NCBI GenBank assembly: GCA_009779835.1
Contig: WRBD01000002.1
Span: 20,622-84,621 of the forward strand
Length of the DNA stretch: 64,000 nucleotides
Direction of reading: 5' to 3'
Origin: Defluviitaleaceae bacterium
Lineage (GTDB): Bacteria; Bacillota; Clostridia; Lachnospirales; WQUN01
The translations under genes and the position numbers were made by a program. Below the pieces are notes generated by a model. That model was given only the letters and a program-made list of their open reading frames with translations, did not search any database and was not told where the DNA came from. Shown here one piece after another: positions 1-64,000 of this stretch (position 1 is the stretch's first letter; the number at the start of each line of letters is the position of its first letter).

Positions 1-79
1 TGTGTTTATGCTTCTTATAATCGTACTTCTTGTACGCCCAACGGGAATTATGGGGCGCAATTTGATGGAGAAGGTGTAA
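1..79 (+). CDS. 3' end of branched-chain amino acid ABC permease (LivH-type), cut by window edge
   Basis: Frame starting at nt 2 reads VFMLLIIVLLVRPTGIMGRNLMEKV* and ends at TAA 77-79. The hydrophobic tail with RPTG is typical of LivH C-termini. LivM/G/F genes follow directly. Confidence 0.5.
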   Translation, partial: VFMLLIIVLLVRPTGIMGRNLMEKV

Positions 80-83
80 AAAA

Positions 84-1097
84 TTGCAAAAGAAATTCGT
101 AATTCCGGTTCCTGTTCGTTACGCCATTAACACGGTTTTAATTGCGTTTTTTTTGATTGCCGCAAACTCCATGATTCAAGGCGGTGGGCTTGGCAGAGCA
201 CAAACCGCGATTATTATTCAAATCGGATATTTTATTATTCTAGCGGTTTCTCTTAATATCATAACGGGATACTTGGGTCAGCTTCCGCTCGGACACGCGG
301 GGTTTATGGCGGTTGGTGCTTATGCCGCCGCTATATTTTGGCGTTATCATTTTTTGCCGGATACTGCGAATATCATTGCGGGGCTTATTATCGCGGGCGT
401 GGTTGCGGGTCTTTTCGGGCTTTTGATCGGAATTCCCGCGTTGCGTTTCAAAGGCGATTATCTTGCGATTATCACGCTGGGTTTCGGAGAAATTATTCGT
501 GTTTTGATTGTCAATTTGGACTGGCTTACAAACGGTGCACGTGGCTTGCAAATGCCGCGTTCCGTGCGTTATTCTTCTTTTTTGGTTGTTTACATATGCG
601 TTATTTTAACGTGCATTTTTATTCATGTGATAATGAAAAGCCGTCACGGGCGGGCTATACTTTCCATTCGCGATAACGAAATCGCCGCCGAAAGCTGCGG
701 CGTTAACACGGTTTATTACAAGGTTGCGGCATTTGTTATTTCCGCGTTTTTGGCGGGAATTGCAGGCGCGCTTTATGCCGGAAATTTCGCGGTTTTAATT
801 CCCTCGGAATTTGATTTTATGATGAGTATTAATATTTTAATGATAGTTGTTCTTGGCGGGCTTGGTTCTATGTTCGGGTCGGTTGTTGCGGCGGCGGTTT
901 TGACGTATCTGCCGTTTTTGTTGGTACCCTTAGCAGAGTACCGCATGATTATTTTTTCGCTTATGCTTATTCTAATGATGATTTTCAAACCGTCGGGGCT
1001 GATGGGTTCGTATGATTTTTCTTTGAGCCGCATTTTAGAAAAAATAATTAATTTTGTTATCAGCAAAAAGGGAGGCAAAAACGATGCAAAAGTCTAA
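84..1097 (+). CDS. livM: Branched-chain amino acid ABC transporter permease (LivM family)
   Basis: 337-aa polytopic membrane ORF (TTG start) containing LNIITGYLGQLPLGHAGFMAVGAY and FKGDYLAIITLGFGEIIR, as in LivM permeases. Sits in operon order with two Liv-type ATPases. Confidence 0.85.
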   Translation: MQKKFVIPVPVRYAINTVLIAFFLIAANSMIQGGGLGRAQTAIIIQIGYFIILAVSLNIITGYLGQLPLGHAGFMAVGAYAAAIFWRYHFLPDTANIIAGLIIAGVVAGLFGLLIGIPALRFKGDYLAIITLGFGEIIRVLIVNLDWLTNGARGLQMPRSVRYSSFLVVYICVILTCIFIHVIMKSRHGRAILSIRDNEIAAESCGVNTVYYKVAAFVISAFLAGIAGALYAGNFAVLIPSEFDFMMSINILMIVVLGGLGSMFGSVVAAAVLTYLPFLLVPLAEYRMIIFSLMLILMMIFKPSGLMGSYDFSLSRILEKIINFVISKKGGKNDAKV

Positions 1098-1851
1098 TGT
1101 ATTGGAATGCGTTGGGCTTGGCATTGATTTTGGCGGGCTGACGGCAGTTAACGATTTTAATATTGAAATAGGCACGACAGATATTTACGGGTTAATCGGG
1201 CCGAATGGCGCGGGAAAAACCACAGTTTTTAATTTGCTTACGAAAGTTTATAAACCAACACGCGGTTCGGTTTTTGTAAACGGAGTTGACACGAAAAATT
1301 TGAATACGGTGAAAGCAAACAAGCTCGGGCTTGCTCGGACATTTCAAAATATTCGGCTTTTTCAAAATATGACTGTTCAAGAAAACGTGATGGTCGGTTT
1401 GCATAATGAAATTGGGTATAACTTGGCGAGCGCGATTTTTCGTCTGCCGTCTTATTGGCGAGCCGAAAAGAAAGCAAAAGAACGCGTTTGCGATTTACTT
1501 TCAATTTTTGGTATGCAAGATATGATTGAGCATAAGGCGGGCAGTTTGCCATACGGTTCACAGCGGCGTTTGGAAATTGTACGCGCATTGGCAACCAGCC
1601 CAAAAATTTTATTACTGGACGAACCCGCCGCGGGAATGAATCCTGCTGAAACAGACGAACTTATGAAAAACATCCAGTTAATCAACGAGAAATTTAAAAT
1701 CGCTGTTCTGCTTATTGAGCATGATATGAAACTTGTTATGGGGATTTGCGAAAAACTTGCCGTTTTAAATTACGGAATGTTAATCGCAAAGGGAACCCCC
1801 GCCGAAATTCAAAGCAACCCTGCCGTTATCGAAGCTTACTTGGGAGCGTAG
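1084..1851 (+). CDS. livG: Branched-chain amino acid ABC transporter ATP-binding protein (LivG family)
   Basis: Walker A GPNGAGKTT, signature LPYGSQRRLEI, Walker B LLLDEPAAG. I prefer ATG 1084, preceded by GGGAGG at 1069-1074, over the TTG 1054 used in the ORF track. Overlaps the livM stop. Confidence 0.9.
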   Translation: MQKSNVLECVGLGIDFGGLTAVNDFNIEIGTTDIYGLIGPNGAGKTTVFNLLTKVYKPTRGSVFVNGVDTKNLNTVKANKLGLARTFQNIRLFQNMTVQENVMVGLHNEIGYNLASAIFRLPSYWRAEKKAKERVCDLLSIFGMQDMIEHKAGSLPYGSQRRLEIVRALATSPKILLLDEPAAGMNPAETDELMKNIQLINEKFKIAVLLIEHDMKLVMGICEKLAVLNYGMLIAKGTPAEIQSNPAVIEAYLGA

Positions 1852-1854
1852 AAT

Positions 1855-2556
1855 ATGCTTAAAGTTGAAAATATGAATGTGTATTACAGCAACATTCACG
1901 CCATAAAAGGTGTTAGTTTTCATGTAAACGAAGGCGAAATTGTTACATTAATCGGTGCTAACGGCGCGGGCAAAAGCACAATTCTTAAAACAATTTCGGG
2001 CTTGATGCATTCCAAAACAGGTTCGATTTCTTTTAACGGCGAAAATATTTTAAAAGTCGCGCCGCATAGAATTGTAAGGCGCGGGCTTGCACACGCACCC
2101 GAGGGTCGCAGAATTTTTCTGCAAATGTCTGTGCGTGAAAACTTGGAAATGGGAAATTACACACAATCCGCCGCGACAATGCGCGAACGAATGGAACAAA
2201 TTTACGTGCATTTTCCGCGCTTAAAGGAACGCCACAAACAAGTCGCGGGAACGCTTTCCGGCGGCGAACAGCAAATGCTTGCAATCGGACGCGCCCTTAT
2301 GTCGCGCCCGAAACTTCTTATGTTGGACGAACCTTCGATGGGTCTTGCACCGTTGTTGGTCGTTGAGATTTTCAAAATTGTGCGCGAATGCAACGAAGCG
2401 GGCGTTACCATTCTTCTTGTAGAGCAAAACGCAAACATGGCACTGTCCATCTCCGACAGGGCATATGTACTTGAAACCGGAAATATTGCGCTGGAAGGAT
2501 CGGCGGAAGATTTAATTTCAAATGATGAAGTTAAGAAAGCTTATTTAGGAGCGTGA
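1855..2556 (+). CDS. livF: Branched-chain amino acid ABC transporter ATP-binding protein (LivF family)
   Basis: Walker A GANGAGKST, signature LSGGEQQMLAIGRAL, Walker B LLMLDEPSMGLAP. Starts 3 nt after the livG stop. Confidence 0.9.
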   Translation: MLKVENMNVYYSNIHAIKGVSFHVNEGEIVTLIGANGAGKSTILKTISGLMHSKTGSISFNGENILKVAPHRIVRRGLAHAPEGRRIFLQMSVRENLEMGNYTQSAATMRERMEQIYVHFPRLKERHKQVAGTLSGGEQQMLAIGRALMSRPKLLMLDEPSMGLAPLLVVEIFKIVRECNEAGVTILLVEQNANMALSISDRAYVLETGNIALEGSAEDLISNDEVKKAYLGA

Positions 2557-2562
2557 TTTACA

Positions 2563-3213
2563 ATGTTAATTTCAGAAATGATGACAAAAGATGTTGCCGT
2601 TGTTACGGAAAACGCTTCATTGAATGACGCGTTTCAAATTTTACATGACCGCCGTCATAAGGTGTTGCCCGTGGTGCGTGATAATAAGCTTGTCGGTTTA
2701 CTTTCGGAAAAATTATTAGCAGAGGTACGCCCATCCAAAGCAACCACGCTTAGTGTATATGAAATAAACTATTTAATGACACGCACAAAAGTGAAAGAAG
2801 TAATGTTAAAACTTGAGGATGTTTTTTACACAAGCCCCGACGCGCTTGTTGAAGAGGCCGCGCTTGCAATGTATACGCACGATATCGGCTCGTTGCCCGT
2901 TGTAACAGACAACAAAACAGTAGTGGGAATTATCACGCAAACCGATATTTTTAAAGCATTCATACGATTAATGGGCGTTGACCACAAAGGAACCCGCCTT
3001 TCACTTGATATCCCCAACGACATGGGAACTGTCGCAAAAATCTCAAAAATCATGACCGACGCAAATATTAATATCAGCAATATTAGCAATTATGATAAAG
3101 GTAACGGCCGCCACGACATGGTTCTGCGAATAGACACCCAAAGTACGGACGAATTAATCACCACGCTGAAAGAAGCCGGGGTGATTGTATCGGATGTGCG
3201 TGTGTTTGAGTAA
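2563..3213 (+). CDS. CBS-pair plus ACT-like domain protein (AcuB-like)
   Basis: Two CBS-like repeats (MTKDVAVV...LPVVRDNKLVGLLSE and GSLPVVTDNKTVVGIITQTDIF) followed by an ACT-like C-terminus (GTRLSLDIPNDMGTVAKISKIM). Confidence 0.7.
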   Translation: MLISEMMTKDVAVVTENASLNDAFQILHDRRHKVLPVVRDNKLVGLLSEKLLAEVRPSKATTLSVYEINYLMTRTKVKEVMLKLEDVFYTSPDALVEEAALAMYTHDIGSLPVVTDNKTVVGIITQTDIFKAFIRLMGVDHKGTRLSLDIPNDMGTVAKISKIMTDANINISNISNYDKGNGRHDMVLRIDTQSTDELITTLKEAGVIVSDVRVFE

Positions 3214-3215
3214 GC

Positions 3216-3557
3216 TCAGCTCCACTCACCCCATATATCCGGCTGATAACCAATCGTTGCTTTTTTCCCATTGCGGACAATGGGCGTTTTAAACATTCCC
3301 GGGTTTTCCAGCAGTCGTTCTTCCACATCGTTTTTATCTGCAAGATACTGAATGTACTGGCTTTCGTATTCTTTGGATTTTTCGTCAATCAAAGCAGCCG
3401 TTCCGCCGACGGCATTTTTTACGCTTTGATATTCGCCTTTGCTTAAACCATATTTGTTTATGTCAATTAATTGATATTTAATACGCCGTTCTTTGAAATA
3501 TCGTTCGGCTTTTTTTGTGTCGAAGCATTTTGATTTTCCGAAAATTTGAATGTTCAT
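3216..3557 (-). CDS. ArsC/Spx/YffB-family thioredoxin-fold protein
   Basis: From the internal ATG the protein reads MNIQIFGKSKCFDTKKAERYFKERRIKYQLIDI, the typical N-terminus of the ArsC family. The upstream 12 codons in the ORF track overlap the neighbouring gene and were trimmed. Confidence 0.65.
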   Translation of the reverse strand: MNIQIFGKSKCFDTKKAERYFKERRIKYQLIDINKYGLSKGEYQSVKNAVGGTAALIDEKSKEYESQYIQYLADKNDVEERLLENPGMFKTPIVRNGKKATIGYQPDIWGEWS

Positions 3558-3561
3558 GTGA

Positions 3562-4008
3562 TTACGCCGCCTTCTTTTTAACACGCAGGGCAATCAAATT
3601 TTTTACGTCTTGTAAAATACTTTCGTTTTTCACCTCGAACGCCAGCGATGTCCCGCCGGTATGACCGATTGCGGTTTGTTTAAAAAGATTTTGCGTATAC
3701 TCTGTACACTGAGATATAACCAATTCAGCTTCATTCATTTCAATTTGCCCTATTGATACTAACAGAAGTAAATATCCTTGCTTCGGGTAAAGAGTGCATA
3801 ACGATTTCCCGCTTTTCTGATATTTTATATTCCAGCCTTTCCACATTCCGCCGTTCATAGCACAACCACTGTACGATAATTTCGGTTTAACCATGAATGT
3901 CTGCTGAATATGATTATTCAAATTATCCAATAAAGATGAATTAATAAAATCACTTACTTGGTCAAAGGACGGTTCATTCTCTTTGCCGAACAATTCGCTC
4001 CATTGCAT
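3562..4008 (-). CDS. DUF3788-like small cytoplasmic protein
   Basis: MQWSELFGKENEPSFDQV...KPKLSYSGCAMNGGMWKGWNIKYQKSGKSLCTLYP matches my memory of the DUF3788 family pattern. Start moved to the third in-frame Met. Confidence 0.5.
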   Translation of the reverse strand: MQWSELFGKENEPSFDQVSDFINSSLLDNLNNHIQQTFMVKPKLSYSGCAMNGGMWKGWNIKYQKSGKSLCTLYPKQGYLLLLVSIGQIEMNEAELVISQCTEYTQNLFKQTAIGHTGGTSLAFEVKNESILQDVKNLIALRVKKKAA

Positions 4009-4111
4009 ATTTTTCATACCTTTCAATTTTACTTTTATTGTATCACACAAATGAGCGATATTTTGAAAAAAGTGATATAATACAGCAATATTACTCGAAA
4101 GGAGTTATTTC

Positions 4112-4819
4112 ATGGTTAAGACTCTAAAAGGATTTATTTACGGTTTAATTTTTTCGTTGGTGATTTCCGGAACGTTGGTTGCGGCGGCTCCAGCGGTAAG
4201 GGAAGTTTTTTTCGGAGTTCATGTAGTTTTCAATGGTGTTCCTGTTGCTTTCGATGAGGATTCACAGCCGTTTATAATAAACGGAAGAACATTTCTTCCA
4301 GTGCGAACAATCGCAGAAATTACAGGGCTTGAAGTAGATTTTTTCGACGGCGTTGTAATGCTCACGTCTCCCGGCGCGCTCTCCGTACAGCCGCGCCGCT
4401 TTTCGCCGGGCATATGGCGAGAAAATATATTTGTAAGCGAATATCTTGGGCTTACGTTTACAAAGCCGAACAATTGGAATATCACCGCCGAGCCGCAAAT
4501 GTACGATATGGCGGTAACAAGTCCGCTTGGAGCGTCTGTCCGTATTAAATACGAAAGAGTCACGCCAAATTATATTGAAGACATGATACGCGAATCCGAA
4601 CAAACAGGAATGACTGTGACGCGGAATCTTTCTACTACTGCAATCGGCGGATACCATTGGAATTCATTCCAAACCGTAATGGAAATTCCGGATATAAGTT
4701 TAAACGTGTACGGACATTATTTCATAAGCATTGAATCCGGAATCGCAAGGGTGATAACAATAATTCGTCCTGATATCAGCGAATCGCTTGAAGAAATTTT
4801 AGAAATGTTCGGCGCGTGA
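4112..4819 (+). CDS. Secreted protein with N-terminal copper-amine-oxidase-N-terminal-like (stalk) domain
   Basis: Signal/anchor segment FIYGLIFSLVISGTLVAAAP, then FNGVPVAFDEDSQPFIINGRTFLPVRTIAEITGLEV, the stalk-domain consensus. Confidence 0.5.
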   Translation: MVKTLKGFIYGLIFSLVISGTLVAAAPAVREVFFGVHVVFNGVPVAFDEDSQPFIINGRTFLPVRTIAEITGLEVDFFDGVVMLTSPGALSVQPRRFSPGIWRENIFVSEYLGLTFTKPNNWNITAEPQMYDMAVTSPLGASVRIKYERVTPNYIEDMIRESEQTGMTVTRNLSTTAIGGYHWNSFQTVMEIPDISLNVYGHYFISIESGIARVITIIRPDISESLEEILEMFGA

Positions 4820-4880
4820 TGTTTATTTCTTTTTTCGCAAGGCAATACTCCCGATATAATTTATATTAGGAGGTGAGCGA

Positions 4881-5675
4881 ATGAAAAATGTTTCTTGGCC
4901 GGAAGGCAGTATCTTCCGAAAGAAAGGATTTTTCATCGCACTGTATTCTTGTTTAGGGGTAGTAGCAATATTGGCAGTGGTTGTATCTCTTGCAAACAGG
5001 TCGCCGACAGAGGTATACGAGGAACCCTCTGTATACGTAGGCATGGACCAAGTTGACAGCTATTTAGACCAAATCGGAGAAGAAGCATGGTTTAAGCCGC
5101 GGCAGACACCGCCGCCACCGCCCGAGCCAACTCTGCCGCCAATGCCGCGCGAAACCCCGTCGCCGCCGGAACCGCCTGAGCCGCTCGAACCCGAGCCTGA
5201 ACCCGTTCCTCAGCCTACACCGGTAGCCGAAACTTTTGAGCCATTCACGGAAAATTGTCGCCTGGAATGGCCGTTACACGGCGAAATAGTGATGCCGTTC
5301 AGCATAACGGCATTAATCTTCGACCCGACTATGGACCGTTTCAGCACAAATGACAATCTGCGGATTTCCGCAAATGAGGGCGACCCGGTTCGCGTGGGCG
5401 CGGACGGTCGCGTAGTATCAATCGGAACAGATTTCTGGCGCGGAAACTATGTAACAATCGACCACGGCAACGGATGGAAAACAACTCTTGGCCAACTTAT
5501 GGAAAATGTACTTGTAAACGAAGGGGACATTGTACGCGCAGGGCAAATAATTGGCGGAACAGGTACTCCTTCAATTTCAGCAAGCAATAACGGAACCCAT
5601 GTTCACCTGCACGTAACACACAACAATTTACCCGTGAACCCGTATGATTTATTGCAATCACAGTATGGTTATTAA
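4881..5675 (+). CDS. M23 family metallopeptidase with Pro-rich linker
   Basis: N-terminal TM segment, PPPPPEPTLPP...PEPEPVP linker, and C-terminal GDPVRVGADGRVV...TIDHGNGWKTTLGQL...GTHVHLHV (LytM/M23 HxH motif). RBS GGAGGTG lies upstream of the ATG. Confidence 0.8.
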   Translation: MKNVSWPEGSIFRKKGFFIALYSCLGVVAILAVVVSLANRSPTEVYEEPSVYVGMDQVDSYLDQIGEEAWFKPRQTPPPPPEPTLPPMPRETPSPPEPPEPLEPEPEPVPQPTPVAETFEPFTENCRLEWPLHGEIVMPFSITALIFDPTMDRFSTNDNLRISANEGDPVRVGADGRVVSIGTDFWRGNYVTIDHGNGWKTTLGQLMENVLVNEGDIVRAGQIIGGTGTPSISASNNGTHVHLHVTHNNLPVNPYDLLQSQYGY

Positions 5676-5685
5676 AATCTTTTTT

Positions 5686-5727
5686 AAAGACTGTCTTGTA
5701 AAATAAATGCAAGACAGTCTTTTTTTA
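5686..5727 (+). terminator. Rho-independent terminator after the M23 peptidase gene
   Basis: Perfect 13-bp stem AAAGACTGTCTTG / CAAGACAGTCTTT (5686-5698 / 5710-5722) followed by a T-run. Confidence 0.75.
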
Positions 5728-5786
5728 TTGCTTCCCTGGAAAATTGTTATATAATGAAAGACAAGAAAAAAAGGAGGTAATAAATT

Positions 5787-6269
5787 TTGGGAATATGGGG
5801 AATTGTTTTTATTATTTCAATAATCATATTAGTGGTGGGTGTTGCCATATATTTTTTAAATAGCTGGGCAGGAAAAAAACAGGCACAGCAAAATGAAATG
5901 GTTGCACAGCACAAGCAAACCGTTTCAATTTATGTAATCGACAAAAAGAAGGATAAAATCACCAGTGCCAATCTGCCTAAGGCGATGACGGAGCAAATGC
6001 CGCGTCTTGGGCGCATGTTTAAAATGCCGCTTGTAAAAGTAAAAATAGGCCCGCAAATTATGACCATGATATGCGAAGAAGCAACATTTAAGGCTTTGCC
6101 CGTTAAAAAAACGGTAACAGTAGAAATTGCCGGTGCGTACATTGTTGGTATGAAAGGCATGAAAACAAAAATGGAACTGGCGGAGCAAAGAAAATCTCGT
6201 CGTAAAAACACTGACGAAGACGTTCCCTTAAAATGGCATGAAAAATTACGCGCAAAAATCGGAAGGTAG
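5787..6269 (+). CDS. Hypothetical small membrane-anchored protein
   Basis: 160-aa ORF with a TTG start 9 nt after AAGGAGG. Has an N-terminal TM segment (WGIVFIISIIILVVGVAIYFL) and a Lys-rich tail. No recognisable motif. Confidence 0.4.
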   Translation: MGIWGIVFIISIIILVVGVAIYFLNSWAGKKQAQQNEMVAQHKQTVSIYVIDKKKDKITSANLPKAMTEQMPRLGRMFKMPLVKVKIGPQIMTMICEEATFKALPVKKTVTVEIAGAYIVGMKGMKTKMELAEQRKSRRKNTDEDVPLKWHEKLRAKIGR

Positions 6270-6280
6270 GAGAAGAATTC

Positions 6281-8026
6281 ATGAGCTACAAAGCAGTATA
6301 CGAGCAATGGCTTGTCGACCCTATTATCGACAATGTAACCAAGTCAGAGCTTAAAGGAATCTCAGACAATGAAAAGGAAATTGAAGACAGATTTTACAGA
6401 GAGCTTGAATTCGGCACGGGCGGGCTTCGCGGTGTACTAGGCGCGGGAACTAATCGGCTGAATATTTATACAATTCGCAAGGCAACACAAGGGCTTGCGA
6501 ATTATATCTTAAATAGCGACGCATACAAACCGGGCATTGCTGTTGCAATCGCGCATGACAGCCGCAGAATGTCTCCGGAATTTTCTACGGAGGCCGCGCT
6601 TGTACTTAACGCGAACGGCATAAAAACATACACCTTTGACAGTTTGCGCCCTACACCGCTTCTTTCATTTGCTGTGCGGTACTTGGGTTGCGTTGCCGGA
6701 ATTGTAATAACAGCAAGCCACAATCCTCCGGAATACAACGGCTACAAGGTCTACTGGTCAGACGGTGGGCAATGCCCCTACCCTCGCGACGAGGAAATTA
6801 TCGCGGAAGTATTAAAAGTCACAAGCTTTGAAATGGTAAAAACAATGCCGCAAATTGAAGCAACCGGGAAAGGTCTTTTCAATATCGCGCCGCCCGAGGT
6901 TGACGACGCTTTTATCAGCAACGTGAAAGCGCAGAGCCTCCACCCCGAAATTATTTCGGAATCGGATATAAAAATTGTGTATACTCCGCTGCACGGTGCA
7001 GGAAATGTCGGCGTTCAGCGTACATTGCGTGAAATGGGCTTTAAAAATGTTTTTGTTGTGAAAGAGCAAGAAGAAGCCGACGGAAATTTCCCAACGGTTT
7101 CTTATCCGAACCCGGAAGACAAAGCGGCATACACACTCGCTCTGAAACTTGCGCGCGAAAAAAACGCCGACATAATCATAGCCACAGATCCGGACTGCGA
7201 CCGCGTTGGCGCTGCCGTAAAGTTCGGCGACGATTATCAATTTTTAACCGGCAACCAAACAGGCGTTCTGCTTACGGAATACATTGTTTCACAAATGGCA
7301 CAGTGTGGCAAACTTCCCAAAAACGGCACGATTATTTCTACGATAGTGTCAACAAATATGGCTCGCGCTATTTCCGAAGCAAACGGACTAACCTACATGG
7401 AAGTCCTTACGGGTTTCAAATATATCGGCGAAAAAATTAAGGAATTTGAAGATACGGGAAGCCACACATATATTTTTGGTTTCGAGGAAAGCTTCGGCTA
7501 TTTAGCGGGAACATACGCCCGCGACAAAGATGCGGTAGTTGCAAGCCTTCTCATTTGCGAAGCGGCGGCATTTTACCGCAAGCAAGGGCTTACACTCTAC
7601 GACACGTTGTTTAATCTATACGAGAAGTACGGAATCTTCCGCGAACGCGTGGAGTCCATTAGGTTAAAGAAAACAGGCATTAAAGGATTAAACGACATCA
7701 AACGCGTTATGGCGGCACTTCGCGCAACCCCGCCGGAAAAACTCGCCGGTTCAAACGTAACTGAAGCCCGCGATTACAAAAACCGCACAATCAAAAATAT
7801 CACAACAGGCGAAGTTACAGCCGCAACCCTCCCCGTTTCCGAAGTTCTTTACTACTCTACCGCAGACGGTTCGTGGGCGTGTGTTCGCCCCTCCGGCACA
7901 GAGCCGATAATTAAACTCTACTTCGGCGCGAAACTTCCCACAGGCTCAACCGAACAAGAAATTACCGCAAAATTAGAAGCTATTACTGCTGATTTAAAAG
8001 CAATCGTTGAAAAGGTTTTGGATTAA
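6281..8026 (+). CDS. Phospho-sugar mutase (phosphoglucomutase/phosphomannomutase family)
   Basis: Active-site loop TASHNPPEYNGYKVY, metal loop ATDPDCDRVG and sugar-binding GFEESFGY are all present in canonical order. Confidence 0.9.
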   Translation: MSYKAVYEQWLVDPIIDNVTKSELKGISDNEKEIEDRFYRELEFGTGGLRGVLGAGTNRLNIYTIRKATQGLANYILNSDAYKPGIAVAIAHDSRRMSPEFSTEAALVLNANGIKTYTFDSLRPTPLLSFAVRYLGCVAGIVITASHNPPEYNGYKVYWSDGGQCPYPRDEEIIAEVLKVTSFEMVKTMPQIEATGKGLFNIAPPEVDDAFISNVKAQSLHPEIISESDIKIVYTPLHGAGNVGVQRTLREMGFKNVFVVKEQEEADGNFPTVSYPNPEDKAAYTLALKLAREKNADIIIATDPDCDRVGAAVKFGDDYQFLTGNQTGVLLTEYIVSQMAQCGKLPKNGTIISTIVSTNMARAISEANGLTYMEVLTGFKYIGEKIKEFEDTGSHTYIFGFEESFGYLAGTYARDKDAVVASLLICEAAAFYRKQGLTLYDTLFNLYEKYGIFRERVESIRLKKTGIKGLNDIKRVMAALRATPPEKLAGSNVTEARDYKNRTIKNITTGEVTAATLPVSEVLYYSTADGSWACVRPSGTEPIIKLYFGAKLPTGSTEQEITAKLEAITADLKAIVEKVLD

Positions 8027-8037
8027 TGCTTTTGACA

Positions 8038-8073
8038 AAAGGGGCTGTTGCAATATTGCAATGCTCCTTTTTT
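8038..8073 (+). terminator. Terminator after the phosphoglucomutase gene
   Basis: GC stem enclosing the palindrome TTGCAATATTGCAA, followed by TTTTTT. Confidence 0.55.
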
Positions 8074-8113
8074 GAACGGAATTTCAAAGATTTATCCGCC
8101 ATCTTATATGTAC

Positions 8114-8144
8114 AAAAAAGAGCCGGAAAAACTCCGGCTCTTTT
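8114..8144 (-). terminator. Terminator after the large surface-protein gene (usable in both directions)
   Basis: GAGCCGG (8120-8126) / CCGGCTC (8134-8140) stem flanked by A-run and T-run, 15 nt beyond the stop at 8160. Confidence 0.7.
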
Positions 8145-8159
8145 CGTTATTTGTTAAGA

Positions 8160-11100
8160 TTATCCGAGGATAACAGTACCTGATTGGAATTCGATGGGTA
8201 CACCGAAGATTCCGGCAAGGAAACGAGCGGGTACATAGCTACGACCTTCGATAACTACGGGTCTGATATTACCTGCAAGTTGACCTTGACCTGCGCCTGT
8301 TGCAATGTCAACGGCATTACCGTTTACGGTTGCGCTGGGGCTATCAAGTGTAAGAACTACTGTTTGTGAATTACCGTGGGTGTCAATACCTGTGAAGGTA
8401 GCAGTTCTTGCTGCTTCGTTCCAATCAACGGTTGCGCCAACGAAGTCTGCGAATACGCGCGGGTTCATCATGGATGAAACTACGCCCGGTGCAACTGTTG
8501 GGAACTCAACTGCTTGGATAGAAACTCCGTCCACTTCAACCATTGTTGCTCTTGTGAATGCGCGGCGTCCAACTGAGGGACCAGGAGTTGTTGGTTCAGT
8601 AGAACCCGGAGCACCGGGATGAATTACTGCCAAACCTTTTACTTGAAGAACTTCTGCGTTGTACGGCATTCTGTCGAATCTACCGTGTCTTACTTCAAAC
8701 GGAAGTTCATCGCCATAATCATTAATTTCACCGGCAACAACTGTTCTGCGTGTACCGCTTATGCTACCATACCTGAAGTCTGTGTCGCCTAAGATAAGAT
8801 GGCTGTTTCTGGAGATTTCCGGACCGTATACTACAACGTGCCATTCGATACCCGGAACTGTGGGTCCTGCTAGGTGTACTTCTTCAATTTCGAAGCTACC
8901 CGCGGTGCCTTGAGAGGTATTTCTAACTTCAAAGCCCAGTTGGTTACCGGGAAGTTTTCTAAGCTCGAAACCGCTATCTGCGGTATTTACTACGGGATCG
9001 CTTAACCAAAGTTCCATTTCACCTACGGGAATGCTGATTTCTCTGCCGCCTTGAACAGCTTGCAAGCGGAAACGGATTTGGTCACCGAATTCGAGTTCAC
9101 CTGCTTCAGCTTCACTTATAGAGAAGGGAGCAACAGGGGTTAATGCAAGTACGTCGAATTGGTTACGTTCAATTTCAACAGCGGGGTCTTGCTCTATTTT
9201 GATGGGGTCGTATACGTTTGCTACTGCTGCTGTGCCAATGTGAACGCCATTGCGGTATACACGGATACCGATTTCGTCGCCGTATTTTACTTCGTGCCCT
9301 GCTTCAACGCTCAGAACAAAGCGAACGTCTAAATGGCGAAGACGTGATTGTAAGTCGGGAGCCCATGTTCTTGGGAAGAATTCAACAGAGCCGTCATCTT
9401 CAAATGAACCAACGGATGAAACGAATTCACGCTCATGTCCGAGAACAGAGAATCCGCCCCAGTTAAACAAGTTGCTAATATCACCTTCACGTCCGCCGCG
9501 GAATTGTGCATCAACAATGCGAACACCTTCTGTTTCGGGTACAAGTTCAAAACGGTCTGCACTGCGGAACAATGAACCGTGTACAACTTCTGCAATTCTA
9601 AGACTGTAGTTGGAACCGTTCATCCAGCGGTTGTTATGATTTCTGCCGAACAGTAATCCGCCTGTTGTTAATCCGGAAGCAATATCAGGAGCTCTGAGAA
9701 TGGTATTTGCAGTAGCGGGTTCAAACGGAACTTCACTTGTCCATTCGCCGGAGCGTACTGTTTGCATATTTTCCGGACCGGATATTGCTACATCACCTTC
9801 AAAGTCGAAGGAAGCTACTACAAGACCGCGCTCTCTCCAATGCTGTGCGCCTTCGGCGTGTTGTGTCCACGGAGAACCTGCAACGTCACCTCGGAAGTAT
9901 CTGTGACCGGGTTCGTTATTGGGGATATTAAGATGTCTTGGTCTTCCGATTCCCCATCTGTTCATTCCGAATGCGTGGTCACCGGCAAACCATTCTTCCG
10001 GGCCGGTAGCACCGGAAGGACGATGTCCGCCGGGACCTCCAACATATACGTCTATTGCAACATTACCTGTGGTTGCCGCTCCCCTTACAGGAATAAGGTT
10101 CATACCGTGAATGGTAATTTCGGCAGGAGTTGATCTTGCTGCAAATCTGGTGTCTCTTGCGGGTGTGGTAATTTCGAGGATAATTTCATTTCTGCCTGAA
10201 TGTTCATTAATAAAATTATCTCTGACGTTAACTTCATATTCACCGTCGTTATTGTTTGCGTTGCTGGGATACGGGAATGCGGTATTACCATGAACACGAA
10301 CACGACCCGGGGTTATTCCCCATAAACCATGAACATCGGGGTCACCTACTTCGCCCCAACCAGCATCCCATCTGAAACCTCTTGGTGCAATCAAGCGGAC
10401 ATAGCTCATTTGGTTCGTTGTTCCGGGATCACGAGAAAGCATTCCGCCAACTCTGTCTTCTTGGATTTTGATTCCGGAGAGAACTGCGTTAGCAGCCATT
10501 GGAACTACGCTTACGGAGCTAATGTTAACACCATTATGCCAACGAACGTTAAGTCTTTCTTCTCTTAACAAATCGGTTGAACGTGTTCTGACTGCTCCAC
10601 CACCTTCTTGAAGCGCGATGGACATTGTAGCTTCGTCACTTGCAGCACGGATACCGCGAATGGTTACGTGAATCCAACCATCCATCGGAGGGAAAGCTGT
10701 ACTGTCGCTTCCGCCAAGTAGAACAAGTGAAAGTTGACGAAGAAATACGTTATGAGGTGCAGGGTGGTCACGATTATCGTTGATAGGAGCACCTGCCCAG
10801 TCCCAACCATTTGCGCCGGGTCTGTTGTACATTACACTGCTCGTTGTTCCCGGCGGTGTTTGCGGGTATTGCCTGTCTGTTGCTACGATATTGTTCAATC
10901 TAGCCAAAACTGCAGCGTACTCAGTTCCGGATGTTGCGCCACGAACTTCAAAGTCAGGACCCGGAGTAAAGGTAATTGCCGGACCGGATACCATATGCTC
11001 ACTACCCCATCTAATGTGCGGATACGGTATACCTGTACCGGAAGTACCTATAAACTTAGGGTCTTCCGAGTTTATATCGGAATTGGCGGGAGTAGCGGTC

Positions 11101-11384
11101 CATGATACCGTATTTCCGATTCCGCCCCTGCCCCAAGGCATTACAAAACCAACAGTACCGTTGGCACCGCCCTCAAGGGTGAACTCAAGAACTGCCATAG
11201 TGGTGTCTGTAAGAGCCAATCTTGAAAGTGCATTTGCGTCAATACGGAACGTGTATTCCGCTAAAGCGTCTTCGGGGGCATTCAACTGGTCAATAATTCT
11301 ACCTATACGCGCTCCGAACAAGTTCATGGGCAGTAAGGACATAACCATTACTACTGCCAAGAGTAAAGCTAATTTCTTTTTCAT
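8160..11384 (-). CDS. Large secreted cell-surface protein with C-terminal stalk (copper amine oxidase N-terminal-like) domains; function unknown
   Basis: 1074-aa ORF with signal peptide MKKKLALLLAVVMVMSLLPMNLFGA. C-terminus reads ...VTLDSPSATVNGNAVDI...VIEGRSYVPARFLAGIFGVPIEF (stalk-domain consensus). All plus-strand ORFs inside it are shadow ORFs. Confidence 0.6.
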   Translation of the reverse strand: MKKKLALLLAVVMVMSLLPMNLFGARIGRIIDQLNAPEDALAEYTFRIDANALSRLALTDTTMAVLEFTLEGGANGTVGFVMPWGRGGIGNTVSWTATPANSDINSEDPKFIGTSGTGIPYPHIRWGSEHMVSGPAITFTPGPDFEVRGATSGTEYAAVLARLNNIVATDRQYPQTPPGTTSSVMYNRPGANGWDWAGAPINDNRDHPAPHNVFLRQLSLVLLGGSDSTAFPPMDGWIHVTIRGIRAASDEATMSIALQEGGGAVRTRSTDLLREERLNVRWHNGVNISSVSVVPMAANAVLSGIKIQEDRVGGMLSRDPGTTNQMSYVRLIAPRGFRWDAGWGEVGDPDVHGLWGITPGRVRVHGNTAFPYPSNANNNDGEYEVNVRDNFINEHSGRNEIILEITTPARDTRFAARSTPAEITIHGMNLIPVRGAATTGNVAIDVYVGGPGGHRPSGATGPEEWFAGDHAFGMNRWGIGRPRHLNIPNNEPGHRYFRGDVAGSPWTQHAEGAQHWRERGLVVASFDFEGDVAISGPENMQTVRSGEWTSEVPFEPATANTILRAPDIASGLTTGGLLFGRNHNNRWMNGSNYSLRIAEVVHGSLFRSADRFELVPETEGVRIVDAQFRGGREGDISNLFNWGGFSVLGHEREFVSSVGSFEDDGSVEFFPRTWAPDLQSRLRHLDVRFVLSVEAGHEVKYGDEIGIRVYRNGVHIGTAAVANVYDPIKIEQDPAVEIERNQFDVLALTPVAPFSISEAEAGELEFGDQIRFRLQAVQGGREISIPVGEMELWLSDPVVNTADSGFELRKLPGNQLGFEVRNTSQGTAGSFEIEEVHLAGPTVPGIEWHVVVYGPEISRNSHLILGDTDFRYGSISGTRRTVVAGEINDYGDELPFEVRHGRFDRMPYNAEVLQVKGLAVIHPGAPGSTEPTTPGPSVGRRAFTRATMVEVDGVSIQAVEFPTVAPGVVSSMMNPRVFADFVGATVDWNEAARTATFTGIDTHGNSQTVVLTLDSPSATVNGNAVDIATGAGQGQLAGNIRPVVIEGRSYVPARFLAGIFGVPIEFQSGTVILG

Positions 11385-11661
11385 AATTTCTCCTTCCCGG
11401 TTTTTGAAAATTGCGTAAAACCGTTACGCTTATATTTTTCGCTTCTTTCGCGCCGCTTCCGTCGCGCTTTTTGTGTGGCGCAGGTCATTAGTAAGGAAGC
11501 GATGCGCCATTTGGGCTGTTGCCCGGTTTAAACTTTGCTTTTTTAGGGCTAAAGCCCGTGGGTGAAACGACGGTACTTTGGCTTCATTCTGCCGTTTTCC
11601 GCAAAAACCGATACCTCCTTTCTTATATGTGGCAACTTTTTCCCAGTTACCTGTTAATGAG

Positions 11662-11690
11662 AATATAGCACTTCAGAAAAACGCGGTCAA
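11662..11690 (-). promoter_or_regulatory. Sigma-A-type promoter for the surface-protein gene (TTGACC-17-TATATT)
   Basis: On the minus strand, TTGACC (plus 11685-11690), an exact 17-nt spacer, then TATATT (plus 11662-11667). Implies a 5' leader of about 270 nt. Confidence 0.5.
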
Positions 11691-12011
11691 TGCAAAAGAC
11701 AAATGTGTAAAGAAACTGTAACCAAAACCACAAAACTCTAAACACAAAAACACGCTTCTCCGAAAAGCCGCAAGGGAGTTTACCACGCCGCACTTGAGCA
11801 ATTCAACCTATTTTGGTGAATTGTAACAAAGCTGTAACATTTTACTTCGCTTGCGCATATTTTCTCTGCTTCGTTATTATTTGAATCAGGAAGATTTTTT
11901 ATCCTTCTTGTTTTTCTATGTAATGAAATTGTAATAAAAGTCCCTCAAAAAATATTTTTGTGTTACAATTCATTTAGGATACTTATTAGAAATCCGTTCA
12001 GGAGGGAACAA

Positions 12012-13208
12012 ATGAAAAAATTTTTTGTAATTTTTTTTACTGTTTTAATTTTCGCAACACCCGCCGTGTCGGCAAGAATTGCAGACGGGGAAGAATTTTT
12101 GCCAATTTGTCAAACCGCAGAGACACACGGCTGGGAAATTGAATGGCACCGCACACCAAGTACATTGTCCTTAACCCCGCCGGACAGTACCGAAAATATT
12201 TTATTGTGCGTAGAACTTAACGGAGGAGTTATTCTTAACGGCAGAATTTATTTTCCCGCCGCGACATTAAACAGAATATTTATCGGCATTATTCCCGAGG
12301 AGATTCCGGAGGAAATTCAAGAGGATGATACTCCCGCTGAGACAGGCATTCACGGAAAGCTTACCCGTGTAAGATACGGCGAAAACACAGCATATATTTT
12401 CGGTTCGATGCACGCGGGGCGGGCAGATTGGTTTCCGCTTCACCCGATTGCGGAAGACGCAATGTCACGCGCGGATATTTTCGCATTCGAGATTGACAAT
12501 ACAACCGATTTGTCCGAAAGGGTTCTGAAGGAAATTCACGCATTAATGACAATCCCCGATGGGGAAACACTCAGACGTATTCTGCCTGATGATATACTCA
12601 GAGAATTTGATAGAAACCTTCAAACCTATGAACACCTGGGAATAACATACCGTTTAATTAGACATTTAACACCAGCCGCGCTGCTTCACGAGATAAGTTA
12701 TCTGGTGCTGGAGACTCTTGGTGTGGAGCGTAAATTTTCGGTGGATGATTATATAGAAAATTACGCGAAAACAAACAAACGCCCGATTATTGGGCTAACC
12801 TCTGTTCTTCAGCAATATAAAAATGTTTTTGATATACCTCTTGATATTCAAGTATACGCACTTGAGGATTTCCCGGATTTTGAAACATGGTTGGAATTTT
12901 TAGACGACGAAGAATATATTGAAACATACGAAACCCAAGATATTGAAGCCATGCGCGCTGTGTACGCTTTCGACAGCCCCGATGATTTGCAACTCAACCC
13001 ATATGTGGAGCTTATAAACGACCGCCATCTTAATGTGCGAAATTTACATTTTTCAAATGAAATAGCTCGTTTGCTTCGAGAAACCAAAGAGCCGACTACT
13101 TTTTTTGTAACGATGGGCATATGGCATATTCTTGGCGGCGAAGGCGGCGGACAAATTCTTATTCGTCTTGAAAATGAGGGTTTTGAAGTGACCCCGCTGT
13201 GGAGTTAG
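12012..13208 (+). CDS. TraB/GumN family protein with N-terminal signal peptide and stalk-like domain
   Basis: ATG 12012 follows GGAGGGA. Contains MKKFFVIFFTVLIFATPAVSA, ILNGRIYFPAATLNRIF, then AYIFGSMHAGRADWFPL, typical of TraB/GumN. Confidence 0.6.
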   Translation: MKKFFVIFFTVLIFATPAVSARIADGEEFLPICQTAETHGWEIEWHRTPSTLSLTPPDSTENILLCVELNGGVILNGRIYFPAATLNRIFIGIIPEEIPEEIQEDDTPAETGIHGKLTRVRYGENTAYIFGSMHAGRADWFPLHPIAEDAMSRADIFAFEIDNTTDLSERVLKEIHALMTIPDGETLRRILPDDILREFDRNLQTYEHLGITYRLIRHLTPAALLHEISYLVLETLGVERKFSVDDYIENYAKTNKRPIIGLTSVLQQYKNVFDIPLDIQVYALEDFPDFETWLEFLDDEEYIETYETQDIEAMRAVYAFDSPDDLQLNPYVELINDRHLNVRNLHFSNEIARLLRETKEPTTFFVTMGIWHILGGEGGGQILIRLENEGFEVTPLWS

Positions 13209-13211
13209 TAT

Positions 13212-14261
13212 ATGAAACTTGAAAATTATCATGCACAGCAAGAAATGCAAAATATAATAAAACTGCGGGAGATGTTAAAAACTCTTCCGCAATTCGCGGT
13301 TGGATATTTTCGCAGTTTGGGCGACCAAACCGCCGCATTGACGCGACTTGCCTACGCCTACGATTTGCGGATTTTTTTTAAGTTTCTTGCGGAAGAAATT
13401 TTCGATAATACTTCCGTATGTTCCATATCAACCGATGATATGCGCAGAGTTGAATCCGACCATATCGAAGAATTTATGGAATATCTTTCGTATTACGTTC
13501 CCGCCGAAAACCCGGACGCGCCCCATACAAATACATCTTTGGGGAAGTCGCGCAAACTTGCGGCGGTGCGCGGTCTTTTTAAGTACTTATATAGGAAGAA
13601 ACTCATTCCCGCCAATCCCGCAGAACTTGTTGCGTTCCCGAAAATAAACGAAAAAGCCATAACAACTCTTGAGGTGAACGAAATCGCAAAGCTTCTTGAT
13701 GAAGTTGACAGCGGCGAAAATTTGACAGAGCGTCAAAAAATTTTTCACGAGCGCACAAAAATTCGTGACGCGGCAATAATCACGTTACTTCTTGGCACGG
13801 GAATGCGCGTTTCGGAATGCGTCGGGCTGGACATACGCGACATAGATTTTGAAGTGAACGGTCTTCGCGTAACACGAAAAGGCGGCGATGAAATGATTCT
13901 TTATTTCGGAGACGAAGTTGAAGCTGCGCTTTGCGCGCACTTGGAAATCCGCGAAGATTCCGATCCGATTGAAGGTCACGAAAACGCGTTGTTTCTCTCT
14001 TTACAAAACCGCCGCATCACCGACCGCGCCGTTCAAAAAATGGTAAAAAAATATGCATCATTAATTACTCAATTGAAAAATATTTCACCCCATAAATTAC
14101 GAAGCACCTTTGGCACACAGCTTTACGCCGAAACGGGCGACATTTATCTTGTTGCAAACGTGCTTGGTCACGCCGATGTTAACACCACCCGAAAGCATTA
14201 TGCGAAGATGGACGACACCTATCGCCGCAAAGCCGCAAACGCAGTACGCTTGCGTGAATAA
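13212..14261 (+). CDS. Tyrosine recombinase (XerC/XerD-like site-specific integrase)
   Basis: Catalytic-domain motifs TGMRVSECVGL (Arg), HKLRSTFGT (HxxR) and LGHADVNTTRKHY (His...Tyr) are present. Confidence 0.8.
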   Translation: MKLENYHAQQEMQNIIKLREMLKTLPQFAVGYFRSLGDQTAALTRLAYAYDLRIFFKFLAEEIFDNTSVCSISTDDMRRVESDHIEEFMEYLSYYVPAENPDAPHTNTSLGKSRKLAAVRGLFKYLYRKKLIPANPAELVAFPKINEKAITTLEVNEIAKLLDEVDSGENLTERQKIFHERTKIRDAAIITLLLGTGMRVSECVGLDIRDIDFEVNGLRVTRKGGDEMILYFGDEVEAALCAHLEIREDSDPIEGHENALFLSLQNRRITDRAVQKMVKKYASLITQLKNISPHKLRSTFGTQLYAETGDIYLVANVLGHADVNTTRKHYAKMDDTYRRKAANAVRLRE

Positions 14262-14323
14262 ACCATTTGTGCTAGTATTTTGAAAAATTTGATAAAGATA
14301 AGTTGCTGGAAGGAGTGCCTGCA

Positions 14324-14845
14324 TTGGAACAATTCACTTTTGTAAAACGCGGTTACGACCCCGAAGAGGTTGACAGATATATCTCGACTCTTGAACAAGT
14401 TATAAAGAGTTACAAAGAAAAAGACAACGCCATTAAAAACGCGATAATAAGCGCGCAGGTGGCAGCAGACAACATGATTAAAAACGCAAAAGCCCAAGCC
14501 AATGAGTATAAATCACAAATAGCCAAAGAACTTGACAAAGTAGGCGTAGAAGTTGAGCGCCAGCGTATGCAAGTTCAAGCCTTTCAAGACGTGTATGAGG
14601 GGCTTATCCGCAAATACCTTACCGAAATCGACAAACAAGAAATTTCCGAAATCTACGCCCGCCTTGAAGACGTGGAAAGGCTAATAGAACGTCTAAAAGA
14701 AGCAGATATCATGCCCGCACCCACACCCGAAGGAATGCCTGCGTCAAACACCGGTTATGGGCCGCCTCCGCCACGCGAAGCACCGCCTCCGGGATTTCCT
14801 CCGCTTCCGCCCGCGCCAATTAGCAACCCGGGCCTTATTAATTAG
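14324..14845 (+). CDS. DivIVA-domain protein with Pro-rich tail
   Basis: FTFVKRGYDPEEVDRYISTLE is the DivIVA N-terminal signature, followed by coiled coil and a PPPPREAPPPGFPPLPP tail. I prefer TTG 14324, 8 nt after AGGAG, over TTG 14303. Confidence 0.7.
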   Translation: MEQFTFVKRGYDPEEVDRYISTLEQVIKSYKEKDNAIKNAIISAQVAADNMIKNAKAQANEYKSQIAKELDKVGVEVERQRMQVQAFQDVYEGLIRKYLTEIDKQEISEIYARLEDVERLIERLKEADIMPAPTPEGMPASNTGYGPPPPREAPPPGFPPLPPAPISNPGLIN

Positions 14846-14869
14846 AAAACAATTTAACTATGATAAAAA

Positions 14870-14917
14870 AAGATTGACCCTGCCGGATAAACTCGGCAGA
14901 ATCAATCTTTTTATTTT
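14870..14917. terminator. Bidirectional terminator between convergent genes
   Basis: Nested stems AAGATTGA...TCAATCTT and CTGCCG...CGGCAG, with an A-run upstream and a T-run downstream. Confidence 0.65.
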
Positions 14918-14949
14918 CTCAAAAATCAAAGGGGTGAAAAAATAAAAAA

Positions 14950-15672
14950 TCAACCAAAAATTAAAAAATAAATTACAGCAAACATTTCGCGCATATAATT
15001 TGCCGCAAAGCTGTGCCGTGGTGTGGGTGCGCCTATGGAGTTTGCGTCAATGCCAAGACTTCGTGCCTGCCAAGCGGCGCGGAAAACATGAAAATCATTT
15101 GTGATAACGACGGCACGAAAACCGCCGGGGAAATAATCCGTTAAAATTTCATTTGAGAATAAAAGATTTTCGTAAGTGGATGTTGATTTATCTTCTTGTA
15201 AAATTCTGTCCGGCGAAATTCCTTGCGCCACAAGATAACGCGACATTGCTTCCGCCTCTGTGATGTTGCGTCCTGCGCCAAGCCCGCCACTTACAACCGC
15301 AACGGCGTTGCGGTTTTCATTTAAGTATGTAACGGCAGTGTCCAAGCGCAAAGCAAGATGCGAACCTACTTCATCGCCGTTAAGCCCCGCACCTAACACA
15401 ATTACGGCGTTTTCGGTGTAGTCGGCATTGTTGCTTTTTCCGTAAATCATAAGAAATACCACGAAAAAAACAGGCACTGCGCAAGCCGCCCATAACACGA
15501 TATGAATTTTTCGTGGTATTTTCCCCAGAAAAATACCATACACCACCAGCACAGCCGCGGCAATCCCAAGCATTATGTGTCCGAAATGTATATTCGTTAC
15601 AAATAAAAGCGCAACAAAATTTATTAATGCAATTGTTCCGAAAGATATAAAAATAATTTTTAATGCCTTCAT
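14950..15672 (-). CDS. DUF218/YdcF (SanA-like) family membrane protein
   Basis: N-terminal TM helices, then VIVLGAGLNGDEV...AVVSGGLGAGRNITEAEAM...STSTYENL...ITNDFHVFRA, the DUF218 pattern. Start trimmed to MKALKIIF. Confidence 0.7.
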   Translation of the reverse strand: MKALKIIFISFGTIALINFVALLFVTNIHFGHIMLGIAAAVLVVYGIFLGKIPRKIHIVLWAACAVPVFFVVFLMIYGKSNNADYTENAVIVLGAGLNGDEVGSHLALRLDTAVTYLNENRNAVAVVSGGLGAGRNITEAEAMSRYLVAQGISPDRILQEDKSTSTYENLLFSNEILTDYFPGGFRAVVITNDFHVFRAAWQARSLGIDANSIGAPTPRHSFAANYMREMFAVIYFLIFG

Positions 15673-15817
15673 GACGCACTTCCCCCTCTTATGGCTAAAA
15701 AACTTAGAGTTATCTTCCTTCCGCAATTAAATGGTCGACCTTCTTCCATTATAAACGGGATAAATTGTGCTGTGTTGAAAGAATACCATTTAACTTTAAC
15801 TCGCAAAATGGCAACAA

Positions 15818-17218
15818 TTATCCCATAAAAAACGCAAGTATTCGTTGCCAAAGGCTTAATTTATGTTCGGGTTGCGGGGGCATGTGCAGGGTGTAGCGGT
15901 TGTTTTCGTATTTATGAAGCAGTTGATGGCGCATAAGAATCCAGTAGAAAGCTTCTTTAACTCGGAAGGGCTCAAGGGGACCATCAACGAAACCTTTTTC
16001 GATTGTCTCATTGGTTTCAGGGTCTGAAATTTGTTCGATGGTGGGTTTTTTTCCTAAGCTTGAAACGGCAAAACAATTAACGGCTTTAAAGCAACCTAGT
16101 GCATTATTTAAAATGCTTTCTTCGCCAAGGTACGAGAGAAGTTCGCGCACTTCTTGGTTTAAGCCCTTCATACTGCGCATATTTACCGCGCCTTGATGCA
16201 TTTCGTCCGTAAAAATATGCTGAATACGGTTTTCCGGTTTGTTGCCGAAAAATTCTAAATTAACGAAGCTTAAAAGGTCGGACTTGGACAAAACCAACGC
16301 CATCGGAATGTTGCTTTTTTCGCGGTCAAAACCAAGAAAATAATTGTAAAGCGTATTGAAAATTTGTTGGTTAGAGTTTTCTTCGGGAATGGCTTCGATA
16401 AGTGACGCATCGGTTACGCGGAATAGGTCTGAAAGTTTTGTGAAATTCGTCGGGTCTGCAAGGAAAATTAAGCCGCTTGAATCCTTAATGTTAAATCCGT
16501 GCTGCCGAATACCTGTGTCATCGCGCAAGTCCTCGCCTGCGATGTCGTAAAAAATGACATCAATTGAGTTCTCTTCCATTGCGCCGTCTTCGTTTTTATA
16601 ACGATACCAAAAATTAAACGCGTAAGGCGGAATCTTTCTGCGTTTGGTCGAGCTGATAAGTTCGTGGTTTTTTAATAATGGCTTTTGGTAATTTTCGTAA
16701 AATGTTTCTCGCACCTGCTTGTCGCCGATAAATGTCAACTTCGACGCGAAATCCATATTATTTTCAAGTTCGGAAATAAGTACTGTAAGAAAAACAGATT
16801 TACCGACACGGGCATCGCCAAGAATTGAAATAAGCAAAGTTTCACGAACGCCATAACCGATTGGCAAGTCGTTGTGACAGTTGGGACAAAGTCGTTGCTC
16901 GCAAATTATTTTTTTACCCTCTGGAAGAGTGTATGTTACACGTTGAGCAAACCCGTATTTTTCTAATTCGTTTTTTTCCACAGAAACCGCGTTATTTCCT
17001 TCAACTTCTATTGATAATGGCTGTGTTGCGTTTTTTGTTGCTTCCCTTTCGCTTATTTGCAGAACTTCAACTTGATAGTCGAATAATTTTTCATCAAGAA
17101 GCATGTTTTCGTTCTTTTTACTCTTGGTGGCGGAAACAGGCGCGGGCAGACGAAAATCCGCTTCATTCGGATGGAAGCGGTGACAACAAAACGGACAAAT
17201 AACAGGTTTTACTTTCAT
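15818..17218 (-). CDS. Zinc-ribbon plus P-loop (TRAFAC-like) GTPase; last gene of the vWA/tubulin-like operon
   Basis: CPFCC (aa 8-12) and CPNC (aa 111-114) form a split Cys4 ribbon. Walker A GDARVGKS lies at nt 16796-16819, with DIAGED (DxxG) and SKSD (degenerate NKxD) further on. The ATG overlaps the upstream stop (ATGA). Confidence 0.6.
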   Translation of the reverse strand: MKVKPVICPFCCHRFHPNEADFRLPAPVSATKSKKNENMLLDEKLFDYQVEVLQISEREATKNATQPLSIEVEGNNAVSVEKNELEKYGFAQRVTYTLPEGKKIICEQRLCPNCHNDLPIGYGVRETLLISILGDARVGKSVFLTVLISELENNMDFASKLTFIGDKQVRETFYENYQKPLLKNHELISSTKRRKIPPYAFNFWYRYKNEDGAMEENSIDVIFYDIAGEDLRDDTGIRQHGFNIKDSSGLIFLADPTNFTKLSDLFRVTDASLIEAIPEENSNQQIFNTLYNYFLGFDREKSNIPMALVLSKSDLLSFVNLEFFGNKPENRIQHIFTDEMHQGAVNMRSMKGLNQEVRELLSYLGEESILNNALGCFKAVNCFAVSSLGKKPTIEQISDPETNETIEKGFVDGPLEPFRVKEAFYWILMRHQLLHKYENNRYTLHMPPQPEHKLSLWQRILAFFMG

Positions 17219-17862
17219 TTATGTGTGCCTCCGGTAAGGTTAAACAGGTGGGAGTAATTTTCATCAAGAATAAATTTTACAGCTTGTTCTTTTTTAATAT
17301 AGAACCCGCACGCGCCGGCGCAAGAGAGCGTATCCAGAGGATATTCGCCGACCTTGCGCCCTTGTTCGTAAATTGCGTATTTTAAAATTTGTGTGACAAG
17401 TTGCATTTGAGAAGAATCATCCGCCATAACGCGAATGGTTGCCAACTGAAATTGACTAAGAGGAAGAGGTTTGAGCTTTACGGTTGTTTTTAAAGAAACT
17501 TTTTTGAATAACCAATCGGTTTCATATACGGGTTTGCAAATTGTAATGCCCTTGTCGTCATTAAAATACGCAGGCACGGCAATGAATTTGCTTTTTTTCT
17601 GAATATTTTTCGAGAACTTCGCCGAAAGTTCACGCGTAACAACCTCGTGCGGATGATTTTCATTTAACAATGTTTCAATGCCGGGAACTTCCGTTTCGTC
17701 GTCTGTCCACTCGAAGATAAAAAGCAGTTTAATAGTGCGGTTTTGCGGCCATTCCCATGTTAAAACAGCATTGTTTTTATCGTCCATACTCCGTTCGAAA
17801 CGCCGCAAATTCAAGGACGCGTCGGAGTTTTCTATTATCGTGTAGTTTGTTATCTTAGGCAT
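17215..17862 (-). CDS. Hypothetical 215-aa protein (operon gene 4)
   Basis: ORF fills the space exactly. Its start overlaps the upstream stop by 8 nt (ATGCCTAA) and its stop overlaps the next start by 4 nt. No motif recognised. Confidence 0.5.
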   Translation of the reverse strand: MPKITNYTIIENSDASLNLRRFERSMDDKNNAVLTWEWPQNRTIKLLFIFEWTDDETEVPGIETLLNENHPHEVVTRELSAKFSKNIQKKSKFIAVPAYFNDDKGITICKPVYETDWLFKKVSLKTTVKLKPLPLSQFQLATIRVMADDSSQMQLVTQILKYAIYEQGRKVGEYPLDTLSCAGACGFYIKKEQAVKFILDENYSHLFNLTGGTHK

Positions 17863-19705
17863 TTTTACTCACATCATAATAAAGTTCGTCTAAACTAAAC
17901 GCGCCCGAGTGGTACAAAACCGCCAAGCGGTTTACTGCGCTTCCGCTTTGCAATGCTTCTATTTCAGGTGCGAAAACATTCATACGCCCAAGCCCCCGTG
18001 CTTCGTATTGTTTTTTCACTTCGTAAGCGGCGTTTGCCTCCGGCATAAATAAATTTGCCTCTGTATAAAGTTTTGCGTATCCCGTTTTCAGCCGAATGCC
18101 GAAGTGAACGTGTTGTAACAGCCATTCGCTTAACGCGGCGGAAATATCTTCGCTGCCGGTAAGTTCCCGCAACAGAACATTTATGGGTTCCGTAAACTGC
18201 GGCGCGGGCAAAATATTTATTTCTATGAAATTTGATAGTCGTTTTGTAAAACCGGAAAATTCATTATTAAACAAAGCTTCCGTCATTTCTATTGACAATT
18301 TTTCAATTTCTCCGCTGTTTGTCTTGGCGTACTTTTTAAATTTTTTTCGGAAATAATCCGCGGCGTTTTGATTTTTGTTTTCAGTGAACGCCCGAAATGT
18401 TTCGTTAAGACGATGAATTTGATTTTCTTGCGCCAAAACAATGGCGTCAACTTCACTGATGTATTTTTTTATTTTTTTCAAATATCGTTCGATTAAACGC
18501 AACCTGTGTTTTAAAACATTAATTTTTTCTTTAATAAATTGCAAATTAATTTGTTTTTTCAAAAACTCCGACGCAAGTACATACGGAAATAAATTTTGAT
18601 TCTGTAACGGCGAAAGTCTGCGCGTTGCGGATTCGGGGCTACCCTTTGAAAAATCGGGTTTTTTTTCAAGCCATGCGTTTAATTTTTCTTCTGCGTCACA
18701 TAAATCGTTTTGCGATTTTTCTATAGCATCGGAAATGGCTTTTTTGTAAAATCCTTCTACTTGACGCGAAAGTTCATACAAGTTTGTAATTCCCGGGGAA
18801 AATTTATCATCATCGCTTGCGATTTCTTCGTAATCGTCCGCAATCTGTGCAAGCCTTTGCCCGAACAAGCGCGTAATCCACGCGCCGCGTGATAGCGGGT
18901 TGCTCAAATTAAATTCAGGAATCGCCAAACCGTACAAATAATCCATGCTTTTCGTCGGTCTTTTTTGCGGGAAAACGGGTTCGGGCACAGGTTCCGGCTC
19001 GTTCGGTTCATTTGGGCAATACGTCAAAATTTCTGCCATGATTAAAGCCTTTAACGCGTCTTGCGGAACAGATAAAACCAAACTTCCCGCCGTTAAAAAA
19101 TCTCCGTTTCGCGCCGCACAGTTTTCCAGAAAAAAGAACTCGCTATATCGGGACGCGTCCGCTTCGGCTATATATAAACCGGGCGAACAATCTTTAAAAA
19201 GCGTAAGCAACGCGGCAGTTTGCGCAGATTTACTCAGATGTTCGAAGGTATTTATGCTTGACAGGTTCGACAATAAATAAATTCGCTGATGTTCCCCGCA
19301 AAGTTTTTGAAGCATTTGCAAAACATTTTTTCTGCAAAACGTGTGCGAAAGTAAATTGGCATCATCTAGCAAACAGTAAATATCAACCAAAACACCCGCC
19401 GGATACAATGCCGAAAAATATTTTTCCGCCGAAACAATCAATTTCGGCAAAGCAAGCGCGGTTTCATCCGCATAAACAAAAAAATTTGCGCGAATAATAT
19501 CCGATTTTCCAACCCCGTTTGTTAAAAATTCCCGCCAACAGCGGCTTGCTTCTGTTCGGATAAATTCATCATCGAAATTGGCGGAAACTTTTATAAACTC
19601 CGCACCGTTAACATAAGTTCCTATCGCGTCCGTAAGCGACGCGGCAAAATCATTGCAATTTCCCAATGTGAAAAAAACAACAGGGTTGCTTATGATTCCT
19701 TTCAT
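17855..19705 (-). CDS. Hypothetical 616-aa protein with coiled-coil-rich C-terminal half (operon gene 3)
   Basis: ATG overlaps the tubulin-like gene stop (ATGA). The KKQINLQFIKEKINVLKHRLRLIERYLKKIKKYI region looks coiled-coil. No catalytic motif seen. Confidence 0.55.
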   Translation of the reverse strand: MKGIISNPVVFFTLGNCNDFAASLTDAIGTYVNGAEFIKVSANFDDEFIRTEASRCWREFLTNGVGKSDIIRANFFVYADETALALPKLIVSAEKYFSALYPAGVLVDIYCLLDDANLLSHTFCRKNVLQMLQKLCGEHQRIYLLSNLSSINTFEHLSKSAQTAALLTLFKDCSPGLYIAEADASRYSEFFFLENCAARNGDFLTAGSLVLSVPQDALKALIMAEILTYCPNEPNEPEPVPEPVFPQKRPTKSMDYLYGLAIPEFNLSNPLSRGAWITRLFGQRLAQIADDYEEIASDDDKFSPGITNLYELSRQVEGFYKKAISDAIEKSQNDLCDAEEKLNAWLEKKPDFSKGSPESATRRLSPLQNQNLFPYVLASEFLKKQINLQFIKEKINVLKHRLRLIERYLKKIKKYISEVDAIVLAQENQIHRLNETFRAFTENKNQNAADYFRKKFKKYAKTNSGEIEKLSIEMTEALFNNEFSGFTKRLSNFIEINILPAPQFTEPINVLLRELTGSEDISAALSEWLLQHVHFGIRLKTGYAKLYTEANLFMPEANAAYEVKKQYEARGLGRMNVFAPEIEALQSGSAVNRLAVLYHSGAFSLDELYYDVSKNA

Positions 19706-22700
19706 GCCAAAACTTCTTTCTCCCGTGTGAAAACTTCAATCATTGTTCGGTAGAAAATTCTTTTTAAAATACCGTCACGCTCGTCGTTGAATGTTTTTTC
19801 CAGCAATTCGAGTTTATTTGTGTAGCTTTCGATGTAACCGTCGATTATTTTGCCGAGTTGTTCAAACTGCGCGTCGGTTAAATCATTTTCCTCTTCCTGT
19901 GCGCGTTTTTGAAGATGCGCGGAAACATTTTCGTCTAAATTCATATATGCCTTGAAAACATCGTAATCTACAAATTGCTCAGCAAGATTTTGCATCGTGT
20001 GCAATATATGCGATTCACCGTCTATCGTGTAGCGGTAAGTCTTGCGGTTTTTTGAAATTACGCCCATGTATAAAAGTTGCGCAAAATGGCTGTATTTTAT
20101 TTCGCTTAAATCAATTCTGGAAAGCTCTTCGCGCAAAGCCGCCACATATTCACGAGTTTTCACCTCGTTTGCAACGTGTTCGCAAAGACGCGGCATATAA
20201 ATAAACACACCTTTTGCGTATTCGATATCCGGCGTATCGCTTTCGGTTAAATATTCCGTGTCGAAAAGCGGTTTATAATACTTTTCACGCGCTGAATCCG
20301 CCAAAAATTCGTTTAACTCGGAAATTGCCGCACGTGCTTGTGCCGCGCTAAAAGTTTTTTCTGTAATGCCCGTTTCAATGTGCGAAAACTTTTCGCTTAA
20401 GTCCACGCGGTCCCCGAAAAATCCAAAAAAACAGCGCGTACGTTCTTCCAAACGGATAATCTTATAATCCAGCGCACATTCAAAAAGATTACGTAAGCGA
20501 TTATTTCTTAAACGCTCGCGGTTGTTTTCGTAATCGGTAGTCCATAATTTATCGTAGTTAGGTGAAGGCAGTTCCTTCCAATTACGTTCGTTGCATTCGT
20601 ATAAATGCAAGCCCGCGATTTTATTCAGCGACGTTTCGTAAACTGCTTCGTACTCATTTAATTCCGTGTAACAGTACAGCGGCACCGCGATTTTCAAATT
20701 AAGCATATATAAACGATTATTCATTTTGCTTGATTTTGTATTGGAAACGCGCCCGGATGTGTTCATTTGGCGCACAATTCCGCGAATTTGCGGCGCATTG
20801 TGAGGCACGGAAAGATACGAATACGGCGGAAAAACAATATGCAAGCCTCCGGGTACGTGGTTTATCGGGAACATAACCTTAGCGCCTTCATGAAGTTCAT
20901 TTATTTTTTCCGTGATATACACTTCGAGATTTTCTTCTTTTGTTGACGCCATTAAATTACAATAATGGTCAAGCGATTTATAAACAACAGTTTGGAATTG
21001 CTGCGTTATAAATTCGTTTAAATTATCAACAATTTGCGCGCCGCCAATGTCGCTCCAGCCGGCAAGCATATCTTTTAACAACCGCTTGATTGCTTGCTTG
21101 TAGTCTAGTGACTTTACAGCTTCTTCATCTTTTTCAAATGCTTCACAAAATTCTTTAGCACCCGCTAAATTTTTCGCGAAATTTTCATTTTGGTCGGGTG
21201 AATTTTGCGCGTTTTTGAATTTATCAAATAGCTCTTTAAGCGCGTTTAAAATTTCGCAAAGCGTATCAACGGTTTGCTCTGAAAATTCACTAAGCTTTGC
21301 AAGCACCGCTTCGTATATTCTGTCAATTGCATCGTACATCAGGTTTTTTCCGCAAGCGCGTAAATAATTTTCACTTGTTTCAATTACACTTTCCGATAAC
21401 GATTTTTTCCCTAATCCAATCAACGATTTTTTCAAAAGCTTCGCCATAAGTGCTTGGCGCGAAATATCCATCGCTGCCAAATTGTCGCGATGTTCGCGTT
21501 TTTGAGAAATATCACGTTTGCGCAACGTGTCAATTGCACGGTTAGCGGAAGCTTCGTGAAGGTCTGAAAGCATTCTCAACGTATAAAACGGTCCGCGCTC
21601 CAAATCGGAAAAATCTTGGGAAAGCGCGGTTTCGTTAAAGCTTGCGATTACCGCGTCCGCCGCGCTGTCGTAGTGGTCTTTCAAGCGGTTTAACTCGCTT
21701 TTTATTGCGTCTTCAATAATTTCGGGGCGTTGCTGCAAGACTATATGGTCGTATTGCTTGAAACTTCGCGGCTTAGGTTTATCCGTCGAAAGAACCCTTT
21801 CAAGCGTCGGCAAATCAATTTTAAGAGTTTCAAGCGCAAGTTTTCCGTCTTCAATTGTAGGACTTTTTTCGGCAAGCGGCTCAAGTTCCGCAAACATTTT
21901 CGATGCAAGATAATTTAACAAATATTCAATCGGAAGTGATGCGCTTGATGCGCCAATCGTGTTGTAAATATAGTTCACCGGCTGTTTTTGACTGTGCGTC
22001 ATTAAAAACGCGGCTTTATTATTTTCGATATTAGAAAGATACGAACTAATTGTATAACTTTGCCCATCCGTAACTTCTTCGCTTGCGATAAAATTTATAA
22101 TTGTTTCAGCGGCTACATTCATACAATAATTTTTCGCGGCAGGAACAAGCTTGCCGTGTTCGTCCTTCGCGCTTACAAGATGACACAAATCATATGGCGG
22201 TTCGTTTGTTTTTATTTCAAGATCAGCGAAAGTTTGCTCGAAAGTATCGCCGTTGCGCTCGATATTCATTAGATAATCAAGCTCTTTCAGCGCGGCAAAC
22301 CCGTTTGCTTTAATATTCAACGCGGCAGAACCATCAATCATGCTGTCCGAAAGCGTGACATCCGGCAGAAAAACCATTCCGATATTTTCTGTTTCAAATC
22401 CTTTTTGTTCCGCAATTTTCCGCACAATATACGGTACGTCAATAAAAACGCCGCTTCCCGTGCCGCCCGCACAGCCGGATAAAATAAATACATATAAAAG
22501 ATCATTTGATTTCCTGTTCACCGTCAAGCGGTTAATTTTTTCTGTTATAAGGCTGATTACGCGGTTGCTGTTAATCGTAAGCAAAAGCCGCCCCGCTTGC
22601 CGGATTCCACCCGCGCCGTGCTTTACCTGCTGTAAACGCAAATTACCCGCGATCCAGCTTTGCGTCGAATCTTTAAAAACTGTTTCGCGGTTTTTATAAA

Positions 22701-23040
22701 CCGAAGTTAAATTCGAGTTATCCAAAAGCAAAAATTCATCTTCCGAAAAAGACATTCCGTTATAATTTAAATTCAGCATATTATCGTCAGAGTCCAGTGC
22801 TAAATATTCAATTTGCGAAGGTTTATCCAATCTGCGCCCGCTTGCGGAGACGCCCAATTTAAAATGCCTGTTAACCGACTTTTTGACACGAATAAGAGCC
22901 TCCGCACCTGTACCGCCGAGGCCAATAATCAATATAGGTTTTTCAATTGCGTCCGTTCGCGTGCCTTGCGTAGAGATTCCGCCGCCGTACTCGCTGTCCA
23001 AAGCTTGCAGTTCGACCTTTATTTCGGAGGATAATTTCAT
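19702..23040 (-). CDS. Giant tubulin/FtsZ-superfamily-like GTPase (about 1110 aa) with long helical C-terminal extension
   Basis: Contains ILIIGLGGTGAEA (T1-like, nt 22906-22923), HGAGGIRQAGR (T3-like) and SGCAGGTGSGVFID (T4 tubulin signature, nt 22450-22470), in canonical order and spacing. I prefer ATG 23040, 7 nt after AAGGGTG; the ORF track begins at TTG 23046. Confidence 0.75.
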   Translation of the reverse strand: MKLSSEIKVELQALDSEYGGGISTQGTRTDAIEKPILIIGLGGTGAEALIRVKKSVNRHFKLGVSASGRRLDKPSQIEYLALDSDDNMLNLNYNGMSFSEDEFLLLDNSNLTSVYKNRETVFKDSTQSWIAGNLRLQQVKHGAGGIRQAGRLLLTINSNRVISLITEKINRLTVNRKSNDLLYVFILSGCAGGTGSGVFIDVPYIVRKIAEQKGFETENIGMVFLPDVTLSDSMIDGSAALNIKANGFAALKELDYLMNIERNGDTFEQTFADLEIKTNEPPYDLCHLVSAKDEHGKLVPAAKNYCMNVAAETIINFIASEEVTDGQSYTISSYLSNIENNKAAFLMTHSQKQPVNYIYNTIGASSASLPIEYLLNYLASKMFAELEPLAEKSPTIEDGKLALETLKIDLPTLERVLSTDKPKPRSFKQYDHIVLQQRPEIIEDAIKSELNRLKDHYDSAADAVIASFNETALSQDFSDLERGPFYTLRMLSDLHEASANRAIDTLRKRDISQKREHRDNLAAMDISRQALMAKLLKKSLIGLGKKSLSESVIETSENYLRACGKNLMYDAIDRIYEAVLAKLSEFSEQTVDTLCEILNALKELFDKFKNAQNSPDQNENFAKNLAGAKEFCEAFEKDEEAVKSLDYKQAIKRLLKDMLAGWSDIGGAQIVDNLNEFITQQFQTVVYKSLDHYCNLMASTKEENLEVYITEKINELHEGAKVMFPINHVPGGLHIVFPPYSYLSVPHNAPQIRGIVRQMNTSGRVSNTKSSKMNNRLYMLNLKIAVPLYCYTELNEYEAVYETSLNKIAGLHLYECNERNWKELPSPNYDKLWTTDYENNRERLRNNRLRNLFECALDYKIIRLEERTRCFFGFFGDRVDLSEKFSHIETGITEKTFSAAQARAAISELNEFLADSAREKYYKPLFDTEYLTESDTPDIEYAKGVFIYMPRLCEHVANEVKTREYVAALREELSRIDLSEIKYSHFAQLLYMGVISKNRKTYRYTIDGESHILHTMQNLAEQFVDYDVFKAYMNLDENVSAHLQKRAQEEENDLTDAQFEQLGKIIDGYIESYTNKLELLEKTFNDERDGILKRIFYRTMIEVFTREKEVLA

Positions 23041-23056
23041 TATCAAACACCCTTAA

Positions 23057-25003
23057 TTAATTTTCAAAAGCGCGATAAGTAATTTCCAGTTTCGGAGATT
23101 CGCCCGGAATTGAAAAGATTAATTGCTGACCGTCTTCCCAAATAATTTTTTTCTTGAAAATTGAATTGCCATCGCCATCTGTTATATGGCATCCCGAGCC
23201 TTTTTTATGAAGTTGAATTATCGGTTGATTACCTTGCATTCCGGGTGATAGAAGAATATCCCATATGGGAATGCCCGATTGAACAAGTTTGTCTGCCTTT
23301 GAGCCACCCAAGCTATTGTTTAAGAATTCCATCAGCGACATTTCACCGGCGAAAGTGCTGATATCCGGGGCTTCAAGAGATGTGTAATTACCGTCGGAAA
23401 GTAGTGCGCGCAATTCTAAGTGACCTGTGTAAACGCGATTTCTTATTCTGCGAAGACTTATTACTCGTAAAAGTATTGCGGCAACTGCAAGCGCGACAGC
23501 TATTCCCATTAAAATAAAAATCATGGAACTGCCTGTTTCAATGTCTTCGGGTTCGGTTGCAACAACGGGCGAAGGGGTTTCTTCCGGTTCCGGCTGCTCC
23601 GGCGGTGTTTCTGTATCTTCAATTTCATCCGGTATGGTGGACGGAGGGGCAGGTATTTCCCTCAATACTTCCGGGTCAAAGGTGATGGAAAAAAACGCGG
23701 TGGTTTGCTCGAAATGCGGGTGAGATACATTTACGTTTACACGAACATCCTGCGGAGGGTCAAGAAAAAAATCCAACGTGAAAGCAGACCCTGTATTTAC
23801 CATCGGGAAAGTCGCAACAAGGTTATGTTGCATATCGTAAACGGCAAGCTCCACCGTCGCTCCATCAAAAAGCGGCTGAAAATGTGACGACGGTAACGAA
23901 GAAACAAACCCTGCCTGCACCGCGATTGGCAATGACGGGTCGAAGTAAAGCGCGCCGTCTTCGGCACTTGGCTGGGTTACGGAAAGCGAAACATTCACAT
24001 TATAATTGTAAATTAAATTTATTGTAATTCTATCTTCGGGCAAGCCGCGAACGTGAAGAAGCCAATCGCCCACCATAGGTGAAAGCACCTTAATCATGGA
24101 ATAACGATTGGCAAATGAAAGTGTATACGGTTCTTCACCGAGCGGCACTTCAATCCCGGACGGGTCGAAAAGGCGTATGCCCGGAATTTGCCGCGACGAA
24201 AGCATAATAATATTTGCTTCCGCAACAAAAAGGCTTGGAATAGGAACTATAACATCTGCGTAGGTTTCACCGTCGGCTACTATTGACGCAATCTCCGTGA
24301 TGGACGAGCGTATGTGCGACGCGAATATTTCATTAAAAATCTGCGGCAAAGCATCGGCTTCGCTCGCGATATAAGACTTTGCGCTTGTGCGCTGTGCAAT
24401 TTCATGCAAGAAAGGCTCATTTAAAGTTCCGTCGAAATTTAACCCGATTGTGTAAATAGCGGCAAAATCGCCGACATTATCAACCGCCCACCATGCGTCT
24501 TCGTATGAAGCTTCTACAGTGCGGTTGTTTGCCCAATTGGTTGGAAGTTCTATTTGTCCGTCGGTGAAAAGCAGAATCATCGGGCTGTTAGAGGGCGACG
24601 GGTCATTAATAAGCATTTCGGCGGCGGTTCGCATTGCCAAACCGATATCCGTCCAACCGTGATACACAAAACCCGAAATCGTCCGTCTTATATTATTTCT
24701 TATGGAAGGGTCATTTATTTGCGTAAGCGGCATTACAGAATGCAAACCGCCCGAAAACCCCACTATTCCGATACGCGAATTACGCGTTTCCATCATGTCC
24801 ATAAAAAGTTGCGCCGCTTCAAGAGTAATGCGTTCAGGGTCTGATGTACGCATAGAGCCGCTTGTGTCAATTACCAAAATTACGTCAATGCCATCTGCCG
24901 GGGCTTCTGCCACCGCCGGAGTATGTACAAAAAGAAACGCAAATAAAATAGAAACCGCAAGATAAACAAGCCACATAACGCTTTTTGCGCGATGACCAAT
25001 CAC
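23057..25003 (-). CDS. Single-pass transmembrane von Willebrand factor A (vWA) protein; first gene of the operon
   Basis: Signal peptide ...FLFVHTPAVAEA, then vWA with MIDAS DTSGSMRTSD (nt 24854-24868), a beta-rich region, a Pro/Glu linker, TM segment MIFILMGIAVALAVAAILLRVI (nt 23463-23528) followed by RRIRNR, and a cytoplasmic tail of about 130 aa. GTG start. Confidence 0.8.
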   Translation of the reverse strand: MIGHRAKSVMWLVYLAVSILFAFLFVHTPAVAEAPADGIDVILVIDTSGSMRTSDPERITLEAAQLFMDMMETRNSRIGIVGFSGGLHSVMPLTQINDPSIRNNIRRTISGFVYHGWTDIGLAMRTAAEMLINDPSPSNSPMILLFTDGQIELPTNWANNRTVEASYEDAWWAVDNVGDFAAIYTIGLNFDGTLNEPFLHEIAQRTSAKSYIASEADALPQIFNEIFASHIRSSITEIASIVADGETYADVIVPIPSLFVAEANIIMLSSRQIPGIRLFDPSGIEVPLGEEPYTLSFANRYSMIKVLSPMVGDWLLHVRGLPEDRITINLIYNYNVNVSLSVTQPSAEDGALYFDPSLPIAVQAGFVSSLPSSHFQPLFDGATVELAVYDMQHNLVATFPMVNTGSAFTLDFFLDPPQDVRVNVNVSHPHFEQTTAFFSITFDPEVLREIPAPPSTIPDEIEDTETPPEQPEPEETPSPVVATEPEDIETGSSMIFILMGIAVALAVAAILLRVISLRRIRNRVYTGHLELRALLSDGNYTSLEAPDISTFAGEMSLMEFLNNSLGGSKADKLVQSGIPIWDILLSPGMQGNQPIIQLHKKGSGCHITDGDGNSIFKKKIIWEDGQQLIFSIPGESPKLEITYRAFEN

Positions 25004-25048
25004 TCAACATCTATCCTTCCGAAAGGAAAAATTCGCATTATTTACGAC

Positions 25049-25077
25049 ATTGTAATATGTTTGGGAATTTTTGTCTA
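25049..25077 (-). promoter_or_regulatory. Promoter of the vWA/tubulin-like operon (TAGACA-17-TACAAT)
   Basis: On the minus strand, TAGACA (plus 25072-25077), an exact 17-nt spacer, then TACAAT (plus 25049-25054), about 45 nt upstream of the GTG start. Confidence 0.55.
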
Positions 25078-25083
25078 GTACTA

Positions 25084-25131
25084 CTGAAAAATCCCCCAAA
25101 TTTTCCGGGATGGAAAAAATGGGGGATTTGG
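25084..25131 (-). terminator. Terminator after the CAP-domain protein gene
   Basis: Stem AAATCCCCCA / TGGGGGATTT (25089-25098 / 25120-25129), followed on the minus strand by a T-run. Separates the upstream gene from the vWA operon. Confidence 0.65.
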
Positions 25132-25140
25132 GTATAGATT

Positions 25141-26811
25141 CTATTCGGGTTCTTCGGTCGGTGCGGGTGAGGCTGTTGGTTCGGGTGTTGGTTCGGGTGT
25201 TGGTGTGGGCGTTGGTGTGGGTTCCGGTGTTGGGGTTGGGGTCGGTGTTGGAGTGGGAGTGGGAGTGGGAGTAGGAGTAGGAGTAGGAGTAGGCGTGGGT
25301 GTAGGCGTCGGAGTCGGCGTTGCAGCCGTAAACGCTACAAATTTTTGTGTAACATATGCTCCTCCGCCGCCTGCGCTTGCAAAAGAGACACCTACACCGA
25401 CATGAGTATTTTCTGTGCTTAAGATATTGTTTCTGTGTACAGACGAGCTCATCCAGTTGCTAATGGTTGCCTCCGGTGTATTGTGATTGCGGTTATTATT
25501 TTCAGCCCACCTGTGCAAGTTGTTTATACCCACGCGGGAAAGCCTTGTGGTTGCGTTTGAACCGTCAGACCCGGTGTGGCTTAACATATTGTTTATGCGC
25601 AAATCATCACTGTGGTTGCGGGCGGCGGTTGCAACCCTGCTTTCCCAAATTAAAGGAGCAAGCCCGTTTTTCGACCGTTCTTCATTTGTAAGTTCAAAAA
25701 TTCTTTGTTCAAATTGAGACGCGGTTAACGGCGCGGGAGTGGGCGAAGGAGAAGGTATAGGTCCCGGTAAATTGGTTGTAGCTTGTGCGGTAGATGTTAT
25801 CAGATAGATAAAACCGCCTGAGCCATCCGCTCTGATATTTACACCTATGCCAATGCTTCGGCAATTTGTAGTAAAGATGGATGAGCTCGTGGTCATCATC
25901 CAGCTATCTACTACGTCCTGAGGGGTTATAATAGTGTTGCCGAATGTACGCTCTCTTTCGATAGACAGAGTGTTACCAAAAGCTATAACAGTGCCGCTGC
26001 TACCGCCATACGGCCCTACACTATTTCCCTGCGACAAATTCAGATTCACTTTAGTTTGAGTGTAGAAGCGGGCTGCCATCATGAGCCGCGTGTCTGTACC
26101 TAAGTGCCTGTGATCCCGGTCTGCTTGAATTTCGTTGATAAGGCGAATAACTTCACGTTCAAATTCGTTCGGGCCGCCAAGGTCTGTATACTCTTTTATC
26201 CATGCGGTCATTTCGGTTTGATTCAACTGCCTGTTCGGTAAAGTTATTTTAGAACGTGTTGATTCTACAACAGTACGCCAATGCTCAAGCGAACCGGGTG
26301 CAGGCGTAGGAGAGGGTGTCGGGCTGGGTTCCGGAGTTGGTTCAGGCGTGGGTTGCGGTGTAGGGCTTGGTGGAGCAACCGCCGAGTTTACAATAACCGT
26401 ACGCGCTGCGCTATCCCAATCCACGTTCACGCCAACGCTTTCAAGAGGAAATCTTATAGGAATAAGCGTTCTTCCGTTGAAAATTTGTGCGGGAACATCC
26501 AGAGGGTAAGTCATGCCGTTTGTCGTAAACACGCTGCTTCCAACGGGAATGGATACTATATAATCCTGGCTCCACATTACTACGGTTCTTATGGCTTCGT
26601 CCCAAATAACCTCGAAGCCAAGTGATTCAAACACTCCGCGAACGGGAACAAGTGTTCTTCCGTCAATAATAACCGGGTCTTGGTTTTGGAACACGACCCT
26701 TCTGCCGTCAACCGTAACAACTACGCCCCCCGCAGGTGACGCAAACGCCACAATTCCAAAAACCATAACAGCAACAGTAAAAAATAAAATAACTCTGCGC
26801 ATTACTTTCAA
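25141..26811 (-). CDS. Secreted protein: two stalk domains, CAP/SCP (YkwD-like) domain(s) and a C-terminal (TP)n tail
   Basis: Signal peptide, then [37 protein letters not shown] and [22 protein letters not shown] (stalk). The CAP-like region reads [16 protein letters not shown]...ARNHSDDL...SHTGSDGS...WAENN...[12 protein letters not shown]...HVGVGV. The protein ends in a TP repeat. Confidence 0.7.
25170..25320 (-). repeat. Hexanucleotide-period low-complexity repeat encoding (Thr-Pro)n
   Basis: Plus strand reads ggtgttgg / ggagtggg / ggagtagg units. The minus strand encodes TPTPTPTP...[18 protein letters not shown] at the gene's 3' end. Confidence 0.85.
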
Positions 26812-26995
26812 AAAATCTCCTCCTCATTTTTTTATATTCATCTGTATAAATTTATCAGTCTTTTACTAAAATTGCAACCATTGGAAAAAAACGTCAATAT
26901 AAGCGCGGCGCAAGTTTCGTTGCGAAAATTATGGCGAACGTGTTAGAATCGTTGAGAAGTTCGATGCACATTGGACTAAACGTGAGGAGCAAACC

Positions 26996-27685
26996 ATGTA
27001 TTTATATATCATTCGCCACGGTGAGCCGGATTACGCAACCGACAGCCTCACCGAAATGGGCAAAAAGCAAGCGTCCGCGCTTGCGGCAAGATTTTGTATT
27101 CACGGATTTGATGAAATTTACACATCACCCCTTGGCAGGGCAATTCAAACAGCACAACCTACTTGTGAACGCCTCGGGCTTTCATACAAAACTGAGGATT
27201 GGATGAGCGAGGATTTAACATTTGACGATTTATCAGCAGAGAATGAAAATGGAAAACGAGATTGGGCGTTTGCTTGCCAAAGCACCAAACTGCTCGACTA
27301 TACGGGCGAATGGTACGACAGCCCTGTGTTTTCAACCTGCCGTGCGGCGCAAAGTGGTTATACGCGTATTGTTGAATGCTCCGATGATTTTTTGTCTCGC
27401 TTGGGCTATAAGCGCGATGGGAAAATTTATAGAACTATCTCTCCAAACAAAAAACGAATCGCGGCATTTTGCCATCATGGACTTGGAACAGCGTGGTTAT
27501 CTCATCTACTCTCCATTCCGCCAAATATTTTTTGGTCAAGTTTTAATATCGCGCATTCAAGCGTTACTGTTTTGGAATTCAATAACTATCCCGACGGGTT
27601 CACCGCGCCGCAATGCGTTTGCTTGTCGGATATTTCGCATATTTACAATGAAGGGCTGGATGTTAATTCGCCGGTCTTTGGTTAA
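26996..27685 (+). CDS. Histidine phosphatase family protein (phosphoglycerate-mutase-like)
   Basis: N-terminal MYLYIIRHGEPDY (RHG catalytic motif), with a later HHG (AAFCHHGLG). Confidence 0.8.
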   Translation: MYLYIIRHGEPDYATDSLTEMGKKQASALAARFCIHGFDEIYTSPLGRAIQTAQPTCERLGLSYKTEDWMSEDLTFDDLSAENENGKRDWAFACQSTKLLDYTGEWYDSPVFSTCRAAQSGYTRIVECSDDFLSRLGYKRDGKIYRTISPNKKRIAAFCHHGLGTAWLSHLLSIPPNIFWSSFNIAHSSVTVLEFNNYPDGFTAPQCVCLSDISHIYNEGLDVNSPVFG

Positions 27686-27723
27686 AAATTGAAAAATCTT
27701 AGAAGCAGAAAGGATATATCCTC

Positions 27724-28557
27724 ATGGAAAAAACAAATATCGAAGTAAAAAACAATTTGAGTTTAGCAAAACCTATTGTTTTGGGCTTATGTATAATTAT
27801 AACAGCAGCCGCTTTGTGCATTGGCACTGTCATTTCGGTAAAAATAATAACAGCAGGTATTATTAATGCAGTTGAAGCCGCAACCGATGGTCTTGTACGC
27901 TTTAAACAAACCGGAGAAGGCGGCATAACCGCCACGGGTTCGGCTTCTGTTGATTTTAAATCGGATCAAGCATCATGGGGTGGTTCTTTTTCCGCGCACG
28001 GAAGCACCGCACAGGATGCCTTTGTTAAAATAAGGAATGATAGTGAAATAATAATGAATTATTTACTGGATAATGGATTTAATGAAAGAGAAATTGCTTT
28101 TCTTGCAGTAGATATCCGTCAACAATTCCGCTCACTATATTCATTTGAAGGAAATTATATGGGTGAGGAGCCAGCCGGCTATAGGCTCACTCAACGCATA
28201 TTTGTTTCATCCAATGATGTAGATAAAGTAGCAGAAGTATCTCGTGATATTACACGGCTTATTGAACACGGTGTGGAATTTTCCTCAGATGCACCGGAAT
28301 ACACATATTCCCGGCTGGATGAGTTGAGGTTAGCGTTAATTGAGGAGGCTACGAAAAATGCTCAGCAACGTGTGGATATTATTGCGGATAATGCCAACAG
28401 CAAAGTAGGCCGGCTAATCAACGCTAACTTGGGCGTATTTCAAATTACGGCATGGAATTCCGCATCAGAAGGTTTCAGTTCTTCGGGTACTTTTAACACC
28501 TACAGTATTTGGAAAACCGCTTCCGTTACAGTGAGATTGCACTATGAGGTTGAATAG
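27724..28557 (+). CDS. SIMPL (DUF541) domain membrane-anchored protein
   Basis: N-terminal TM segment, then ITATGSASVDFKSDQA... and ...ATKNAQQRVDIIADNANSKVGRLINANLGVFQI, resembling YggE/SIMPL-family organisation. Confidence 0.5.
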   Translation: MEKTNIEVKNNLSLAKPIVLGLCIIITAAALCIGTVISVKIITAGIINAVEAATDGLVRFKQTGEGGITATGSASVDFKSDQASWGGSFSAHGSTAQDAFVKIRNDSEIIMNYLLDNGFNEREIAFLAVDIRQQFRSLYSFEGNYMGEEPAGYRLTQRIFVSSNDVDKVAEVSRDITRLIEHGVEFSSDAPEYTYSRLDELRLALIEEATKNAQQRVDIIADNANSKVGRLINANLGVFQITAWNSASEGFSSSGTFNTYSIWKTASVTVRLHYEVE

Positions 28558-28622
28558 AAGAAATTGGATAGGTAATTGGGGGGGATTGGAAGGGGCTGCG
28601 TCAGGGACAAAAAAGTATTAAA

Positions 28623-28677
28623 GGGGCGGAGGAATTGACAACTCATCACATATTGAGAATGTCAGCTCCTCCGCCCC
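28623..28677. terminator. Strong hairpin between convergent genes (copy A of a repeated element)
   Basis: GGGGCGGAGGA (28623-28633) pairs with TCCTCCGCCCC (28667-28677). The stem is extended by TTGACA/TGTCAG. Confidence 0.6.
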
Positions 28678-28771
28678 TGTGTCAATCTATACAGTCATTT
28701 TTCTGTCACGTTCGCCGTATTTACCTTTTATCGCCAGCTCGGGTTGCGAGTGCGAACTTCGCAATCGTCTA

Positions 28772-29626
28772 TTAATGTTTAGTATATCTTACCCATATAT
28801 CATAAGGTGCATCGATTCTTACTGAATTACGTGAGGTAAAAAACACTAAGCTTCCACCACCAGGATGATTAAGTGGGGTTAGCCCCACTATAGCGTGATA
28901 ACGCCCTCCAATGCTCGCTCCAATAGGTATACGATAACCGTTTCCGAAATCCCACCAGCCACCACATGATATAATAGATGCATTACTTGAGTTTAAATTT
29001 GACGATAAAGAAGTTTCAATTTCTACATTCGAATCGGCTGTAATTGTTCCGGCAAATCGCTGTCCATAGCTACCATCTGCAAATTTATACTCTGTGCCGA
29101 TTTCCCATAAATGAGGGCTATTCATTAAATCAGGTAGTAATGAATTGATTGCTATAATAGCGAATCTCATTCCTTCATCTAATGTGTTATCAACAAGAGA
29201 TAAAATTGAAAAATTTACAACATCTTCTTTTTGTAAATAAACACTTGTAGATACACTTGACGCTCCTACTGTCTCCCAGCCATTGAACGTAATAATATTT
29301 CCATTTACCCAAATATAACTTATATTTAATGGAGAGTTTGATGTAGCCACTCCATTACCAAGCGATATGAAATACCAACCATCGTTTGGAATAATAACAT
29401 TATTATCATCTACTAAGTCGATATCTCCTACCAAAGAGGAATTATCAATTGGCTTCGTAACATTAGTTCCTGCTACCATTGTTACGCTTTCAAACGCTCC
29501 TTGTACTCCCCATGAAACGACTGCATTATTAGCCAGTACATATGAGGGTGCAAAAATAAACCCCAGTGCTAATATCGACAATAATACTTTTCGAACAAAC
29601 CTGCCTTTGTTTTTTACATCTTTCAT
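28772..29626 (-). CDS. Hypothetical secreted protein (284 aa)
   Basis: Signal peptide KVLLSILALGFIFAPSYVLA. Asn/Ser/Gly-rich, beta-type composition with no recognised motif. Lies in AT-rich surroundings. Confidence 0.45.
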   Translation of the reverse strand: MKDVKNKGRFVRKVLLSILALGFIFAPSYVLANNAVVSWGVQGAFESVTMVAGTNVTKPIDNSSLVGDIDLVDDNNVIIPNDGWYFISLGNGVATSNSPLNISYIWVNGNIITFNGWETVGASSVSTSVYLQKEDVVNFSILSLVDNTLDEGMRFAIIAINSLLPDLMNSPHLWEIGTEYKFADGSYGQRFAGTITADSNVEIETSLSSNLNSSNASIISCGGWWDFGNGYRIPIGASIGGRYHAIVGLTPLNHPGGGSLVFFTSRNSVRIDAPYDIWVRYTKH

Positions 29627-29947
29627 TGAAAATGCTCCTTTTCGGTTTTTTTAGTTTTTGTAAACGGATTTTCTGCGATTATACTTACTTACTACAATAC
29701 TCCCTCCTTATTCTCAAAATGCATTAGCCGATTTCCAGTTATAGAAATAGGGTAAAGTAGACAAGGAATACCAAAATCGCTTATGGGTTATCATAAGAAT
29801 TATCAACTTGCCCTTATCGGCTAATGAATTATAGGGCTAGCGGCTAGCTCTTGTCAACATTATTTTGGAATGTCAAGCATTCCTGTTAGTGTGAAAGTCG
29901 AGATGTGGGGGCGGAGATCTGAAGGCACAAAAAAAGCCCTCTAAGGA

Positions 29948-30013
29948 CAAGACAGGGGGCGGTTCCGCGTCCTATACATTGAAAATGAGACAAGGAACCG
30001 TCCCCTGTCTTGT
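29948..30013 (-). terminator. Hairpin downstream of the 350-aa gene (copy B of the repeated element)
   Basis: ACAAGACAGGGGGCGGTTCC (29948-29966) pairs with GGAACCGTCCCCTGTCTTGT (29994-30013), 9 nt beyond the stop at 30022. Confidence 0.6.
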
Positions 30014-30021
30014 TGACTGTA

Positions 30022-31074
30022 CTAATCTACATTAGTGCTTTTAGTGTATGTTGTGACTGGCTCGTCTGCTATATAAGCAATAATTTCTAATTGGTTTAAA
30101 CCGGGATTAAGCATTAAATTTATATGCCATAACCTTGGAAACGCTGAATTAAAAGGAATCATATCGAACGGACCAAAGGGAACTCCATTAATTTGAATGT
30201 ATATAGTTACCCGTTCAATGTTTTCTGATGTATCAATAACAATACGCCTATTAGCACCATCCGTTCTTGGATTTAGAGATATAAAAGTATTTATACTTAT
30301 CTCATGCTCGTCCGCAGCTAACGGTTCATGGAGCGGTGATTTAGTGGGTGTTGGCTCAGGGGATGATGGTGGTTCAATGGACGTAGATTCGGATGTTGAC
30401 TCTTGAATTTCCGGCGACTCCGTAGATTCATCATCAGGAAGCTGCTCTTGAGTTGGTTGAGTATCAAGGGTATTAATTATTTCATTTATAATTATTACAC
30501 AACTACTCAAATTTACATCAAGAAGAGTGAGACGAAATTCTCTGCCATTGAATAAGTAGTTGAACGCGCAACCGCTATTCATAGATATTTCATGCCTGTC
30601 TCCGTTATGCTCTACTATGTTTGCGTCAATTTTATAGGATGACCTTACAAAAATTAGACTAAATGTTAAGAAGGTCGTATCGCAAATATGTGCTCGTCCT
30701 TGTCTAACGGTAATTCTGTCACTAACAGGCTCAAGTCTCGGCCCTATGGGCATAGAAGGGTTTTCCATATTATATAACTCTGCTTCTTCTGGAATTGAAG
30801 GGTTTTCTGTGTCATCTGAAGAACCACTTTGCTCTTCAAAATCTGTGGAATACACCTCATTTTCTCCGTTTAAAGCAATTACAGGTATGGAATCCGTATT
30901 CGGATTATCATATGGCGGATTTTTGGGGAACTGCCATGACAATATCATAAGAATAAATGTAATAAGAGCAATAATTATTACAACAATAATTGATACAATA
31001 CCTATTTTTTCGTTTCTCGTCCATTTTCTTTTATTCTTTCCATCCTTTTCAATGTTTTTATCCATTAATATCAT
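30022..31074 (-). CDS. Hypothetical membrane-anchored extracellular protein (350 aa)
   Basis: N-terminal TM segment IGIVSIIVVIIIALITFILMILSW, acidic and Ser/Thr/Pro linkers, and a C-terminal Ig-like-looking segment (...LNPGLNQLEIIAYIADEP...). Confidence 0.45.
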   Translation of the reverse strand: MILMDKNIEKDGKNKRKWTRNEKIGIVSIIVVIIIALITFILMILSWQFPKNPPYDNPNTDSIPVIALNGENEVYSTDFEEQSGSSDDTENPSIPEEAELYNMENPSMPIGPRLEPVSDRITVRQGRAHICDTTFLTFSLIFVRSSYKIDANIVEHNGDRHEISMNSGCAFNYLFNGREFRLTLLDVNLSSCVIIINEIINTLDTQPTQEQLPDDESTESPEIQESTSESTSIEPPSSPEPTPTKSPLHEPLAADEHEISINTFISLNPRTDGANRRIVIDTSENIERVTIYIQINGVPFGPFDMIPFNSAFPRLWHINLMLNPGLNQLEIIAYIADEPVTTYTKSTNVD

Positions 31075-31872
31075 CCCTCAAATTCTACTAATAGCCATTA
31101 TGCACAGCATCATTAGATCTTTCATACATCTGACTATAAAATTATCCACATGTATATAACAGAGCCTAACTAAAGGTATCCCCCGATTAAAGAGAATATC
31201 CGAGAACGCTTCCTTCTGCATTCTTCATGTGTCAAACATTTTTAATAGGCATTCCAATACACATCAACAGAGGGTGTTTTTCAGAGGTATAGCTATTCCA
31301 GTCAAAAACGATCTTACCCTTGTGGTCTTTTTACCGCGATTCTTCGTCGGAATTTCTCTTGCTTTTTCTGTCCGCAGATCTCACAGAATTGTTACCGCAA
31401 GTTCATTCGAAGGAATCTCGCTCCGCACGCTGGTATCTTCCCGGTTCTACTTACATCCTAACGGGACATGGCGCGAAACCCTTCTCATCACGCGGCAAAA
31501 ATACTCGCAATGGCAAGCCTATTTTCAACCGGAACAGCTATAATTGTTCAACTAAATTGAACCCGAGAAATTATTAGCAAACAAATAATAACACAAAAAA
31601 ATAAAATAAATCAATGCTTTTGTCACAATCGGTCACGACAAACGCATGAACACATGAACAAGAAAAACACCTAATATGGTAACCACCTCTCCAACCTACT
31701 CACGCTTAAGCCCACGTTGCCTCTCCGGCTCCAAAGTCTGGATAATGGCTATTGGCCAGACTTTACCATACTTCCACCTACTATAGTCATATTATTTTTA
31801 GATATCCGCTTAAAAAACGAGATTAACATTATATACAACCCAACATTTGTCGGCTAAGTAGTTTTGTAAATT

Positions 31873-34353
31873 TTACCCCTTATCCCACTTACTCCTAAAA
31901 ACAACCTTTCCGTCAACAAACTCTCCGCGTATTTTTTCGCCTTCGCGGAAGCGGCCTTCGAGAATTGCTTCGGCAAGTTCGTCTTCGATTTTACTTTGGA
32001 TTGCGCGGCGAAGCGGGCGTGCGCCATACATTTGGTCGTAACCCTCTTTTGCGATGTGTTCCACCAGTTCATTTGTGTAAATCAAATCGATGTCCATGTT
32101 TTGGCGGATTCTATCTGCGGTTTCGTCAAGCATAAGACGGGTTATTTTTTGAATATCGTCGTTGTCCAGCGGATGGAAAACGATTATATCGTCTATGCGG
32201 TTGATAAACTCGGGGCGGAAGATGTTTTTTACTTCTTCCATCACGAGTTTTTTCATGTCTTCATAGGAGCGGTCTTTGTCGATTTCACTAACAAAGCCCA
32301 GCTTTTTCGGGTTAACAATGGAACGCGCACCCGCATTTGATGTCATTATAATTACGGTGTTTTTGAAATTTATTTTGCGCCCTTGTGAATCTGTGATATG
32401 ACCGTCGTCAAGAACTTGCAACAAAATATTAAAAACATCTGGATGGGCTTTTTCAACTTCGTCGAAAAGAATGACAGAATAAGGCTTGCGGCGAACACGG
32501 TCGGAAAGCTGACCGCCCTCATCGTAACCGACATATCCCGGCGGAGAACCAATCAAACGCGAAACATTATGCTTCTCCATAAATTCGCTCATGTCCACGC
32601 GGATAATCGCGTTTTCGTCACCGAAAAGAATTTCCGCAAGTGCGCGGCATAAATGCGTTTTTCCAACGCCCGTAGGCCCAAGGAAAAGAAACGAACCAAT
32701 CGGCTTGTTCGGGTTTTTCAACCCGACACGCCCGCGACGGATTGCCTTTGAAACGGTTTTAACCGCCGCATCCTGACCGATTACGCGCTCATGAATTGTG
32801 TCTTCCATTTTCATAAGACGCGCGCTTTCTTCCTGCTGCAAACGCTTTACGGGAACGCCCGTTGTTGCAGATAAAACATCCGCGATTTCTTCGCTGTTTA
32901 CAATATGATGAGATTTTGTGTTCGTGTCCTTCCATATTTTTTCTTCTTGTTCAAGCCGTTCTTTTAAGCGGTTTTGTTGTTGCTTTAACATGCCCGCTTT
33001 TTCAAATTCTTCTATTTTGATATGTGCTTCTTTTTCGGTTTCAAGTTCGTTAATTTGCTCCTGTAAAGCCTTGATATTCGGCGGCGCGGTATACGAACGA
33101 AGCCGCACTTTCGACGCGGTTTCGTCTAAAAGGTCGATTGCTTTGTCGGGAAGAAAACGGTCGGAAATATATCGCGCGGAAAGCTCAACCGCGGCTTTTA
33201 TCGCGTCGTCTGTAATTTGTACATTGTGATGCGCTTCATATTTATCACGAATGCCTTTTAATATTTCAATTGCTTCTTCCTCGGAGGGTTCGTCAATCAT
33301 AACCGGCTGGAAACGGCGTTCAAGTGCCGCGTCTTTTTCGATATGCTTACGATATTCGTCAAGCGTCGTCGCGCCGATTACCTGCATTTCGCCGCGTGCA
33401 AGCGCAGGCTTTAAAATATTCGCCGCGTCTAACGCGCCTTCCGCTCCGCCCGCTCCTATTAAAGTATGCAATTCATCTATAAATAAAATTACATTCGGGT
33501 TTGCTTTTACTTCATTTAATACGCGTTTAATCCGCTCCTCGAATTCGCCGCGGTATTTTGTTCCCGCTACCATGCCGGGTAAATCCAGCCCCACAACGCG
33601 TTTGTCTTTCACAGGTTCAGGGACATCGCCGGAAATAATTCTTTGGGCAAGACCTTCCGCAATCGCCGTTTTTCCAACACCGGGGTCACCCACAAGACAC
33701 GGATTATTTTTCGTGCGGCGACTGATAATTTGAATAACACGCTCTGTTTCTTTCGCGCGACCCACAATCGGGTCGAAATGACTTTCCTTTGCCATTTGCG
33801 TAAAATCGCGCGAAAATTTATCCAGCGTAGGCGTGTTAGATTTTTGTCCTTTTTGATTCGTCGCGTTCGGGTTCATTGGAAACGGGAAAGGGGGCGGCCC
33901 TTGCTGATTTGTCTCGCCAAGCATTGTCATGATATCGTCAAACATTTTTTGTGCGTTTACGTTGAACGTAGCAAGAATCGTATTCGCGATAGATTCCGTT
34001 TCTTTCAAAACGGCAATAAGCAAATGCTCCGTGCCGATATAATTTGTTTTCATGCGCATCGCTTCCTGATGACTATGCTCCACGACGCGTTTTGCACGCG
34101 GAGTTAAATCCACAAGCGGATTGCCACCAAGCGTAGGTGTTTCGCCCGCGCCTGTAATATTCATAAGTTCCTTTTCAATGCCCTCGGCGGTAACGCCTTG
34201 CATTTCCAAAACTTTTGCGGCAACACTGTCCTCAACCTGCGCAAGCCCAAGCAACAAATGCTCCGTTCCGCCATGCGAATGGCCGAATTTTTGTGCCGCT
34301 GTTTGCGCATTCTGTATTGCCTGCCGTGCTTTTTCTGTAAAAGGCCCCTTCAT
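31873..34353 (-). CDS. clpC: ATP-dependent Clp protease ATP-binding subunit ClpC
   Basis: Clp_N repeats ([14 protein letters not shown] / [11 protein letters not shown]), two AAA+ modules ([15 protein letters not shown] and [15 protein letters not shown]), a UVR-like linker, and operon order after mcsA-mcsB. Confidence 0.92.
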
Positions 34354-34377
34354 TTATGTAGCCTCCTTTGTATTAAA

Positions 34378-35403
34378 TTATTTTTCAAAAATCTCTCTTA
34401 AATATCTTGCGCGTGTTATGTCGCGTTCTTGTTCCGTCATTTCTGTGCCGACGTTTCTTTGCAGATGACCGGGCTGAATTTCCATCATTATTTGATAAAT
34501 CCGTTTTGTAGGTTTAGGTTTTTCCAGAAGCCCTGTGATGTAACCCAGCCGAATGTCAGAGAGTAAATCCATTGCTTCTTTCGCGGAGATTAATCTTGCG
34601 TTGGTAAGAATTCCGTAAGCGCGGTGAACTATGTCTTCGATATAACTTTTGCGTGTGGTTAAAAGATTTTGGCGTGCTTGTCGTTCTTTCTCAATTACAG
34701 ATTGCGTTACGTTTTGCAAACCGAGGATAATATCCTGTTCGGATTTCCCTAAAGTGTTTTGATTCGAGATTTGATAAATACTGCCCATAGGCGCGGTTCC
34801 TTCGCCGTAGATTCCGCGGATTGCAACGCCGAATTTTGTAATTTGCGGCAAGACTGTTGTAGGCAAATCAGATTTTGAAAGACATGGCAGATGAATCATA
34901 TACGAGGCCCGAAGCCCCGTTCCGGTGTTTGTGGGGCAAGCCGTAAGATAGCCGTAGTCTGAGTGAAACGCGAACTCTACGCGCTCTTCTATGAGGTCGT
35001 CTATTTGACCCGCTGTTTCAAATGCGCTTGTCAAGTCTTCGCCCGGCTTAATCGCTTGGATTCGTACATGGTCTTCTTCGTTAAGCATAACGCTTATGCT
35101 TTGGTTGTCGCAGATTAACAATCCTTTTGGAAGATTTCCGTTTATAAACTCCGGGCTGACAATATGCTTTTCCAAAAAAACGGTTTGCTCTGTTTTGCCT
35201 AAGCTTTGCATATCTAAATTTATAAAAAAATGGCTTGCCGAAATAACGGCTTGCGTAGCTTCGGAAACCATTTCGGTCGCGCTTGCGGCAGATAATTTTC
35301 TGCGAAACGGATATTTCTTTATATTTCTCGCAAGCCGTACACGCGAAGACAAAATTTCATTTTCATCCGTAACCGGCTCTTGATACCACGGTACTTTTGT
35401 CAT
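34378..35403 (-). CDS. mcsB: Protein arginine kinase McsB
   Basis: ATP:guanido phosphotransferase motifs (RVRLARNI, EEDHVRIQ, CPTNTGTGLRAS) and position between mcsA and clpC. Confidence 0.9.
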   Translation of the reverse strand: MTKVPWYQEPVTDENEILSSRVRLARNIKKYPFRRKLSAASATEMVSEATQAVISASHFFINLDMQSLGKTEQTVFLEKHIVSPEFINGNLPKGLLICDNQSISVMLNEEDHVRIQAIKPGEDLTSAFETAGQIDDLIEERVEFAFHSDYGYLTACPTNTGTGLRASYMIHLPCLSKSDLPTTVLPQITKFGVAIRGIYGEGTAPMGSIYQISNQNTLGKSEQDIILGLQNVTQSVIEKERQARQNLLTTRKSYIEDIVHRAYGILTNARLISAKEAMDLLSDIRLGYITGLLEKPKPTKRIYQIMMEIQPGHLQRNVGTEMTEQERDITRARYLREIFEK

Positions 35404-35936
35404 GGTGTCTGCCCTCCGTCTTCTCGCTCCAATGCTTTGATTTCGTCGCGAAGCCGCGCGGCTTCTTCGTAGTTTTCTTCTTCAATGGATTTTTTCAGTT
35501 GTGAGCGAAGTTCGGTTACTTGGCGTTTGCTTAGGATTCCCGCACCCATTCTGCGCGGATATTTTCCTTCGTGTCGGGTGCTACCCTGTACGTTTTTTAA
35601 AAGAACTTCAACCTCTTTCGCAAAAGACTGATAGCATACATCACAACCGAGCCGTCCGCCGGTTTTGAATTTGTTAAACGTCATTCCGCAACGCGAACAG
35701 GCTTTTGCGGGCGGACGCACAGGAGCCGGATTACCCGGCGCGGCGGAGTTTACAAAATATTTTGTGTTTAGCTGGTCGAGAAATCCTTTAAAAATATTTT
35801 CAAGCGAAACAAGCATTTCCGGGTTATCAATTTTAAAAGCGCATTCCTGGCATAAATGCAGTTCAACTTTCTGACCGTTCAGAAATTGCTGCATATGCAC
35901 AGACGCGTGGTTCTTTTGGCATCTCTCACACATCAT
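35400..35936 (-). CDS. mcsA: McsA (zinc-finger and UVR-motif activator of McsB)
   Basis: N-terminal CERCQ...CQEC and CSRCG...CDVC zinc fingers, C-terminal UVR motif (IEEENYEEAARLRDEIKAL). 4-nt overlap with mcsB. Confidence 0.8.
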   Translation of the reverse strand: MMCERCQKNHASVHMQQFLNGQKVELHLCQECAFKIDNPEMLVSLENIFKGFLDQLNTKYFVNSAAPGNPAPVRPPAKACSRCGMTFNKFKTGGRLGCDVCYQSFAKEVEVLLKNVQGSTRHEGKYPRRMGAGILSKRQVTELRSQLKKSIEEENYEEAARLRDEIKALEREDGGQTP

Positions 35937-35977
35937 GACCTTTCATTCTCCCTCATTTATGAAGTATCGCCTTGAAA

Positions 35978-36502
35978 TTAGTCAAGTATTCGCCCACAAG
36001 AAAAACAAAATTTGGTTGACATTTCGTTTTCTGTGCTACACACGCGGCATTTTTTTGTGGGTGGCGGCGACATACGCTGTATATCGGGTGGTTCTTCCTG
36101 TTGTGGCTCTGGTGGAATTTCCGCTTCCGTTGCTACCGTTTCTTCTGAAACAATCGGAAACCGCATACCGCATTTTGAACAAAATTCCGATGTCCTGTCA
36201 GATGTTTTTTCGCATTTAGGGCATTTGCGCACACCTTTTAACTCGTCAAGCTGTTCTTTTATTTCGGAAATTTTATTTTCCGTTTCCAAAATCTCCAAAT
36301 ACTTTCCGTCAAACCACTCTCCCAATGAACCGCCGTTTTGATATATCTCATGCACCTTTTTACCAATTTCAGAGTGCAGATTTTTTAATGAACTTTCAGC
36401 GGAAGAAAGGTTCATATTTAACTTCGCCGACTTTAACAAATCGCCCGATGTTTTTGCGGCGGTTTTCGCGGCGTTTGTGATTGTATCGCGTAAGTCGCTC
36501 AT
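35978..36502 (-). CDS. Zinc-ribbon domain protein (coiled-coil N-terminus, two CxxC...CxxC ribbons)
   Basis: CPKCEKTSDRTSEFCSKCG and CRVCSTENEMSTKFCFSCG, separated by a Pro/Glu linker. Occupies the position where ctsR is usually found. Confidence 0.55.
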   Translation of the reverse strand: MSDLRDTITNAAKTAAKTSGDLLKSAKLNMNLSSAESSLKNLHSEIGKKVHEIYQNGGSLGEWFDGKYLEILETENKISEIKEQLDELKGVRKCPKCEKTSDRTSEFCSKCGMRFPIVSEETVATEAEIPPEPQQEEPPDIQRMSPPPTKKCRVCSTENEMSTKFCFSCGRILD

Positions 36503-36574
36503 GGATTATCTCCTTCTTTGATTGACAGCGTAAGTGAATCAACATACAATGACTGTATGAAAGGGGCTGTTTAT

Positions 36575-36913
36575 ATGCCATCTACAAGTATTACCATTCG
36601 TATGGATGAGGATTTGAAAAAGCAAGTTGAAGCATTATTTGACGATATGGGGCTAAATATGACAACGGCTTTTACACTTTTTGCAAAAACGGTTGCCCGT
36701 CAAAGAAAAATCCCGTTTGAGATAGCTGCGAAACCGTTGCCCCCATATGAGCTTGAGACAGAACTTTTACCAGCATTCCCAAATGATATTTCACGCATGA
36801 GCAAAGCAGAATTTGATGCATTGATACAAGAGGGACTGGATTCTATAAAAGCAGGGAGAGTTATACCTGCGGCTCAAATGCGGGAAAAATGGGAGAGGCG
36901 GTTTGGGGCATGA
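36575..36913 (+). CDS. RelB/DinJ-family type II antitoxin
   Basis: MPSTSITIRMDEDLKKQVEALFDDMGLNMTTAFTLFAKTVARQRKIPFEI is a canonical DinJ/RelB ribbon-helix-helix N-terminus. Start trimmed to the Met at 36575. Confidence 0.75.
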   Translation: MPSTSITIRMDEDLKKQVEALFDDMGLNMTTAFTLFAKTVARQRKIPFEIAAKPLPPYELETELLPAFPNDISRMSKAEFDALIQEGLDSIKAGRVIPAAQMREKWERRFGA

Positions 36914-37038
36914 CACGGACGACGCAGTATTCAGATTATTTTGACCGTGACTTAGAAGCAATTTTACCCAATGAAGCACAGGGCATTGTTGATATTATCC
37001 GCGTAGTTTACGGCAGGCGCAACATAGAAAATATTTAA
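36910..37038 (+). pseudogene. Internally deleted RelE/ParE-family toxin remnant (42 codons)
   Basis: Starts in an ATGA overlap with the antitoxin stop. MTRTTQYSDYFDRDLEAIL resembles a ParE N-terminus and IVDIIRVVYGRRNIENI* a ParE C-terminus (compare ILIVRVVHGKRNY in the intact toxin at 39970-40263). The roughly 50 central residues are missing. Confidence 0.5.
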
Positions 37039-37090
37039 ATCCGTATTATCGGGTTGCTGTAATCGCTGTTATCAATGAAAATATCAGTCA

Positions 37091-39652
37091 TTATAAAAGT
37101 TCCTTTAACCGTCCCAACGCCATCATGGCATCGAGGGGCGTTATTTTTTCTATTTCGATTTCGCGAAGTGCGGCGATTGCTTTGTGTTCTTCTTTTTGAA
37201 GAACGGGCGGGCGTTTTGTTTTAACCGCTTCTTGTAAACCCGTTGTGTTGAAAGTGTTTAATAATTCCGTGGCATGTGCAAGAACTTCCTGCGGCAAGCC
37301 CGCCAAGCGTGCTACGTGAATACCGTAGCTTTGACCGGCTTCGCCGTGGATTAATCTTCGCAGGAAAACTATGTTTTCGCCTTGTTCCTGCGCGGTGAAG
37401 CAGTAATTTTTTACGCCGTCAAGTTTGCCTTCCAGCCGCGTTAATTCGTGATAATGTGTGGCGAAAAGAGTTTTTGCGCCAAGGATAGAAGCATCGGCAA
37501 TGTGTTCCAATACCGCCCACGCAATTGAAAGTCCGTCGTAGGTGCTTGTGCCGCGCCCGATTTCGTCAAGCAGAACTAGACTGTTTTTCGTGGCGTTGTT
37601 TAAAATATTCGCGACTTCCGTCATTTCCACCATGAAGGTACTTTGTCCCGTGGCAAGGTCATCGCTTGCGCCCACGCGGGTGAAGATTCTGTCTACCACG
37701 CCAATTTCCGCAGTCGCCGCCGGAACAAACGAACCAATTTGCGCCATCAAAACAATTAATGCGACTTGCCGCATATACGTGGATTTTCCCGCCATATTCG
37801 GGCCGGTGATGATGGCAAGACGATTTTGTTTTGTTATTTCGGTATCGTTGGGCACGAAGGCTTGAGCGGTTAGTTTTTCCACAACCGGATGACGGCCTTC
37901 CTTTATATATACGCCTGTTCCGTTGTTTATGTCGGGTTTTACATAATTATTTTTATCTGCTGTTTCCGCAAGCGATTGCAATGTATCAAGCGTTGCTAGA
38001 ACAGATGCGGTAAACTGAATGCGCGCCATTTCATCAACGATTTCACGGCGAAGCACGTCGAAAATCTCAAACTCGAGCGTAAAAATTTTTTCATCCGCGC
38101 CAAGCAAAGTTTCTTCCAAGTTTTTTAATTCTTCCGTTACAAAGCGTTCGCAATTTGCCAATGTTTGCCTGCGAATATAATTTTCCGGTGCTTTCGCCAA
38201 GTTCGCCGCCGTTATTTCAATGTAATATCCGAACACTTTATTATATCTAATTTTTAAGCTTGTAATGCCTGTTTCTTTTTTTTCACGAGCTTCCATTTCT
38301 TCAAGAATAGTTTGCGCGTTTTGTTTTACGTTGCGAAGCTCGTCCAGCTGAGGGTCTATGTTCTGGCGAATCATGCCGCCTTCGCGAACGGTTGCGGGCG
38401 GGGTTTCCGTGATAGTTTTATCAATTTTTTCATAAATATCGGAAAGATTATCAAACGTGCGGCGAATTTCCTTGTTTGCTGTGCATCTTGTGTTCGTAAG
38501 AAGCCGCTCGATTGCGGGCAGAAGCTGCGTACTTGAGCGCAAAACCCCCAAGTCACGCGCTGTGCCGTAACGTGTGGAAAGACGCGCCATAATCCTTTCA
38601 AGGTCGTGTATGCCGTGAAGATATTCGCGAAGCTCGGCGCGTTCGATGGGCATTTGCTTCCATTCCTCTACTGCGTCCAGACGCCGCCGAATTTCTTCCG
38701 TGTTCATTAACGGCAAGTCAACCCAGCTTCGCAGAAGTCGCGCACCCGCCGCGGTTTTCGTGTTGTCCAGCACCCAAAGCAACGAGCCTTTTTTGATGCG
38801 CTCTCTTGATGACGCAGTAAGTTCAAGATTGCGGCGGCTGGAACTGTCAAGGAGCATATGCGTTTGGCGGTCGTAAATCTTTAACCGTGTTATTTGCGAA
38901 AGCGCGGATTTTTGCGTGTCCGTGAGATAAATAAGAAGCGCACCCGCGGCAGGAACCTCATTTGCTCCATCCGAAATTCCGAAGCCCTCCAAGTGCATTG
39001 TCCCAAAATGTTCAATCAAGGCTTTTCGCGCGTTTGCATGGTGAAAAGACCACGCCGGCGCAATTGTTGCCTTTAACCCCGTGACATTTTCCACTACACG
39101 CGTATACGGAAAATTTTCCGGCAGAATTATTTCTGCCGGGCTGATTCGCGAAAGCTCGTCCATTAATTTTTGTTCGCTTTGTTCGTTCGGCAGTGCTGTT
39201 GCCATAAAAAGCCCTGTGGTAATATCGGCGGAAGCCAGCGAAAAACCAGCCTTGTCACTACTGATTGCAACTATGTAATTATGTTGCCCTTCCTCCAAAA
39301 AATTAGCATCGGTAATTGTACCCGGCGTTACCACGCGAATTACGTCACGCTTTACAATGCCCTTCGCTTGTTTTGCGTCCTCGACTTGGTCGCAAATCGC
39401 GACACGATATCCTTTTTCCACCAGCTTCGCGATATATCCGTCAACTGCGTGCGCCGGAACTCCGCACATCGGCGCACGTTCCTCTTGCCCGCAATCGCGC
39501 CCTGTTAACGCAATGTCAAGTTCTTTCGCCGCAATTTTCGCGTCTTCAAAAAAAATTTCGAAAAAATCTCCAAGCCGAAACATTAAAATGGCATCCTTGT
39601 GGTTTGCTTTAATCGCGAAATATTGCTCCATCATCGGGGTTAGTTTTGGCAT
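37091..39652 (-). CDS. mutS: DNA mismatch repair protein MutS
   Basis: MPKLTPMMEQYFAIKANHKDAILMFRLGDFFE N-terminus, Walker A GPNMAGKSTYMRQ, DEIGRGTSTYDG, TLFATHYHEL. Start set at ATG 39652 after GGAGGA; the 56-codon upstream extension in the ORF track is rejected. Confidence 0.92.
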   Translation of the reverse strand: MPKLTPMMEQYFAIKANHKDAILMFRLGDFFEIFFEDAKIAAKELDIALTGRDCGQEERAPMCGVPAHAVDGYIAKLVEKGYRVAICDQVEDAKQAKGIVKRDVIRVVTPGTITDANFLEEGQHNYIVAISSDKAGFSLASADITTGLFMATALPNEQSEQKLMDELSRISPAEIILPENFPYTRVVENVTGLKATIAPAWSFHHANARKALIEHFGTMHLEGFGISDGANEVPAAGALLIYLTDTQKSALSQITRLKIYDRQTHMLLDSSSRRNLELTASSRERIKKGSLLWVLDNTKTAAGARLLRSWVDLPLMNTEEIRRRLDAVEEWKQMPIERAELREYLHGIHDLERIMARLSTRYGTARDLGVLRSSTQLLPAIERLLTNTRCTANKEIRRTFDNLSDIYEKIDKTITETPPATVREGGMIRQNIDPQLDELRNVKQNAQTILEEMEAREKKETGITSLKIRYNKVFGYYIEITAANLAKAPENYIRRQTLANCERFVTEELKNLEETLLGADEKIFTLEFEIFDVLRREIVDEMARIQFTASVLATLDTLQSLAETADKNNYVKPDINNGTGVYIKEGRHPVVEKLTAQAFVPNDTEITKQNRLAIITGPNMAGKSTYMRQVALIVLMAQIGSFVPAATAEIGVVDRIFTRVGASDDLATGQSTFMVEMTEVANILNNATKNSLVLLDEIGRGTSTYDGLSIAWAVLEHIADASILGAKTLFATHYHELTRLEGKLDGVKNYCFTAQEQGENIVFLRRLIHGEAGQSYGIHVARLAGLPQEVLAHATELLNTFNTTGLQEAVKTKRPPVLQKEEHKAIAALREIEIEKITPLDAMMALGRLKELL

Positions 39653-39663
39653 ATCGTTCCTCC

Positions 39664-39692
39664 TTGATATTGTTGACAATAACGGATACAAT
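39664..39692 (+). promoter_or_regulatory. Promoter of the Phd/YefM-RelE/ParE module (TTGATA-17-TACAAT)
   Basis: TTGATA 39664-39669, a 17-nt spacer, TACAAT 39687-39692, 21 nt before the ATG at 39714. Lies immediately upstream of, and divergent to, the mutS start. Confidence 0.5.
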
Positions 39693-39713
39693 GCAAATAA
39701 AAGGGGTGTTAAA

Positions 39714-39980
39714 ATGTACAACTTACACGTTCGTCCGGAACGCGAACTTCGTAACAATTTTTCCGAAATATCCAAGCTTAACAAGCAACTTGATGCGGTT
39801 GTGCTAACCAATCGCGGCAAAGGTACACATGTTTTGTTAAGCTTTGATGAATTTGCCGACTACGAAGAATACCGCCATAATCGCTGGCTGATGGAAAAAA
39901 TAAAGGAAGCCGAAACCGACACAAGCCTGCAAAGCCACGAAGAAGTATGGCAGAAGCTTGGTGAAAAATATGGAATATAA
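39714..39980 (+). CDS. Phd/YefM-family type II antitoxin
   Basis: MYNLHVRPERELRNNFSEISKLNKQLDAVVLTNRGKGTHVLLSFDEFADYEE matches the Phd/YefM pattern. The in-frame upstream 119 codons of the track ORF are antisense to mutS and rejected. Confidence 0.7.
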   Translation: MYNLHVRPERELRNNFSEISKLNKQLDAVVLTNRGKGTHVLLSFDEFADYEEYRHNRWLMEKIKEAETDTSLQSHEEVWQKLGEKYGI

Positions 39981-40263
39981 AATTATTTACAAATCCTACG
40001 CAGAGCGCGACATATGGGAAATCGCAGATTATTTATCCGATTATTCCGCAGATGCGGTGAAAAGTTTTCTGCGCGAACTAAAAGAAAAAATTGAAGGTCT
40101 TGAGAAAATGCCCCAAATGTATCCGAAAATTGCCCCGCATGATTATAGAAAAATAGTGATTGGAAACTACGTAGCGGTATACATTGTAAACGAACAGTTG
40201 AAAGAAATTTTAATTGTTCGCGTTGTTCACGGCAAACGAAATTATCAAGACGATTTATTATAA
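39970..40263 (+). CDS. RelE/ParE-family type II toxin
   Basis: MEYKIIYKSYAERDIWEIADYLSDYS...YRKIVIGNYVAVYIVNEQLKEILIVRVVHGKRNY is ParE/RelE-like. Overlaps the antitoxin 3' end by 11 nt. Confidence 0.75.
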   Translation: MEYKIIYKSYAERDIWEIADYLSDYSADAVKSFLRELKEKIEGLEKMPQMYPKIAPHDYRKIVIGNYVAVYIVNEQLKEILIVRVVHGKRNYQDDLL

Positions 40264-40363
40264 CCATAATAAACTTATGCGCAACAAAAAACGAACTACT
40301 GCAAAAGAAAAAAACCGCGAAAGGCACGAGACACACGAAAATTTTTTCATTACAAAAAAACGC

Positions 40364-40416
40364 CGCCTTCATAATAAACTCCGAGAGGGGGCAGGGAGCC
40401 TGAAGGCGACATTTTT
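40364..40416 (+). terminator. Possible terminator after the toxin gene
   Basis: CGCCTTCA (40364-40371) / TGAAGGCG (40401-40408), followed by ACATTTTT. The loop is long (29 nt). Confidence 0.35.
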
Positions 40417-40541
40417 CGCGAGCAATGAGCCAAACTATTCACTCACTCACATTTGGCGAGTGCCGCATAATCAAGCAGGCTTGCCTGCTCGATAAATTCC
40501 GACATATTATATCCTTGCTGTCCGCACATGTCAACCACAAT

Positions 40542-40570
40542 TTGACTTCATTGTCAAAATGGTGTATAAT
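40542..40570 (+). promoter_or_regulatory. Promoter upstream of veg (TTGACT-17-TATAAT)
   Basis: TTGACT 40542-40547, an exact 17-nt spacer, TATAAT 40565-40570. Confidence 0.55.
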
Positions 40571-40635
40571 CACGCATTGACAATTTTTTGAAAGGGGGAA
40601 AACCGTCCGAACGACTATAAAAATTATTAGGAGAG

Positions 40636-40887
40636 GTGAAAGATTTGTTTGATAGGACAGATGTTTTCCACGTAAGGAGCGATATTCAAAGGAATATCGG
40701 AAGCAAGGTAAGGCTTGAAACCAACAAAGGCCGCCATAAATCGGTGATAAGCAAAGGGGTTATATCAAATGTATACCCCAGTATTTTCACGGTGCAATTG
40801 AGCGATGGCCCTGACCCCTCTCGTAAACTTTCATTCAGTTATACGGATGTTTTAACTAACGCTGTAGAAATTACGCTTTGCGATTAG
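40636..40887 (+). CDS. veg: Veg protein (small biofilm/sporulation-associated protein)
   Basis: DIQRNIGSKVRLETNKGRHKSVISKGVISNVYPSIFTVQL...SFSYTDVLTNAVEITL parallels B. subtilis Veg. Start codon uncertain (GTG 40636 or TTG 40645). Confidence 0.75.
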   Translation: MKDLFDRTDVFHVRSDIQRNIGSKVRLETNKGRHKSVISKGVISNVYPSIFTVQLSDGPDPSRKLSFSYTDVLTNAVEITLCD

Positions 40888-40979
40888 TTTAATATAAGGA
40901 ATATGACCAAACCCTCCTGCATAGTATTGTCGTAAGAGAATATTTTTCCGACAATGCTTTGAAGGAGGTTTTTTATTTT

Positions 40980-42545
40980 ATGGCTGAGTTAGTTAGGGAA
41001 CAGGTTTTTCTTGACCAGTCGGTGGGAAGCGAAACAGTTCAGATTATGCTTGAGGGCGACATAATTGTGCCGGATGTTAAGCCCGACATGGCACTGTTGT
41101 TGCAAACGGAAGAGCAGGTGCTGATAGACCGCACCGAGGCAAGCGCAGAGCGTGTAAACTACATAGGACGGCTGAATCTTTCGGTGCTTTATGTGTCGAA
41201 AGGCGCGGACAAATCTGTGCATTCTATTAGCCTAAACCGCGGGCTTGATGATTTTATCAATCTCGACGGTGTTACGAAAGATATGTGGGTTCGTGCAAAG
41301 GCGGCCATTGCAAACATAGATTATCGCGTTGTAAACGACCGCAAGGTAAATTATCGCGCAGTCGTGAATGTTTCAATTTCGGCGGAGCGTTGCGATGCCC
41401 ATGAATTGGTTGTACATATCAATGACGTTCCGGAAAATCAGTTGCTTAAAACGAGTTTAAATTTGAACCGCACAATCGAAAACCGCTTGGATCGCTTTGT
41501 TGTGAAAGAGCAAATCACTCTGCCGTCTGCAAAGCCGAATATTCGTGAGATTCTTCAAGTTACCGCAGGCATCACGAATCAAGAAACGCGCATTTCCAAC
41601 GGACGTGTGAATCTTTCCGGCGAAATCGCGCTAACTACGCTTTATCGCGGCGACAGCGACGAGTCGTTAATCGAGTTCATCGAAAGCGAAATACCTTTCA
41701 ACGGTCCAATTGACATCTCCGGTGCGCGTGACGATATGCTTGCAGATGTCGCGCTGCAAATCTTAGACCATCATATCATTGTCCGCCCTGACGACGACGG
41801 CGAAGACAGAATTCTTGAAATCGAAATCTCTGTCGGCGTTGAAATGAAAGTTTACAGCACGGAAACTTTCCCCATTCTCGAGGACGCGTACATTATTAAT
41901 ACACAGTTGACGCTTGCGAAAACGGCAGTGCGTTATCCGCGCCTTGTGTGCCTAAATCGCAACCAAACCCCCGTGAAAGAAGTTGTCACGCTGGGAAGCT
42001 CCGTACCCGATATGCTGCAGGTTTTCCGCGTGAAAGGCCACGCCCACATCGACGACTTAAAAATCATCGACGACAAAATTATCGTTGAGGGTGCGATTAA
42101 CACGGATATTTTGTATGTAGCAGAATCTGACTCAACGCCACTTGCGTCTTACCGCACGGTTATTCCATACCGTCAAGTAATCGAAGCAAAGGGCGCGAAC
42201 TCCTCTATGGGCGTCGATGTTGACATCTCAATTGACCATGTAACCTTCAATATGCTTTCTCCGCGCGAAACAGAAACACGCTTCCTTCTCACATTCAACA
42301 CCCGCGTAGTCGAGCAGGAAGAAACCCGCATAATCCGCGACATCGAATTCGCCGAAATAGACCCCGCAACCCTTGCAAGCCAAGCATCTATGACCGTCTA
42401 CATCGTACAGCCCAACGACAACCTGTGGAAAATAGCCAAACGCTACAACACCCCACTCGACGAACTCCTCACCGTAAACGAAATCGAACACCCCGGTAAA
42501 ATAAATGCCGGACAAAAATTATTAATTTTAAAGCGTGGTATGTAA
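40980..42545 (+). CDS. DUF3794-repeat protein with C-terminal LysM domain (SipL-like spore morphogenetic candidate)
   Basis: The C-terminal YIVQPNDNLWKIAKRYNTPLDELLTVNEI...GQKLLI is LysM. The upstream repeated beta-rich modules resemble DUF3794. The SipL assignment is inference from architecture only. Confidence 0.65.
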   Translation: MAELVREQVFLDQSVGSETVQIMLEGDIIVPDVKPDMALLLQTEEQVLIDRTEASAERVNYIGRLNLSVLYVSKGADKSVHSISLNRGLDDFINLDGVTKDMWVRAKAAIANIDYRVVNDRKVNYRAVVNVSISAERCDAHELVVHINDVPENQLLKTSLNLNRTIENRLDRFVVKEQITLPSAKPNIREILQVTAGITNQETRISNGRVNLSGEIALTTLYRGDSDESLIEFIESEIPFNGPIDISGARDDMLADVALQILDHHIIVRPDDDGEDRILEIEISVGVEMKVYSTETFPILEDAYIINTQLTLAKTAVRYPRLVCLNRNQTPVKEVVTLGSSVPDMLQVFRVKGHAHIDDLKIIDDKIIVEGAINTDILYVAESDSTPLASYRTVIPYRQVIEAKGANSSMGVDVDISIDHVTFNMLSPRETETRFLLTFNTRVVEQEETRIIRDIEFAEIDPATLASQASMTVYIVQPNDNLWKIAKRYNTPLDELLTVNEIEHPGKINAGQKLLILKRGM

Positions 42546-42556
42546 TTTTTGTTAAC

Positions 42557-42608
42557 AAAAAGGCATACGCAGTTGAGGGAATTTCCGACTGCATATGCCT
42601 TTTTTTTC
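42557..42608. terminator. Bidirectional terminator between convergent genes
   Basis: GGCATACGCAGT / ACTGCATATGCC stem (one mismatch) flanked by A-run and T-run. Confidence 0.65.
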
Positions 42609-42629
42609 TTCATTTTTTTACCCACCCTA

Positions 42630-44780
42630 TCACGCTTCCTTTATTATCAGAAACAACTCGTGCAGTGCGCGGGTGCATATTAAATAAAATAATTTTTGCT
42701 CACGAAGGGTTTGCGGCTGTTTGAATGCGGGGCAAATTACAACGTCAAACTCCAAGCCTTTTGCGAATGATGCCGCCATTACCATAATGCCTTTTGGAAG
42801 TATTTGAGACTCTGCGTTAATTAAATTAAGCGGGCGTGGAGTGTTTCCCTGTGGCAATAATTTTTTAAACTGCGAGTGAAACACCTTTGCCTCGCCGATA
42901 GTAGGCAACAGAATGCCGACGGTATTGTAATTGGAGGAAAGTTTCCCCAGAATTTCCAAAGCCATTTGCGCGGGGTTTGTACTTTGCTCTATTACAGGTT
43001 CTCTGCCGTTACGCAGGAAAATGCCCGGGTCTTGCGTGTCGTTGTCGGTTTCGCTCGTGCCTAAAAGCGAAGCGGCGAAGCGCATTATTTCGTAAGTGGA
43101 GCGGTAACTCTTAGTTAGGGGAATCACTTGCGCTTGTGGATAAAGGGCGCATAGTTCTTCCGTCTCGTTAATGTTTATTTCGGGGAAAAGGGCTTGGTTT
43201 GTATCTGCAAGTACGGTGAAGTGGCTTGCGGGATACAATTTACGCAAAATTTTATGGTGTAAAACACTAAAATCCTGCGCTTCGTCCAGCAAAATATGTT
43301 TTACGGTTTTTTCGCCGGCTATCCGCCCGGTTAATAAGTCGATATAGAAAAGCAACAGCGCGTCTTCGAAGAAAAATGAATCCATGCGCAGGGCATCGCG
43401 GGCGGGGGTGAATGGAATTCCGTGGGTTTTTGCGACGTTTTTCAGGCATTTTTCTAATATTTTCGACGCAAACGGAAAAGAACGGTTGCGAATATCCGCC
43501 AATGAAATGTTTTGCTCCTCGTCGAATTTTGCGCGGATTATTCCGTCGGGAAAATTGTCGTCGTGAATTTCGTTAAAAAGCCCTGTAATTTTTCTTGAAT
43601 TTGCTTTGAAATATTCATTATATCTTTGCGTTGTGTATGAAAGAACGCGCTCAGTTTTTGACGCAAGAGTGCCGGAAACAGTGCGGTCGCTGTATAGTGA
43701 ATTTAAACGGTCGCGGCTACAAATTTTATCGTTGTAAAAAAATACATCTTCAAAAACGGGCGTGTAAGACGAAATATATTTTTCAATTTCACTAAGAAAT
43801 TCCGGCGAAAATTTTATTTTAAGCCAAGCAATTCGTATTTCGTCTAAGTTTTCGCTAATAGCTTCCAACATTTGTTCTTGTCCACGAAATGCCCGCCCGC
43901 CGCGGGACTTTTTTGCGTTGTTAAGCAACATATGAAAATCCAGCGTTTGCACGTCTTCTTCGCCCAGCGCGGGGATAATGCCCGCGATATATGACGAAAA
44001 AATCTCGTTCGGCGAAAAAATGCGTACTTTTGAGGAATTCAAACTGTCACGGTGACGGTATAAAAGATACGCAAGCCTATGCAAGCCAACGGATGTTTTG
44101 CCGCAACCCGCCGGCCCGTAAACCAATAGAGTTCCCGCTTCGGCACGAATAGCGCGGTTTTGGTCTGCTTGAATCGTGTTTATAATCGTTTTAATACGCG
44201 CTTCGCTTGCTTTTGAAAGCTCAAGCCGCAGAATGTCATCCTCAATTGCAATATCATTGTCAAAAAGATATAAAAGCTCGCCGTCTTCAATTTGATATTG
44301 CCTTTTTAACGTAATTTCCCCGGAAATAACCGCGCCCGTTCCCGGCACGGAAAAAGAAGCCGCGCCCGTGCCATAATCGTAATACAGGCTTGAAATAGGC
44401 GCGCGCCAGTCGTATACGTGAAAGACATGCGTCTCATCGTCAAACAGCGAATGCCGCCCGATGTAGATTTGCTCTGTTTCGCTATTTCCTTCGATAAAAT
44501 CTATCCTTGCGAAGTACGGAGATTCCAGCATTTTTCCCAGCTTTTTTATTTCTTCAGAGGCTTGAACGTATTGGTTTTCGTGCCGTGCTACTTCTTCGGC
44601 AAAAATTGTCAGGTCTGCTACATCGTCGAAGTCGCGCAGCACAATCCGTGCTTCGCGCCACATTTCTTTTCGCACGTCCAAAACACCCGTGCGTTTTGCC
44701 GCCAAGCTTTCACCCAAACTGCCTATCTTTGCAAGTATGTTTTCTTTCACTATCGTCAGTTTTTCATTCTCGTTCTGCAT
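42630..44780 (-). CDS. UvrD-like superfamily 1 helicase, HelD-like
   Basis: Walker A GPAGCGKTSVGLHRLAYLLY, DEAQD (Walker B) and a C-terminal UvrD_C-like KGLEFDVVI. The N-terminal helical region of about 190 aa is as in HelD/helicase IV. Confidence 0.7.
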   Translation of the reverse strand: MQNENEKLTIVKENILAKIGSLGESLAAKRTGVLDVRKEMWREARIVLRDFDDVADLTIFAEEVARHENQYVQASEEIKKLGKMLESPYFARIDFIEGNSETEQIYIGRHSLFDDETHVFHVYDWRAPISSLYYDYGTGAASFSVPGTGAVISGEITLKRQYQIEDGELLYLFDNDIAIEDDILRLELSKASEARIKTIINTIQADQNRAIRAEAGTLLVYGPAGCGKTSVGLHRLAYLLYRHRDSLNSSKVRIFSPNEIFSSYIAGIIPALGEEDVQTLDFHMLLNNAKKSRGGRAFRGQEQMLEAISENLDEIRIAWLKIKFSPEFLSEIEKYISSYTPVFEDVFFYNDKICSRDRLNSLYSDRTVSGTLASKTERVLSYTTQRYNEYFKANSRKITGLFNEIHDDNFPDGIIRAKFDEEQNISLADIRNRSFPFASKILEKCLKNVAKTHGIPFTPARDALRMDSFFFEDALLLFYIDLLTGRIAGEKTVKHILLDEAQDFSVLHHKILRKLYPASHFTVLADTNQALFPEININETEELCALYPQAQVIPLTKSYRSTYEIMRFAASLLGTSETDNDTQDPGIFLRNGREPVIEQSTNPAQMALEILGKLSSNYNTVGILLPTIGEAKVFHSQFKKLLPQGNTPRPLNLINAESQILPKGIMVMAASFAKGLEFDVVICPAFKQPQTLREQKLFYLICTRALHELFLIIKEA

Positions 44781-44970
44781 TTGAAACCTCCACCGCTTAA
44801 AATCACGGTATATTTATATACTCGCGAACGTAAACCTCTACCGCACAGGCGCGAGTATAACATATGTTTCCCTAAATTTCATTATTTACGTGGGAAAGCA
44901 TGGTATTTTCCTTGACAAAGATAAATTATTCGTATAAATAAAGCACAGTCGTTGAAAGGGGTAACATTAA

Positions 44971-45615
44971 ATGTCAAGCACTAGCGCGGTCAGGGAATTT
45001 TTTCAAAAGCATATATTTTTTTTGCTTGGCGGAGTGTGTGTTTTTATTGTAGGAATTATTTTTATTGCAAGCCAAAGAACGGCGACGGATGTTATTCGTG
45101 ACGGCGAAATTATTTTTGACGCGCAAGATGCGAAGGATGTGCCTGTATCTTCATCTGCCGTTGAGACTGATTACATCATTGTACATATAGATGGGGCAGT
45201 GAATTTGCCCGGGGTTTTCAGTTTGCCTGCAAGCGCAAGGGTTGAAGACGCATTGCTTAAAGCGGGCGGCGCAACCGCCGACGCAAATTTATCCGGCATA
45301 AACCGCGCCGATTTTCTGCAAGACGGAATGAAAATAAATATCCCCGCGCAAGGCGAGGACCTGGATGAAATATTCATTTTCGCAACCGAACCCGCCGGGC
45401 GCGGCGGAATAAACAGCGACGGATTGATAAATATAAACACAGCAACCCTCACCGAGCTTCAAACCCTGCCGGGAATTGGCTCAGTTAGGGCAGAAAGTAT
45501 AATAAGCTTCCGCGAAACCCACGGAAATTTTTCAAACATAGAAGAATTAATTAACATATCCGGGATAGGCCCAAGCATAATGGAAAGACTCCGGGACAGG
45601 GTTACAGTAGAGTGA
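44971..45615 (+). CDS. comEA: Competence protein ComEA (SLBB plus helix-hairpin-helix DNA receptor)
   Basis: N-terminal TM segment, SLBB-like VHIDGAVNLPGVFSLPASARVEDALLKAGG, and tandem HhH INTATLTELQTLPGIGSVRAESII...ISGIGPSIMERL. Confidence 0.8.
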   Translation: MSSTSAVREFFQKHIFFLLGGVCVFIVGIIFIASQRTATDVIRDGEIIFDAQDAKDVPVSSSAVETDYIIVHIDGAVNLPGVFSLPASARVEDALLKAGGATADANLSGINRADFLQDGMKINIPAQGEDLDEIFIFATEPAGRGGINSDGLININTATLTELQTLPGIGSVRAESIISFRETHGNFSNIEELINISGIGPSIMERLRDRVTVE

Positions 45616-45750
45616 AATACCGGCCTCTTTATTCAAAATAAAATAACATTTGCCAAGTTTACCTGTCAACAGGGGATTTAATTATATTTTCGTTTAAACA
45701 GGACGCTGAAATATGTGTCCTTTTTTTGTAATTTTATTATCTATGCGACG

Positions 45751-45795
45751 GGTTGACTTTTGTGGTTGACATAGTGGGTTGATTTTAAGGTTGAC
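45751..45795 (+). promoter_or_regulatory. Four phased direct repeats GGTTGAY (candidate operator), the last overlapping a TTGACA -35 box
   Basis: GGTTGAC 45751-45757, GGTTGAC 45764-45770, GGTTGAT 45777-45783, GGTTGAC 45789-45795, with spacing 13/13/12 nt. TTGACA at 45791-45796. Located 55 nt upstream of the XRE/ImmA gene start. Confidence 0.5.
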
Positions 45796-45850
45796 AAATT
45801 TGGATTTTTCGCATACTCTTTTGATATACCAAGAAATGGGAGGTGAACCT

Positions 45851-46984
45851 ATGTTCAATGGAGAAAGATTGGCTGAGATACGCATCGTCAGAAACATGAC
45901 CCAAGAGCAATTAGCAGTTCCGCTAGGGATATCAAAGCAAATGGTTTCAAGGTATGAAGACGGAAAAAACATACCGCAAAGTGAAACGGTTAAAAAAATG
46001 GCGCAGCTTTTGTCCATACCGATAAAATGCTTTTATAAAGATAATTTTGCTTTTGACACAAAATCTTCCACAGTATTTTTTAGGGCTAATATAGACACCT
46101 CAAAAAAAGTAAGGGAAAACATTAAAATTGCAGGTAAATGGGGTTATGAAATTTTAAAAGCAAATGAAAAATTATCAAACCCTTTTTTAACACTTTCGAT
46201 AGACAATAATCTAACCATCCCCGAAAAAGCAACCGTGCTTAAACAGAAATGGGGTATCGGAGATAATCCGGTTGAAAATATGGTGGCGTTGCTGGAGATA
46301 CACGGGTTTAATATTTTTACTGTTGATTTCCCCGGATTAAAAACAGAAGCTTGCTCACAAATTATAAATGGCATTCCAATAATCGTGATAAATAAAAATA
46401 TTGGAACCGCTGTTCGACAAAGATTTAGCTTGGCGCATGAGTTAGGTCATATGATATTGCACAGAGGAATTGCCCATTGGGATTTTGAAATTAGAAATAC
46501 AGAGCTTGAAAAAGAAGCACATGAGTTTGCCGAATATTTTTTATTGCCAATGAAAGGTTTTGAAAAATCGCTTTTACCGCTCAAGATAGAGAAACTGATT
46601 GAGTTAAAAAGGAAGTGGAAAGTTTCATTGGCGGCATTGGCTATGCATTGTAAAAACACCGGATTAATTGATGCTTCGGAGTGCGATGCTCTTCATAGAT
46701 TTATCAGTACCCGTGGATGGAAAAAATTTGAGCCGTTAGATGATGAGTTTGAGTACGAAAAACCATATGCGATGGGGCAACTTGCGTTAAGCACAGCAAC
46801 GGATAAAGATACTTTTTTAGAGTTTTTTGACAAGGTACTGTTACCCGCAGATATCATTGAAAGTTTATGTTCTTTGCCAAACGATACATTCACAGGCATT
46901 TTGAATGGTTCGTTTGATATGAACGATACAGCCGGGTTTGAGCAACTGGATTTGTCTGATATTGGAGGTGACCACAATGCTTAG
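45851..46984 (+). CDS. XRE-family HTH fused to ImmA/IrrE (COG2856) zinc metallopeptidase
   Basis: N-terminal FNGERLAEIRIVRNMTQEQLAVPLGISKQMVSRYEDGKNIP (HTH_XRE) and central SLAHELGHMILH (HEXXH). ATG 45851 follows GGGAGGTGA. Confidence 0.8.
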   Translation: MFNGERLAEIRIVRNMTQEQLAVPLGISKQMVSRYEDGKNIPQSETVKKMAQLLSIPIKCFYKDNFAFDTKSSTVFFRANIDTSKKVRENIKIAGKWGYEILKANEKLSNPFLTLSIDNNLTIPEKATVLKQKWGIGDNPVENMVALLEIHGFNIFTVDFPGLKTEACSQIINGIPIIVINKNIGTAVRQRFSLAHELGHMILHRGIAHWDFEIRNTELEKEAHEFAEYFLLPMKGFEKSLLPLKIEKLIELKRKWKVSLAALAMHCKNTGLIDASECDALHRFISTRGWKKFEPLDDEFEYEKPYAMGQLALSTATDKDTFLEFFDKVLLPADIIESLCSLPNDTFTGILNGSFDMNDTAGFEQLDLSDIGGDHNA

Positions 46985-47945
46985 AGAGGTATCACTTGAA
47001 GTAATCAGAAAATGTTCAAGCAACTGTTTGCACTGCTCTTCTTTATCAAATGAGCATTGTACAGAAATTTTAGATTATGAAATATTTCCCGAACTTGCTG
47101 GGGATACAGTCGCATTAGGAGGGAAGACGATTTGTTTTTCAGGGGGAGAACCGTTTTTACACGACAAAATTTCCAATATGATAAAACTTACTTCATCTCT
47201 CGGATTACAAACATACGTTTACACTTGCGGAATTGTATTTGATGAAAAAAACAATAAAACTTCAATTGATAAAGATATTTTAAAAGATATTTCCCCTTAC
47301 GTAACTAAACTGATATTTAATATTGAGGCTGCAACACCTGACATATATGACAAAATCATGGGAACAACCGGTTGCTTTGAAAAAATGAAGCAATCCATTT
47401 GTGATGCCCATGATTTAGGCATTACAACAGAGGCACATTTTGTGCCTATGAAATTGAATGTAGATGAAGCGGAAGCTGTCATAGATTTATGTAACAGTCT
47501 AAATGTTTCAAAATTAAGTTTTTTACGATTAGTTGCGCATGGCCGTGCGCAAGAAAACGAAGAAATGATTTTGTTGCCTGATGCGGATTTAGAATTATTC
47601 AAGACCGGATTAGATAAATTATCTAAACAGTCAAAAGTGGAAATTCGTATAGGGGTCCCCCTTTCTGCCAATAAACTTCAACATAAGTGCGAAGCGGCAA
47701 TCGGAAAGCTAAATATCAAATACGACGGCACTGTGTTTCCTTGCGAAGTATTTAAAAATGACCGCATATCCCGTCACTTAAAGGGCACGGTACCCGAAAA
47801 TATCTATAAAAAACCGTTGCGGGAAATATATCTCAATTCAACATATCTGAACATTGTCAGAGAGTTATCAAAAAACTTTCAATGCAACGATAATTGTGAA
47901 ACATGCATAGGGCAGTATTTGATAACCAAAGAAGGGGTTATGTAA
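46977..47945 (+). CDS. Radical SAM enzyme with SPASM/twitch-like C-terminal Cys motifs
   Basis: CSSNCLHC (CX3CX2C, nt 47013-47036), FSGGEPFLH, C238-X12-G-X4-C256 (nt 47688-47744) and CNDNCETC (nt 47883-47906). The ATG overlaps the upstream stop by 8 nt and is preceded by GGAGGTG. Confidence 0.8.
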   Translation: MLREVSLEVIRKCSSNCLHCSSLSNEHCTEILDYEIFPELAGDTVALGGKTICFSGGEPFLHDKISNMIKLTSSLGLQTYVYTCGIVFDEKNNKTSIDKDILKDISPYVTKLIFNIEAATPDIYDKIMGTTGCFEKMKQSICDAHDLGITTEAHFVPMKLNVDEAEAVIDLCNSLNVSKLSFLRLVAHGRAQENEEMILLPDADLELFKTGLDKLSKQSKVEIRIGVPLSANKLQHKCEAAIGKLNIKYDGTVFPCEVFKNDRISRHLKGTVPENIYKKPLREIYLNSTYLNIVRELSKNFQCNDNCETCIGQYLITKEGVM

Positions 47946-47946
47946 A

Positions 47947-49497
47947 ATGAGTATATATAAAGACCGTGATTTGCTGAAGAAATGCATTGAAAGAGAGGCA
48001 ACTGACTTGTTCCCTGCGTCAGTATGCTGCCATCCCCTTGATGAAGAAGTGGTTAGAAAACTTCAAAATCTGTGGTCAAAATTTGACACAGATAGTGATG
48101 ATTTCAGAATATTTAAATTCCGCAAAGAGTTTATAGACCCATTGTGGAAAATGCTCATCGAGAAAGCAATAAAATGTTTACGGTATTATGACACAAGGGA
48201 ACCATTTTCAGGCAACCCCGGTCAAAAGGTTCCAAAAGCGTATGGGATTGTTGAAATTAAAAAATATTATGACCAGTATACAGATTTTGAAAGCGTGTTA
48301 TACGGTGCCAACAGTTACTACAGAGACCATGTCGTTCACGTTTTTAGAACATGGCTACTTGGCGTTAGGCTGTTAGTTAAAAACAATGGTGAATATCTAA
48401 ATGAAATTAAACTCCATGAAAAAGACATGGATGTAGCTTTGGAAAATTCCGAGAAGCTTAGTATGTGGACAATCATTGCACTTACCCATGATTTGGGATA
48501 CCCTTTGCAAAAGGCAAAAAGTATCATTGATACTACAAAATCCATGGTGTCTACTTTTATTTCCAATCCCGATATATCGTTGGACTTTTCGTTTCATGGT
48601 GTACAAAATTACATGAATGACTTTATTGTCCGCTTGATGAGTTCGAGAATGAGGAAATCAGATAAAAATGAGCAAACTGACGTAGAAGAAGCTGAAAGTA
48701 TGTATGCCGCAAGATTGCAACCCAAGTATTACTTTAAATTCCTCAAGTCTTTAGAGGAAAACCAGCATGGGATATTAAGTACATTAATCATTTATAAGCT
48801 TCTGACATATTTTATAGAGTCCGATTTTAACATTAACGAAGACTACCTTTTTGATGAGGATGATGCGCGGCAATTCTATATTAGGCGTGAGATATTACGG
48901 GCTATTGCGTCTCATACATGCGATGATGTATATCAACTGTATATGACATCTTTTTCATTTTTACTGCGGATTTGTGATGACGCACAAGAGTGGGGTCGAA
49001 AAAATATTACCGAGCTTTATGTTAAATCCGCAAAAGTATATGAGCTTATAAAACTTGACTTTATTTTTGATAATGCCAACGCTTCACACAACTGTATTGT
49101 TGAGGAAAAACTTGAAATTTCTGACGAACAGGACGCTGTTATTTCAGCGATAAACCGATTCAGAAAACAAGCACTTGTGTATGTAATGATTTTCCGTGAT
49201 GGACAAGATACAGTATCGCGTGATTTTTCGTTTGAGAGGAAACTAACTATTAAGTGTAGTGGATTGGTAATAAATCTATCTTTGGAAATACCTAAAGAAA
49301 GTAAGTCGGAGCTAAGCGTAACTATTGAATATGTTTCTGATGGTAATACCAATAAAAAGTTTTCAAAGGAATTTTTTAAAGATATAAAAGGGATTGAAGA
49401 ACAATTTAAGATAGTGGACAGAAATGATAGCGTTGTAGATGAAAACTCATATCAGGAATGGAAAACCGGGACGTTTACTATATCGTTATTGGAATAG
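47947..49497 (+). CDS. HD-domain (metal-dependent phosphohydrolase superfamily) protein, 516 aa
   Basis: RDHVVHVFRTW (His), IIALTHDLGYP (HD, nt 48487-48492), ENQHGILS, and ICDDAQEWGR (Asp). Starts 1 nt after the radical SAM stop. Family not otherwise recognised. Confidence 0.6.
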   Translation: MSIYKDRDLLKKCIEREATDLFPASVCCHPLDEEVVRKLQNLWSKFDTDSDDFRIFKFRKEFIDPLWKMLIEKAIKCLRYYDTREPFSGNPGQKVPKAYGIVEIKKYYDQYTDFESVLYGANSYYRDHVVHVFRTWLLGVRLLVKNNGEYLNEIKLHEKDMDVALENSEKLSMWTIIALTHDLGYPLQKAKSIIDTTKSMVSTFISNPDISLDFSFHGVQNYMNDFIVRLMSSRMRKSDKNEQTDVEEAESMYAARLQPKYYFKFLKSLEENQHGILSTLIIYKLLTYFIESDFNINEDYLFDEDDARQFYIRREILRAIASHTCDDVYQLYMTSFSFLLRICDDAQEWGRKNITELYVKSAKVYELIKLDFIFDNANASHNCIVEEKLEISDEQDAVISAINRFRKQALVYVMIFRDGQDTVSRDFSFERKLTIKCSGLVINLSLEIPKESKSELSVTIEYVSDGNTNKKFSKEFFKDIKGIEEQFKIVDRNDSVVDENSYQEWKTGTFTISLLE

Positions 49498-49501
49498 CGT
49501 T

Positions 49502-50149
49502 ATGGAAAATTTAACGCTGGAGATATCAACAAAAACAAATTCCGCGGATATTCTGTATTTCGTGGATTTTTGCGTTGAATCTGTAAATAGAGTATCCGCG
49601 CATATTGATAAAGAGAAATTCGACGAACTCTGTTTGACCGGATGCCCGAATTTCAACAAAAAATGGTCTTGTCCGCCATATGCGCCATCGTTTTTGGATT
49701 TTACAAAAAACTGGGAAACGCTGTGTGTTTTATACGCATATACAAACATGTCACAATTCGCGTATATAAAAAATGACTACTTGAAAATTAAGGCCGCAAA
49801 TGTAATATTAAAATCCAGAATTGATGGATTTCTCCGTCAAATATCCTCAAAGTATGGAAATTACATTTCAACCGGTAGCTGCCGCCTATGTAAACCGTGT
49901 AAGTGCAAGTTGCAGCTACCATGTAAGCGACCCGTGAAGATGACATACAGCTTTGAAGCTATGGGTGTTAATGTAGGGAGTTTAGTTGACGAATTCTTTC
50001 AAAAACCACTGTTATGGTACTCGCAAAACAACCTGCCTGAATATACATCCGTTGTTTGCGGGTTATTGACAAACTTAAAAATTACAGAGAATAACCTGAG
50101 AGATGAATATTTGCGGTTTACTAAGATTTTCAACAAGCCAAGTTCTTAA
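49502..50149 (+). CDS. Cys-rich DUF2284-like putative metal/Fe-S binding protein
   Basis: CLTGCPNFNKKWSCPPYAP (from nt 49643) and GSCRLCKPCKCKLQLPCKRP resemble the DUF2284 Cys pattern. ATG 49502 is 4 nt after the HD gene stop. Confidence 0.5.
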   Translation: MENLTLEISTKTNSADILYFVDFCVESVNRVSAHIDKEKFDELCLTGCPNFNKKWSCPPYAPSFLDFTKNWETLCVLYAYTNMSQFAYIKNDYLKIKAANVILKSRIDGFLRQISSKYGNYISTGSCRLCKPCKCKLQLPCKRPVKMTYSFEAMGVNVGSLVDEFFQKPLLWYSQNNLPEYTSVVCGLLTNLKITENNLRDEYLRFTKIFNKPSS

Positions 50150-51612
50150 TTGTATTTTCGCCTTAACCGCACAAATAAACCCGCTCCAAAGAAGCCCAGC
50201 GGAATGCCGAACATTGCAACGCTTCCGATTAATGTTGTTGCTCTGCCGGTGATTAAAAGCGGCATTTGACCGGGGGGAGTTCTTGCGGGGATGAAAATTG
50301 CGGGGGGCTGGTCTTGAAGCCAAAGCAAGGAATTTAAAACGAAGTGCCAATTGCCTTCGCCGATGTACATAGTGTAGTTGGGGTTGTAAAATTCGCGGTT
50401 ATTTACCGCTACGATTCTTGTGTAATACGCCGTACCTGCAATGAAAATGCGTTCTGTTACGGCAAGGGCTAGCGGAAACGGGCCGGGGGTGTCTGTTGGT
50501 ATTCGCGACAGCGTTTCGGCTTCTTCATCTAAGTAGCGCGAGAACGATTCTTGCGACGTAAACCATAACGGTTCAATTTCAAGGGTGGTTCTGCGAACGG
50601 GGTTGATTCGCATTTCCGCCGGGAAAAACGGAACAAGGTTTGCGAAATTCCGCGCAAAAATGTTTTCGGTTATTTCATGTTGCATGATATTGGGCACGAT
50701 ATGGAAAAATGTGCGACCACTGAAAATATTTTGCGGGTTGTCCTCGAAAATTAAATAATCGGCAATGGAAATGCCGTATGCGTCCAAAATATTTGCAAGG
50801 TTTGGCGTTGCAACGGGCGCGAGGTCAAGCGCGAAAAACGCACTGCCCTCGGCTTCAAGGAATGCGAGAACACGCTCCGCCTTTGGCTCAGTCCAGTCGC
50901 GCACGGGCATTGATATGAAAAGAATATCCGCATCGGCAGGGATTTCTTCAAGTACAAGATTTATTTCGCGAATCATAAAATTTTCCGATTCAAGGAATGC
51001 AATCAGTTGCGACGGAAGCGAAGCCTCACCGCTTCCGGTTACATAATAGACAACAGCCGTCGCGCCCTGCGTTGTGCTGTGAATTGCGCGGGTTATTTCA
51101 CGTTCTATGTTATAACTTTTTATTTGTGTGACCGCTCCTGTGAATGGGTTGACATCGAAATCCACCATGTTTTGCGGTTCTATTACGCGAATTCCCGTTG
51201 CGGATTCAATTAAGACGCTATGGTCGGGAATGCCGCCCTCAATGTCTGCTTTCTCGGCAAAACGACGGATAAGCGCGGGGTTTAACAACGGGTCGCGTGT
51301 TTCTACGCGAATTCTTGACGAAGCGGCGGCGTACTCATCCAGAAGTTGCGCGGTTATCCGCGAAATATTCGCGAGTGTTCCCGGCAATTCCTGCCCCGCA
51401 CCCGCTATTCGCGTGATGGTAATGTCCTGCTCAAGCTCTGCCAAAAATTCGCGGCTTTGCGGCGAAAGTGAAAAAATTTGTTGTCGCGTGAGGTCAAACG
51501 ACCGGTCAAATTCACCCGCGAGAAGATTTGCAAAAATAAAAATAATTACCGCAAGCAAAACCATAACAGTGGAAAATGTTCCGTAACGAAAGCGTTTGTC
51601 TATTATCGCCAC
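50146..51612 (-). CDS. GldG-like auxiliary component of an ABC-2 type transport system
   Basis: N- and C-terminal TM segments bracket a large extracytoplasmic domain, and the gene is paired with an ABC-2 permease. The pattern resembles the ABC_transp_aux/GldG family. Confidence 0.5.
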   Translation of the reverse strand: MAIIDKRFRYGTFSTVMVLLAVIIFIFANLLAGEFDRSFDLTRQQIFSLSPQSREFLAELEQDITITRIAGAGQELPGTLANISRITAQLLDEYAAASSRIRVETRDPLLNPALIRRFAEKADIEGGIPDHSVLIESATGIRVIEPQNMVDFDVNPFTGAVTQIKSYNIEREITRAIHSTTQGATAVVYYVTGSGEASLPSQLIAFLESENFMIREINLVLEEIPADADILFISMPVRDWTEPKAERVLAFLEAEGSAFFALDLAPVATPNLANILDAYGISIADYLIFEDNPQNIFSGRTFFHIVPNIMQHEITENIFARNFANLVPFFPAEMRINPVRRTTLEIEPLWFTSQESFSRYLDEEAETLSRIPTDTPGPFPLALAVTERIFIAGTAYYTRIVAVNNREFYNPNYTMYIGEGNWHFVLNSLLWLQDQPPAIFIPARTPPGQMPLLITGRATTLIGSVAMFGIPLGFFGAGLFVRLRRKYN

Positions 51613-52475
51613 CTCCTTTTTTCGATTACATTAACCGTCAAGTAGAGAAATAACGCGCTGAACGAAATGTAATATACAATATCGCTTACGCGCAAAATTC
51701 CGCGCGTGAAAAAATTAAACCGCGTGAAAATGGAAAACCATAAAAGAACACGCACAATTATTCCATCGAAAATTAGATTATTTACGAAATACAAACCGGC
51801 TGCCACGCCGATTCCAATTAGACCCGCAAGAATGGCGGCGGCAATTTTTTTCGTGGAATTATACCAAACTGCCCCGAAAACTCCGATTAAAAAAACCACA
51901 AACGCAAGCGAAGAAAACGTTGAGGTAGGCATACCCGCCGCAACGCCATCCATGATAAACATAACAAAAATCGCCGCCATTGTACCTACCGCGGCGATAA
52001 TTTGATTTTCCGTAAGTACCGAAATAAAAACACCGATTGCGATACAAGCCGCACCCAGCAGAAAAAAACCGACATACGCGCCCGCAATTTGACTAATGGG
52101 AAGTTCGCCGTATCTGCCCAAAAGAAGCGGTAAAGCCACGGTAATAATCAACCCCATCAAAAAAAGCGAAATCGCGGCAAAAAATTTACCAAGCACAATC
52201 GCTGTAATCGTAAGCGGACTAGTAAAAAGCAATCTGTCGGTTTCCTGCCTTGCTTCCTCGGAAAAAAGCCGCATTGTAAGTACAGGTATTAAAATAAAAA
52301 AGAAAATACTTACATTTGAAAGCACAAATTGAAAATTCCCGTCCCCACCACGCACACATATCAACGTAAAAAAGATCCCGAATAGCAATAGCATAAAAGC
52401 CAAAAAAGCATAACCAATCATTTGTATAAAATAGGAACGCATTTCTTTTTTATAGATTGCGAACATTTTTAACAC
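51603..52475 (-). CDS. ABC-2 type transporter permease (GldF-like)
   Basis: 290-aa polytopic membrane protein starting MLKMFAIYKKEMRSYFIQMIGYAFLAF, as in ABC-2 family permeases. 10-nt overlap with the downstream GldG-like gene. Confidence 0.55.
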   Translation of the reverse strand: MLKMFAIYKKEMRSYFIQMIGYAFLAFMLLLFGIFFTLICVRGGDGNFQFVLSNVSIFFFILIPVLTMRLFSEEARQETDRLLFTSPLTITAIVLGKFFAAISLFLMGLIITVALPLLLGRYGELPISQIAGAYVGFFLLGAACIAIGVFISVLTENQIIAAVGTMAAIFVMFIMDGVAAGMPTSTFSSLAFVVFLIGVFGAVWYNSTKKIAAAILAGLIGIGVAAGLYFVNNLIFDGIIVRVLLWFSIFTRFNFFTRGILRVSDIVYYISFSALFLYLTVNVIEKRRWR

Positions 52476-52588
52476 CTCTCGTTATTACTCCGCAACGAAA
52501 CCCATTGCGGAGTAATAATGTTATCACAACCAAAGTAAAAATCAATGAAATTGATTGTATTTTATTTGCTTTTTTGAGAAAATAAGCA

Positions 52589-52617
52589 TTGACATGTTAC
52601 ACGCATCGTGATATTAT
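52589..52617 (+). promoter_or_regulatory. Near-consensus extended -10 sigma-A promoter (TTGACA-17-TGaTATTAT)
   Basis: TTGACA 52589-52594, a 17-nt spacer ending in TGA, TATTAT 52612-52617. No ORF with an RBS follows for about 580 nt. Confidence 0.65.
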
Positions 52618-52623
52618 GTGCTT

Positions 52624-52970
52624 GCAACAATCAAACAGTCGTTTTACGCCATGAACGGGTTTTGCCAACTTCGGAAGGGGCTTCGCGCCCTGAAACGAAC
52701 CGCACCGCTTCCGCTCTAATCTCTGTATCATGTTGCAACTGCATTACCCGCCGTGACACATATGATGGGGGTAGCGCACCGGGCTACGGTACCAGCTCGG
52801 CTTCGCTACCCAAGCATGCACCTTCGTATGCGTTGCGGCAACCCGCCGGGGGCACGTGACCCCGGCTTTACTTAAAAAACTAAATAAACAGAAAAAGTAA
52901 AGGCTTCTTGCAAAAAAGGAACTATTCATAACCTCGCAGGCGCGAAAAACGCGTTTGCGGGGTTATTTGC
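52624..52970 (+). ncRNA. Candidate structured RNA (unclassified): either an sRNA or a long cis-regulatory leader of the downstream protease gene
   Basis: GC-rich block in AT-rich intergenic DNA. Helices found by hand: GGGTAGCG/CGCTACCC (52759-52766/52795-52802) enclosing CCGGGCT/AGCTCGG; GCCGGGG/CCCCGGC (52836-52842/52850-52856); CTTTACTT/AAGTAAAG (52857-52864/52886-52893); and a 15-bp terminal hairpin at 52930-52964. I could not match it to any RNA family from memory. Confidence 0.35.
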
Positions 52971-53197
52971 GAACAAAAATTAGATGCAATTAATTGACAA
53001 AAATAATCTAATGTTGTTATTATGGATTCTATAAATTTCCATTAGATGAACTTTAAGCGAGCTGAAAATTTTTTACTCGACTTGTAATTTGTTACATATG
53101 ATGAAGGGGGCGAGCCCATTTACGTAAATTGAAGTAATCTCAGATTAAGAAACTTTTAAAGCAGAGTAAAAAATAAATCACGAAAGTAGGAGAAATT

Positions 53198-56100
53198 ATG
53201 ATTAGAATAAGAACATTACTTTCAATTTATTTAGCATTTGTCATGACCGTTGCATCCGTTGCATTTCCCGCGCATTTAGTATCGGCTACGGGGAATCACC
53301 ATTTCACGGGCAATGGATTTGAAATTCGCTACACCGTACAGAGTTCGTGGATTAACGGTTACAGTGCCGCGTTGGAGATTATAAACACAAGTTCGCAATC
53401 TCTTGAAGAATGGACGTTGGTTATAAATTCTTCACCTGGATTGAATGCAGGAAACATTTCAGGCGGGAGGATTTTGGCTCAAAGTGCCGCAGAAACTGTA
53501 ATTGTCCACGCGGAATGGAATTCGGTAATACCCGCGGGAGGAAAAGCGAACCTTTCGTTTAACGGAACCCACAATGGCGTAACGCCGGTACCAACGTCTT
53601 TTCAGTTACTTTCCGCAAAGGACGCAAACACAGCAAGCCGAAGGCTAATTCCCTTGACTGAATATACAGTTGAACACATTGTGCATCATGAAACCTCTGA
53701 CAGCTTCAACAATGCCATTGTACTTACAAACAATACAGGAAGTTTAATCTACGGCTGGGAAGTGGAATTTGATATTTCGCCCGGTGCGGTAATAGATAAC
53801 GCTTTTGTTGCTAATATTTCCCAAGATGTTATTCCGGACGGTTCCCGTGTGACGCTTTCCAAGATAACCGGAAGCGGAATTGTTTGGCATCCGGGCATGG
53901 CAATGCATATACAGCTAATGGGCACAAAATCAAGCGATGTACCCGTAGCGTTTTCAAATTTCGCTGTGTATGAACGGACGGCAGGAAATAATAATACGCC
54001 GACACCGACACCGACTCCAACTCCATCTTCAACACCAACGCCCGAACCAACACCGCCGCCGGGGGATATGCCATATATTAGGGTTTTGACAGTATTTCCG
54101 GACAGCACAGTTAATTCATCTTTTGTAGATATCAAGTATATAGCCGAACCCGGTTACGGCGCGGATGTAACGGAAGTATTCTACTCTATTAATGGTCGCG
54201 TTCATGATTATATATACTGGCATGGCAACGCAACGCTGGGGGAAGCCCGTGTATTTATTATTCCCGGTTTAAATCAATTGGAGTTTACCGTGCGGGATTC
54301 GCTTGGACGCACGGCTAACTATGCTATCGAAAACATGCCGTATTTTGACCCCGGCGTTATTGCACCGTTGCCCGAGGATAAATACAAAGAAACTTCCGTG
54401 GTTTACGACGACGAATATTTTATAAATAACCGGCTTAAACTTTGGACTGTTTGGCCAAATGACCACATTAGCCATGATGAAATTATTAACGCAATTGACG
54501 CAAGCGGTTTGGAAGCCGTGGGTTATTCACATGTTACAGGCAGCTACACTGTTCAGGTACCGCAAAATAATGAAGCCGGGCTGGAGACGCTGGGCGAAAG
54601 CTTTGTTGCCGCGCACCCGCGCTTATTTGAGGGATTTGGATTGTTGGGTGGTTTTATTGACGATGACCGAGGACTGCGGGGCGGGATTATCAACGACAGA
54701 TACAATTGCCCTGATAAATTCGAAGACATAGCAAACCACGGTAATGCGGTTTGGCCTATGCCAAACCCTGCAAATGTAGAATACGCAACGCAAGATTACG
54801 TAATGCCCTATATCTACGAACACGGAGAATACAGAAGACGCTATCAATATTATATAAATAACCGCCTTATATTTCATTCGGCGCACCTAAGTTATGAGGA
54901 AATTGCCGAAATCATAGCTCCATATGGTGGAACAATTTTAGGCATTTCCCATATTACACGCCATGCCCTTATCGAATTCCCGACAAATAGCGTAGACGAA
55001 CTGCTTGAGCTTCTTGATTTGGATAATTACGATTGGAGTTTAGAGGAACCGAATCTTCGGCATTTGAGGGAACCGAATCTTATCATAGTACAATCTAATA
55101 ATATTAGTAATTTAGATGATTTCGATGAAAATATGACTTTCGATGCTGATACAGTGCTGCTTCACATGCGTAGTAGAATGCTTTTTGACACTTTTCCCCT
55201 TTCCGGTCGTAGGGGATTGCTTACCTCTGAGGGGGCGGATATATTTCTCTTAAATGAAGCGTGGCTGAACGGGGATGAATTTAACGGACTTGGACTGCGA
55301 GGCGGGATTATCAACGATAGCTTCTATTGCCCTGATAAATACCAAGACATGGCAAACCACGACCATGCAGTTTGGCCTATGCCAAACCCTACAAATGTAG
55401 AATACGCAACGCAAGATTACGTAATGCCCTATATCTACGAAAACGGAGAATACAGAAGACGATATCACTATTATATAAATAACCGCCTTATATTTCATTC
55501 AGCGCACCTAAGTTATGAGGAAATTGCCGAAATTATAGCTCCTTTTGACGGAACAATTCTAGGCATTTCCCATATTACACGCCATGCCCTTATCGAATTC
55601 CCGACAAATAGCGTAGACGAACTGCTTGAGCTTCTTGATTTGGATAATTACGATTGGAGTTTAGAGGAACCGAATCTTCGGTATCTGGGGGAACCGAATC
55701 TTATTATAGTACAGCCTGACAATGTTAATAATCTCCATGATTTCGATGAGAATATAATATTTGATGCTAATACAATACTCCGCATGAATCGTAGATTGCT
55801 TTTCAGCATTCATCACCTTTCCGGTCATAGGGCATTACCATCTGTTGATGAAGGCGCAGATATATTTCTCCTAAATGAAGCGTGGCTGAACGGAGGTGAA
55901 TTTTATTCCCGTCCCTTTCGAGGATACCCCGGATACGAATTTGATTATGGAGTTGCCCCGGCAAACATCCAATTCGAGCCATTTAGTACCGACACTGTTT
56001 CTGCTTGGGGGCTTAATTATATCAATATGCCTTGTGCCTGGGTTTATAATGAGGCGCAAGAAAACCACGAAAGAAAAAACGTCCGAATAGGAATAATTGA

Positions 56101-58681
56101 TACCTCAGTGCAAGCAAACCACCCACTGCTGGAAATTCCCACCGGAAATGTCCATACAAATATTCCAACTGGACACCCTCATGGTACAGGTGTAATGGGG
56201 ATAATCGGCGTGAGGCATAGGCGTGACAGCGGAACTGATCCAGCTATAAATATTGCCCGTGAAAATCTTTTTGCTTTTGACCGTAATACGGCAAGTCGTA
56301 CTACCGGGTTAGAGTGGAATATTATCAGAGGGGCAAGTGTTATCAATTTAAGCCAGGCTGTTCCTATTCGCGATAGAAGGGATTTTCAAACAAAGATGGA
56401 CAGGTTATTGGGCTTGGGATACAATTTTATTGTTGTACAGGCGGTCAATAACGCCAGAGAAAATGCAGATAATGACAAGGAAAATATCACATATACTCCT
56501 TCTGATGCAAGCGAGGAGGTGCGTTTACGCAATAGGAGGTTACGCCGAAACATTATAATGGTTGGCAACCTTACCCCGCCCGACGGACCTTATGCGCAAC
56601 CTGTTGAATGGGGAAGGATACAATATGACCCATCCCTTATTGCCAGTGATCACGACGGTGCGGGAAGCAGTTACGGCTATACTTTAGATGTTTTGGCTCC
56701 GGGAACGGGAATATATGTCATTCGTAACGGGATTTCTCAGACTCCCATAGCAAAAGCCGGCGCATCTTTCGCCGCAGCGCACGTATCTGCACTTGCGGCG
56801 TTAATTTGGGATGAACACCCGGGCTTTACAGGTGCGGAGGTTCGCAGAATTATCATAGAGTCTTCACGCCACCCGTCAAGAAGAATTACTGATATACGGG
56901 AATCCTTACGTAATGAATCTCAGGGGGAGCATTTTGGCAGAGACTATTATGTAATAGACGCACGGGCCGCAATGCAACTGGCAGAAAGTATAAGCTATCG
57001 CGCAAGCAGACGAGGACGGCTTGTAGGGTTGCTTGTTGCTGTCAAGTCAACAATATTCAACCCATTACCCTCTCCGTTTAACCATTATGCGCAACTTACC
57101 CTTACACCCGAGAATTGCTTTAAATCCGCGTCTTGCATTGGTTCCATGCCTTGCGAACATACTGCTATCATAGAAATAACCCCCGAAGACGAAGGGTTTT
57201 ACCGTTTCGATAATCTTACGGTGTTAAGCGAGCACGAAATACAAAATTTACCGGAACAAGAGAGAAGCCTTGCAAACCGTTATAGGCTAACAATAACCGC
57301 CGCCGGTTTTCACCCTGAAACTATTTACAATGTGCATATTCCAAGACCGGGTGTGTCAACACGTTTTGATGATATAAGATTGGTTCCTCTTTCCGAATCA
57401 ATCGCAAGCACAAACACGCTAGATGAAGATAGTCACTTTGCACCGTTCAGCATGGCTGTTGTCCCAATGAACGAACCGAGCGCAAGAGTAGGCGGTAGCA
57501 TATACACAGAAGACAACGAACCGTTTGAAGGCACTGTAACCATTGAGTTACACCGCGGCATATATCTCCTTGAGCCGGAAATGCTGGAATGCGAAGAATG
57601 GGCAGGATTAATTGAATCACTTGAAATGCAACCCGTTAGAACATTGGTAGTATCCAACGGCAATTTTTATGCGGAGGGGCTTCCCCCCGGCAACTACACT
57701 GTAATTGTTTCGGGATGTTGTATAGACACGGAAATAGCCCATGTGATTTCCCACTGGGACGGCGATGGATACTGGCTTAACCAAGATATAATCGTGCGTA
57801 CACGAACGCCAAAGGTTATAAATGATGCCTTTGAGTGCCCGGTGTTTCTACGGTTTGTTCAATCGAACTTATTCAAAGAACATGACGACCCTGTGTATTG
57901 CTGTGACGTGGCAGATGTTACCGGTATAAATGTTCAGAGATTTAGCATTAATAGCCCGGCAATAACCAGCCTTGCAGGAATAGAATATTTCACCTCTTTG
58001 CGCTCATTGTCCGCCAGAGGGAATCAAATAACTACTGTTGATTTTTCAAATAATAGATATTTGCGTGATGTTGGTATTTGGAATAATCAATTGATCGAAC
58101 TGAATGTTTCTAAAAACATATATTTGGAATTCTTGAATGTTAATGGCAATCAACTAATCAGCTTGGATTTATCAAGCAACAGATATTTAAAGCAACTTCG
58201 TGTTGGCAGGAATCAACTTACCAATCTAGTGCTTCCAAACAGTTTGGGGTTTGAAGTGCTTCACGCAGAAGCCAACAATTTGCACAATGTAGATTTGTCG
58301 AATAATCCGGCTTTACGTTGGGTTCATCTTTGTGAAAATCGGCTTACCGGCATAGACTTATCAAACAACGTGAATTTGATAAATGGCGGTATGTGCCTTA
58401 TCTTGAATTATATAACTTCAATTAATAGCATTGTGGGATGGGGACAAGCCGAACTAACTCAAGGCTTAAATTTGTGGTTTGACCCGTGGCGAACTATTTC
58501 GAGCTCGTCAACACTAACGCCATTCGGTTTAGAGTTTGACTTGTACGACCATTTGCCTGATACGTGCTGTAATCACAACGAGTTTGATTTCTTGTTCTCC
58601 ATCTCTGATGTCCCTGACCCCTCCGATATCCCCGGCAAACATTTCTGCACCACAAATATTCCGGAATTCCCGGGGTTATAA
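53198..58681 (+). CDS. Giant secreted multidomain subtilase (S8): 2x CBM2-like, PT linker, repeated prodomain-like modules, S8 catalytic domain, C-terminal leucine-rich repeats
   Basis: Signal peptide. Two CBM2-like modules (GFEIRYTVQSSWINGYSAALEIINTS...). [22 protein letters not shown] linker. S8 triad: IGIIDTS (Asp codon 56099-56101), HPHGTGVMG (His codon 56180-56182), GASFAAAHV (Ser codon 56765-56767). LRRs: NQITTVDFSNNRYLRDVGIWNNQLIELNVSKN... at about 57960-58400. Confidence 0.8.
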   Translation: MIRIRTLLSIYLAFVMTVASVAFPAHLVSATGNHHFTGNGFEIRYTVQSSWINGYSAALEIINTSSQSLEEWTLVINSSPGLNAGNISGGRILAQSAAETVIVHAEWNSVIPAGGKANLSFNGTHNGVTPVPTSFQLLSAKDANTASRRLIPLTEYTVEHIVHHETSDSFNNAIVLTNNTGSLIYGWEVEFDISPGAVIDNAFVANISQDVIPDGSRVTLSKITGSGIVWHPGMAMHIQLMGTKSSDVPVAFSNFAVYERTAGNNNTPTPTPTPTPSSTPTPEPTPPPGDMPYIRVLTVFPDSTVNSSFVDIKYIAEPGYGADVTEVFYSINGRVHDYIYWHGNATLGEARVFIIPGLNQLEFTVRDSLGRTANYAIENMPYFDPGVIAPLPEDKYKETSVVYDDEYFINNRLKLWTVWPNDHISHDEIINAIDASGLEAVGYSHVTGSYTVQVPQNNEAGLETLGESFVAAHPRLFEGFGLLGGFIDDDRGLRGGIINDRYNCPDKFEDIANHGNAVWPMPNPANVEYATQDYVMPYIYEHGEYRRRYQYYINNRLIFHSAHLSYEEIAEIIAPYGGTILGISHITRHALIEFPTNSVDELLELLDLDNYDWSLEEPNLRHLREPNLIIVQSNNISNLDDFDENMTFDADTVLLHMRSRMLFDTFPLSGRRGLLTSEGADIFLLNEAWLNGDEFNGLGLRGGIINDSFYCPDKYQDMANHDHAVWPMPNPTNVEYATQDYVMPYIYENGEYRRRYHYYINNRLIFHSAHLSYEEIAEIIAPFDGTILGISHITRHALIEFPTNSVDELLELLDLDNYDWSLEEPNLRYLGEPNLIIVQPDNVNNLHDFDENIIFDANTILRMNRRLLFSIHHLSGHRALPSVDEGADIFLLNEAWLNGGEFYSRPFRGYPGYEFDYGVAPANIQFEPFSTDTVSAWGLNYINMPCAWVYNEAQENHERKNVRIGIIDTSVQANHPLLEIPTGNVHTNIPTGHPHGTGVMGIIGVRHRRDSGTDPAINIARENLFAFDRNTASRTTGLEWNIIRGASVINLSQAVPIRDRRDFQTKMDRLLGLGYNFIVVQAVNNARENADNDKENITYTPSDASEEVRLRNRRLRRNIIMVGNLTPPDGPYAQPVEWGRIQYDPSLIASDHDGAGSSYGYTLDVLAPGTGIYVIRNGISQTPIAKAGASFAAAHVSALAALIWDEHPGFTGAEVRRIIIESSRHPSRRITDIRESLRNESQGEHFGRDYYVIDARAAMQLAESISYRASRRGRLVGLLVAVKSTIFNPLPSPFNHYAQLTLTPENCFKSASCIGSMPCEHTAIIEITPEDEGFYRFDNLTVLSEHEIQNLPEQERSLANRYRLTITAAGFHPETIYNVHIPRPGVSTRFDDIRLVPLSESIASTNTLDEDSHFAPFSMAVVPMNEPSARVGGSIYTEDNEPFEGTVTIELHRGIYLLEPEMLECEEWAGLIESLEMQPVRTLVVSNGNFYAEGLPPGNYTVIVSGCCIDTEIAHVISHWDGDGYWLNQDIIVRTRTPKVINDAFECPVFLRFVQSNLFKEHDDPVYCCDVADVTGINVQRFSINSPAITSLAGIEYFTSLRSLSARGNQITTVDFSNNRYLRDVGIWNNQLIELNVSKNIYLEFLNVNGNQLISLDLSSNRYLKQLRVGRNQLTNLVLPNSLGFEVLHAEANNLHNVDLSNNPALRWVHLCENRLTGIDLSNNVNLINGGMCLILNYITSINSIVGWGQAELTQGLNLWFDPWRTISSSSTLTPFGLEFDLYDHLPDTCCNHNEFDFLFSISDVPDPSDIPGKHFCTTNIPEFPGL
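54674..55903 (+). repeat. Intragenic tandem duplication, two units of 621 nt (207 aa)
   Basis: Unit 1 is 54674-55294 and unit 2 is 55295 to about 55903. They include a 120-nt identical run (54941-55060 = 55562-55681). Protein repeat: LRGGIIND..CPDK..D.ANH..AVWPMPNP.NVEYATQDYVMPYIYE.GEYRRRY.YYINNRLIFHSAHLSYEEIAEII... Confidence 0.9.
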
Positions 58682-58711
58682 GCTTATTTCAACAAGCTCT
58701 TTAAGTATGTA

Positions 58712-58785
58712 AAAGCGAGGGAGGGTTGTGTACTTTGCGTAGCAACTTGCGAAGCAATCACACAGCCTTCCCTCGCTTTGTTATT
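58712..58785 (+). terminator. Terminator after the giant protease gene
   Basis: Long imperfect stem GCGAGGGAGGGTTGTGT ... ACACAGCCTTCCCTCGC, followed by TTTGTTATT. Confidence 0.6.
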
Positions 58786-58907
58786 CCTTGAAAAAAATAA
58801 AAAAAACGAAATGACATTTGCAATATGTAATAAAAATGTTATACTTTAAATTGAAACAAGCTCGCCGGAGGACGGGTCTTTTCGTGTGGAGGAAGGGGTA
58901 TTGTCGG

Positions 58908-59945
58908 ATGAAAATAATTTACATAGTTGATGATAATGCAACAAATCTTGTAACCGCAAAAAATGCGCTGGAGGGTATTTATGAAACTTTCGCTCTACCA
59001 TCTGCGGCGAAAATGTTCAAGCTTTTAGAAAGAATCACACCGGACTTAATTTTGCTGGACGTTGAAATGCCGGAAATGAACGGTTTTGAAGCGTTGCAAA
59101 TTTTAAAATCGGACGAGGCGTTTAAAAATATTCCGGTAGTTTTTTTGACGGCGAAAAATGATACAGAATCGGAAATACGCGGGTTTGAGATTGGCGCGAT
59201 TGATTTTATCAACAAACCGTTTTCACCGCCGGTGTTAATTAAGCGGATTGAAACACATATTGAAATGGATAAACTTATTAAAAAAAGCTTGCAAAGTGTG
59301 CGTAATATTTATAACGCAACAATAACAAACATTGCGGACATGGTTGAAAGCCGCGACGAAACAACCGGCGGGCATGTTGGCAGAACGCAAAAATATTTGA
59401 CAATTCTTGTGAACCGGCTGCTAAAATCCGGCGCGTATGCGGAAATGGAGGATTGGAATTTAGAGCTGCTTATACCGTCGGCGCAGCTTCATGATGTCGG
59501 CAAAATCAAGGTAAGCGATTTAATTCTTAACAAGCCCGGCAAATTAACCGACGAGGAATTTGCTATAATAAAAAAACATTGCGCGGACGGCGAATATATT
59601 ATTGATAAAATTATCCATGATGCGGGTGAGGACAGTTTTTTAATTCACGCGAAACTTTTTGCGGGATATCACCACGAAAAATGGGACGGAAGTGGTTATC
59701 CACGGGGGTTAAGCGGCGAAGGTATTCCGCTCGAAGGGCGCATTATGGCAGTTGCAGACGTATACGATGCTCTTGTTTCCGAACGCCCGTATAAAAAACC
59801 GTTCACGCATGAAAAAGCGGTTGAAATTATTAAAAATGACAGCGGCACACATTTCGACCCGAAAATAGTAGAAGAGTTTTTGGATGCGTCGGAAGATTTC
59901 CGGGTTAAATCCAGGAGTATGAATGGGGACGGTGAAAAATGTTAA
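58908..59945 (+). CDS. Response regulator with HD-GYP (c-di-GMP phosphodiesterase-type) output domain
   Basis: REC domain (IVDDN...LILLDVEMPEMNGFE...FLTAK), then HD-GYP (QLHDVGKI...HHEKWDGSGYPRGL). Start set at ATG 58908 after GGAGGAAGGGG. Confidence 0.85.
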   Translation: MKIIYIVDDNATNLVTAKNALEGIYETFALPSAAKMFKLLERITPDLILLDVEMPEMNGFEALQILKSDEAFKNIPVVFLTAKNDTESEIRGFEIGAIDFINKPFSPPVLIKRIETHIEMDKLIKKSLQSVRNIYNATITNIADMVESRDETTGGHVGRTQKYLTILVNRLLKSGAYAEMEDWNLELLIPSAQLHDVGKIKVSDLILNKPGKLTDEEFAIIKKHCADGEYIIDKIIHDAGEDSFLIHAKLFAGYHHEKWDGSGYPRGLSGEGIPLEGRIMAVADVYDALVSERPYKKPFTHEKAVEIIKNDSGTHFDPKIVEEFLDASEDFRVKSRSMNGDGEKC

Positions 59946-61132
59946 AAATTTATACAGCGTTTACAAGGGAAATTGACAACCCGGCAACCGCCGCAAATGA
60001 AATTTTACAACAGCTTAATCCGGAAGCGAATGCGTTAAAAAACACGGTAGGCATCATTCATTTTTATCACGAATTTGTGGAAACAGGAGCCTGCCAAGCG
60101 GTCATAGACGCTTTGCCGTTTGAAACGGTGGGCTGCGTTTCTACGTATGTCGGTTCGTGCGAGACATACGACGAAGTCGCGTTATCCGTTACAATGATTA
60201 CCGGCGACGAACTTGATTACTCCATAAAAACAGTTGATGACTGCACAAAAAAATCCCGCGCCGAAATCGCCGGGGAAGCACAAAAAATTTTTGCCGGGTT
60301 TACCGAAACAGATAAACCGAAAATTGTAATGCCGTACTTACCGGCAATGCAAAACTTTAGCGGCGACGATTTGGTTGCGGCGGCAAACGATTTTTCTGAA
60401 ACTGTTCCGCTTTTCGGGACAATTGCGTTTAACATGGAAAACATGGCTGATTCTCATTATGTTTTGGGCAAAGGAAAATTTTCAACGGATATGCTGGTTT
60501 TCATGGCACTTTACGGAAACTTCCAGCCGAAATTCCATACAACGTCTGCATTTGATTTTGAAGAGGGAATAGGCAACACTGCAAAAATTGACGACTCAGA
60601 CGGAACAATTTTAAAATCGGTAAACGGTATGACCGCCGTTGCATATTTAAAAAAACAAGGAATGGTAACTTCCGACAATGCCGTTGAAGGCTTGGTATGG
60701 GCACTTCCTGCTATTTTGGATTATTCAAACGGTACGCGTATTGTTCGTTCTTTTTTAGGCGTAGTCGAAGGTACGGAACATATTTTTGCAACGGGCGAAT
60801 TGGAAAAAGGCGCGAATATTTCTTTCACATATTTAGATGCGTCTAAAACATTGGCAAGTACGGAAAAATTATTGGAAGAAATAAATGCCGCAAAGGAAAA
60901 CGGAGTTATTATATATAGCTGTGCGGCACGGGCATGGTCGTTAGGTTCAAATCATTTTGCGGAAGCGGAAAAAATCGTTGAACACGCCGGGGAATACCGT
61001 GCAAATTACAACACGGAACTTAATTACAGCGTGGCTTATTCCGGCGGAGAAATTTCCCCTATTATTAACATCGACGGTAAACTTATAAATATTTTGCATA
61101 ATTACACACTAATCTCATGCGCTTTTAGCTAA
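59939..61132 (+). CDS. FIST-domain-like sensory protein
   Basis: 397-aa soluble protein whose organisation resembles FIST_N/FIST_C. Its start overlaps the response-regulator stop (ATGTTAA). The domain call is from general pattern only. Confidence 0.45.
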   Translation: MLKIYTAFTREIDNPATAANEILQQLNPEANALKNTVGIIHFYHEFVETGACQAVIDALPFETVGCVSTYVGSCETYDEVALSVTMITGDELDYSIKTVDDCTKKSRAEIAGEAQKIFAGFTETDKPKIVMPYLPAMQNFSGDDLVAAANDFSETVPLFGTIAFNMENMADSHYVLGKGKFSTDMLVFMALYGNFQPKFHTTSAFDFEEGIGNTAKIDDSDGTILKSVNGMTAVAYLKKQGMVTSDNAVEGLVWALPAILDYSNGTRIVRSFLGVVEGTEHIFATGELEKGANISFTYLDASKTLASTEKLLEEINAAKENGVIIYSCAARAWSLGSNHFAEAEKIVEHAGEYRANYNTELNYSVAYSGGEISPIINIDGKLINILHNYTLISCAFS

Positions 61133-61144
61133 GGCGGCGGGTAA

Positions 61145-63193
61145 ATGGAACAAGAACTGCGGGATGAAATCAGCAGACTAAAATCGGAGCTGCGAACGAT
61201 GGACCGCGAATTAAAAAAGCAGGTACGCGCAAAAACATTTATTGAAAATAATTTAAACGTAAGAATGAATATGTTTCGCGCGCTTGCGAATGAAAACGAA
61301 AAGTACAGACGCTTTCTTAATCAGATGATGAAAAACAGCGTCGATTTTTTGTTGCTTTTAGACGGTGCGCTTAATGTTGCATATTACTCCGAAGTTTTTT
61401 TGCGGAATTTTCAACCGGAACAAGTTGCCGGAATCGAAGGAAAAAATATTATTGATGTGTACCAATTATTCACTTGCGGCGAAGTGTTTGAGCAATTACA
61501 AAACGGAATCGACGAAGCTATTAATTCAAGCAAAACAGTTCGCGTAGATATCGTAATTGGTTCCGGCGACAGCCAGCGATTTTACCGCGTAATAAATACT
61601 CCGATTCTTGACGAGCAGGTATTGTGCGGTTTTTTAATTGACTGGAGTGACATGACCGATATCATTAACGCGAAAAACGAAGCAGAAAGCGCCAGCAAAA
61701 GCAAATCTGATTTTTTAGCGACAGTGTAGCATGAAATCCGCACACCTATGAACGCAATAATCGGCATTGCGCAAATCGAATTGCAAAAAACAAATTTAAC
61801 GCTGGAATACGCGTCTTCACTTCAAAGAATTTATAATTCCGGAAACAGTTTGCTAGGGATAATTAACGATATTCTTGATATGTCGAAAATCGAAACGGGC
61901 AAGCTGGAACTAAACCCCTTTGAATACGATTTCCCAAGCATGATTAACGATGCGATTCAGCTTAATATGGTGCGGATAGGTTCAAGTCCGATTGATTTTA
62001 TTTTAGATTTAGACGAAAACTTGCCTTCGCGTTTGTACGGTGATGAGTTGCGGATTAAACAAATTTTAAATAACCTGCTTTCAAACGCGATTAAATATAC
62101 AAAAAAGGGACATGTGAAATTGTCGATAGGTCACGTGCCGATGGAGGGAGAAGTAAAATTATTTTTCGTCGTAGAAGACACGGGGCAGGGTATGAAGCCC
62201 GAAGACGCGCGGCGGCTTTTTTCCGGACAATATATGCGTTTTAACGCCGAAGCAAACCGCGATACCGAAGGAACCGGTCTTGGCCTTAACATTACGCAAA
62301 ATCTTATTGAGCTGATGGGCGGCACTATCGGAGTGGAAAGCGAATACAATAAGGGAAGTACGTTCTATGTTGAAATCACTCAAAAATCGGTCAAATGTCT
62401 GCCAATCGGTGCGGAACTTGCCGAAAGCTTGCGCAACTTTAAATTTTCCGGAGATAAGCAGTCCGCGTTTTTGCAAATCACCCGCGAACTGATGCCCTAC
62501 GGAAGCGTTTTGGTTGTTGACGATGTTGAAACAAATTTATATGTAGCGGAAGGGCTTCTCAGTTCATACGGCTTAAGAATTGACACCGCACTAAGCGGTT
62601 TTGCAGCAATCGAAAAAATTGAAAAAGGTAATAAATACGATGTAATTTTTATGGACCATATGATGCCTGTAATGGATGGAGTAGAAACTACGCAAGAACT
62701 GCGCAAGCGCAAATACATGAAGGCAATCATTGCGCTAACGGCAAATGCTTTGGTCGGCAACGACAAAGTGTTTATGCGAAAAGGCTTTGACGGATTCATT
62801 TCAAAACCGATTGACATTCGGGAGTTGGATAGTATTTTAAATAGATTTATCCGCGATAAATATCCAAATGAAGCAAGAAAATACAAACCGGATACTATTT
62901 CCGAAACGTTGAAAATAAATGCGAAGGTGCTTCAAGTTTTTTGCGGCGACGCAGAAAAAGCAATAATTACATTACAAGATTCTTTTGCGAACGTCGATAT
63001 GGAATTATTTGCAACGACAGCGCACGCAATAAAAACCGCGTTGTCGAACGTGGCTGAGTTTAGTGCGTCGTATAGAGCAGAAAAACTGGAAAACGCCGGG
63101 CTTAACGGTGATACAAATTATATTTCCGAAAATATAGACGAATTTATTGAAACGCTTGAAGATTTAATTGAAAAAGCCGGTAATTTGCTGTGA
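61145..63193 (+). pseudogene. Hybrid sensor histidine kinase (PAS-HisKA-HATPase-REC-HPt) interrupted by one in-frame TAG in the H-box
   Basis: ORFs 61145-61729 and 61748-63193 are in the same frame. The junction reads SDFLATV-TAG(61727-61729)-HEIRTPMNAIIG, i.e. the canonical FLAxxSHEIRTP H-box with the Ser codon replaced by a stop. Downstream are G1/G2 boxes (EDTGQGM, GTGLGLNI), REC (VVDDVETN...MDHMMPVMDG...LTANA) and an HPt-like tail. Confidence 0.75.
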
Positions 63194-64000
63194 AGCATCT
63201 TTTTGTAATCAATCCTAGTGCAGCGAAGGTAAAAAATAATATTCCGCAACTTATAAATGAAATTTTAGATTTCTTTTCAAAAAACCGCCATTTGCGTTGT
63301 GAAATCCATGTAACGCGCTGGAAGCGGGACGCTTCCGGTTATGTGCATCGCTATCTTTCCGAAACGGACGAAACCGTTCGCATTCATAGTTTCGGTGGAA
63401 GCGGAACGCTTTTTGAAATTGTAAACGGCGCGGTGGGGCTTCCCAACGCGGAAATCGCGTCTTATCCTTTAGGCGAAAATAATGAATTTATTTTATATTT
63501 CGGAAAAGAATACGAGCATTTGTTTCGTTCGATTGAAACACAGGTTGCGTCGGGAACAACGCCTGTTGACGCGATTCGCAGCGGTAATGTTCACGGAATT
63601 TCGCATTCGCTTGTAGGGCTGGAAGCTCGTTCCAACCTGCACAGCATTGAAATGGCGGGACGTACAAAATTGCCCACGAATTATCGTTATATTTTACCGG
63701 CGTTAAAAGAAATTTTATTGGGCAAAGCGAAAGCCCAAAAATATAAAATTAATATTGACGGCGTTTCGTGTGACGGAAATTATATTTCAATAAATATTGC
63801 AAACGGCCCGTGCTACGGAAAAGAAATGTGCGCGGCAATTGACGCGCACCCAAACGACGGTTTTTTGGAAGTTTACATGATAAATGAAATGTCTGCGTTG
63901 AAACTTTTGACAATAATTAGCCCATACACAAAAGGTGAGTACAGAAAAGCCCCCAAATACGTAAAACATTTCAGCGGTAAAAAAATAGTAGTCAGTTCAA
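63190..64000 (+). CDS. Diacylglycerol/lipid kinase family (YegS/DagK-like) protein, 3' end beyond the window
   Basis: GTG start overlapping the kinase stop (GTGA). VKHLFVINPSAAKVKNN...RIHSFGGSGTLFEIVNG (GGDGT-type motif). The frame is open to nt 64000. It is absent from the ORF track because it has no stop inside the window. Confidence 0.65.
   Translation, partial: MKHLFVINPSAAKVKNNIPQLINEILDFFSKNRHLRCEIHVTRWKRDASGYVHRYLSETDETVRIHSFGGSGTLFEIVNGAVGLPNAEIASYPLGENNEFILYFGKEYEHLFRSIETQVASGTTPVDAIRSGNVHGISHSLVGLEARSNLHSIEMAGRTKLPTNYRYILPALKEILLGKAKAQKYKINIDGVSCDGNYISINIANGPCYGKEMCAAIDAHPNDGFLEVYMINEMSALKLLTIISPYTKGEYRKAPKYVKHFSGKKIVVSS

Follow-up and report, generated by a model that had tools for sequence, protein, structure and literature searches.

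The five minus-strand genes at 15818-25003 of the 64-kb stretch of DNA analysed here (the window) represent, with a probability of about 85%, a pared-down version, with five genes, of the FtsZl1/Tubulin_2-vWA-GTPase system of the firmicute tubulin theme, from which the second vWA gene (vWA2) and GAP1 have been lost. The architecture is already known from comparative genomics of 2010 and 2020, and what sets this locus apart is that it has neither GAP1 nor a second vWA gene.

Organization of the operon

In the 5' to 3' direction the genes encode vWA1, TUB1, TUB2, FN3 and a zinc-knuckle DO-GTPase (Table 1), and the ORFs lie exactly where a preliminary description of this DNA had placed them. Direct reading of the junctions confirmed a 16-nt gap between the vWA1 stop codon and the TUB1 ATG at 23040, and three start/stop overlaps: ATGA at 19702-19705 (TUB1/TUB2), ATGCCTAA at 17855-17862 (TUB2/FN3) and ATGA at 17215-17218 (FN3/DO-GTPase). 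Seven loci carry homologs of all five proteins in this same order, indicating that the arrangement is beyond chance, and the locus is a genuine five-gene operon.

Table 1. Features of the five-gene operon, in window coordinates
Feature	Position	Strand	Basis or remark
Terminator hairpin of upstream CAP-domain gene	25089..25129	-	5' boundary of operon
Candidate sigma-70-like promoter TAGACA-17-TACAAT	25049..25077	-	upstream of vWA1; 10/12 matches
vWA1, 648 aa, GTG start	23057..25003	-	Pfam VWA_2 7e-15, VWA 7e-14
vWA domain, aa 40-224 of vWA1	24332..24886	-	complete MIDAS
Single TM segment (predicted), aa 488-520 of vWA1	23444..23542	-	Kyte-Doolittle mean 2.99, 19-residue windows
vWA1 tail (predicted cytoplasmic), aa 521-648	23060..23443	-	few conserved residues
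TUB1, FtsZl1/Tubulin_2 protein, 1112 aa	19702..23040	-	Pfam PF13809 E 5.9e-66
Tubulin_2 GTPase domain, aa 39-387 (numbered from TTG 23046)	21886..22932	-	Pfam
TUB2, predicted pseudo-tubulin, 616 aa	17855..19705	-	AF2, PDB fold search, hhalign
FN3, 215 aa, predicted cytoplasmic FNIII-like beta-sandwich	17215..17862	-	AF2 + Foldseek
Zinc-knuckle DO-GTPase, 466 aa	15818..17218	-	Pfam DO-GTPase2 PF19993, 28.7 bits vs GA 27

The hairpin terminator reported for the upstream gene is present, with 18-nt arms (25089-25106 and 25112-25129; 89% complementary), a 5-nt loop and a T-run. The operon had also been credited with its own promoter. TAGACA-17-TACAAT is indeed the top-scoring promoter-like match of the region; however, as 17 such matches were observed there against 18.6 expected from shuffles, it is compatible with a promoter and no demonstration of one. 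At the other end, the stretch from the DO-GTPase stop (15818) to the DUF218 gene, located on the same strand 91 nt downstream, yielded no intrinsic terminator. An integrase gene (13212-14261) follows about 1.5 kb past the operon 3' end.

Protein products of the operon

All the motifs listed in the preliminary description were found in the translations: DTSGS and RRIRNR in vWA1, GLGGTG, GAGGIRQAGR and AGGTGSG in TUB1, and CPFC...CPNC, GDARVGKS, DIAGED and SKSD in the GTPase. From hydropathy and conservation across 80 sequences, vWA1 was found to carry, in this order, a signal-like hydrophobic N-terminus (aa 6-34), the vWA domain, a beta-rich region, a Pro/Glu-rich linker, the TM segment and the tail. 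The MIDAS residues (D46-x-S48-x-S50, T118-D119 and D148-G149) are retained in at least 85% of the 80 homologs. RRIRNR follows the TM segment, and by the positive-inside rule the C-terminus should be cytoplasmic; the tail gave no Pfam, NCBIfam or PADLOC match. Both Pfam and hydropathy agree with the vWA domain and one TM helix described earlier, and vWA1 is predicted to be a membrane vWA protein of type-I topology whose MIDAS is intact.

A tubulin/FtsZ-type GTPase had been recognized in TUB1, and the Tubulin_2 match is near-complete, covering profile positions 1-353 of 356; the PF00091 match was below threshold (24.8 bits vs GA 33). Of the two candidate starts, TTG 23046 and ATG 23040, the latter is the likelier because AAGGGTG, a Shine-Dalgarno sequence, lies 7 nt upstream of it, and NCBI annotates the 1112-aa form. 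The conserved motifs of the GTPase domain are T1 (GLGGTG; 84/84 homologs), GAGGIRQAGR, T4 (GGTGSG; 83/84) and an H5-like NGFAALKELDYLMN. Beyond this domain TUB1 continues for about 700 aa in a conserved extension, and full-length homologs are of about 1129 aa across Firmicutes. In the account of Makarova and Koonin (2010; PMC2875224), the T6-H7/T7 elements required for canonical FtsZ polymerisation were not identifiable in FtsZl1, and filament formation by FtsZl1 is therefore putative.

The two middle genes had been listed as unknowns. For TUB2, the coiled coil noted before is there as a long hairpin (aa 309-436), preceded by an N-terminal domain that is Rossmann-like but has no glycine-rich GTP loops, and followed by a C-terminal alpha/beta region; the protein is in fact a degenerate second tubulin-like protein. 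The AF2 model (pLDDT 86, pTM 0.76) gave FtsZ and tubulin as top PDB fold matches (E 1e-2, prob 0.99, about 255 columns). By hhalign, the TUB2 of the window matched Bacillales TUB2 (prob 96.9, E 1.4e-10), which in turn matched TUB1 in profile comparison (prob 96.1, E 3e-9), and Paenibacillus TUB2 matched Pfam Tubulin_2 at 5e-4. The T4 motif was detected in none of 84 TUB2 homologs. These models and profiles indicate that TUB2 is a diverged TUB1 paralog in which the glycine GTP-binding loops are gone and which is predicted to be GTPase-dead. To FN3 a fold can now be assigned: its AF2 model (pLDDT 79), which includes a small C-terminal alpha/beta element, matched FNIII domains throughout in the Foldseek PDB search (7u08, E 8.7e-4, prob 1.00). 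Positional orthologs of FN3 are held by the seven-gene loci described below (HMM of the window's FN3 vs Hungatella u206, 9e-12; u206 vs Paenibacillus u217, blastp about 1e-7). The mean identity is 32% for TUB2 and FN3 versus 59-61% for TUB1 and DO-GTPase, indicating about twofold faster divergence.

The zinc-ribbon P-loop GTPase described earlier matched DO-GTPase2 above GA in Pfam, and clear DO-GTPase2 proteins at 2e-41 to 2e-68 in BLASTP. It carries CPFC(8-11)...CPNCH(111-115), GDARVGKS, T191, DIAGE, KSD and FAVSSLG, and the G1-G5 motifs and Walker B Glu are conserved across 84 homologs. Judged from these motifs, the protein is a DO-GTPase2 with a complete set of G motifs. In the account of Kaur et al. 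(2020; PMC7159879), GAP1 is the constant core partner of DO-GTPases and co-evolves with them as a neighbouring or fused gene. With a GAP1 profile made from 66 sequences, which recovers the divergent Hungatella GAP1 at 5e-12, no GAP1 was found in the six-frame-translated window or in the tested five-gene loci related to it (best E 0.26). Both GAP1 and the second vWA gene are absent from this locus and from all six related five-gene loci.

Distribution and selection of the system

About 70 Bacillales and Clostridium loci carry seven genes in the order vWA1-TUB1-TUB2-vWA2-FN3-GTPase-GAP1. The presence of Pfam GAP1-N2 and GAP1-M in these relatives links the family with the DO-GTPase systems that Kaur et al. 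described. The five-gene form was found in the window and six Defluviitaleaceae relatives, a narrow clade whose loci (7/7) have all kept the five genes together. Since the domain calls are also correct, two of the three points on which the preliminary description depended held up. The genomic place differs in each of these loci, even at 88% TUB1 identity, and the flanks, mostly housekeeping, include yabP/yabQ/divIC, rplI/dnaB, mreB and flagellar rod genes. Enrichment near defence islands, suggested earlier as a check, was not seen: among the flank proteins examined individually, the sole defence-type neighbour was a type II methyltransferase in one of the seven loci, and PADLOC gave zero matches for all five proteins.

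All five ORFs are intact in the seven loci. The dN/dS ratio is about 0.05-0.15 for the four genes with computable dS, and FN3 showed pN of 0.16 against pS of 0.80; the five-gene form is under purifying selection, with no sign of diversifying selection in gene-wide dN/dS. At 50% identity the short TUB2 family falls into about 24 clusters, a spread showing that the reduced form has endured over long divergence. Within Defluviitaleaceae the cassette is patchy and of either type, MAG L023 carrying the complete seven-gene type. Conservation of the seven-gene form is wide in Paenibacillus and extends to its neighbours, a pattern that resembles vertical inheritance more than that typical of defence cargo. 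Relatives were found in more than 530 species-level genomes, and additional paralogous GTPase-GAP1 modules are stacked in Clostridium genomes. One Hungatella locus adjoins a gene for an NADase-translocation protein.

Comparison with known systems and possible role

Both papers cited in the preliminary description explicitly cover this architecture. The tubulin theme of Kaur et al. (2020; PMC7159879), one of their GAP1-N2 DO-GTPase conflict systems, is described as two tubulin plus coiled-coil genes, a membrane vWA protein with an extracellular domain, an FNIII component and a ZnR-GTPase. With its representative in Paenibacillus polymyxa, the window shares order and orthology for all five genes (identity 32% for vWA1, 31% for full-length TUB1 and 25-32% for the DO-GTPase2 with zinc knuckles; profile level for TUB2 and FN3). 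It differs from the theme in having neither GAP1, the constant partner that defines the system, nor the second vWA gene, of the cytoplasmic kind, in a TUB2 shorter by about 170-250 aa, and in the additional Pro/Glu-rich linker of vWA1; also missing is the divergently transcribed ZnR-TM gene (311 aa) conserved upstream in 62 Bacillales loci. The vWA-FtsZl1-GTPase operons of Makarova and Koonin (PMC2875224) share with the window an adjacent vWA gene with intact MIDAS and signal/TM, a diverged GTPase of the P-loop type to which a Cys-rich element is fused, and lineage-specific unknown genes between, which their account of these operons does not identify as pseudo-tubulin and FNIII protein; in contrast to those operons, the present one has no OmpA-like or protein-kinase genes. 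As stated in the preliminary description, no function has been defined by experiment: our literature search gave neither an experimental study nor a solved structure of any system member.

The sensor or anchor wired to a two-GTPase, possibly filament-forming machine, as first proposed, may hold; it agrees with published predictions and is uncontradicted here. We infer the contacts, polymerisation, ligand and physiological role of such a machine as follows. vWA1 would be a type-I surface receptor whose MIDAS-bearing head is carried on a beta-rich stalk at the cell exterior, with the Pro/Glu-rich linker spanning the wall and a tail of about 125 aa in the cytoplasm. An extracellular or envelope ligand bound at the MIDAS would alter the tail's state or clustering, and the tail, via the fast-evolving adaptors TUB2 and FN3, might recruit or nucleate TUB1 for GTP-dependent assembly beneath the membrane. 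The zinc-knuckle DO-GTPase could act as an on/off or threshold switch, the output being a sub-membrane tubulin-like assembly. Animal integrins likewise combine an extracellular MIDAS vWA/I-type domain, a beta-sandwich stalk, a single TM pass and a short cytoplasmic tail, linked in outside-in signalling to a nucleotide-driven polymer controlled by a small GTPase. The resemblance is an analogy, with homology limited to the vWA fold; the polymer here would be tubulin-like instead of actin, and its contacts are putative. The full chain, role included, is tentative, at slightly under an even chance.

An accessory stress or conflict response, in which invader or envelope damage would be sensed at the surface and a growth-arresting or membrane-reorganising polymer would be the effector, appears more likely than a housekeeping cytoskeleton. 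The tight gene junctions, the domain, fold and motif assignments, retention of T1/T4 in TUB1 with their loss in TUB2, fast TUB2/FN3 divergence, relocation as a unit, purifying selection and the links to both published systems count for the proposed reading as a whole; the T6-H7/T7 elements not identifiable in FtsZl1, the lack of PADLOC match, defence island and diversifying selection, the conserved neighbours in Paenibacillus, and the absence of GAP1, with which the GTPase is proposed to be coupled, count against it. A serious if doubtful alternative is that the same machine serves membrane or envelope remodelling (vesicles, septum- or spore-associated work, surface anchoring), the vWA ectodomain being a cell-wall anchor instead of an invader sensor. 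Membrane remodelling was proposed for FtsZl1 operons by Makarova and Koonin (PMC2875224), and it accords with the membrane association of the system, the wall-spanning linker and single TM segment of vWA1, the strong purifying selection and strikingly constant TUB1 length (1129 aa in most Bacillales), the wide occurrence of relatives, the housekeeping or sporulation flanks and the zero defence-database matches. However, the cassette sits at a different locus in each genome examined, close relatives included, and is patchy in Defluviitaleaceae, both atypical of core morphogenetic genes; the stacked Clostridium modules, the Hungatella NADase-translocation neighbour and rapid TUB2 and FN3 evolution also speak against it.

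The missing GAP1, a constant partner of DO-GTPases (PMC7159879) yet absent in all seven five-gene loci, might mark a non-functional, decaying remnant of the seven-gene system; this is largely refuted by the intact ORFs, pN far below pS in all five genes, the retention of all catalytic motifs and the long persistence seen in the TUB2 clusters. Supply of GAP1 and vWA2 in trans from another genomic site is unlikely, although the clade has access to GAP1 through the seven-gene type of L023 and the search spanned 64 kb of this genome: the GAP1 profile found nothing in the loci searched, DO-GTPase and GAP1 co-evolve adjacent or fused (PMC7159879), and at about 25-32% identity to seven-gene-type GTPases cross-talk seems improbable. 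A TubZ-like type III partition module for a plasmid, prophage or chromosome region is the least probable of all. A small operon that lies near an integrase gene and encodes a divergent GTPase of the tubulin superfamily would suit it; however, no TubR-like DNA-binding gene, iteron or centromere-like repeat array was found around the operon, the context is chromosomal housekeeping, TubZRC has no counterpart to the membrane vWA receptor or P-loop GTPase, and 2.9 million viral contigs yielded only two remote relatives. Besides lacking TubR and a centromere, the operon differs from TubZ, PhuZ and the tubulins in the huge C-terminal extensions of its proteins. It shares with alpha/beta-tubulin, BtubA/B, TubZ and PhuZ a GTPase of the tubulin/FtsZ superfamily, and its two adjacent paralogs may pair as in the alpha/beta-tubulin and BtubA/B heterodimers; alpha- and beta-tubulin both bind GTP, whereas the nucleotide loops of TUB2 are lost altogether.

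Organization of the operon

The preliminary description had placed five minus-strand ORFs in this part of the window. After re-reading of the ORFs, all five were recovered at exactly the same coordinates (see the table), and every motif that it had quoted was found in the translations. The genes are tightly arranged: a gap of 16 nt separates vWA1 from TUB1, and the next junctions are, in order, ATGA, ATGCCTAA and ATGA overlaps. Of the two possible TUB1 starts, the ATG at 23040 carries the Shine-Dalgarno sequence AAGGGTG 7 nt ahead and is the start annotated by NCBI. Promoter-like sites, the best of which lies upstream of vWA1, were not more frequent in the region than in shuffled sequence (17 observed vs 18.6 expected). 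At the other end, the interval that separates the GTPase stop codon from DUF218 on the same strand contained no detectable intrinsic terminator, and DUF218 may be co-transcribed with the cassette in the window genome. A DUF218 gene adjoining the cassette was not conserved in the other loci surveyed. The five-gene core, 9.2 kb long and with a predicted single promoter and tight junctions, is a naturally minimal unit suited to heterologous expression, reconstitution and cryo-EM.

Features of the window and of related loci (window coordinates unless a locus is named)
Feature	Position	Strand	Details
vWA1, operon protein 1	23057-25003	minus	648 aa, GTG start
TUB1, Tubulin_2/FtsZl1 protein	19702-23046 or 19702-23040	minus	TTG start, 1114 aa, or ATG start, 1112 aa
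TUB2	17855-19705	minus	616 aa, ATG start
FN3	17215-17862	minus	215 aa, ATG start
FN3 gene start	17787-17862		JGI gene call P0030 starts at Met26 (190 aa)
GTPase, zinc-knuckle DO-GTPase	15818-17218	minus	466 aa, ATG start
Promoter-like TAGACA-17-TACAAT	25049-25077		best such site in the region
Strong hairpin	25089-25129		end of upstream gene
Interval, GTPase stop to DUF218 gene	15727-15817		searched for intrinsic terminator
DUF218 gene	14950-15726	minus	91 nt downstream of GTPase stop
Cu_amine_oxidN1 protein	8160-11384	minus	1074 aa, no other recognised domain
CAP-domain protein	25141-26811	minus	556 aa; Pro/Thr/Glu-rich tandem-repeat C-terminus at 25175-25322
Low-GC segment, four genes	45779-50149	plus	HTH + Peptidase_M78 (ImmA/IrrE-like, 401 aa); radical SAM/SPASM (335 aa); uncharacterised 516 aa, no Pfam match; 236-aa ORF
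CBM_2 + subtilase protein	53198-58681	plus	1827 aa
~311-aa and ~590-aa genes upstream of vWA1	L011, 4958-7698	minus	example locus
Genes upstream of vWA1, Hungatella MAG	L004, 2334-7399		NADase_transloc match (476 aa); two uncharacterised proteins (762, 445 aa)
Gene downstream, Hungatella MAG	L004, 20944-22104		YARHG-domain protein
UvrA gene	L010, 2614-5457 (= L089, 1-2062)		C-terminal half matched by mad3 (E 7e-106) and mad8 (E 2.5e-42)

vWA1, TUB1 and the GTPase

vWA1 matched both VWA_2 (E 7e-15) and VWA of Pfam, and the MIDAS residues D46-x-S48-x-S50, T118 and D148 were retained in at least 85% of 80 homologs. As the N-terminus (aa 6-34) is hydrophobic and signal-like and RRIRNR follows the only TM segment (aa 488-520), the head should be located outside the cell and the tail of about 125 aa inside, giving an N-out/C-in receptor with an intact MIDAS. 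A Pro/Glu-rich linker ahead of the TM segment was confined to the clade of the window.

The second protein had been described as a tubulin/FtsZ-like GTPase, and this held: TUB1 matched Pfam Tubulin_2 (PF13809) end to end (E 5.9e-66, 223.6 bits with GA 27, profile 1-353 of 356), and the T1 loop GLGGTG was kept in all 84 homologs and the T4 loop GGTGSG in 83. This match assigns TUB1 to FtsZl1, the family described by Makarova and Koonin. The score against canonical PF00091 was 24.8 bits, below GA 33, and was confined to the T4 region (aa 166-229), and the Pfam search gave no match of TUB1 to FtsZ_C or Tubulin_C. Judged from these profiles, TUB1 and canonical FtsZ/tubulin are separate families within one superfamily. 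In the FtsZl1 family, FtsZ_C or Tubulin_C is replaced by a long C-terminal extension of coiled-coil or alpha-helical type; in TUB1, the extension of about 700 aa gave weak matches only, to helical families, with conserved blocks reaching the C-terminus. Full-length relatives of about 30% identity were found in Paenibacillus, Brevibacillus, Bacillus, Priestia, Clostridium and Hungatella, and relatives are encoded in at least 530 GTDB species genomes. Scanning of viral contigs detected two remote relatives only, and the system is therefore not phage-borne. Neither the TUB1 profile nor the GTPase had a match in PDB sequence searches, and we found no experimental study or solved structure for any member of the FtsZl1/Tubulin_2 family.

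For protein 5, the earlier assignment as a zinc-ribbon P-loop GTPase was borne out. The score against Pfam DO-GTPase2 (PF19993) was 28.7 bits, just over GA 27, and BLASTP E-values of 2e-41 to 2e-68 were obtained to proteins with clear PF19993 matches, on which protein 5 is clearly homologous to DO-GTPase2 proteins. Two CPxC knuckles, GxxxxGKS, the switch-I Thr, FxDxAGE, KSD and FAVSxLG were kept among 84 homologs, the corresponding window motifs being Walker A GDARVGKS, Walker B DIAGE and SKSD. The P-loop motifs of this GTPase are thus intact.

FN3 and TUB2

Both middle proteins had been left as unknowns in the preliminary description. The 215-aa ORF itself stood, and its product is an FNIII-like protein as judged from the AF2 model (pLDDT 79), for which the top Foldseek matches in the PDB were all FNIII (prob 1.00, best E 8.7e-4). 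The model contains a single clear beta-sandwich and no long repeat array. The family profile also recovered the positional counterparts of FN3 in the larger loci. A hydrophobic segment is lacking in FN3, and therefore the protein should be cytoplasmic. As to its start, the longer 215-aa form is supported over the shorter JGI call because residues upstream of Met26 are conserved in homologs (for example, L19) and a strand is modelled at aa 7-11; the start of the longer form overlaps the stop of the preceding gene.

TUB2 had been considered a coiled-coil-rich protein, and in the AlphaFold2 model (29-homolog alignment, pLDDT 86, pTM 0.76) a long coiled-coil hairpin (aa 309-436) was indeed observed, together with an N-terminal domain of alternating beta/alpha elements and an alpha/beta region at the C-terminus. 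TUB2 had no Pfam match, and the word index gave 29 homologs only, all from Defluviitaleaceae-like MAGs. The best PDB folds for the model were FtsZ and tubulins over about 250-290 columns, at a modest E of 1e-2 and with other Rossmann-like folds intermixed; Foldseek search against the viral structures of BFVD gave generic Rossmann-like matches only and was uninformative. Direct profile-profile comparison of the short-TUB2 family (A1) with the TUB1 family (A3) detected only a coiled-coil match of 10% probability. The short family aligned over 519 columns (prob 96.9%, E 1.4e-10) with its larger positional counterpart from Bacillales and Clostridium loci, and this larger family aligned with TUB1 over 457 columns from a shared ELDY helix (prob 96.1%, E 3e-9). 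The relation between TUB2 and TUB1 is therefore visible only with the Bacillales TUB2 family as a bridge. The Paenibacillus TUB2 matched Pfam Tubulin_2 at 5e-4. Among 84 TUB2 proteins, the T4 motif was present in none and a T1-like motif in one. This profile chain, the FtsZ/tubulin fold matches and the absence of T4 from all 84 proteins identify TUB2 as a diverged TUB1 paralog without nucleotide loops, a pseudo-tubulin. The operon carries one tubulin-family protein in which the GTP loops are intact and one that lacks them. When 1.84 billion representative proteins were searched exhaustively with the short-TUB2 profile, only 44 relatives were recovered, about 24 of them short forms, which places the five-gene variant in a narrow clade. 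P0179, the most divergent of the short TUB2 proteins, is encoded on a contig too short for its neighbourhood to be informative.

Gene content of related loci

ORFs were called and classified in 86 loci. In about 70 loci of Bacillales and Clostridium, the order was vWA1-TUB1-TUB2-vWA2-FN3-GTPase-GAP1 with a TUB2 of 780-860 aa, and GAP1-N2 and GAP1-M were both present in the seven-gene examples checked by precomputed Pfam annotation. The window and all complete loci of its clade (L001, L006, L008, L009, L010/L089 and L090) carry vWA1-TUB1-TUB2-FN3-GTPase, with a TUB2 of 590-650 aa and nothing further; the same genes in the same order thus form a conserved five-gene unit. The order in Hungatella was intermediate, vWA1-TUB1-TUB2-FN3-GTPase-GAP1-like-vWA2, and one Defluviitaleaceae MAG locus (L023) was of the seven-gene type. 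The insert between the zinc knuckles of the GTPase was rejected as a discriminator of the two forms (90-123 aa vs a median of 86 aa).

No GAP1 match of Pfam was found in the five proteins or in flanking ORFs. An HMM of 66 GAP1 sequences, which recovered the divergent Hungatella GAP1 at 5e-12 as positive control, detected none in six-frame translations of the 64-kb window and of the five-gene loci tested (best E 0.26). In L090, the closest relative, rplI follows the GTPase directly. The same-strand genes that follow the GTPase in L006 and L010 were rejected as candidates for a cryptic GAP1, since they encode a hybrid histidine kinase and a flagellin. vWA2 was absent from all seven five-gene loci and present in the approximately 70 seven-gene loci. 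Since forms with GAP1 have a broad taxonomic range and the five-gene form a narrow one, loss of GAP1 and vWA2 would be the parsimonious direction for the latter.

Additional genes were observed around the larger loci. In seven-gene loci of Bacillales, a divergent gene of about 311 aa (N-terminal Cys4 zinc ribbon plus TM segments) lies just upstream of vWA1 in 62 loci, and in 36 loci there is a divergent gene of about 590 aa whose product carries a TM segment at the N-terminus. Both were absent in all five-gene loci and are not mentioned in the accessible text of Kaur et al. (PMC7159879); they may represent additional parts of the system in Bacillales. Six Clostridium loci (L005, L061, L065, L070, L079 and L082) carry a second module directly upstream of the seven-gene system, FN3-like (340-450 aa)-GTPase (~392 aa, three CxxC knuckles)-GAP1 (~890 aa)-TM-GTPase (~446-488 aa), and two DO-GTPase/GAP1 sets are therefore stacked around one tubulin pair. 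The genes flanking the Hungatella MAG locus L004 (table) are possibly a toxin-type elaboration of the system.

Relation to published systems

Makarova and Koonin (2010; PMC2875224) described operons in which FtsZl1 occurs together with vWA proteins that carry a MIDAS, with lineage-specific genes of unknown function and with a diverged P-loop GTPase to which a Cys-rich domain is in some cases fused; they predicted a membrane-remodelling machine. DO-GTPase systems were defined by Kaur et al. (2020; PMC7159879), with DO-GTPase and GAP1 as the constant pair and the Walker B Glu as the family hallmark. The DO-GTPases belong to the TRAFAC GTPases and in most cases carry one or more zinc ribbons at the N-terminus. 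Their GAP1-N2 type includes an FNIII component, and its firmicute theme consists of two tubulin plus coiled-coil genes and two vWA genes, one of which is membrane-bound with an extracellular vWA domain; these were read as conflict systems, the tubulin forming an effector assembly. No entry for Defluviitalea, Tubulin or DO-GTPase was found in the accessible part of their supplement.

The window shares with the first class a vWA gene with intact MIDAS, hydrophobic N-terminus and one TM segment, and a diverged P-loop GTPase in which Walker A, Walker B and xKxD are all present. It shares with DO-GTPase/GAP1-N2 systems the zinc-knuckle DO-GTPase with the Walker B Glu and the FNIII component, and with the firmicute theme the two tubulin-type genes, TUB1 by Pfam and TUB2 by the profile chain and model. 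However, GAP1, in the scope of 64 kb, and the second vWA gene are missing. Because of these two differences, the five-gene locus should be regarded not as a canonical member of the firmicute theme but as a reduced derivative, which most likely works like one. The system class is already known from the comparative genomics of 2010 and 2020, and the locus reveals no new system; new here are the minimal GAP1-less five-gene version and the naming of the two middle genes, one coding for a pseudo-tubulin and the other for an FNIII adaptor. A partition role of TubZ type (TubZRC type III) was rejected, as the operon contains no TubR-like gene and no repeat or iteron array was found in or around it.

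Constraint and relocation

Between the window and L090, pN was far below pS in all five genes. The dN/dS ratios, approximate because dS is near saturation, were 0.05 for both TUB1 and GTPase, 0.11 for vWA1 and 0.15 for TUB2; for FN3, dS was saturated (pN 0.16, pS 0.80). Mean pairwise identities among six five-gene loci were 59% for TUB1, 61% for GTPase, 44% for vWA1, 32% for TUB2 and 32.5% for FN3. The rate of evolution of TUB2 and FN3 is thus about twice that of TUB1 and GTPase, slow enzymes standing beside fast non-enzymatic partners. The five-gene core persists under purifying selection although GAP1 and vWA2 are missing.

The flanks differed among all seven five-gene loci. Even in L090, with 88% TUB1 identity to the window, the cassette is located between yabP/yabQ/divIC and rplI/dnaB, whereas in the window its neighbours are the DUF218 gene and the gene of a secreted CAP-domain protein. 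The five genes of the cassette therefore change location together, and no mobility gene was recognisable among them. The flanks of five-gene loci are mostly housekeeping genes, and the sole defence-type neighbour left after PADLOC check was a type II methyltransferase in L009. An apparent MADS system in one flank was rejected, since the protein matched by mad3 is UvrA by Pfam; for the same reason, housekeeping ABC ATPases of UvrA type can be matched strongly but falsely by the mad3 and mad8 models.

Proposed mechanism and role

FtsZl1/Tubulin_2 is the most divergent branch of the tubulin superfamily, and the two published predictions for it, membrane remodelling and biological conflict, differ. 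In the mechanism proposed here, a ligand would bind the vWA1 MIDAS outside the cell and the vWA1 tail would relay the signal inward to TUB2 and cytoplasmic FN3, which may assist TUB1 assembly beneath the membrane, with the DO-GTPase gating this assembly. TUB1 polymerisation is a proposal only, because equivalents of T6-H7/T7 were not found in FtsZl1 according to the accessible text of Makarova and Koonin (PMC2875224). Naming TUB2 as a pseudo-tubulin and FN3 as an adaptor sharpens hypotheses on how a surface vWA receptor might control a cytoplasmic tubulin-like polymer.

We tentatively favour an accessory role in conflict or stress response, with a probability of roughly 0.45, because the cassette changes location between close relatives and is patchy within Defluviitaleaceae, because in relatives paralogous modules are stacked or an NADase-type protein is encoded next to the system, and because the putative sensor and adaptor parts evolve fastest. 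The same observations speak against a housekeeping role in envelope remodelling, which we rank below it as a possible alternative. That role would agree with the lack of a defence-island context and with the search of PADLOC-DB v2.0, in which the five proteins had no meaningful match (best LmuB at 9e-4, on the coiled coil, and SspC at 0.012); gene-wide positive selection was not seen, and conservation in Paenibacillus looks vertical.

An unlikely further reading takes the five-gene cassette for an autonomous machine, in which GTPase-dead TUB2 and GTP-binding TUB1 would pair as an obligate heterodimer or nucleator, paralleling in bacteria the specialised tubulin pairs, and TUB2 plus FN3 would replace the sensor coupling of GAP1 and vWA2. 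The pathway would be integrin-like and outside-in, from extracellular MIDAS receptor through cytoplasmic tail and small GTPase switch to tubulin-type polymer. If true, this would be the first prokaryotic cytoskeletal assembly controlled by a surface receptor, and the cassette would provide a minimal construct for working out the whole FtsZl1/DO-GTPase class.

Other features of the window

The segment at 45779-50149 is low in GC (36% vs about 44% elsewhere) and its four genes are tightly packed or overlapping. This segment resembles a cassette acquired by horizontal transfer and is perhaps a candidate for peptide modification or defence. Two of the large secreted proteins of the window, at 8160-11384 and 25141-26811, contain Cu_amine_oxidN1 ('stalk') domains; such proteins, including the CBM_2 plus subtilase protein, are typical of a Gram-positive, plant-fibre-associated gut bacterium.

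Follow-up and report, generated by a model that had tools for sequence, protein, structure and literature searches.

A low-GC cassette of four tightly spaced plus-strand genes lies at positions 45851-50149 of a 64-kb stretch of Defluviitaleaceae bacterium DNA (the window), and we judge it probable, if only just, that this cassette is a mobile, self-repressed candidate anti-phage module acting on nucleotides or nucleic acids. It belongs to a widespread and undescribed family of loci, and nucleotide-targeting phage defence is the most likely explanation because sister versions of the cassette include components of an anti-phage system that has been validated. The features of the region are as follows, with the method that supports each in brackets.

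45700..45728, plus strand: terminator-like hairpin and T-run after comEA (terminator scan)
45750..45796, plus strand: four direct GGTTGAC/T repeats, putative operator and promoter (motif comparison across loci)
45851..46984, plus strand: G1, fusion of an XRE helix-turn-helix (HTH) domain and an M78 (ImmA/IrrE) zinc protease, 377 aa (Pfam, PADLOC)
46977..47945, plus strand: G2, radical SAM (rSAM) enzyme with a C-terminal SPASM/twitch-like auxiliary-cluster region, 322 aa (Pfam)
47947..49497, plus strand: G3, hub protein of a family that has no Pfam model, 516 aa (motif conservation, locus comparison)
49502..50149, plus strand: G4, DUF2284 protein, 215 aa (Pfam)

The genes are packed as a first, sequence-only reading of this DNA had described: the start of G2 overlaps the stop of G1 by 8 nt (46977-46984), and gaps of 1 nt and 4 nt separate G2 from G3 and G3 from G4. 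The same reading had judged the cassette by eye to be more AT-rich than its neighbours, which computation bears out, with a GC content of 36.2%, where the remainder of the window has 43.5%, and a GC3 of 0.32-0.41 in the cassette genes against 0.45-0.49 in the flanking genes; no other 4.3-kb stretch of the 64 kb is as low in GC (~3 s.d. under the mean). The drop starts near 45600-45750, and the hairpin at 45700..45728 marks the left edge of the low-GC insert. The flanking genes are those named earlier, a ComEA-like gene (SLBB and HHH domains) upstream and ABC_transp_aux (GldG-like) and ABC-2 genes downstream, and the cassette ends border the terminator/operator region on one side and a convergent gene on the other. 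Horizontal acquisition, as originally proposed, is supported by the sharp GC drop between housekeeping genes, by cross-phylum spread, and by the frequent location of the cassette within small mobilizable elements marked by integrase, NikA or Mob_Pre.

The cassette was compared with 99 non-redundant related loci, of which 40 were well flanked and provided the adjacency counts. The conserved core of the family is the radical SAM enzyme plus G3: the two genes adjoin in 37 of these 40 loci, and at least five diverged rSAM-G3 fusion proteins exist (P0088, P0167, P0223, P0229 and P0256, clustered at <50% identity). Adjacency and repeated fusion together indicate that G2 and G3 are functionally coupled. 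The third component varies, with DUF2284 in 20 loci, HMUDK_hel in 15 and both in none (Fisher p = 7.7e-7, with loci treated without correction for phylogeny). DUF2284 and HMUDK_hel are not homologous and swaps between them are spread across the G3 tree, so that we regard them as two interchangeable third parts, modular swapping of this kind being typical of defence systems. Regulators differ as well: loci carry the XRE-M78 fusion (G1; 6/40 rSAM-G3 loci), a small upstream gene or none, and this small gene, which has a weak, sub-threshold match to Pfam DUF6471, is read as a small regulator and not as a Cys/Ser-rich precursor. Thus, of the radical SAM, HD and DUF2284 triad under an XRE-ImmA switch that the sequence-only reading had seen as one module, the rSAM enzyme and G3 are fixed partners, whereas DUF2284 is swappable and the regulator need not be XRE-M78. 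The order G1>G2>G3>G4 of the window is found again in ~20 distinct loci from at least two phyla, cassettes of this make-up being known from Eggerthellaceae (Actinomycetota), Desulfosporosinus and Clostridia MAGs. In variant form the G2-G3 core extends to Lachnospiraceae, Oscillospiraceae, Acutalibacteraceae, Paenibacillus and Bacteroidales.

The G1 ORF opens at 45779, and the ATG at 45851 is preceded by a GGGAGG ribosome-binding site. Its two motifs, an XRE helix-turn-helix and HELGH, had been recognised before and correspond to Pfam HTH_3 (6e-11) and Peptidase_M78 (1.2e-17); HELGH (H196-H200), an intact HExxH, is kept in at least 97% of 19 relatives. By sequence G1 is a clear homologue of the RosmerTA antitoxin RmrA (PADLOC PDLC03947, E = 1.9e-78, with residues 26-372 aligned to positions 11-369 of the 383-position profile), whilst its score against the NCBIfam spr1629 repressor/antitoxin family, 178 bits, falls under the 335-bit cut-off. 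G1 is the putative repressor and switch of the cassette. Upstream of it, the four repeats start at 45751, 45764, 45777 (a GGTTGAT variant) and 45789, a spacing of 13, 13 and 12 nt; the last includes a -35-like TTGACA, and a promoter scan called no -10 hexamer. The earlier claim of self-regulation gains support from the GGTTGAC repeats that precede the XRE-M78 gene in all six copies examined. The 7-mer is present in 2-3 copies 5' of G1 in loci L004, L006, L011, L021 and L033, and in L004, L006, L011 and L033 it is found only there, and nowhere else in 5-17 kb. These repeats are probably the operator to which G1 would bind.

An RmrA-type gene suits a plain toxin-antitoxin role equally well. A RosmerTA-type addiction module, in which G1 is antitoxin and repressor and G2-G4 are toxic, would serve mainly to stabilise the mobile element that bears it and not to defend against phage. 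The full-length homology of G1 to RmrA and its resemblance to the spr1629 family speak for this account, as do the very diverse toxins with which RmrA is paired in RosmerTA (PMC10440598) and the presence of the cassette as cargo of small mobilizable elements. We nonetheless consider it unlikely: G1 occurs in a minority of rSAM-G3 loci, many of which have another regulator or none, and an immune role is indicated by the link to TIR, Nmad2 and HMUDK_hel and by the defence genes nearby. Those RosmerTA systems that were assayed do protect against phage, so that this account overlaps with the anti-phage explanation.

G2 matches Pfam Radical_SAM (PF04055; 1.3e-13, 51.9 bits, cut-off 29.5) and SPASM (28.1 bits, cut-off 21.5), and has the features of the radical SAM superfamily, a CX3CX2C cluster motif and a SAM-binding GGE motif. 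The CX3CX2C, GGEP and CX12GX4C motifs singled out at first sight are all present and conserved, since C13/C17/C20, SGGEPF, C238-x12-G251-x4-C256 and C310 are kept in at least 97% of 81 relatives, and C172 in 90-97%. The final CX3CX2C differs, in that its two cysteines other than C310 are not conserved. Of the seven cysteines of the SPASM motif, which hold two auxiliary [4Fe-4S] clusters, three are thus family-wide in G2, and this restriction to C238, C256 and C310 points to one auxiliary cluster of the twitch-like kind. In NCBIfam and the PDB, G2 most resembles PqqE, GeoRSP, tungsten-cofactor maturase, NirJ/Ahb and peptide maturases. A point against the defence reading is that by sequence G2 comes closest to SPASM enzymes with peptide and cofactor substrates, such as PqqE, GeoRSP and NirJ.

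These similarities and the Pfam SPASM match would fit an operon for peptide, protein or cofactor maturation, in which G2, a SPASM-type maturase, would have a peptide or prosthetic group as its substrate and G3 and G4 would be accessory enzymes. The protein/peptide-modification alternative raised in the sequence-only reading is nevertheless disfavoured, and we hold it to be very improbable. G2 scores at most 69 bits against those families, whose cut-offs are at least 267; it reaches no curated NCBIfam cut-off at all (best score 69 bits, curated cut-offs at least 180), and no curated biosynthetic family matched. With the genes also co-conserved across loci, neither of the two outcomes that the sequence-only reading had named as refuting it was observed. 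The 8-nt overlap, the 1- and 4-nt gaps, and the terminator/operator and convergent gene at the ends leave no space for a precursor-peptide gene within the cassette or beside it, and the weakly DUF6471-like upstream gene of other loci is read as a regulator. Conservation of only three auxiliary-cluster cysteines, a patchy distribution, residence on mobile elements and nucleotide-related partners likewise argue against maturation.

In G3, a helical core (~60-360) bears an invariant H..HD..H..H..D pattern and is followed by a variable alpha/beta C-terminal domain (361-516). H131, H181-D182, H274, H323 and D344 do not vary across 86 sequences with identities as low as 25%, and at the motif level they agree with the HD-type metal ligand pattern H...HD...D. 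Pfam, NCBIfam and PADLOC gave no match, nor did sequence or profile searches of the PDB or Foldseek searches of PDB and BFVD (E<1e-3), and hhalign found no similarity to the HD-GYP protein that the window itself encodes. Sub-threshold matches to Pfam HD (PF01966) were found in 17 of the 86 relatives (best 7.7e-4), and the one inspected (P0251) sits on the HD dyad. The sequence pattern would suit a divergent HD metal-dependent phosphohydrolase; the "HD domain" first assigned to G3 is supported at the level of a family-wide invariant H/HD/D motif, and the weakness of its assignment by profile and structure counts against the defence reading.

G4, earlier described as DUF2284-like and rich in cysteine, matches Pfam DUF2284 (PF10050) at 75 bits (cut-off 25) over residues 37-171, and all listed homologues carry this domain. 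Because seven cysteines (C44, C48, C57, C127, C130, C133 and C141, in the pattern CX3CX8C plus CX2CX2CX7C) are invariant, it probably binds an Fe-S cluster or metal. An AF2 model of G4 (pLDDT 89.8) found no Foldseek match, and PADLOC-DB 2023 holds no model matching G3 or G4, which, with the weak pVip match of G2, is a further point against the defence reading.

A pointer to function comes from sister loci, many of which also bear TIR and Nmad2 genes. The order TIR>Nmad2>HMUDK_hel>rSAM>G3 occurs in at least 12 loci; L068 and L069 keep the gene order of the window cassette exactly and continue into TIR and Nmad2 (G1>G2>G3>G4>TIR>Nmad2), and L053 and L054 read TIR>Nmad2>G2>G3>G4. HMUDK_hel, TIR and Nmad2 are components, with a thymidylate synthase and a P-loop kinase, of DS-4 ('NTTI'; DefensePredictor, Science 2026), which protects E. 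coli from phage and was validated in 2026 (PMC13092281). The DS-4 HMUDK_hel protein matches 39 ORFs of our loci at ~1e-27 to 3e-32, and the DS-4 thymidylate synthase matches genes adjoining G3 in L070/L071, where G3 lies beside a DS-4-like HMUDK_hel-TS-TIR-Nmad2 operon, and in L036, where G3 occurs together with thymidylate-synthase-like genes. Defence genes also adjoin several family loci, those directly adjacent being PDC-M03A/B, a type II methyltransferase together with a Ppl-like ATPase, and AbiLi-like genes. By context, then, the candidate anti-phage or nucleotide-modifying role suggested at the outset is supported. The window copy itself has no nearby defence genes, and its ORFs gave no match to HMUDK_hel, Nmad2 or TIR queries, or to the thymidylate synthase, kinase and HMUDK_hel proteins of DS-4. 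This counts against the defence reading, as does the fact that DS-4 is linked through accessory genes of sister loci, none of which is in the window.

The same partners could indicate nucleic-acid hypermodification, in which G2-G4 would place a modified base on host or element DNA or RNA for anti-restriction or epigenetic marking, like phage 5-HMUDK pathways with their radical SAM enzymes. In phage 5-hmdU DNA kinases HMUDK_hel forms the helical domain, stand-alone HMUDK_hel proteins bear the RefSeq name 'putative DNA base hypermodification protein', thymidylate-synthase-like genes lie beside G3 in L036 and L070, and a radical SAM enzyme acts in thymidine hypermodification of phage M6 (PMC8989533); the M6 enzyme, however, is spore-photoproduct-lyase-like and unlike G2. 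None of 50,697 phage genomes contained a G3 relative; this absence, with occurrence in just 3 of 2.9 million viral contigs, also favours the defence reading. The top 25 neighbour-gene Pfam families include no aGPT-Pplase glycosylase-like transferase or P-loop kinase. Tight RmrA-type repression is moreover ill-suited to constitutive self-marking, and the validated relative DS-4 acts as a defence system. Hypermodification therefore seems to us an improbable role.

For the anti-phage explanation, we propose that G1, docked through its XRE domain on the GGTTGAC repeats at the promoter, represses the operon, as the conserved operator suggests. A cue from infection or DNA damage would then activate the M78 protease of G1, inactivating the repressor and allowing expression, by analogy with ImmA/ImmR, IrrE/DdrO, CapP/CapH and the RmrA of RosmerTA. 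G2 and G3 may form one catalytic unit, in which G2 would perform radical chemistry on a nucleotide, the presumed substrate, and G3 would handle its phosphates. In sister systems a thymidylate-synthase-like enzyme replaces the rSAM enzyme, and DS-4 has a nucleotide kinase at the place of G3. G4 would fill the HMUDK_hel slot as a substrate-presenting or redox partner, and TIR and Nmad2 in variant loci may add effector or sensor parts. Phage replication would be blocked because the nucleotide pool is modified or depleted, or because nucleic acid is damaged. The host would probably be harmed too, which would explain the tight repression.

More tentatively, the rSAM enzyme and G3 with either DUF2284 or HMUDK_hel might constitute the enzymatic core of a large undescribed antiviral family. 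If so, its product would be a new modified nucleotide or radical-damaged nucleic acid, unlike the ddh-nucleotides of viperins, and the family would be a radical-SAM counterpart of the thymidylate-synthase-based DS-4. G3 and DUF2284 would represent new enzyme and cofactor-protein families, and the RmrA-type protease-repressor an infection-sensing gate.

Among known systems, ImmA/ImmR, IrrE/DdrO and CapP/CapH control mobile-element, damage-response or defence operons. The cassette shares with them an M78 zinc protease and an XRE repressor, here with an intact HExxH and a putative operator at the promoter, but the two are fused, as in RmrA. Prokaryotic viperins (pVip) are antiviral radical SAM enzymes, and the logic expected for the cassette, a modified nucleotide that poisons phage replication, would be the same. 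G2 weakly matches the PADLOC pVip model (3.1e-12, 44.5 bits), over the generic rSAM core only, and was rejected as a viperin at 33 bits against the 180-bit cut-off of NCBIfam NF038283 (viperin_w_prok), scoring higher in NCBIfam against the SPASM-type GeoRSP and PqqE. G2 also differs in its C-terminal auxiliary-cluster region, which matches Pfam SPASM and is not known from viperins; the obligate partner of G2 is G3 and not a kinase. RosmerTA shares the HTH and ImmA-type zinc-protease build, which G1 matches along the full length of the RmrA models, but consists of two genes with a single toxin, whereas three enzyme genes follow G1 here. G2, G3 and G4 matched no PADLOC RmrT model at E<=0.1, and most rSAM-G3 loci are without an RmrA gene.

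Ophion combines the rSAM enzyme OpnA, the PHP phosphoesterase OpnB and the PRTase OpnC, and its authors suggest that it interferes with the synthesis of nucleic acids (bioRxiv 10.1101/2025.09.30.679545). Compared by description, this defence system resembles the candidate module in uniting three enzymes, in its case a non-viperin radical SAM enzyme, a metal-dependent phosphoesterase (as is predicted for G3) and a third, nucleotide-related protein. Ophion, from Gammaproteobacteria, differs in that its phosphoesterase is PHP and not HD and its third part a PRTase and not DUF2284/HMUDK_hel, and Pfam found no PHP or PRTase domain in our cassette. DS-4 shares none of its five genes with the window cassette, which lacks TIR and Nmad2, has rSAM and G3 in place of thymidylate synthase and kinase, and has DUF2284 in place of HMUDK_hel. 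In sister loci, however, homologues of HMUDK_hel, TIR and Nmad2, three of the DS-4 genes, share one operon with rSAM and G3, and both systems would join a base- or sugar-modifying enzyme and a phosphate-handling enzyme to these accessories.

ORF listing and translation resolved the cassette into four closely packed plus-strand genes, as the sequence-only reading had described, with a terminator and short repeats upstream and a convergent gene downstream:

45700-45728, terminator after comEA (terminator scan)
45751, 45764, 45777 and 45789, four GGTTGAC/T repeats, between the comEA terminator and G1
45851-46984, plus strand, G1, a fusion of an XRE HTH to an M78 protease (ORF open from 45779; a GGGAGG ribosome-binding site precedes the ATG at 45851)
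46977-47945, plus strand, G2, a radical SAM (rSAM) enzyme (8-nt overlap with the G1 stop)
47947-49497, plus strand, G3, a 516-aa candidate HD-type protein (1-nt gap after G2)
49502-50149, plus strand, G4, a DUF2284 protein (4-nt gap after G3)
50146-51612, strand opposite to G4, convergent ABC-auxiliary gene (ABC_transp_aux, GldG-like)

The GC profile bore out the AT-richness seen by eye, with a GC content of 36.2% in the cassette vs 43.5% in the remainder of the window; the cassette is the minimum-GC 4.3-kb stretch in the 64 kb, lying ~3 sd under the mean. Housekeeping genes flank it on both sides (MutS, SipL, a UvrD-like helicase and ComEA on the left, ABC_transp_aux and ABC-2 on the right), and because the stop codons of G4 (TAA, 50147-50149) and of the convergent gene (50146-50148) overlap, there is no intergenic DNA between the low-GC insert and the host ABC-auxiliary gene. 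Horizontal acquisition of the cassette, proposed by the same reading, is strongly supported. Annotation of the flanking genes revealed no integrase near the cassette, the 64-kb window contains no tRNA genes and hence no tRNA integration site, and an Rfam search of 44800-50500 gave no match, hence no riboswitch.

Elsewhere in the window, a minus-strand, operon-like series of large genes (15818-25003) comprises 19702-23046, whose 1114-aa product carries a Tubulin_2 (PF13809) domain, 23057-25003, which encodes a VWA-domain protein of 648 aa, and three genes for proteins without Pfam match (616, 215 and 466 aa); it looks like an uncharacterised tubulin-like/vWA system. On the plus strand, 53198-58681 encodes a secreted-looking protein of 1827 aa with CBM_2 and Peptidase_S8 domains, a near-identical internal duplication (two copies of a ~190-aa segment starting GLRGGIIND...PNLIIVQ) and a C-terminal region that is leucine-rich-repeat-like by eye, while 58818-61132 encodes a response regulator that is a genuine HD protein (HD_5 domain, HD-GYP type), then a FIST-domain protein.

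G1 proved to be the predicted XRE-HTH/ImmA-IrrE fusion, with Pfam matches to HTH_3 and Peptidase_M78 and a HELGH motif kept across 19 relatives. Of the other loci with G1, five were examined (L004, L006, L011, L021 and L033), which represent differing lineages; each has GGTTGAC 2-3 times just upstream of G1, and in four of these five the motif is absent elsewhere in 5-17 kb. The window has ten copies in its 64 kb, three of them grouped within 45 nt. These repeats are best explained as an operator of G1, so that the cassette would carry its own repressor-operator pair, in support of the earlier idea of a self-regulated module. The repeat at 45789 includes a -35-like hexamer, TTGACA; the promoter scan made no call for the promoter that the repeats imply, because the -10 is weak. 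By analogy with ImmA/ImmR-type systems and with published accounts of RmrA, the M78 protease would relieve G1 repression; conservation of the putative operator and intactness of the protease motif are both strongly supported. In many rSAM-G3 loci the place of G1 is taken by a small protein of 73-95 aa that matches DUF6471 weakly (22.6 bits), has the motif GWTLT.VV..MN....TTVQNISNKLSRG and lies at 6758-6979 in L001 and also upstream of rSAM in L014-L020; it is likely an alternative regulator. In further rSAM-G3 loci a regulator is not visible. G1 also matches the PADLOC models of RmrA, the antitoxin of RosmerTA (RmrT toxin/RmrA antitoxin) systems, over their full length (1.9e-78), which might suggest that the whole cassette is a plain RosmerTA-like addiction module. 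We regard this as unlikely. The cassette is not a two-gene RosmerTA system; by analogy it may work like a RosmerTA-gated one.

The description of G2 as a SPASM-like radical SAM enzyme stood in part, as Pfam Radical_SAM and SPASM both match, but a full SPASM cluster pair is not suggested. C13/C17/C20, SGGEPF, C238-x12-G251-x4-C256 and C310 are kept in at least 97% of 81 relatives, but conservation in this set does not extend to the other two Cys of the terminal CX3CX2C, which suggests one auxiliary cluster. An NCBIfam scan of G2 reached no curated family (top score 69 bits, cut-offs at least 180; viperin model 33 bits vs a cut-off of 180) and thus did not place the cassette among known biosynthetic operons. 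The closest solved structures, PqqE and BlsE, match at only 1e-5 to 1e-6.

No match to G3 was found in Pfam, NCBIfam, PADLOC or the PDB, the last by both sequence and profile searches. Its family nevertheless numbers more than 1300 homologues among the matches listed, and ~680 clusters at 50% identity with E<=1e-3. Across an 86-sequence alignment with identity down to 25%, D82, E115, H131, H181, D182, G184, K264, H274, G275, F289, H323, D344 and R351 are invariant, giving the pattern H..HD..H..H..D, as at HD-type metal sites. Sub-threshold Pfam HD matches occur in 17 of the 86 members, other families being matched by one or two members each, and the single such HD match inspected falls on the HD dyad. 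The AF2 model (pLDDT 79, pTM 0.85) is helical in its N-terminal part and alpha/beta in its C-terminal domain, the core (~60-360) being conserved and the C-terminal domain (361-516) variable; a Foldseek search with this model returned nothing in the PDB or BFVD at E<1e-3, and no fold was assigned. Comparing the G3 family by hhalign with the HD-GYP response regulator of the window gave a negative result, which is uninformative because only one sequence served as template. The earlier naming of gene 3 as an HD protein therefore finds backing in the invariant residues but not in any Pfam, PDB or Foldseek match for the window protein; given this invariance and the sub-threshold matches, 'HD enzyme' is a reasonable if tentative label. 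A dedicated dNTPase defence role for G3 was rejected, as no PADLOC model matches it (G3 and G4 are both without a model in PADLOC-DB 2023).

G4 is Cys-rich, as first read, and clearly belongs to DUF2284 (Pfam, 75 bits), with seven invariant Cys arranged as CX3CX8C and CX2CX2CX7C. Its confident AF2 model (pLDDT 89.8) has no structural match in the PDB, where the top TM-score, ~0.29 to CblD, is not meaningful. Sister loci carry a ~330-aa HMUDK_hel protein (PF18723), which by profile comparison is not homologous to DUF2284 (hhalign probability 0.2%). Literature searches on DUF2284 function and on 'DNA base hypermodification protein' found nothing; the HMUDK/aGPT-Pplase predictions reportedly stem from Iyer et al. 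2013.

Related loci were gathered from exact-protein look-ups, one genome scan (31 loci), one metagenome scan (its first 600 pattern matches, of which 454 were confirmed and 80 kept as loci), three viral contigs and a single plasmid, and their neighbours were classed by local phmmer searches, yielding 99 non-redundant loci, 40 with flanks long enough to judge. Within these 40, rSAM adjoins G3 in 37, so this core is co-conserved; DUF2284 follows in 20, HMUDK_hel is present in 15, neither in five and both in none (Fisher p = 7.7e-7 for mutual exclusion over the 40 loci, with no phylogeny correction). The proposed rSAM-HD-DUF2284 triad thus survives as a conserved rSAM-G3 pair, but its third part is swappable with HMUDK_hel. 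At least five rSAM-G3 fusion proteins, from clusters at <50% identity, provide strong evidence for joint action, and functional coupling of the two is, at the sequence level, strongly supported. About 20 separate loci repeat the window order G1>G2>G3>G4, among them those of Eggerthellaceae (Actinomycetota), Desulfosporosinus and several Clostridia MAGs. On a neighbour-joining tree of G3, loci of the HMUDK_hel type fall at four distinct positions and those of the G1 type likewise at four, and from this scatter the parts of the family are being shuffled; modularity of the third component and of the regulator is strongly supported.

At one locus of Paenibacillus koleovorans (L036, 2484-9092), G3 occurs with HMUDK_hel upstream and a thymidylate synthase (TS) homologue, with no radical SAM gene in the locus; a second ORF has a weak sub-threshold TS match (E=0.0028) and further ORFs are TS-like by eye. 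This suggests that TS can substitute for rSAM as the partner of G3. [quoted passage not shown] With queries taken from the supplement of that study, DS-4 HMUDK_hel matched 39 ORFs across the collected loci (~1e-27 to 3e-32). Two loci (L070, 289-6718, minus strand, and L071) hold a DS-4-like operon of HMUDK_hel, a TS homologue (545 aa, DS-4 TS match 3e-39), TIR and Nmad2, back to back with a G3 gene, and contain neither rSAM nor DUF2284. That sister systems of the cassette share DS-4 parts is strongly supported. DS-4 itself has a nucleotide kinase in the slot that HD-type G3 occupies in rSAM-G3 systems. Since sister loci pair G3 with either enzyme type and either third part, G3 is the hub of the family, its partners being rSAM or TS-like, DUF2284 or HMUDK_hel, and optionally TIR and Nmad2. 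The substitutions rSAM/TS, DUF2284/HMUDK_hel and G3/kinase all point to nucleotide rather than peptide chemistry. That the cassette is a peptide or cofactor maturation operon is very improbable.

The surroundings of the relatives revealed the co-localisation with defence genes that had been put forward as a check. Several loci are cargo on small integrase/NikA/Mob_Pre mobilizable elements or adjoin transposases. In Lachnospiraceae bacterium 28-4 (L008), homologues of the PADLOC candidate system PDC-M03A/B (6834-8400; 4e-128 and 1.7e-104) lie immediately 5' of the rSAM-G3-DUF2284 module; a type II methyltransferase and a Ppl/AAA-like protein neighbour L020, an AbiLi-like ATPase neighbours L038, and ThsB-type TIR proteins, relaxases and AAA_21 ATPases are further neighbours, all within ~4 kb. 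TIR and Nmad2 provide the most telling association: TIR>Nmad2>HMUDK_hel>rSAM>G3 is the commonest architecture (at least 12 loci), present among others in Prevotella and in an uncultured Bacteroidia MAG, and next to an integrase on a plasmid of Parabacteroides distasonis. L053 and L054 have the order TIR>Nmad2>rSAM>G3>DUF2284, and in L068 (423-5963) and L069 (2916-8346) the full XRE-M78, rSAM, G3 and DUF2284 set precedes same-strand TIR and Nmad2. A system that hypermodifies nucleic acid, serving self-marking or anti-restriction, would sit well with the published annotation of HMUDK_hel; we think it improbable. A phage-encoded origin was rejected: none of 50,697 phage genomes has a G3 relative, and only three IMG/VR contigs and one plasmid carry one; the family is therefore one of cells and mobilizable elements, not phages.

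The balance tips slightly towards a mobile, self-repressed defence module acting on nucleotides or nucleic acids. G1 would keep the operon repressed, and a signal of infection or damage would set off its protease; a nucleotide or nucleic acid would then undergo radical chemistry by G2, with G3 handling phosphates. G4, in the slot held elsewhere by HMUDK_hel, may present the substrate or, in view of its Cys pattern, provide Fe-S redox support. Phage replication would be blocked, and the product would probably harm the cell too, which would explain the tight repression.

Viperin is the main known case of radical SAM chemistry in immunity, and its products inspired antiviral nucleotide analogues. 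The rSAM-G3 core defines a large, unstudied family, for which we found no literature and whose G3 lacks a Pfam model, linked through common accessory genes to the experimentally validated DS-4. Should the family prove to serve in defence, its radical SAM chemistry would be the second or third of an antiviral kind, possibly with a new antiviral small molecule; it would also give functional context to DUF2284, stand-alone HMUDK_hel and Nmad2 proteins, and would offer a compact self-regulated cassette with a defined putative operator, suited to experiments. Because gut Bacteroidales, Lachnospiraceae and Eggerthellaceae frequently carry the family, it could affect phage-host dynamics in the gut microbiome.

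In keeping with the initial impression that the combination has no name, searches of the available papers, including for rSAM+HD defence, found no description of an rSAM, HD and DUF2284/HMUDK_hel system. The cassette is not a member of the prokaryotic viperins (pVip), DS-4 or Ophion. Its nearest analogue in logic is Ophion, which combines an rSAM enzyme with a PHP phosphoesterase and a PRTase (bioRxiv 10.1101/2025.09.30.679545), and by analogy it would resemble viperin, Ophion and DS-4 in being nucleotide-directed.
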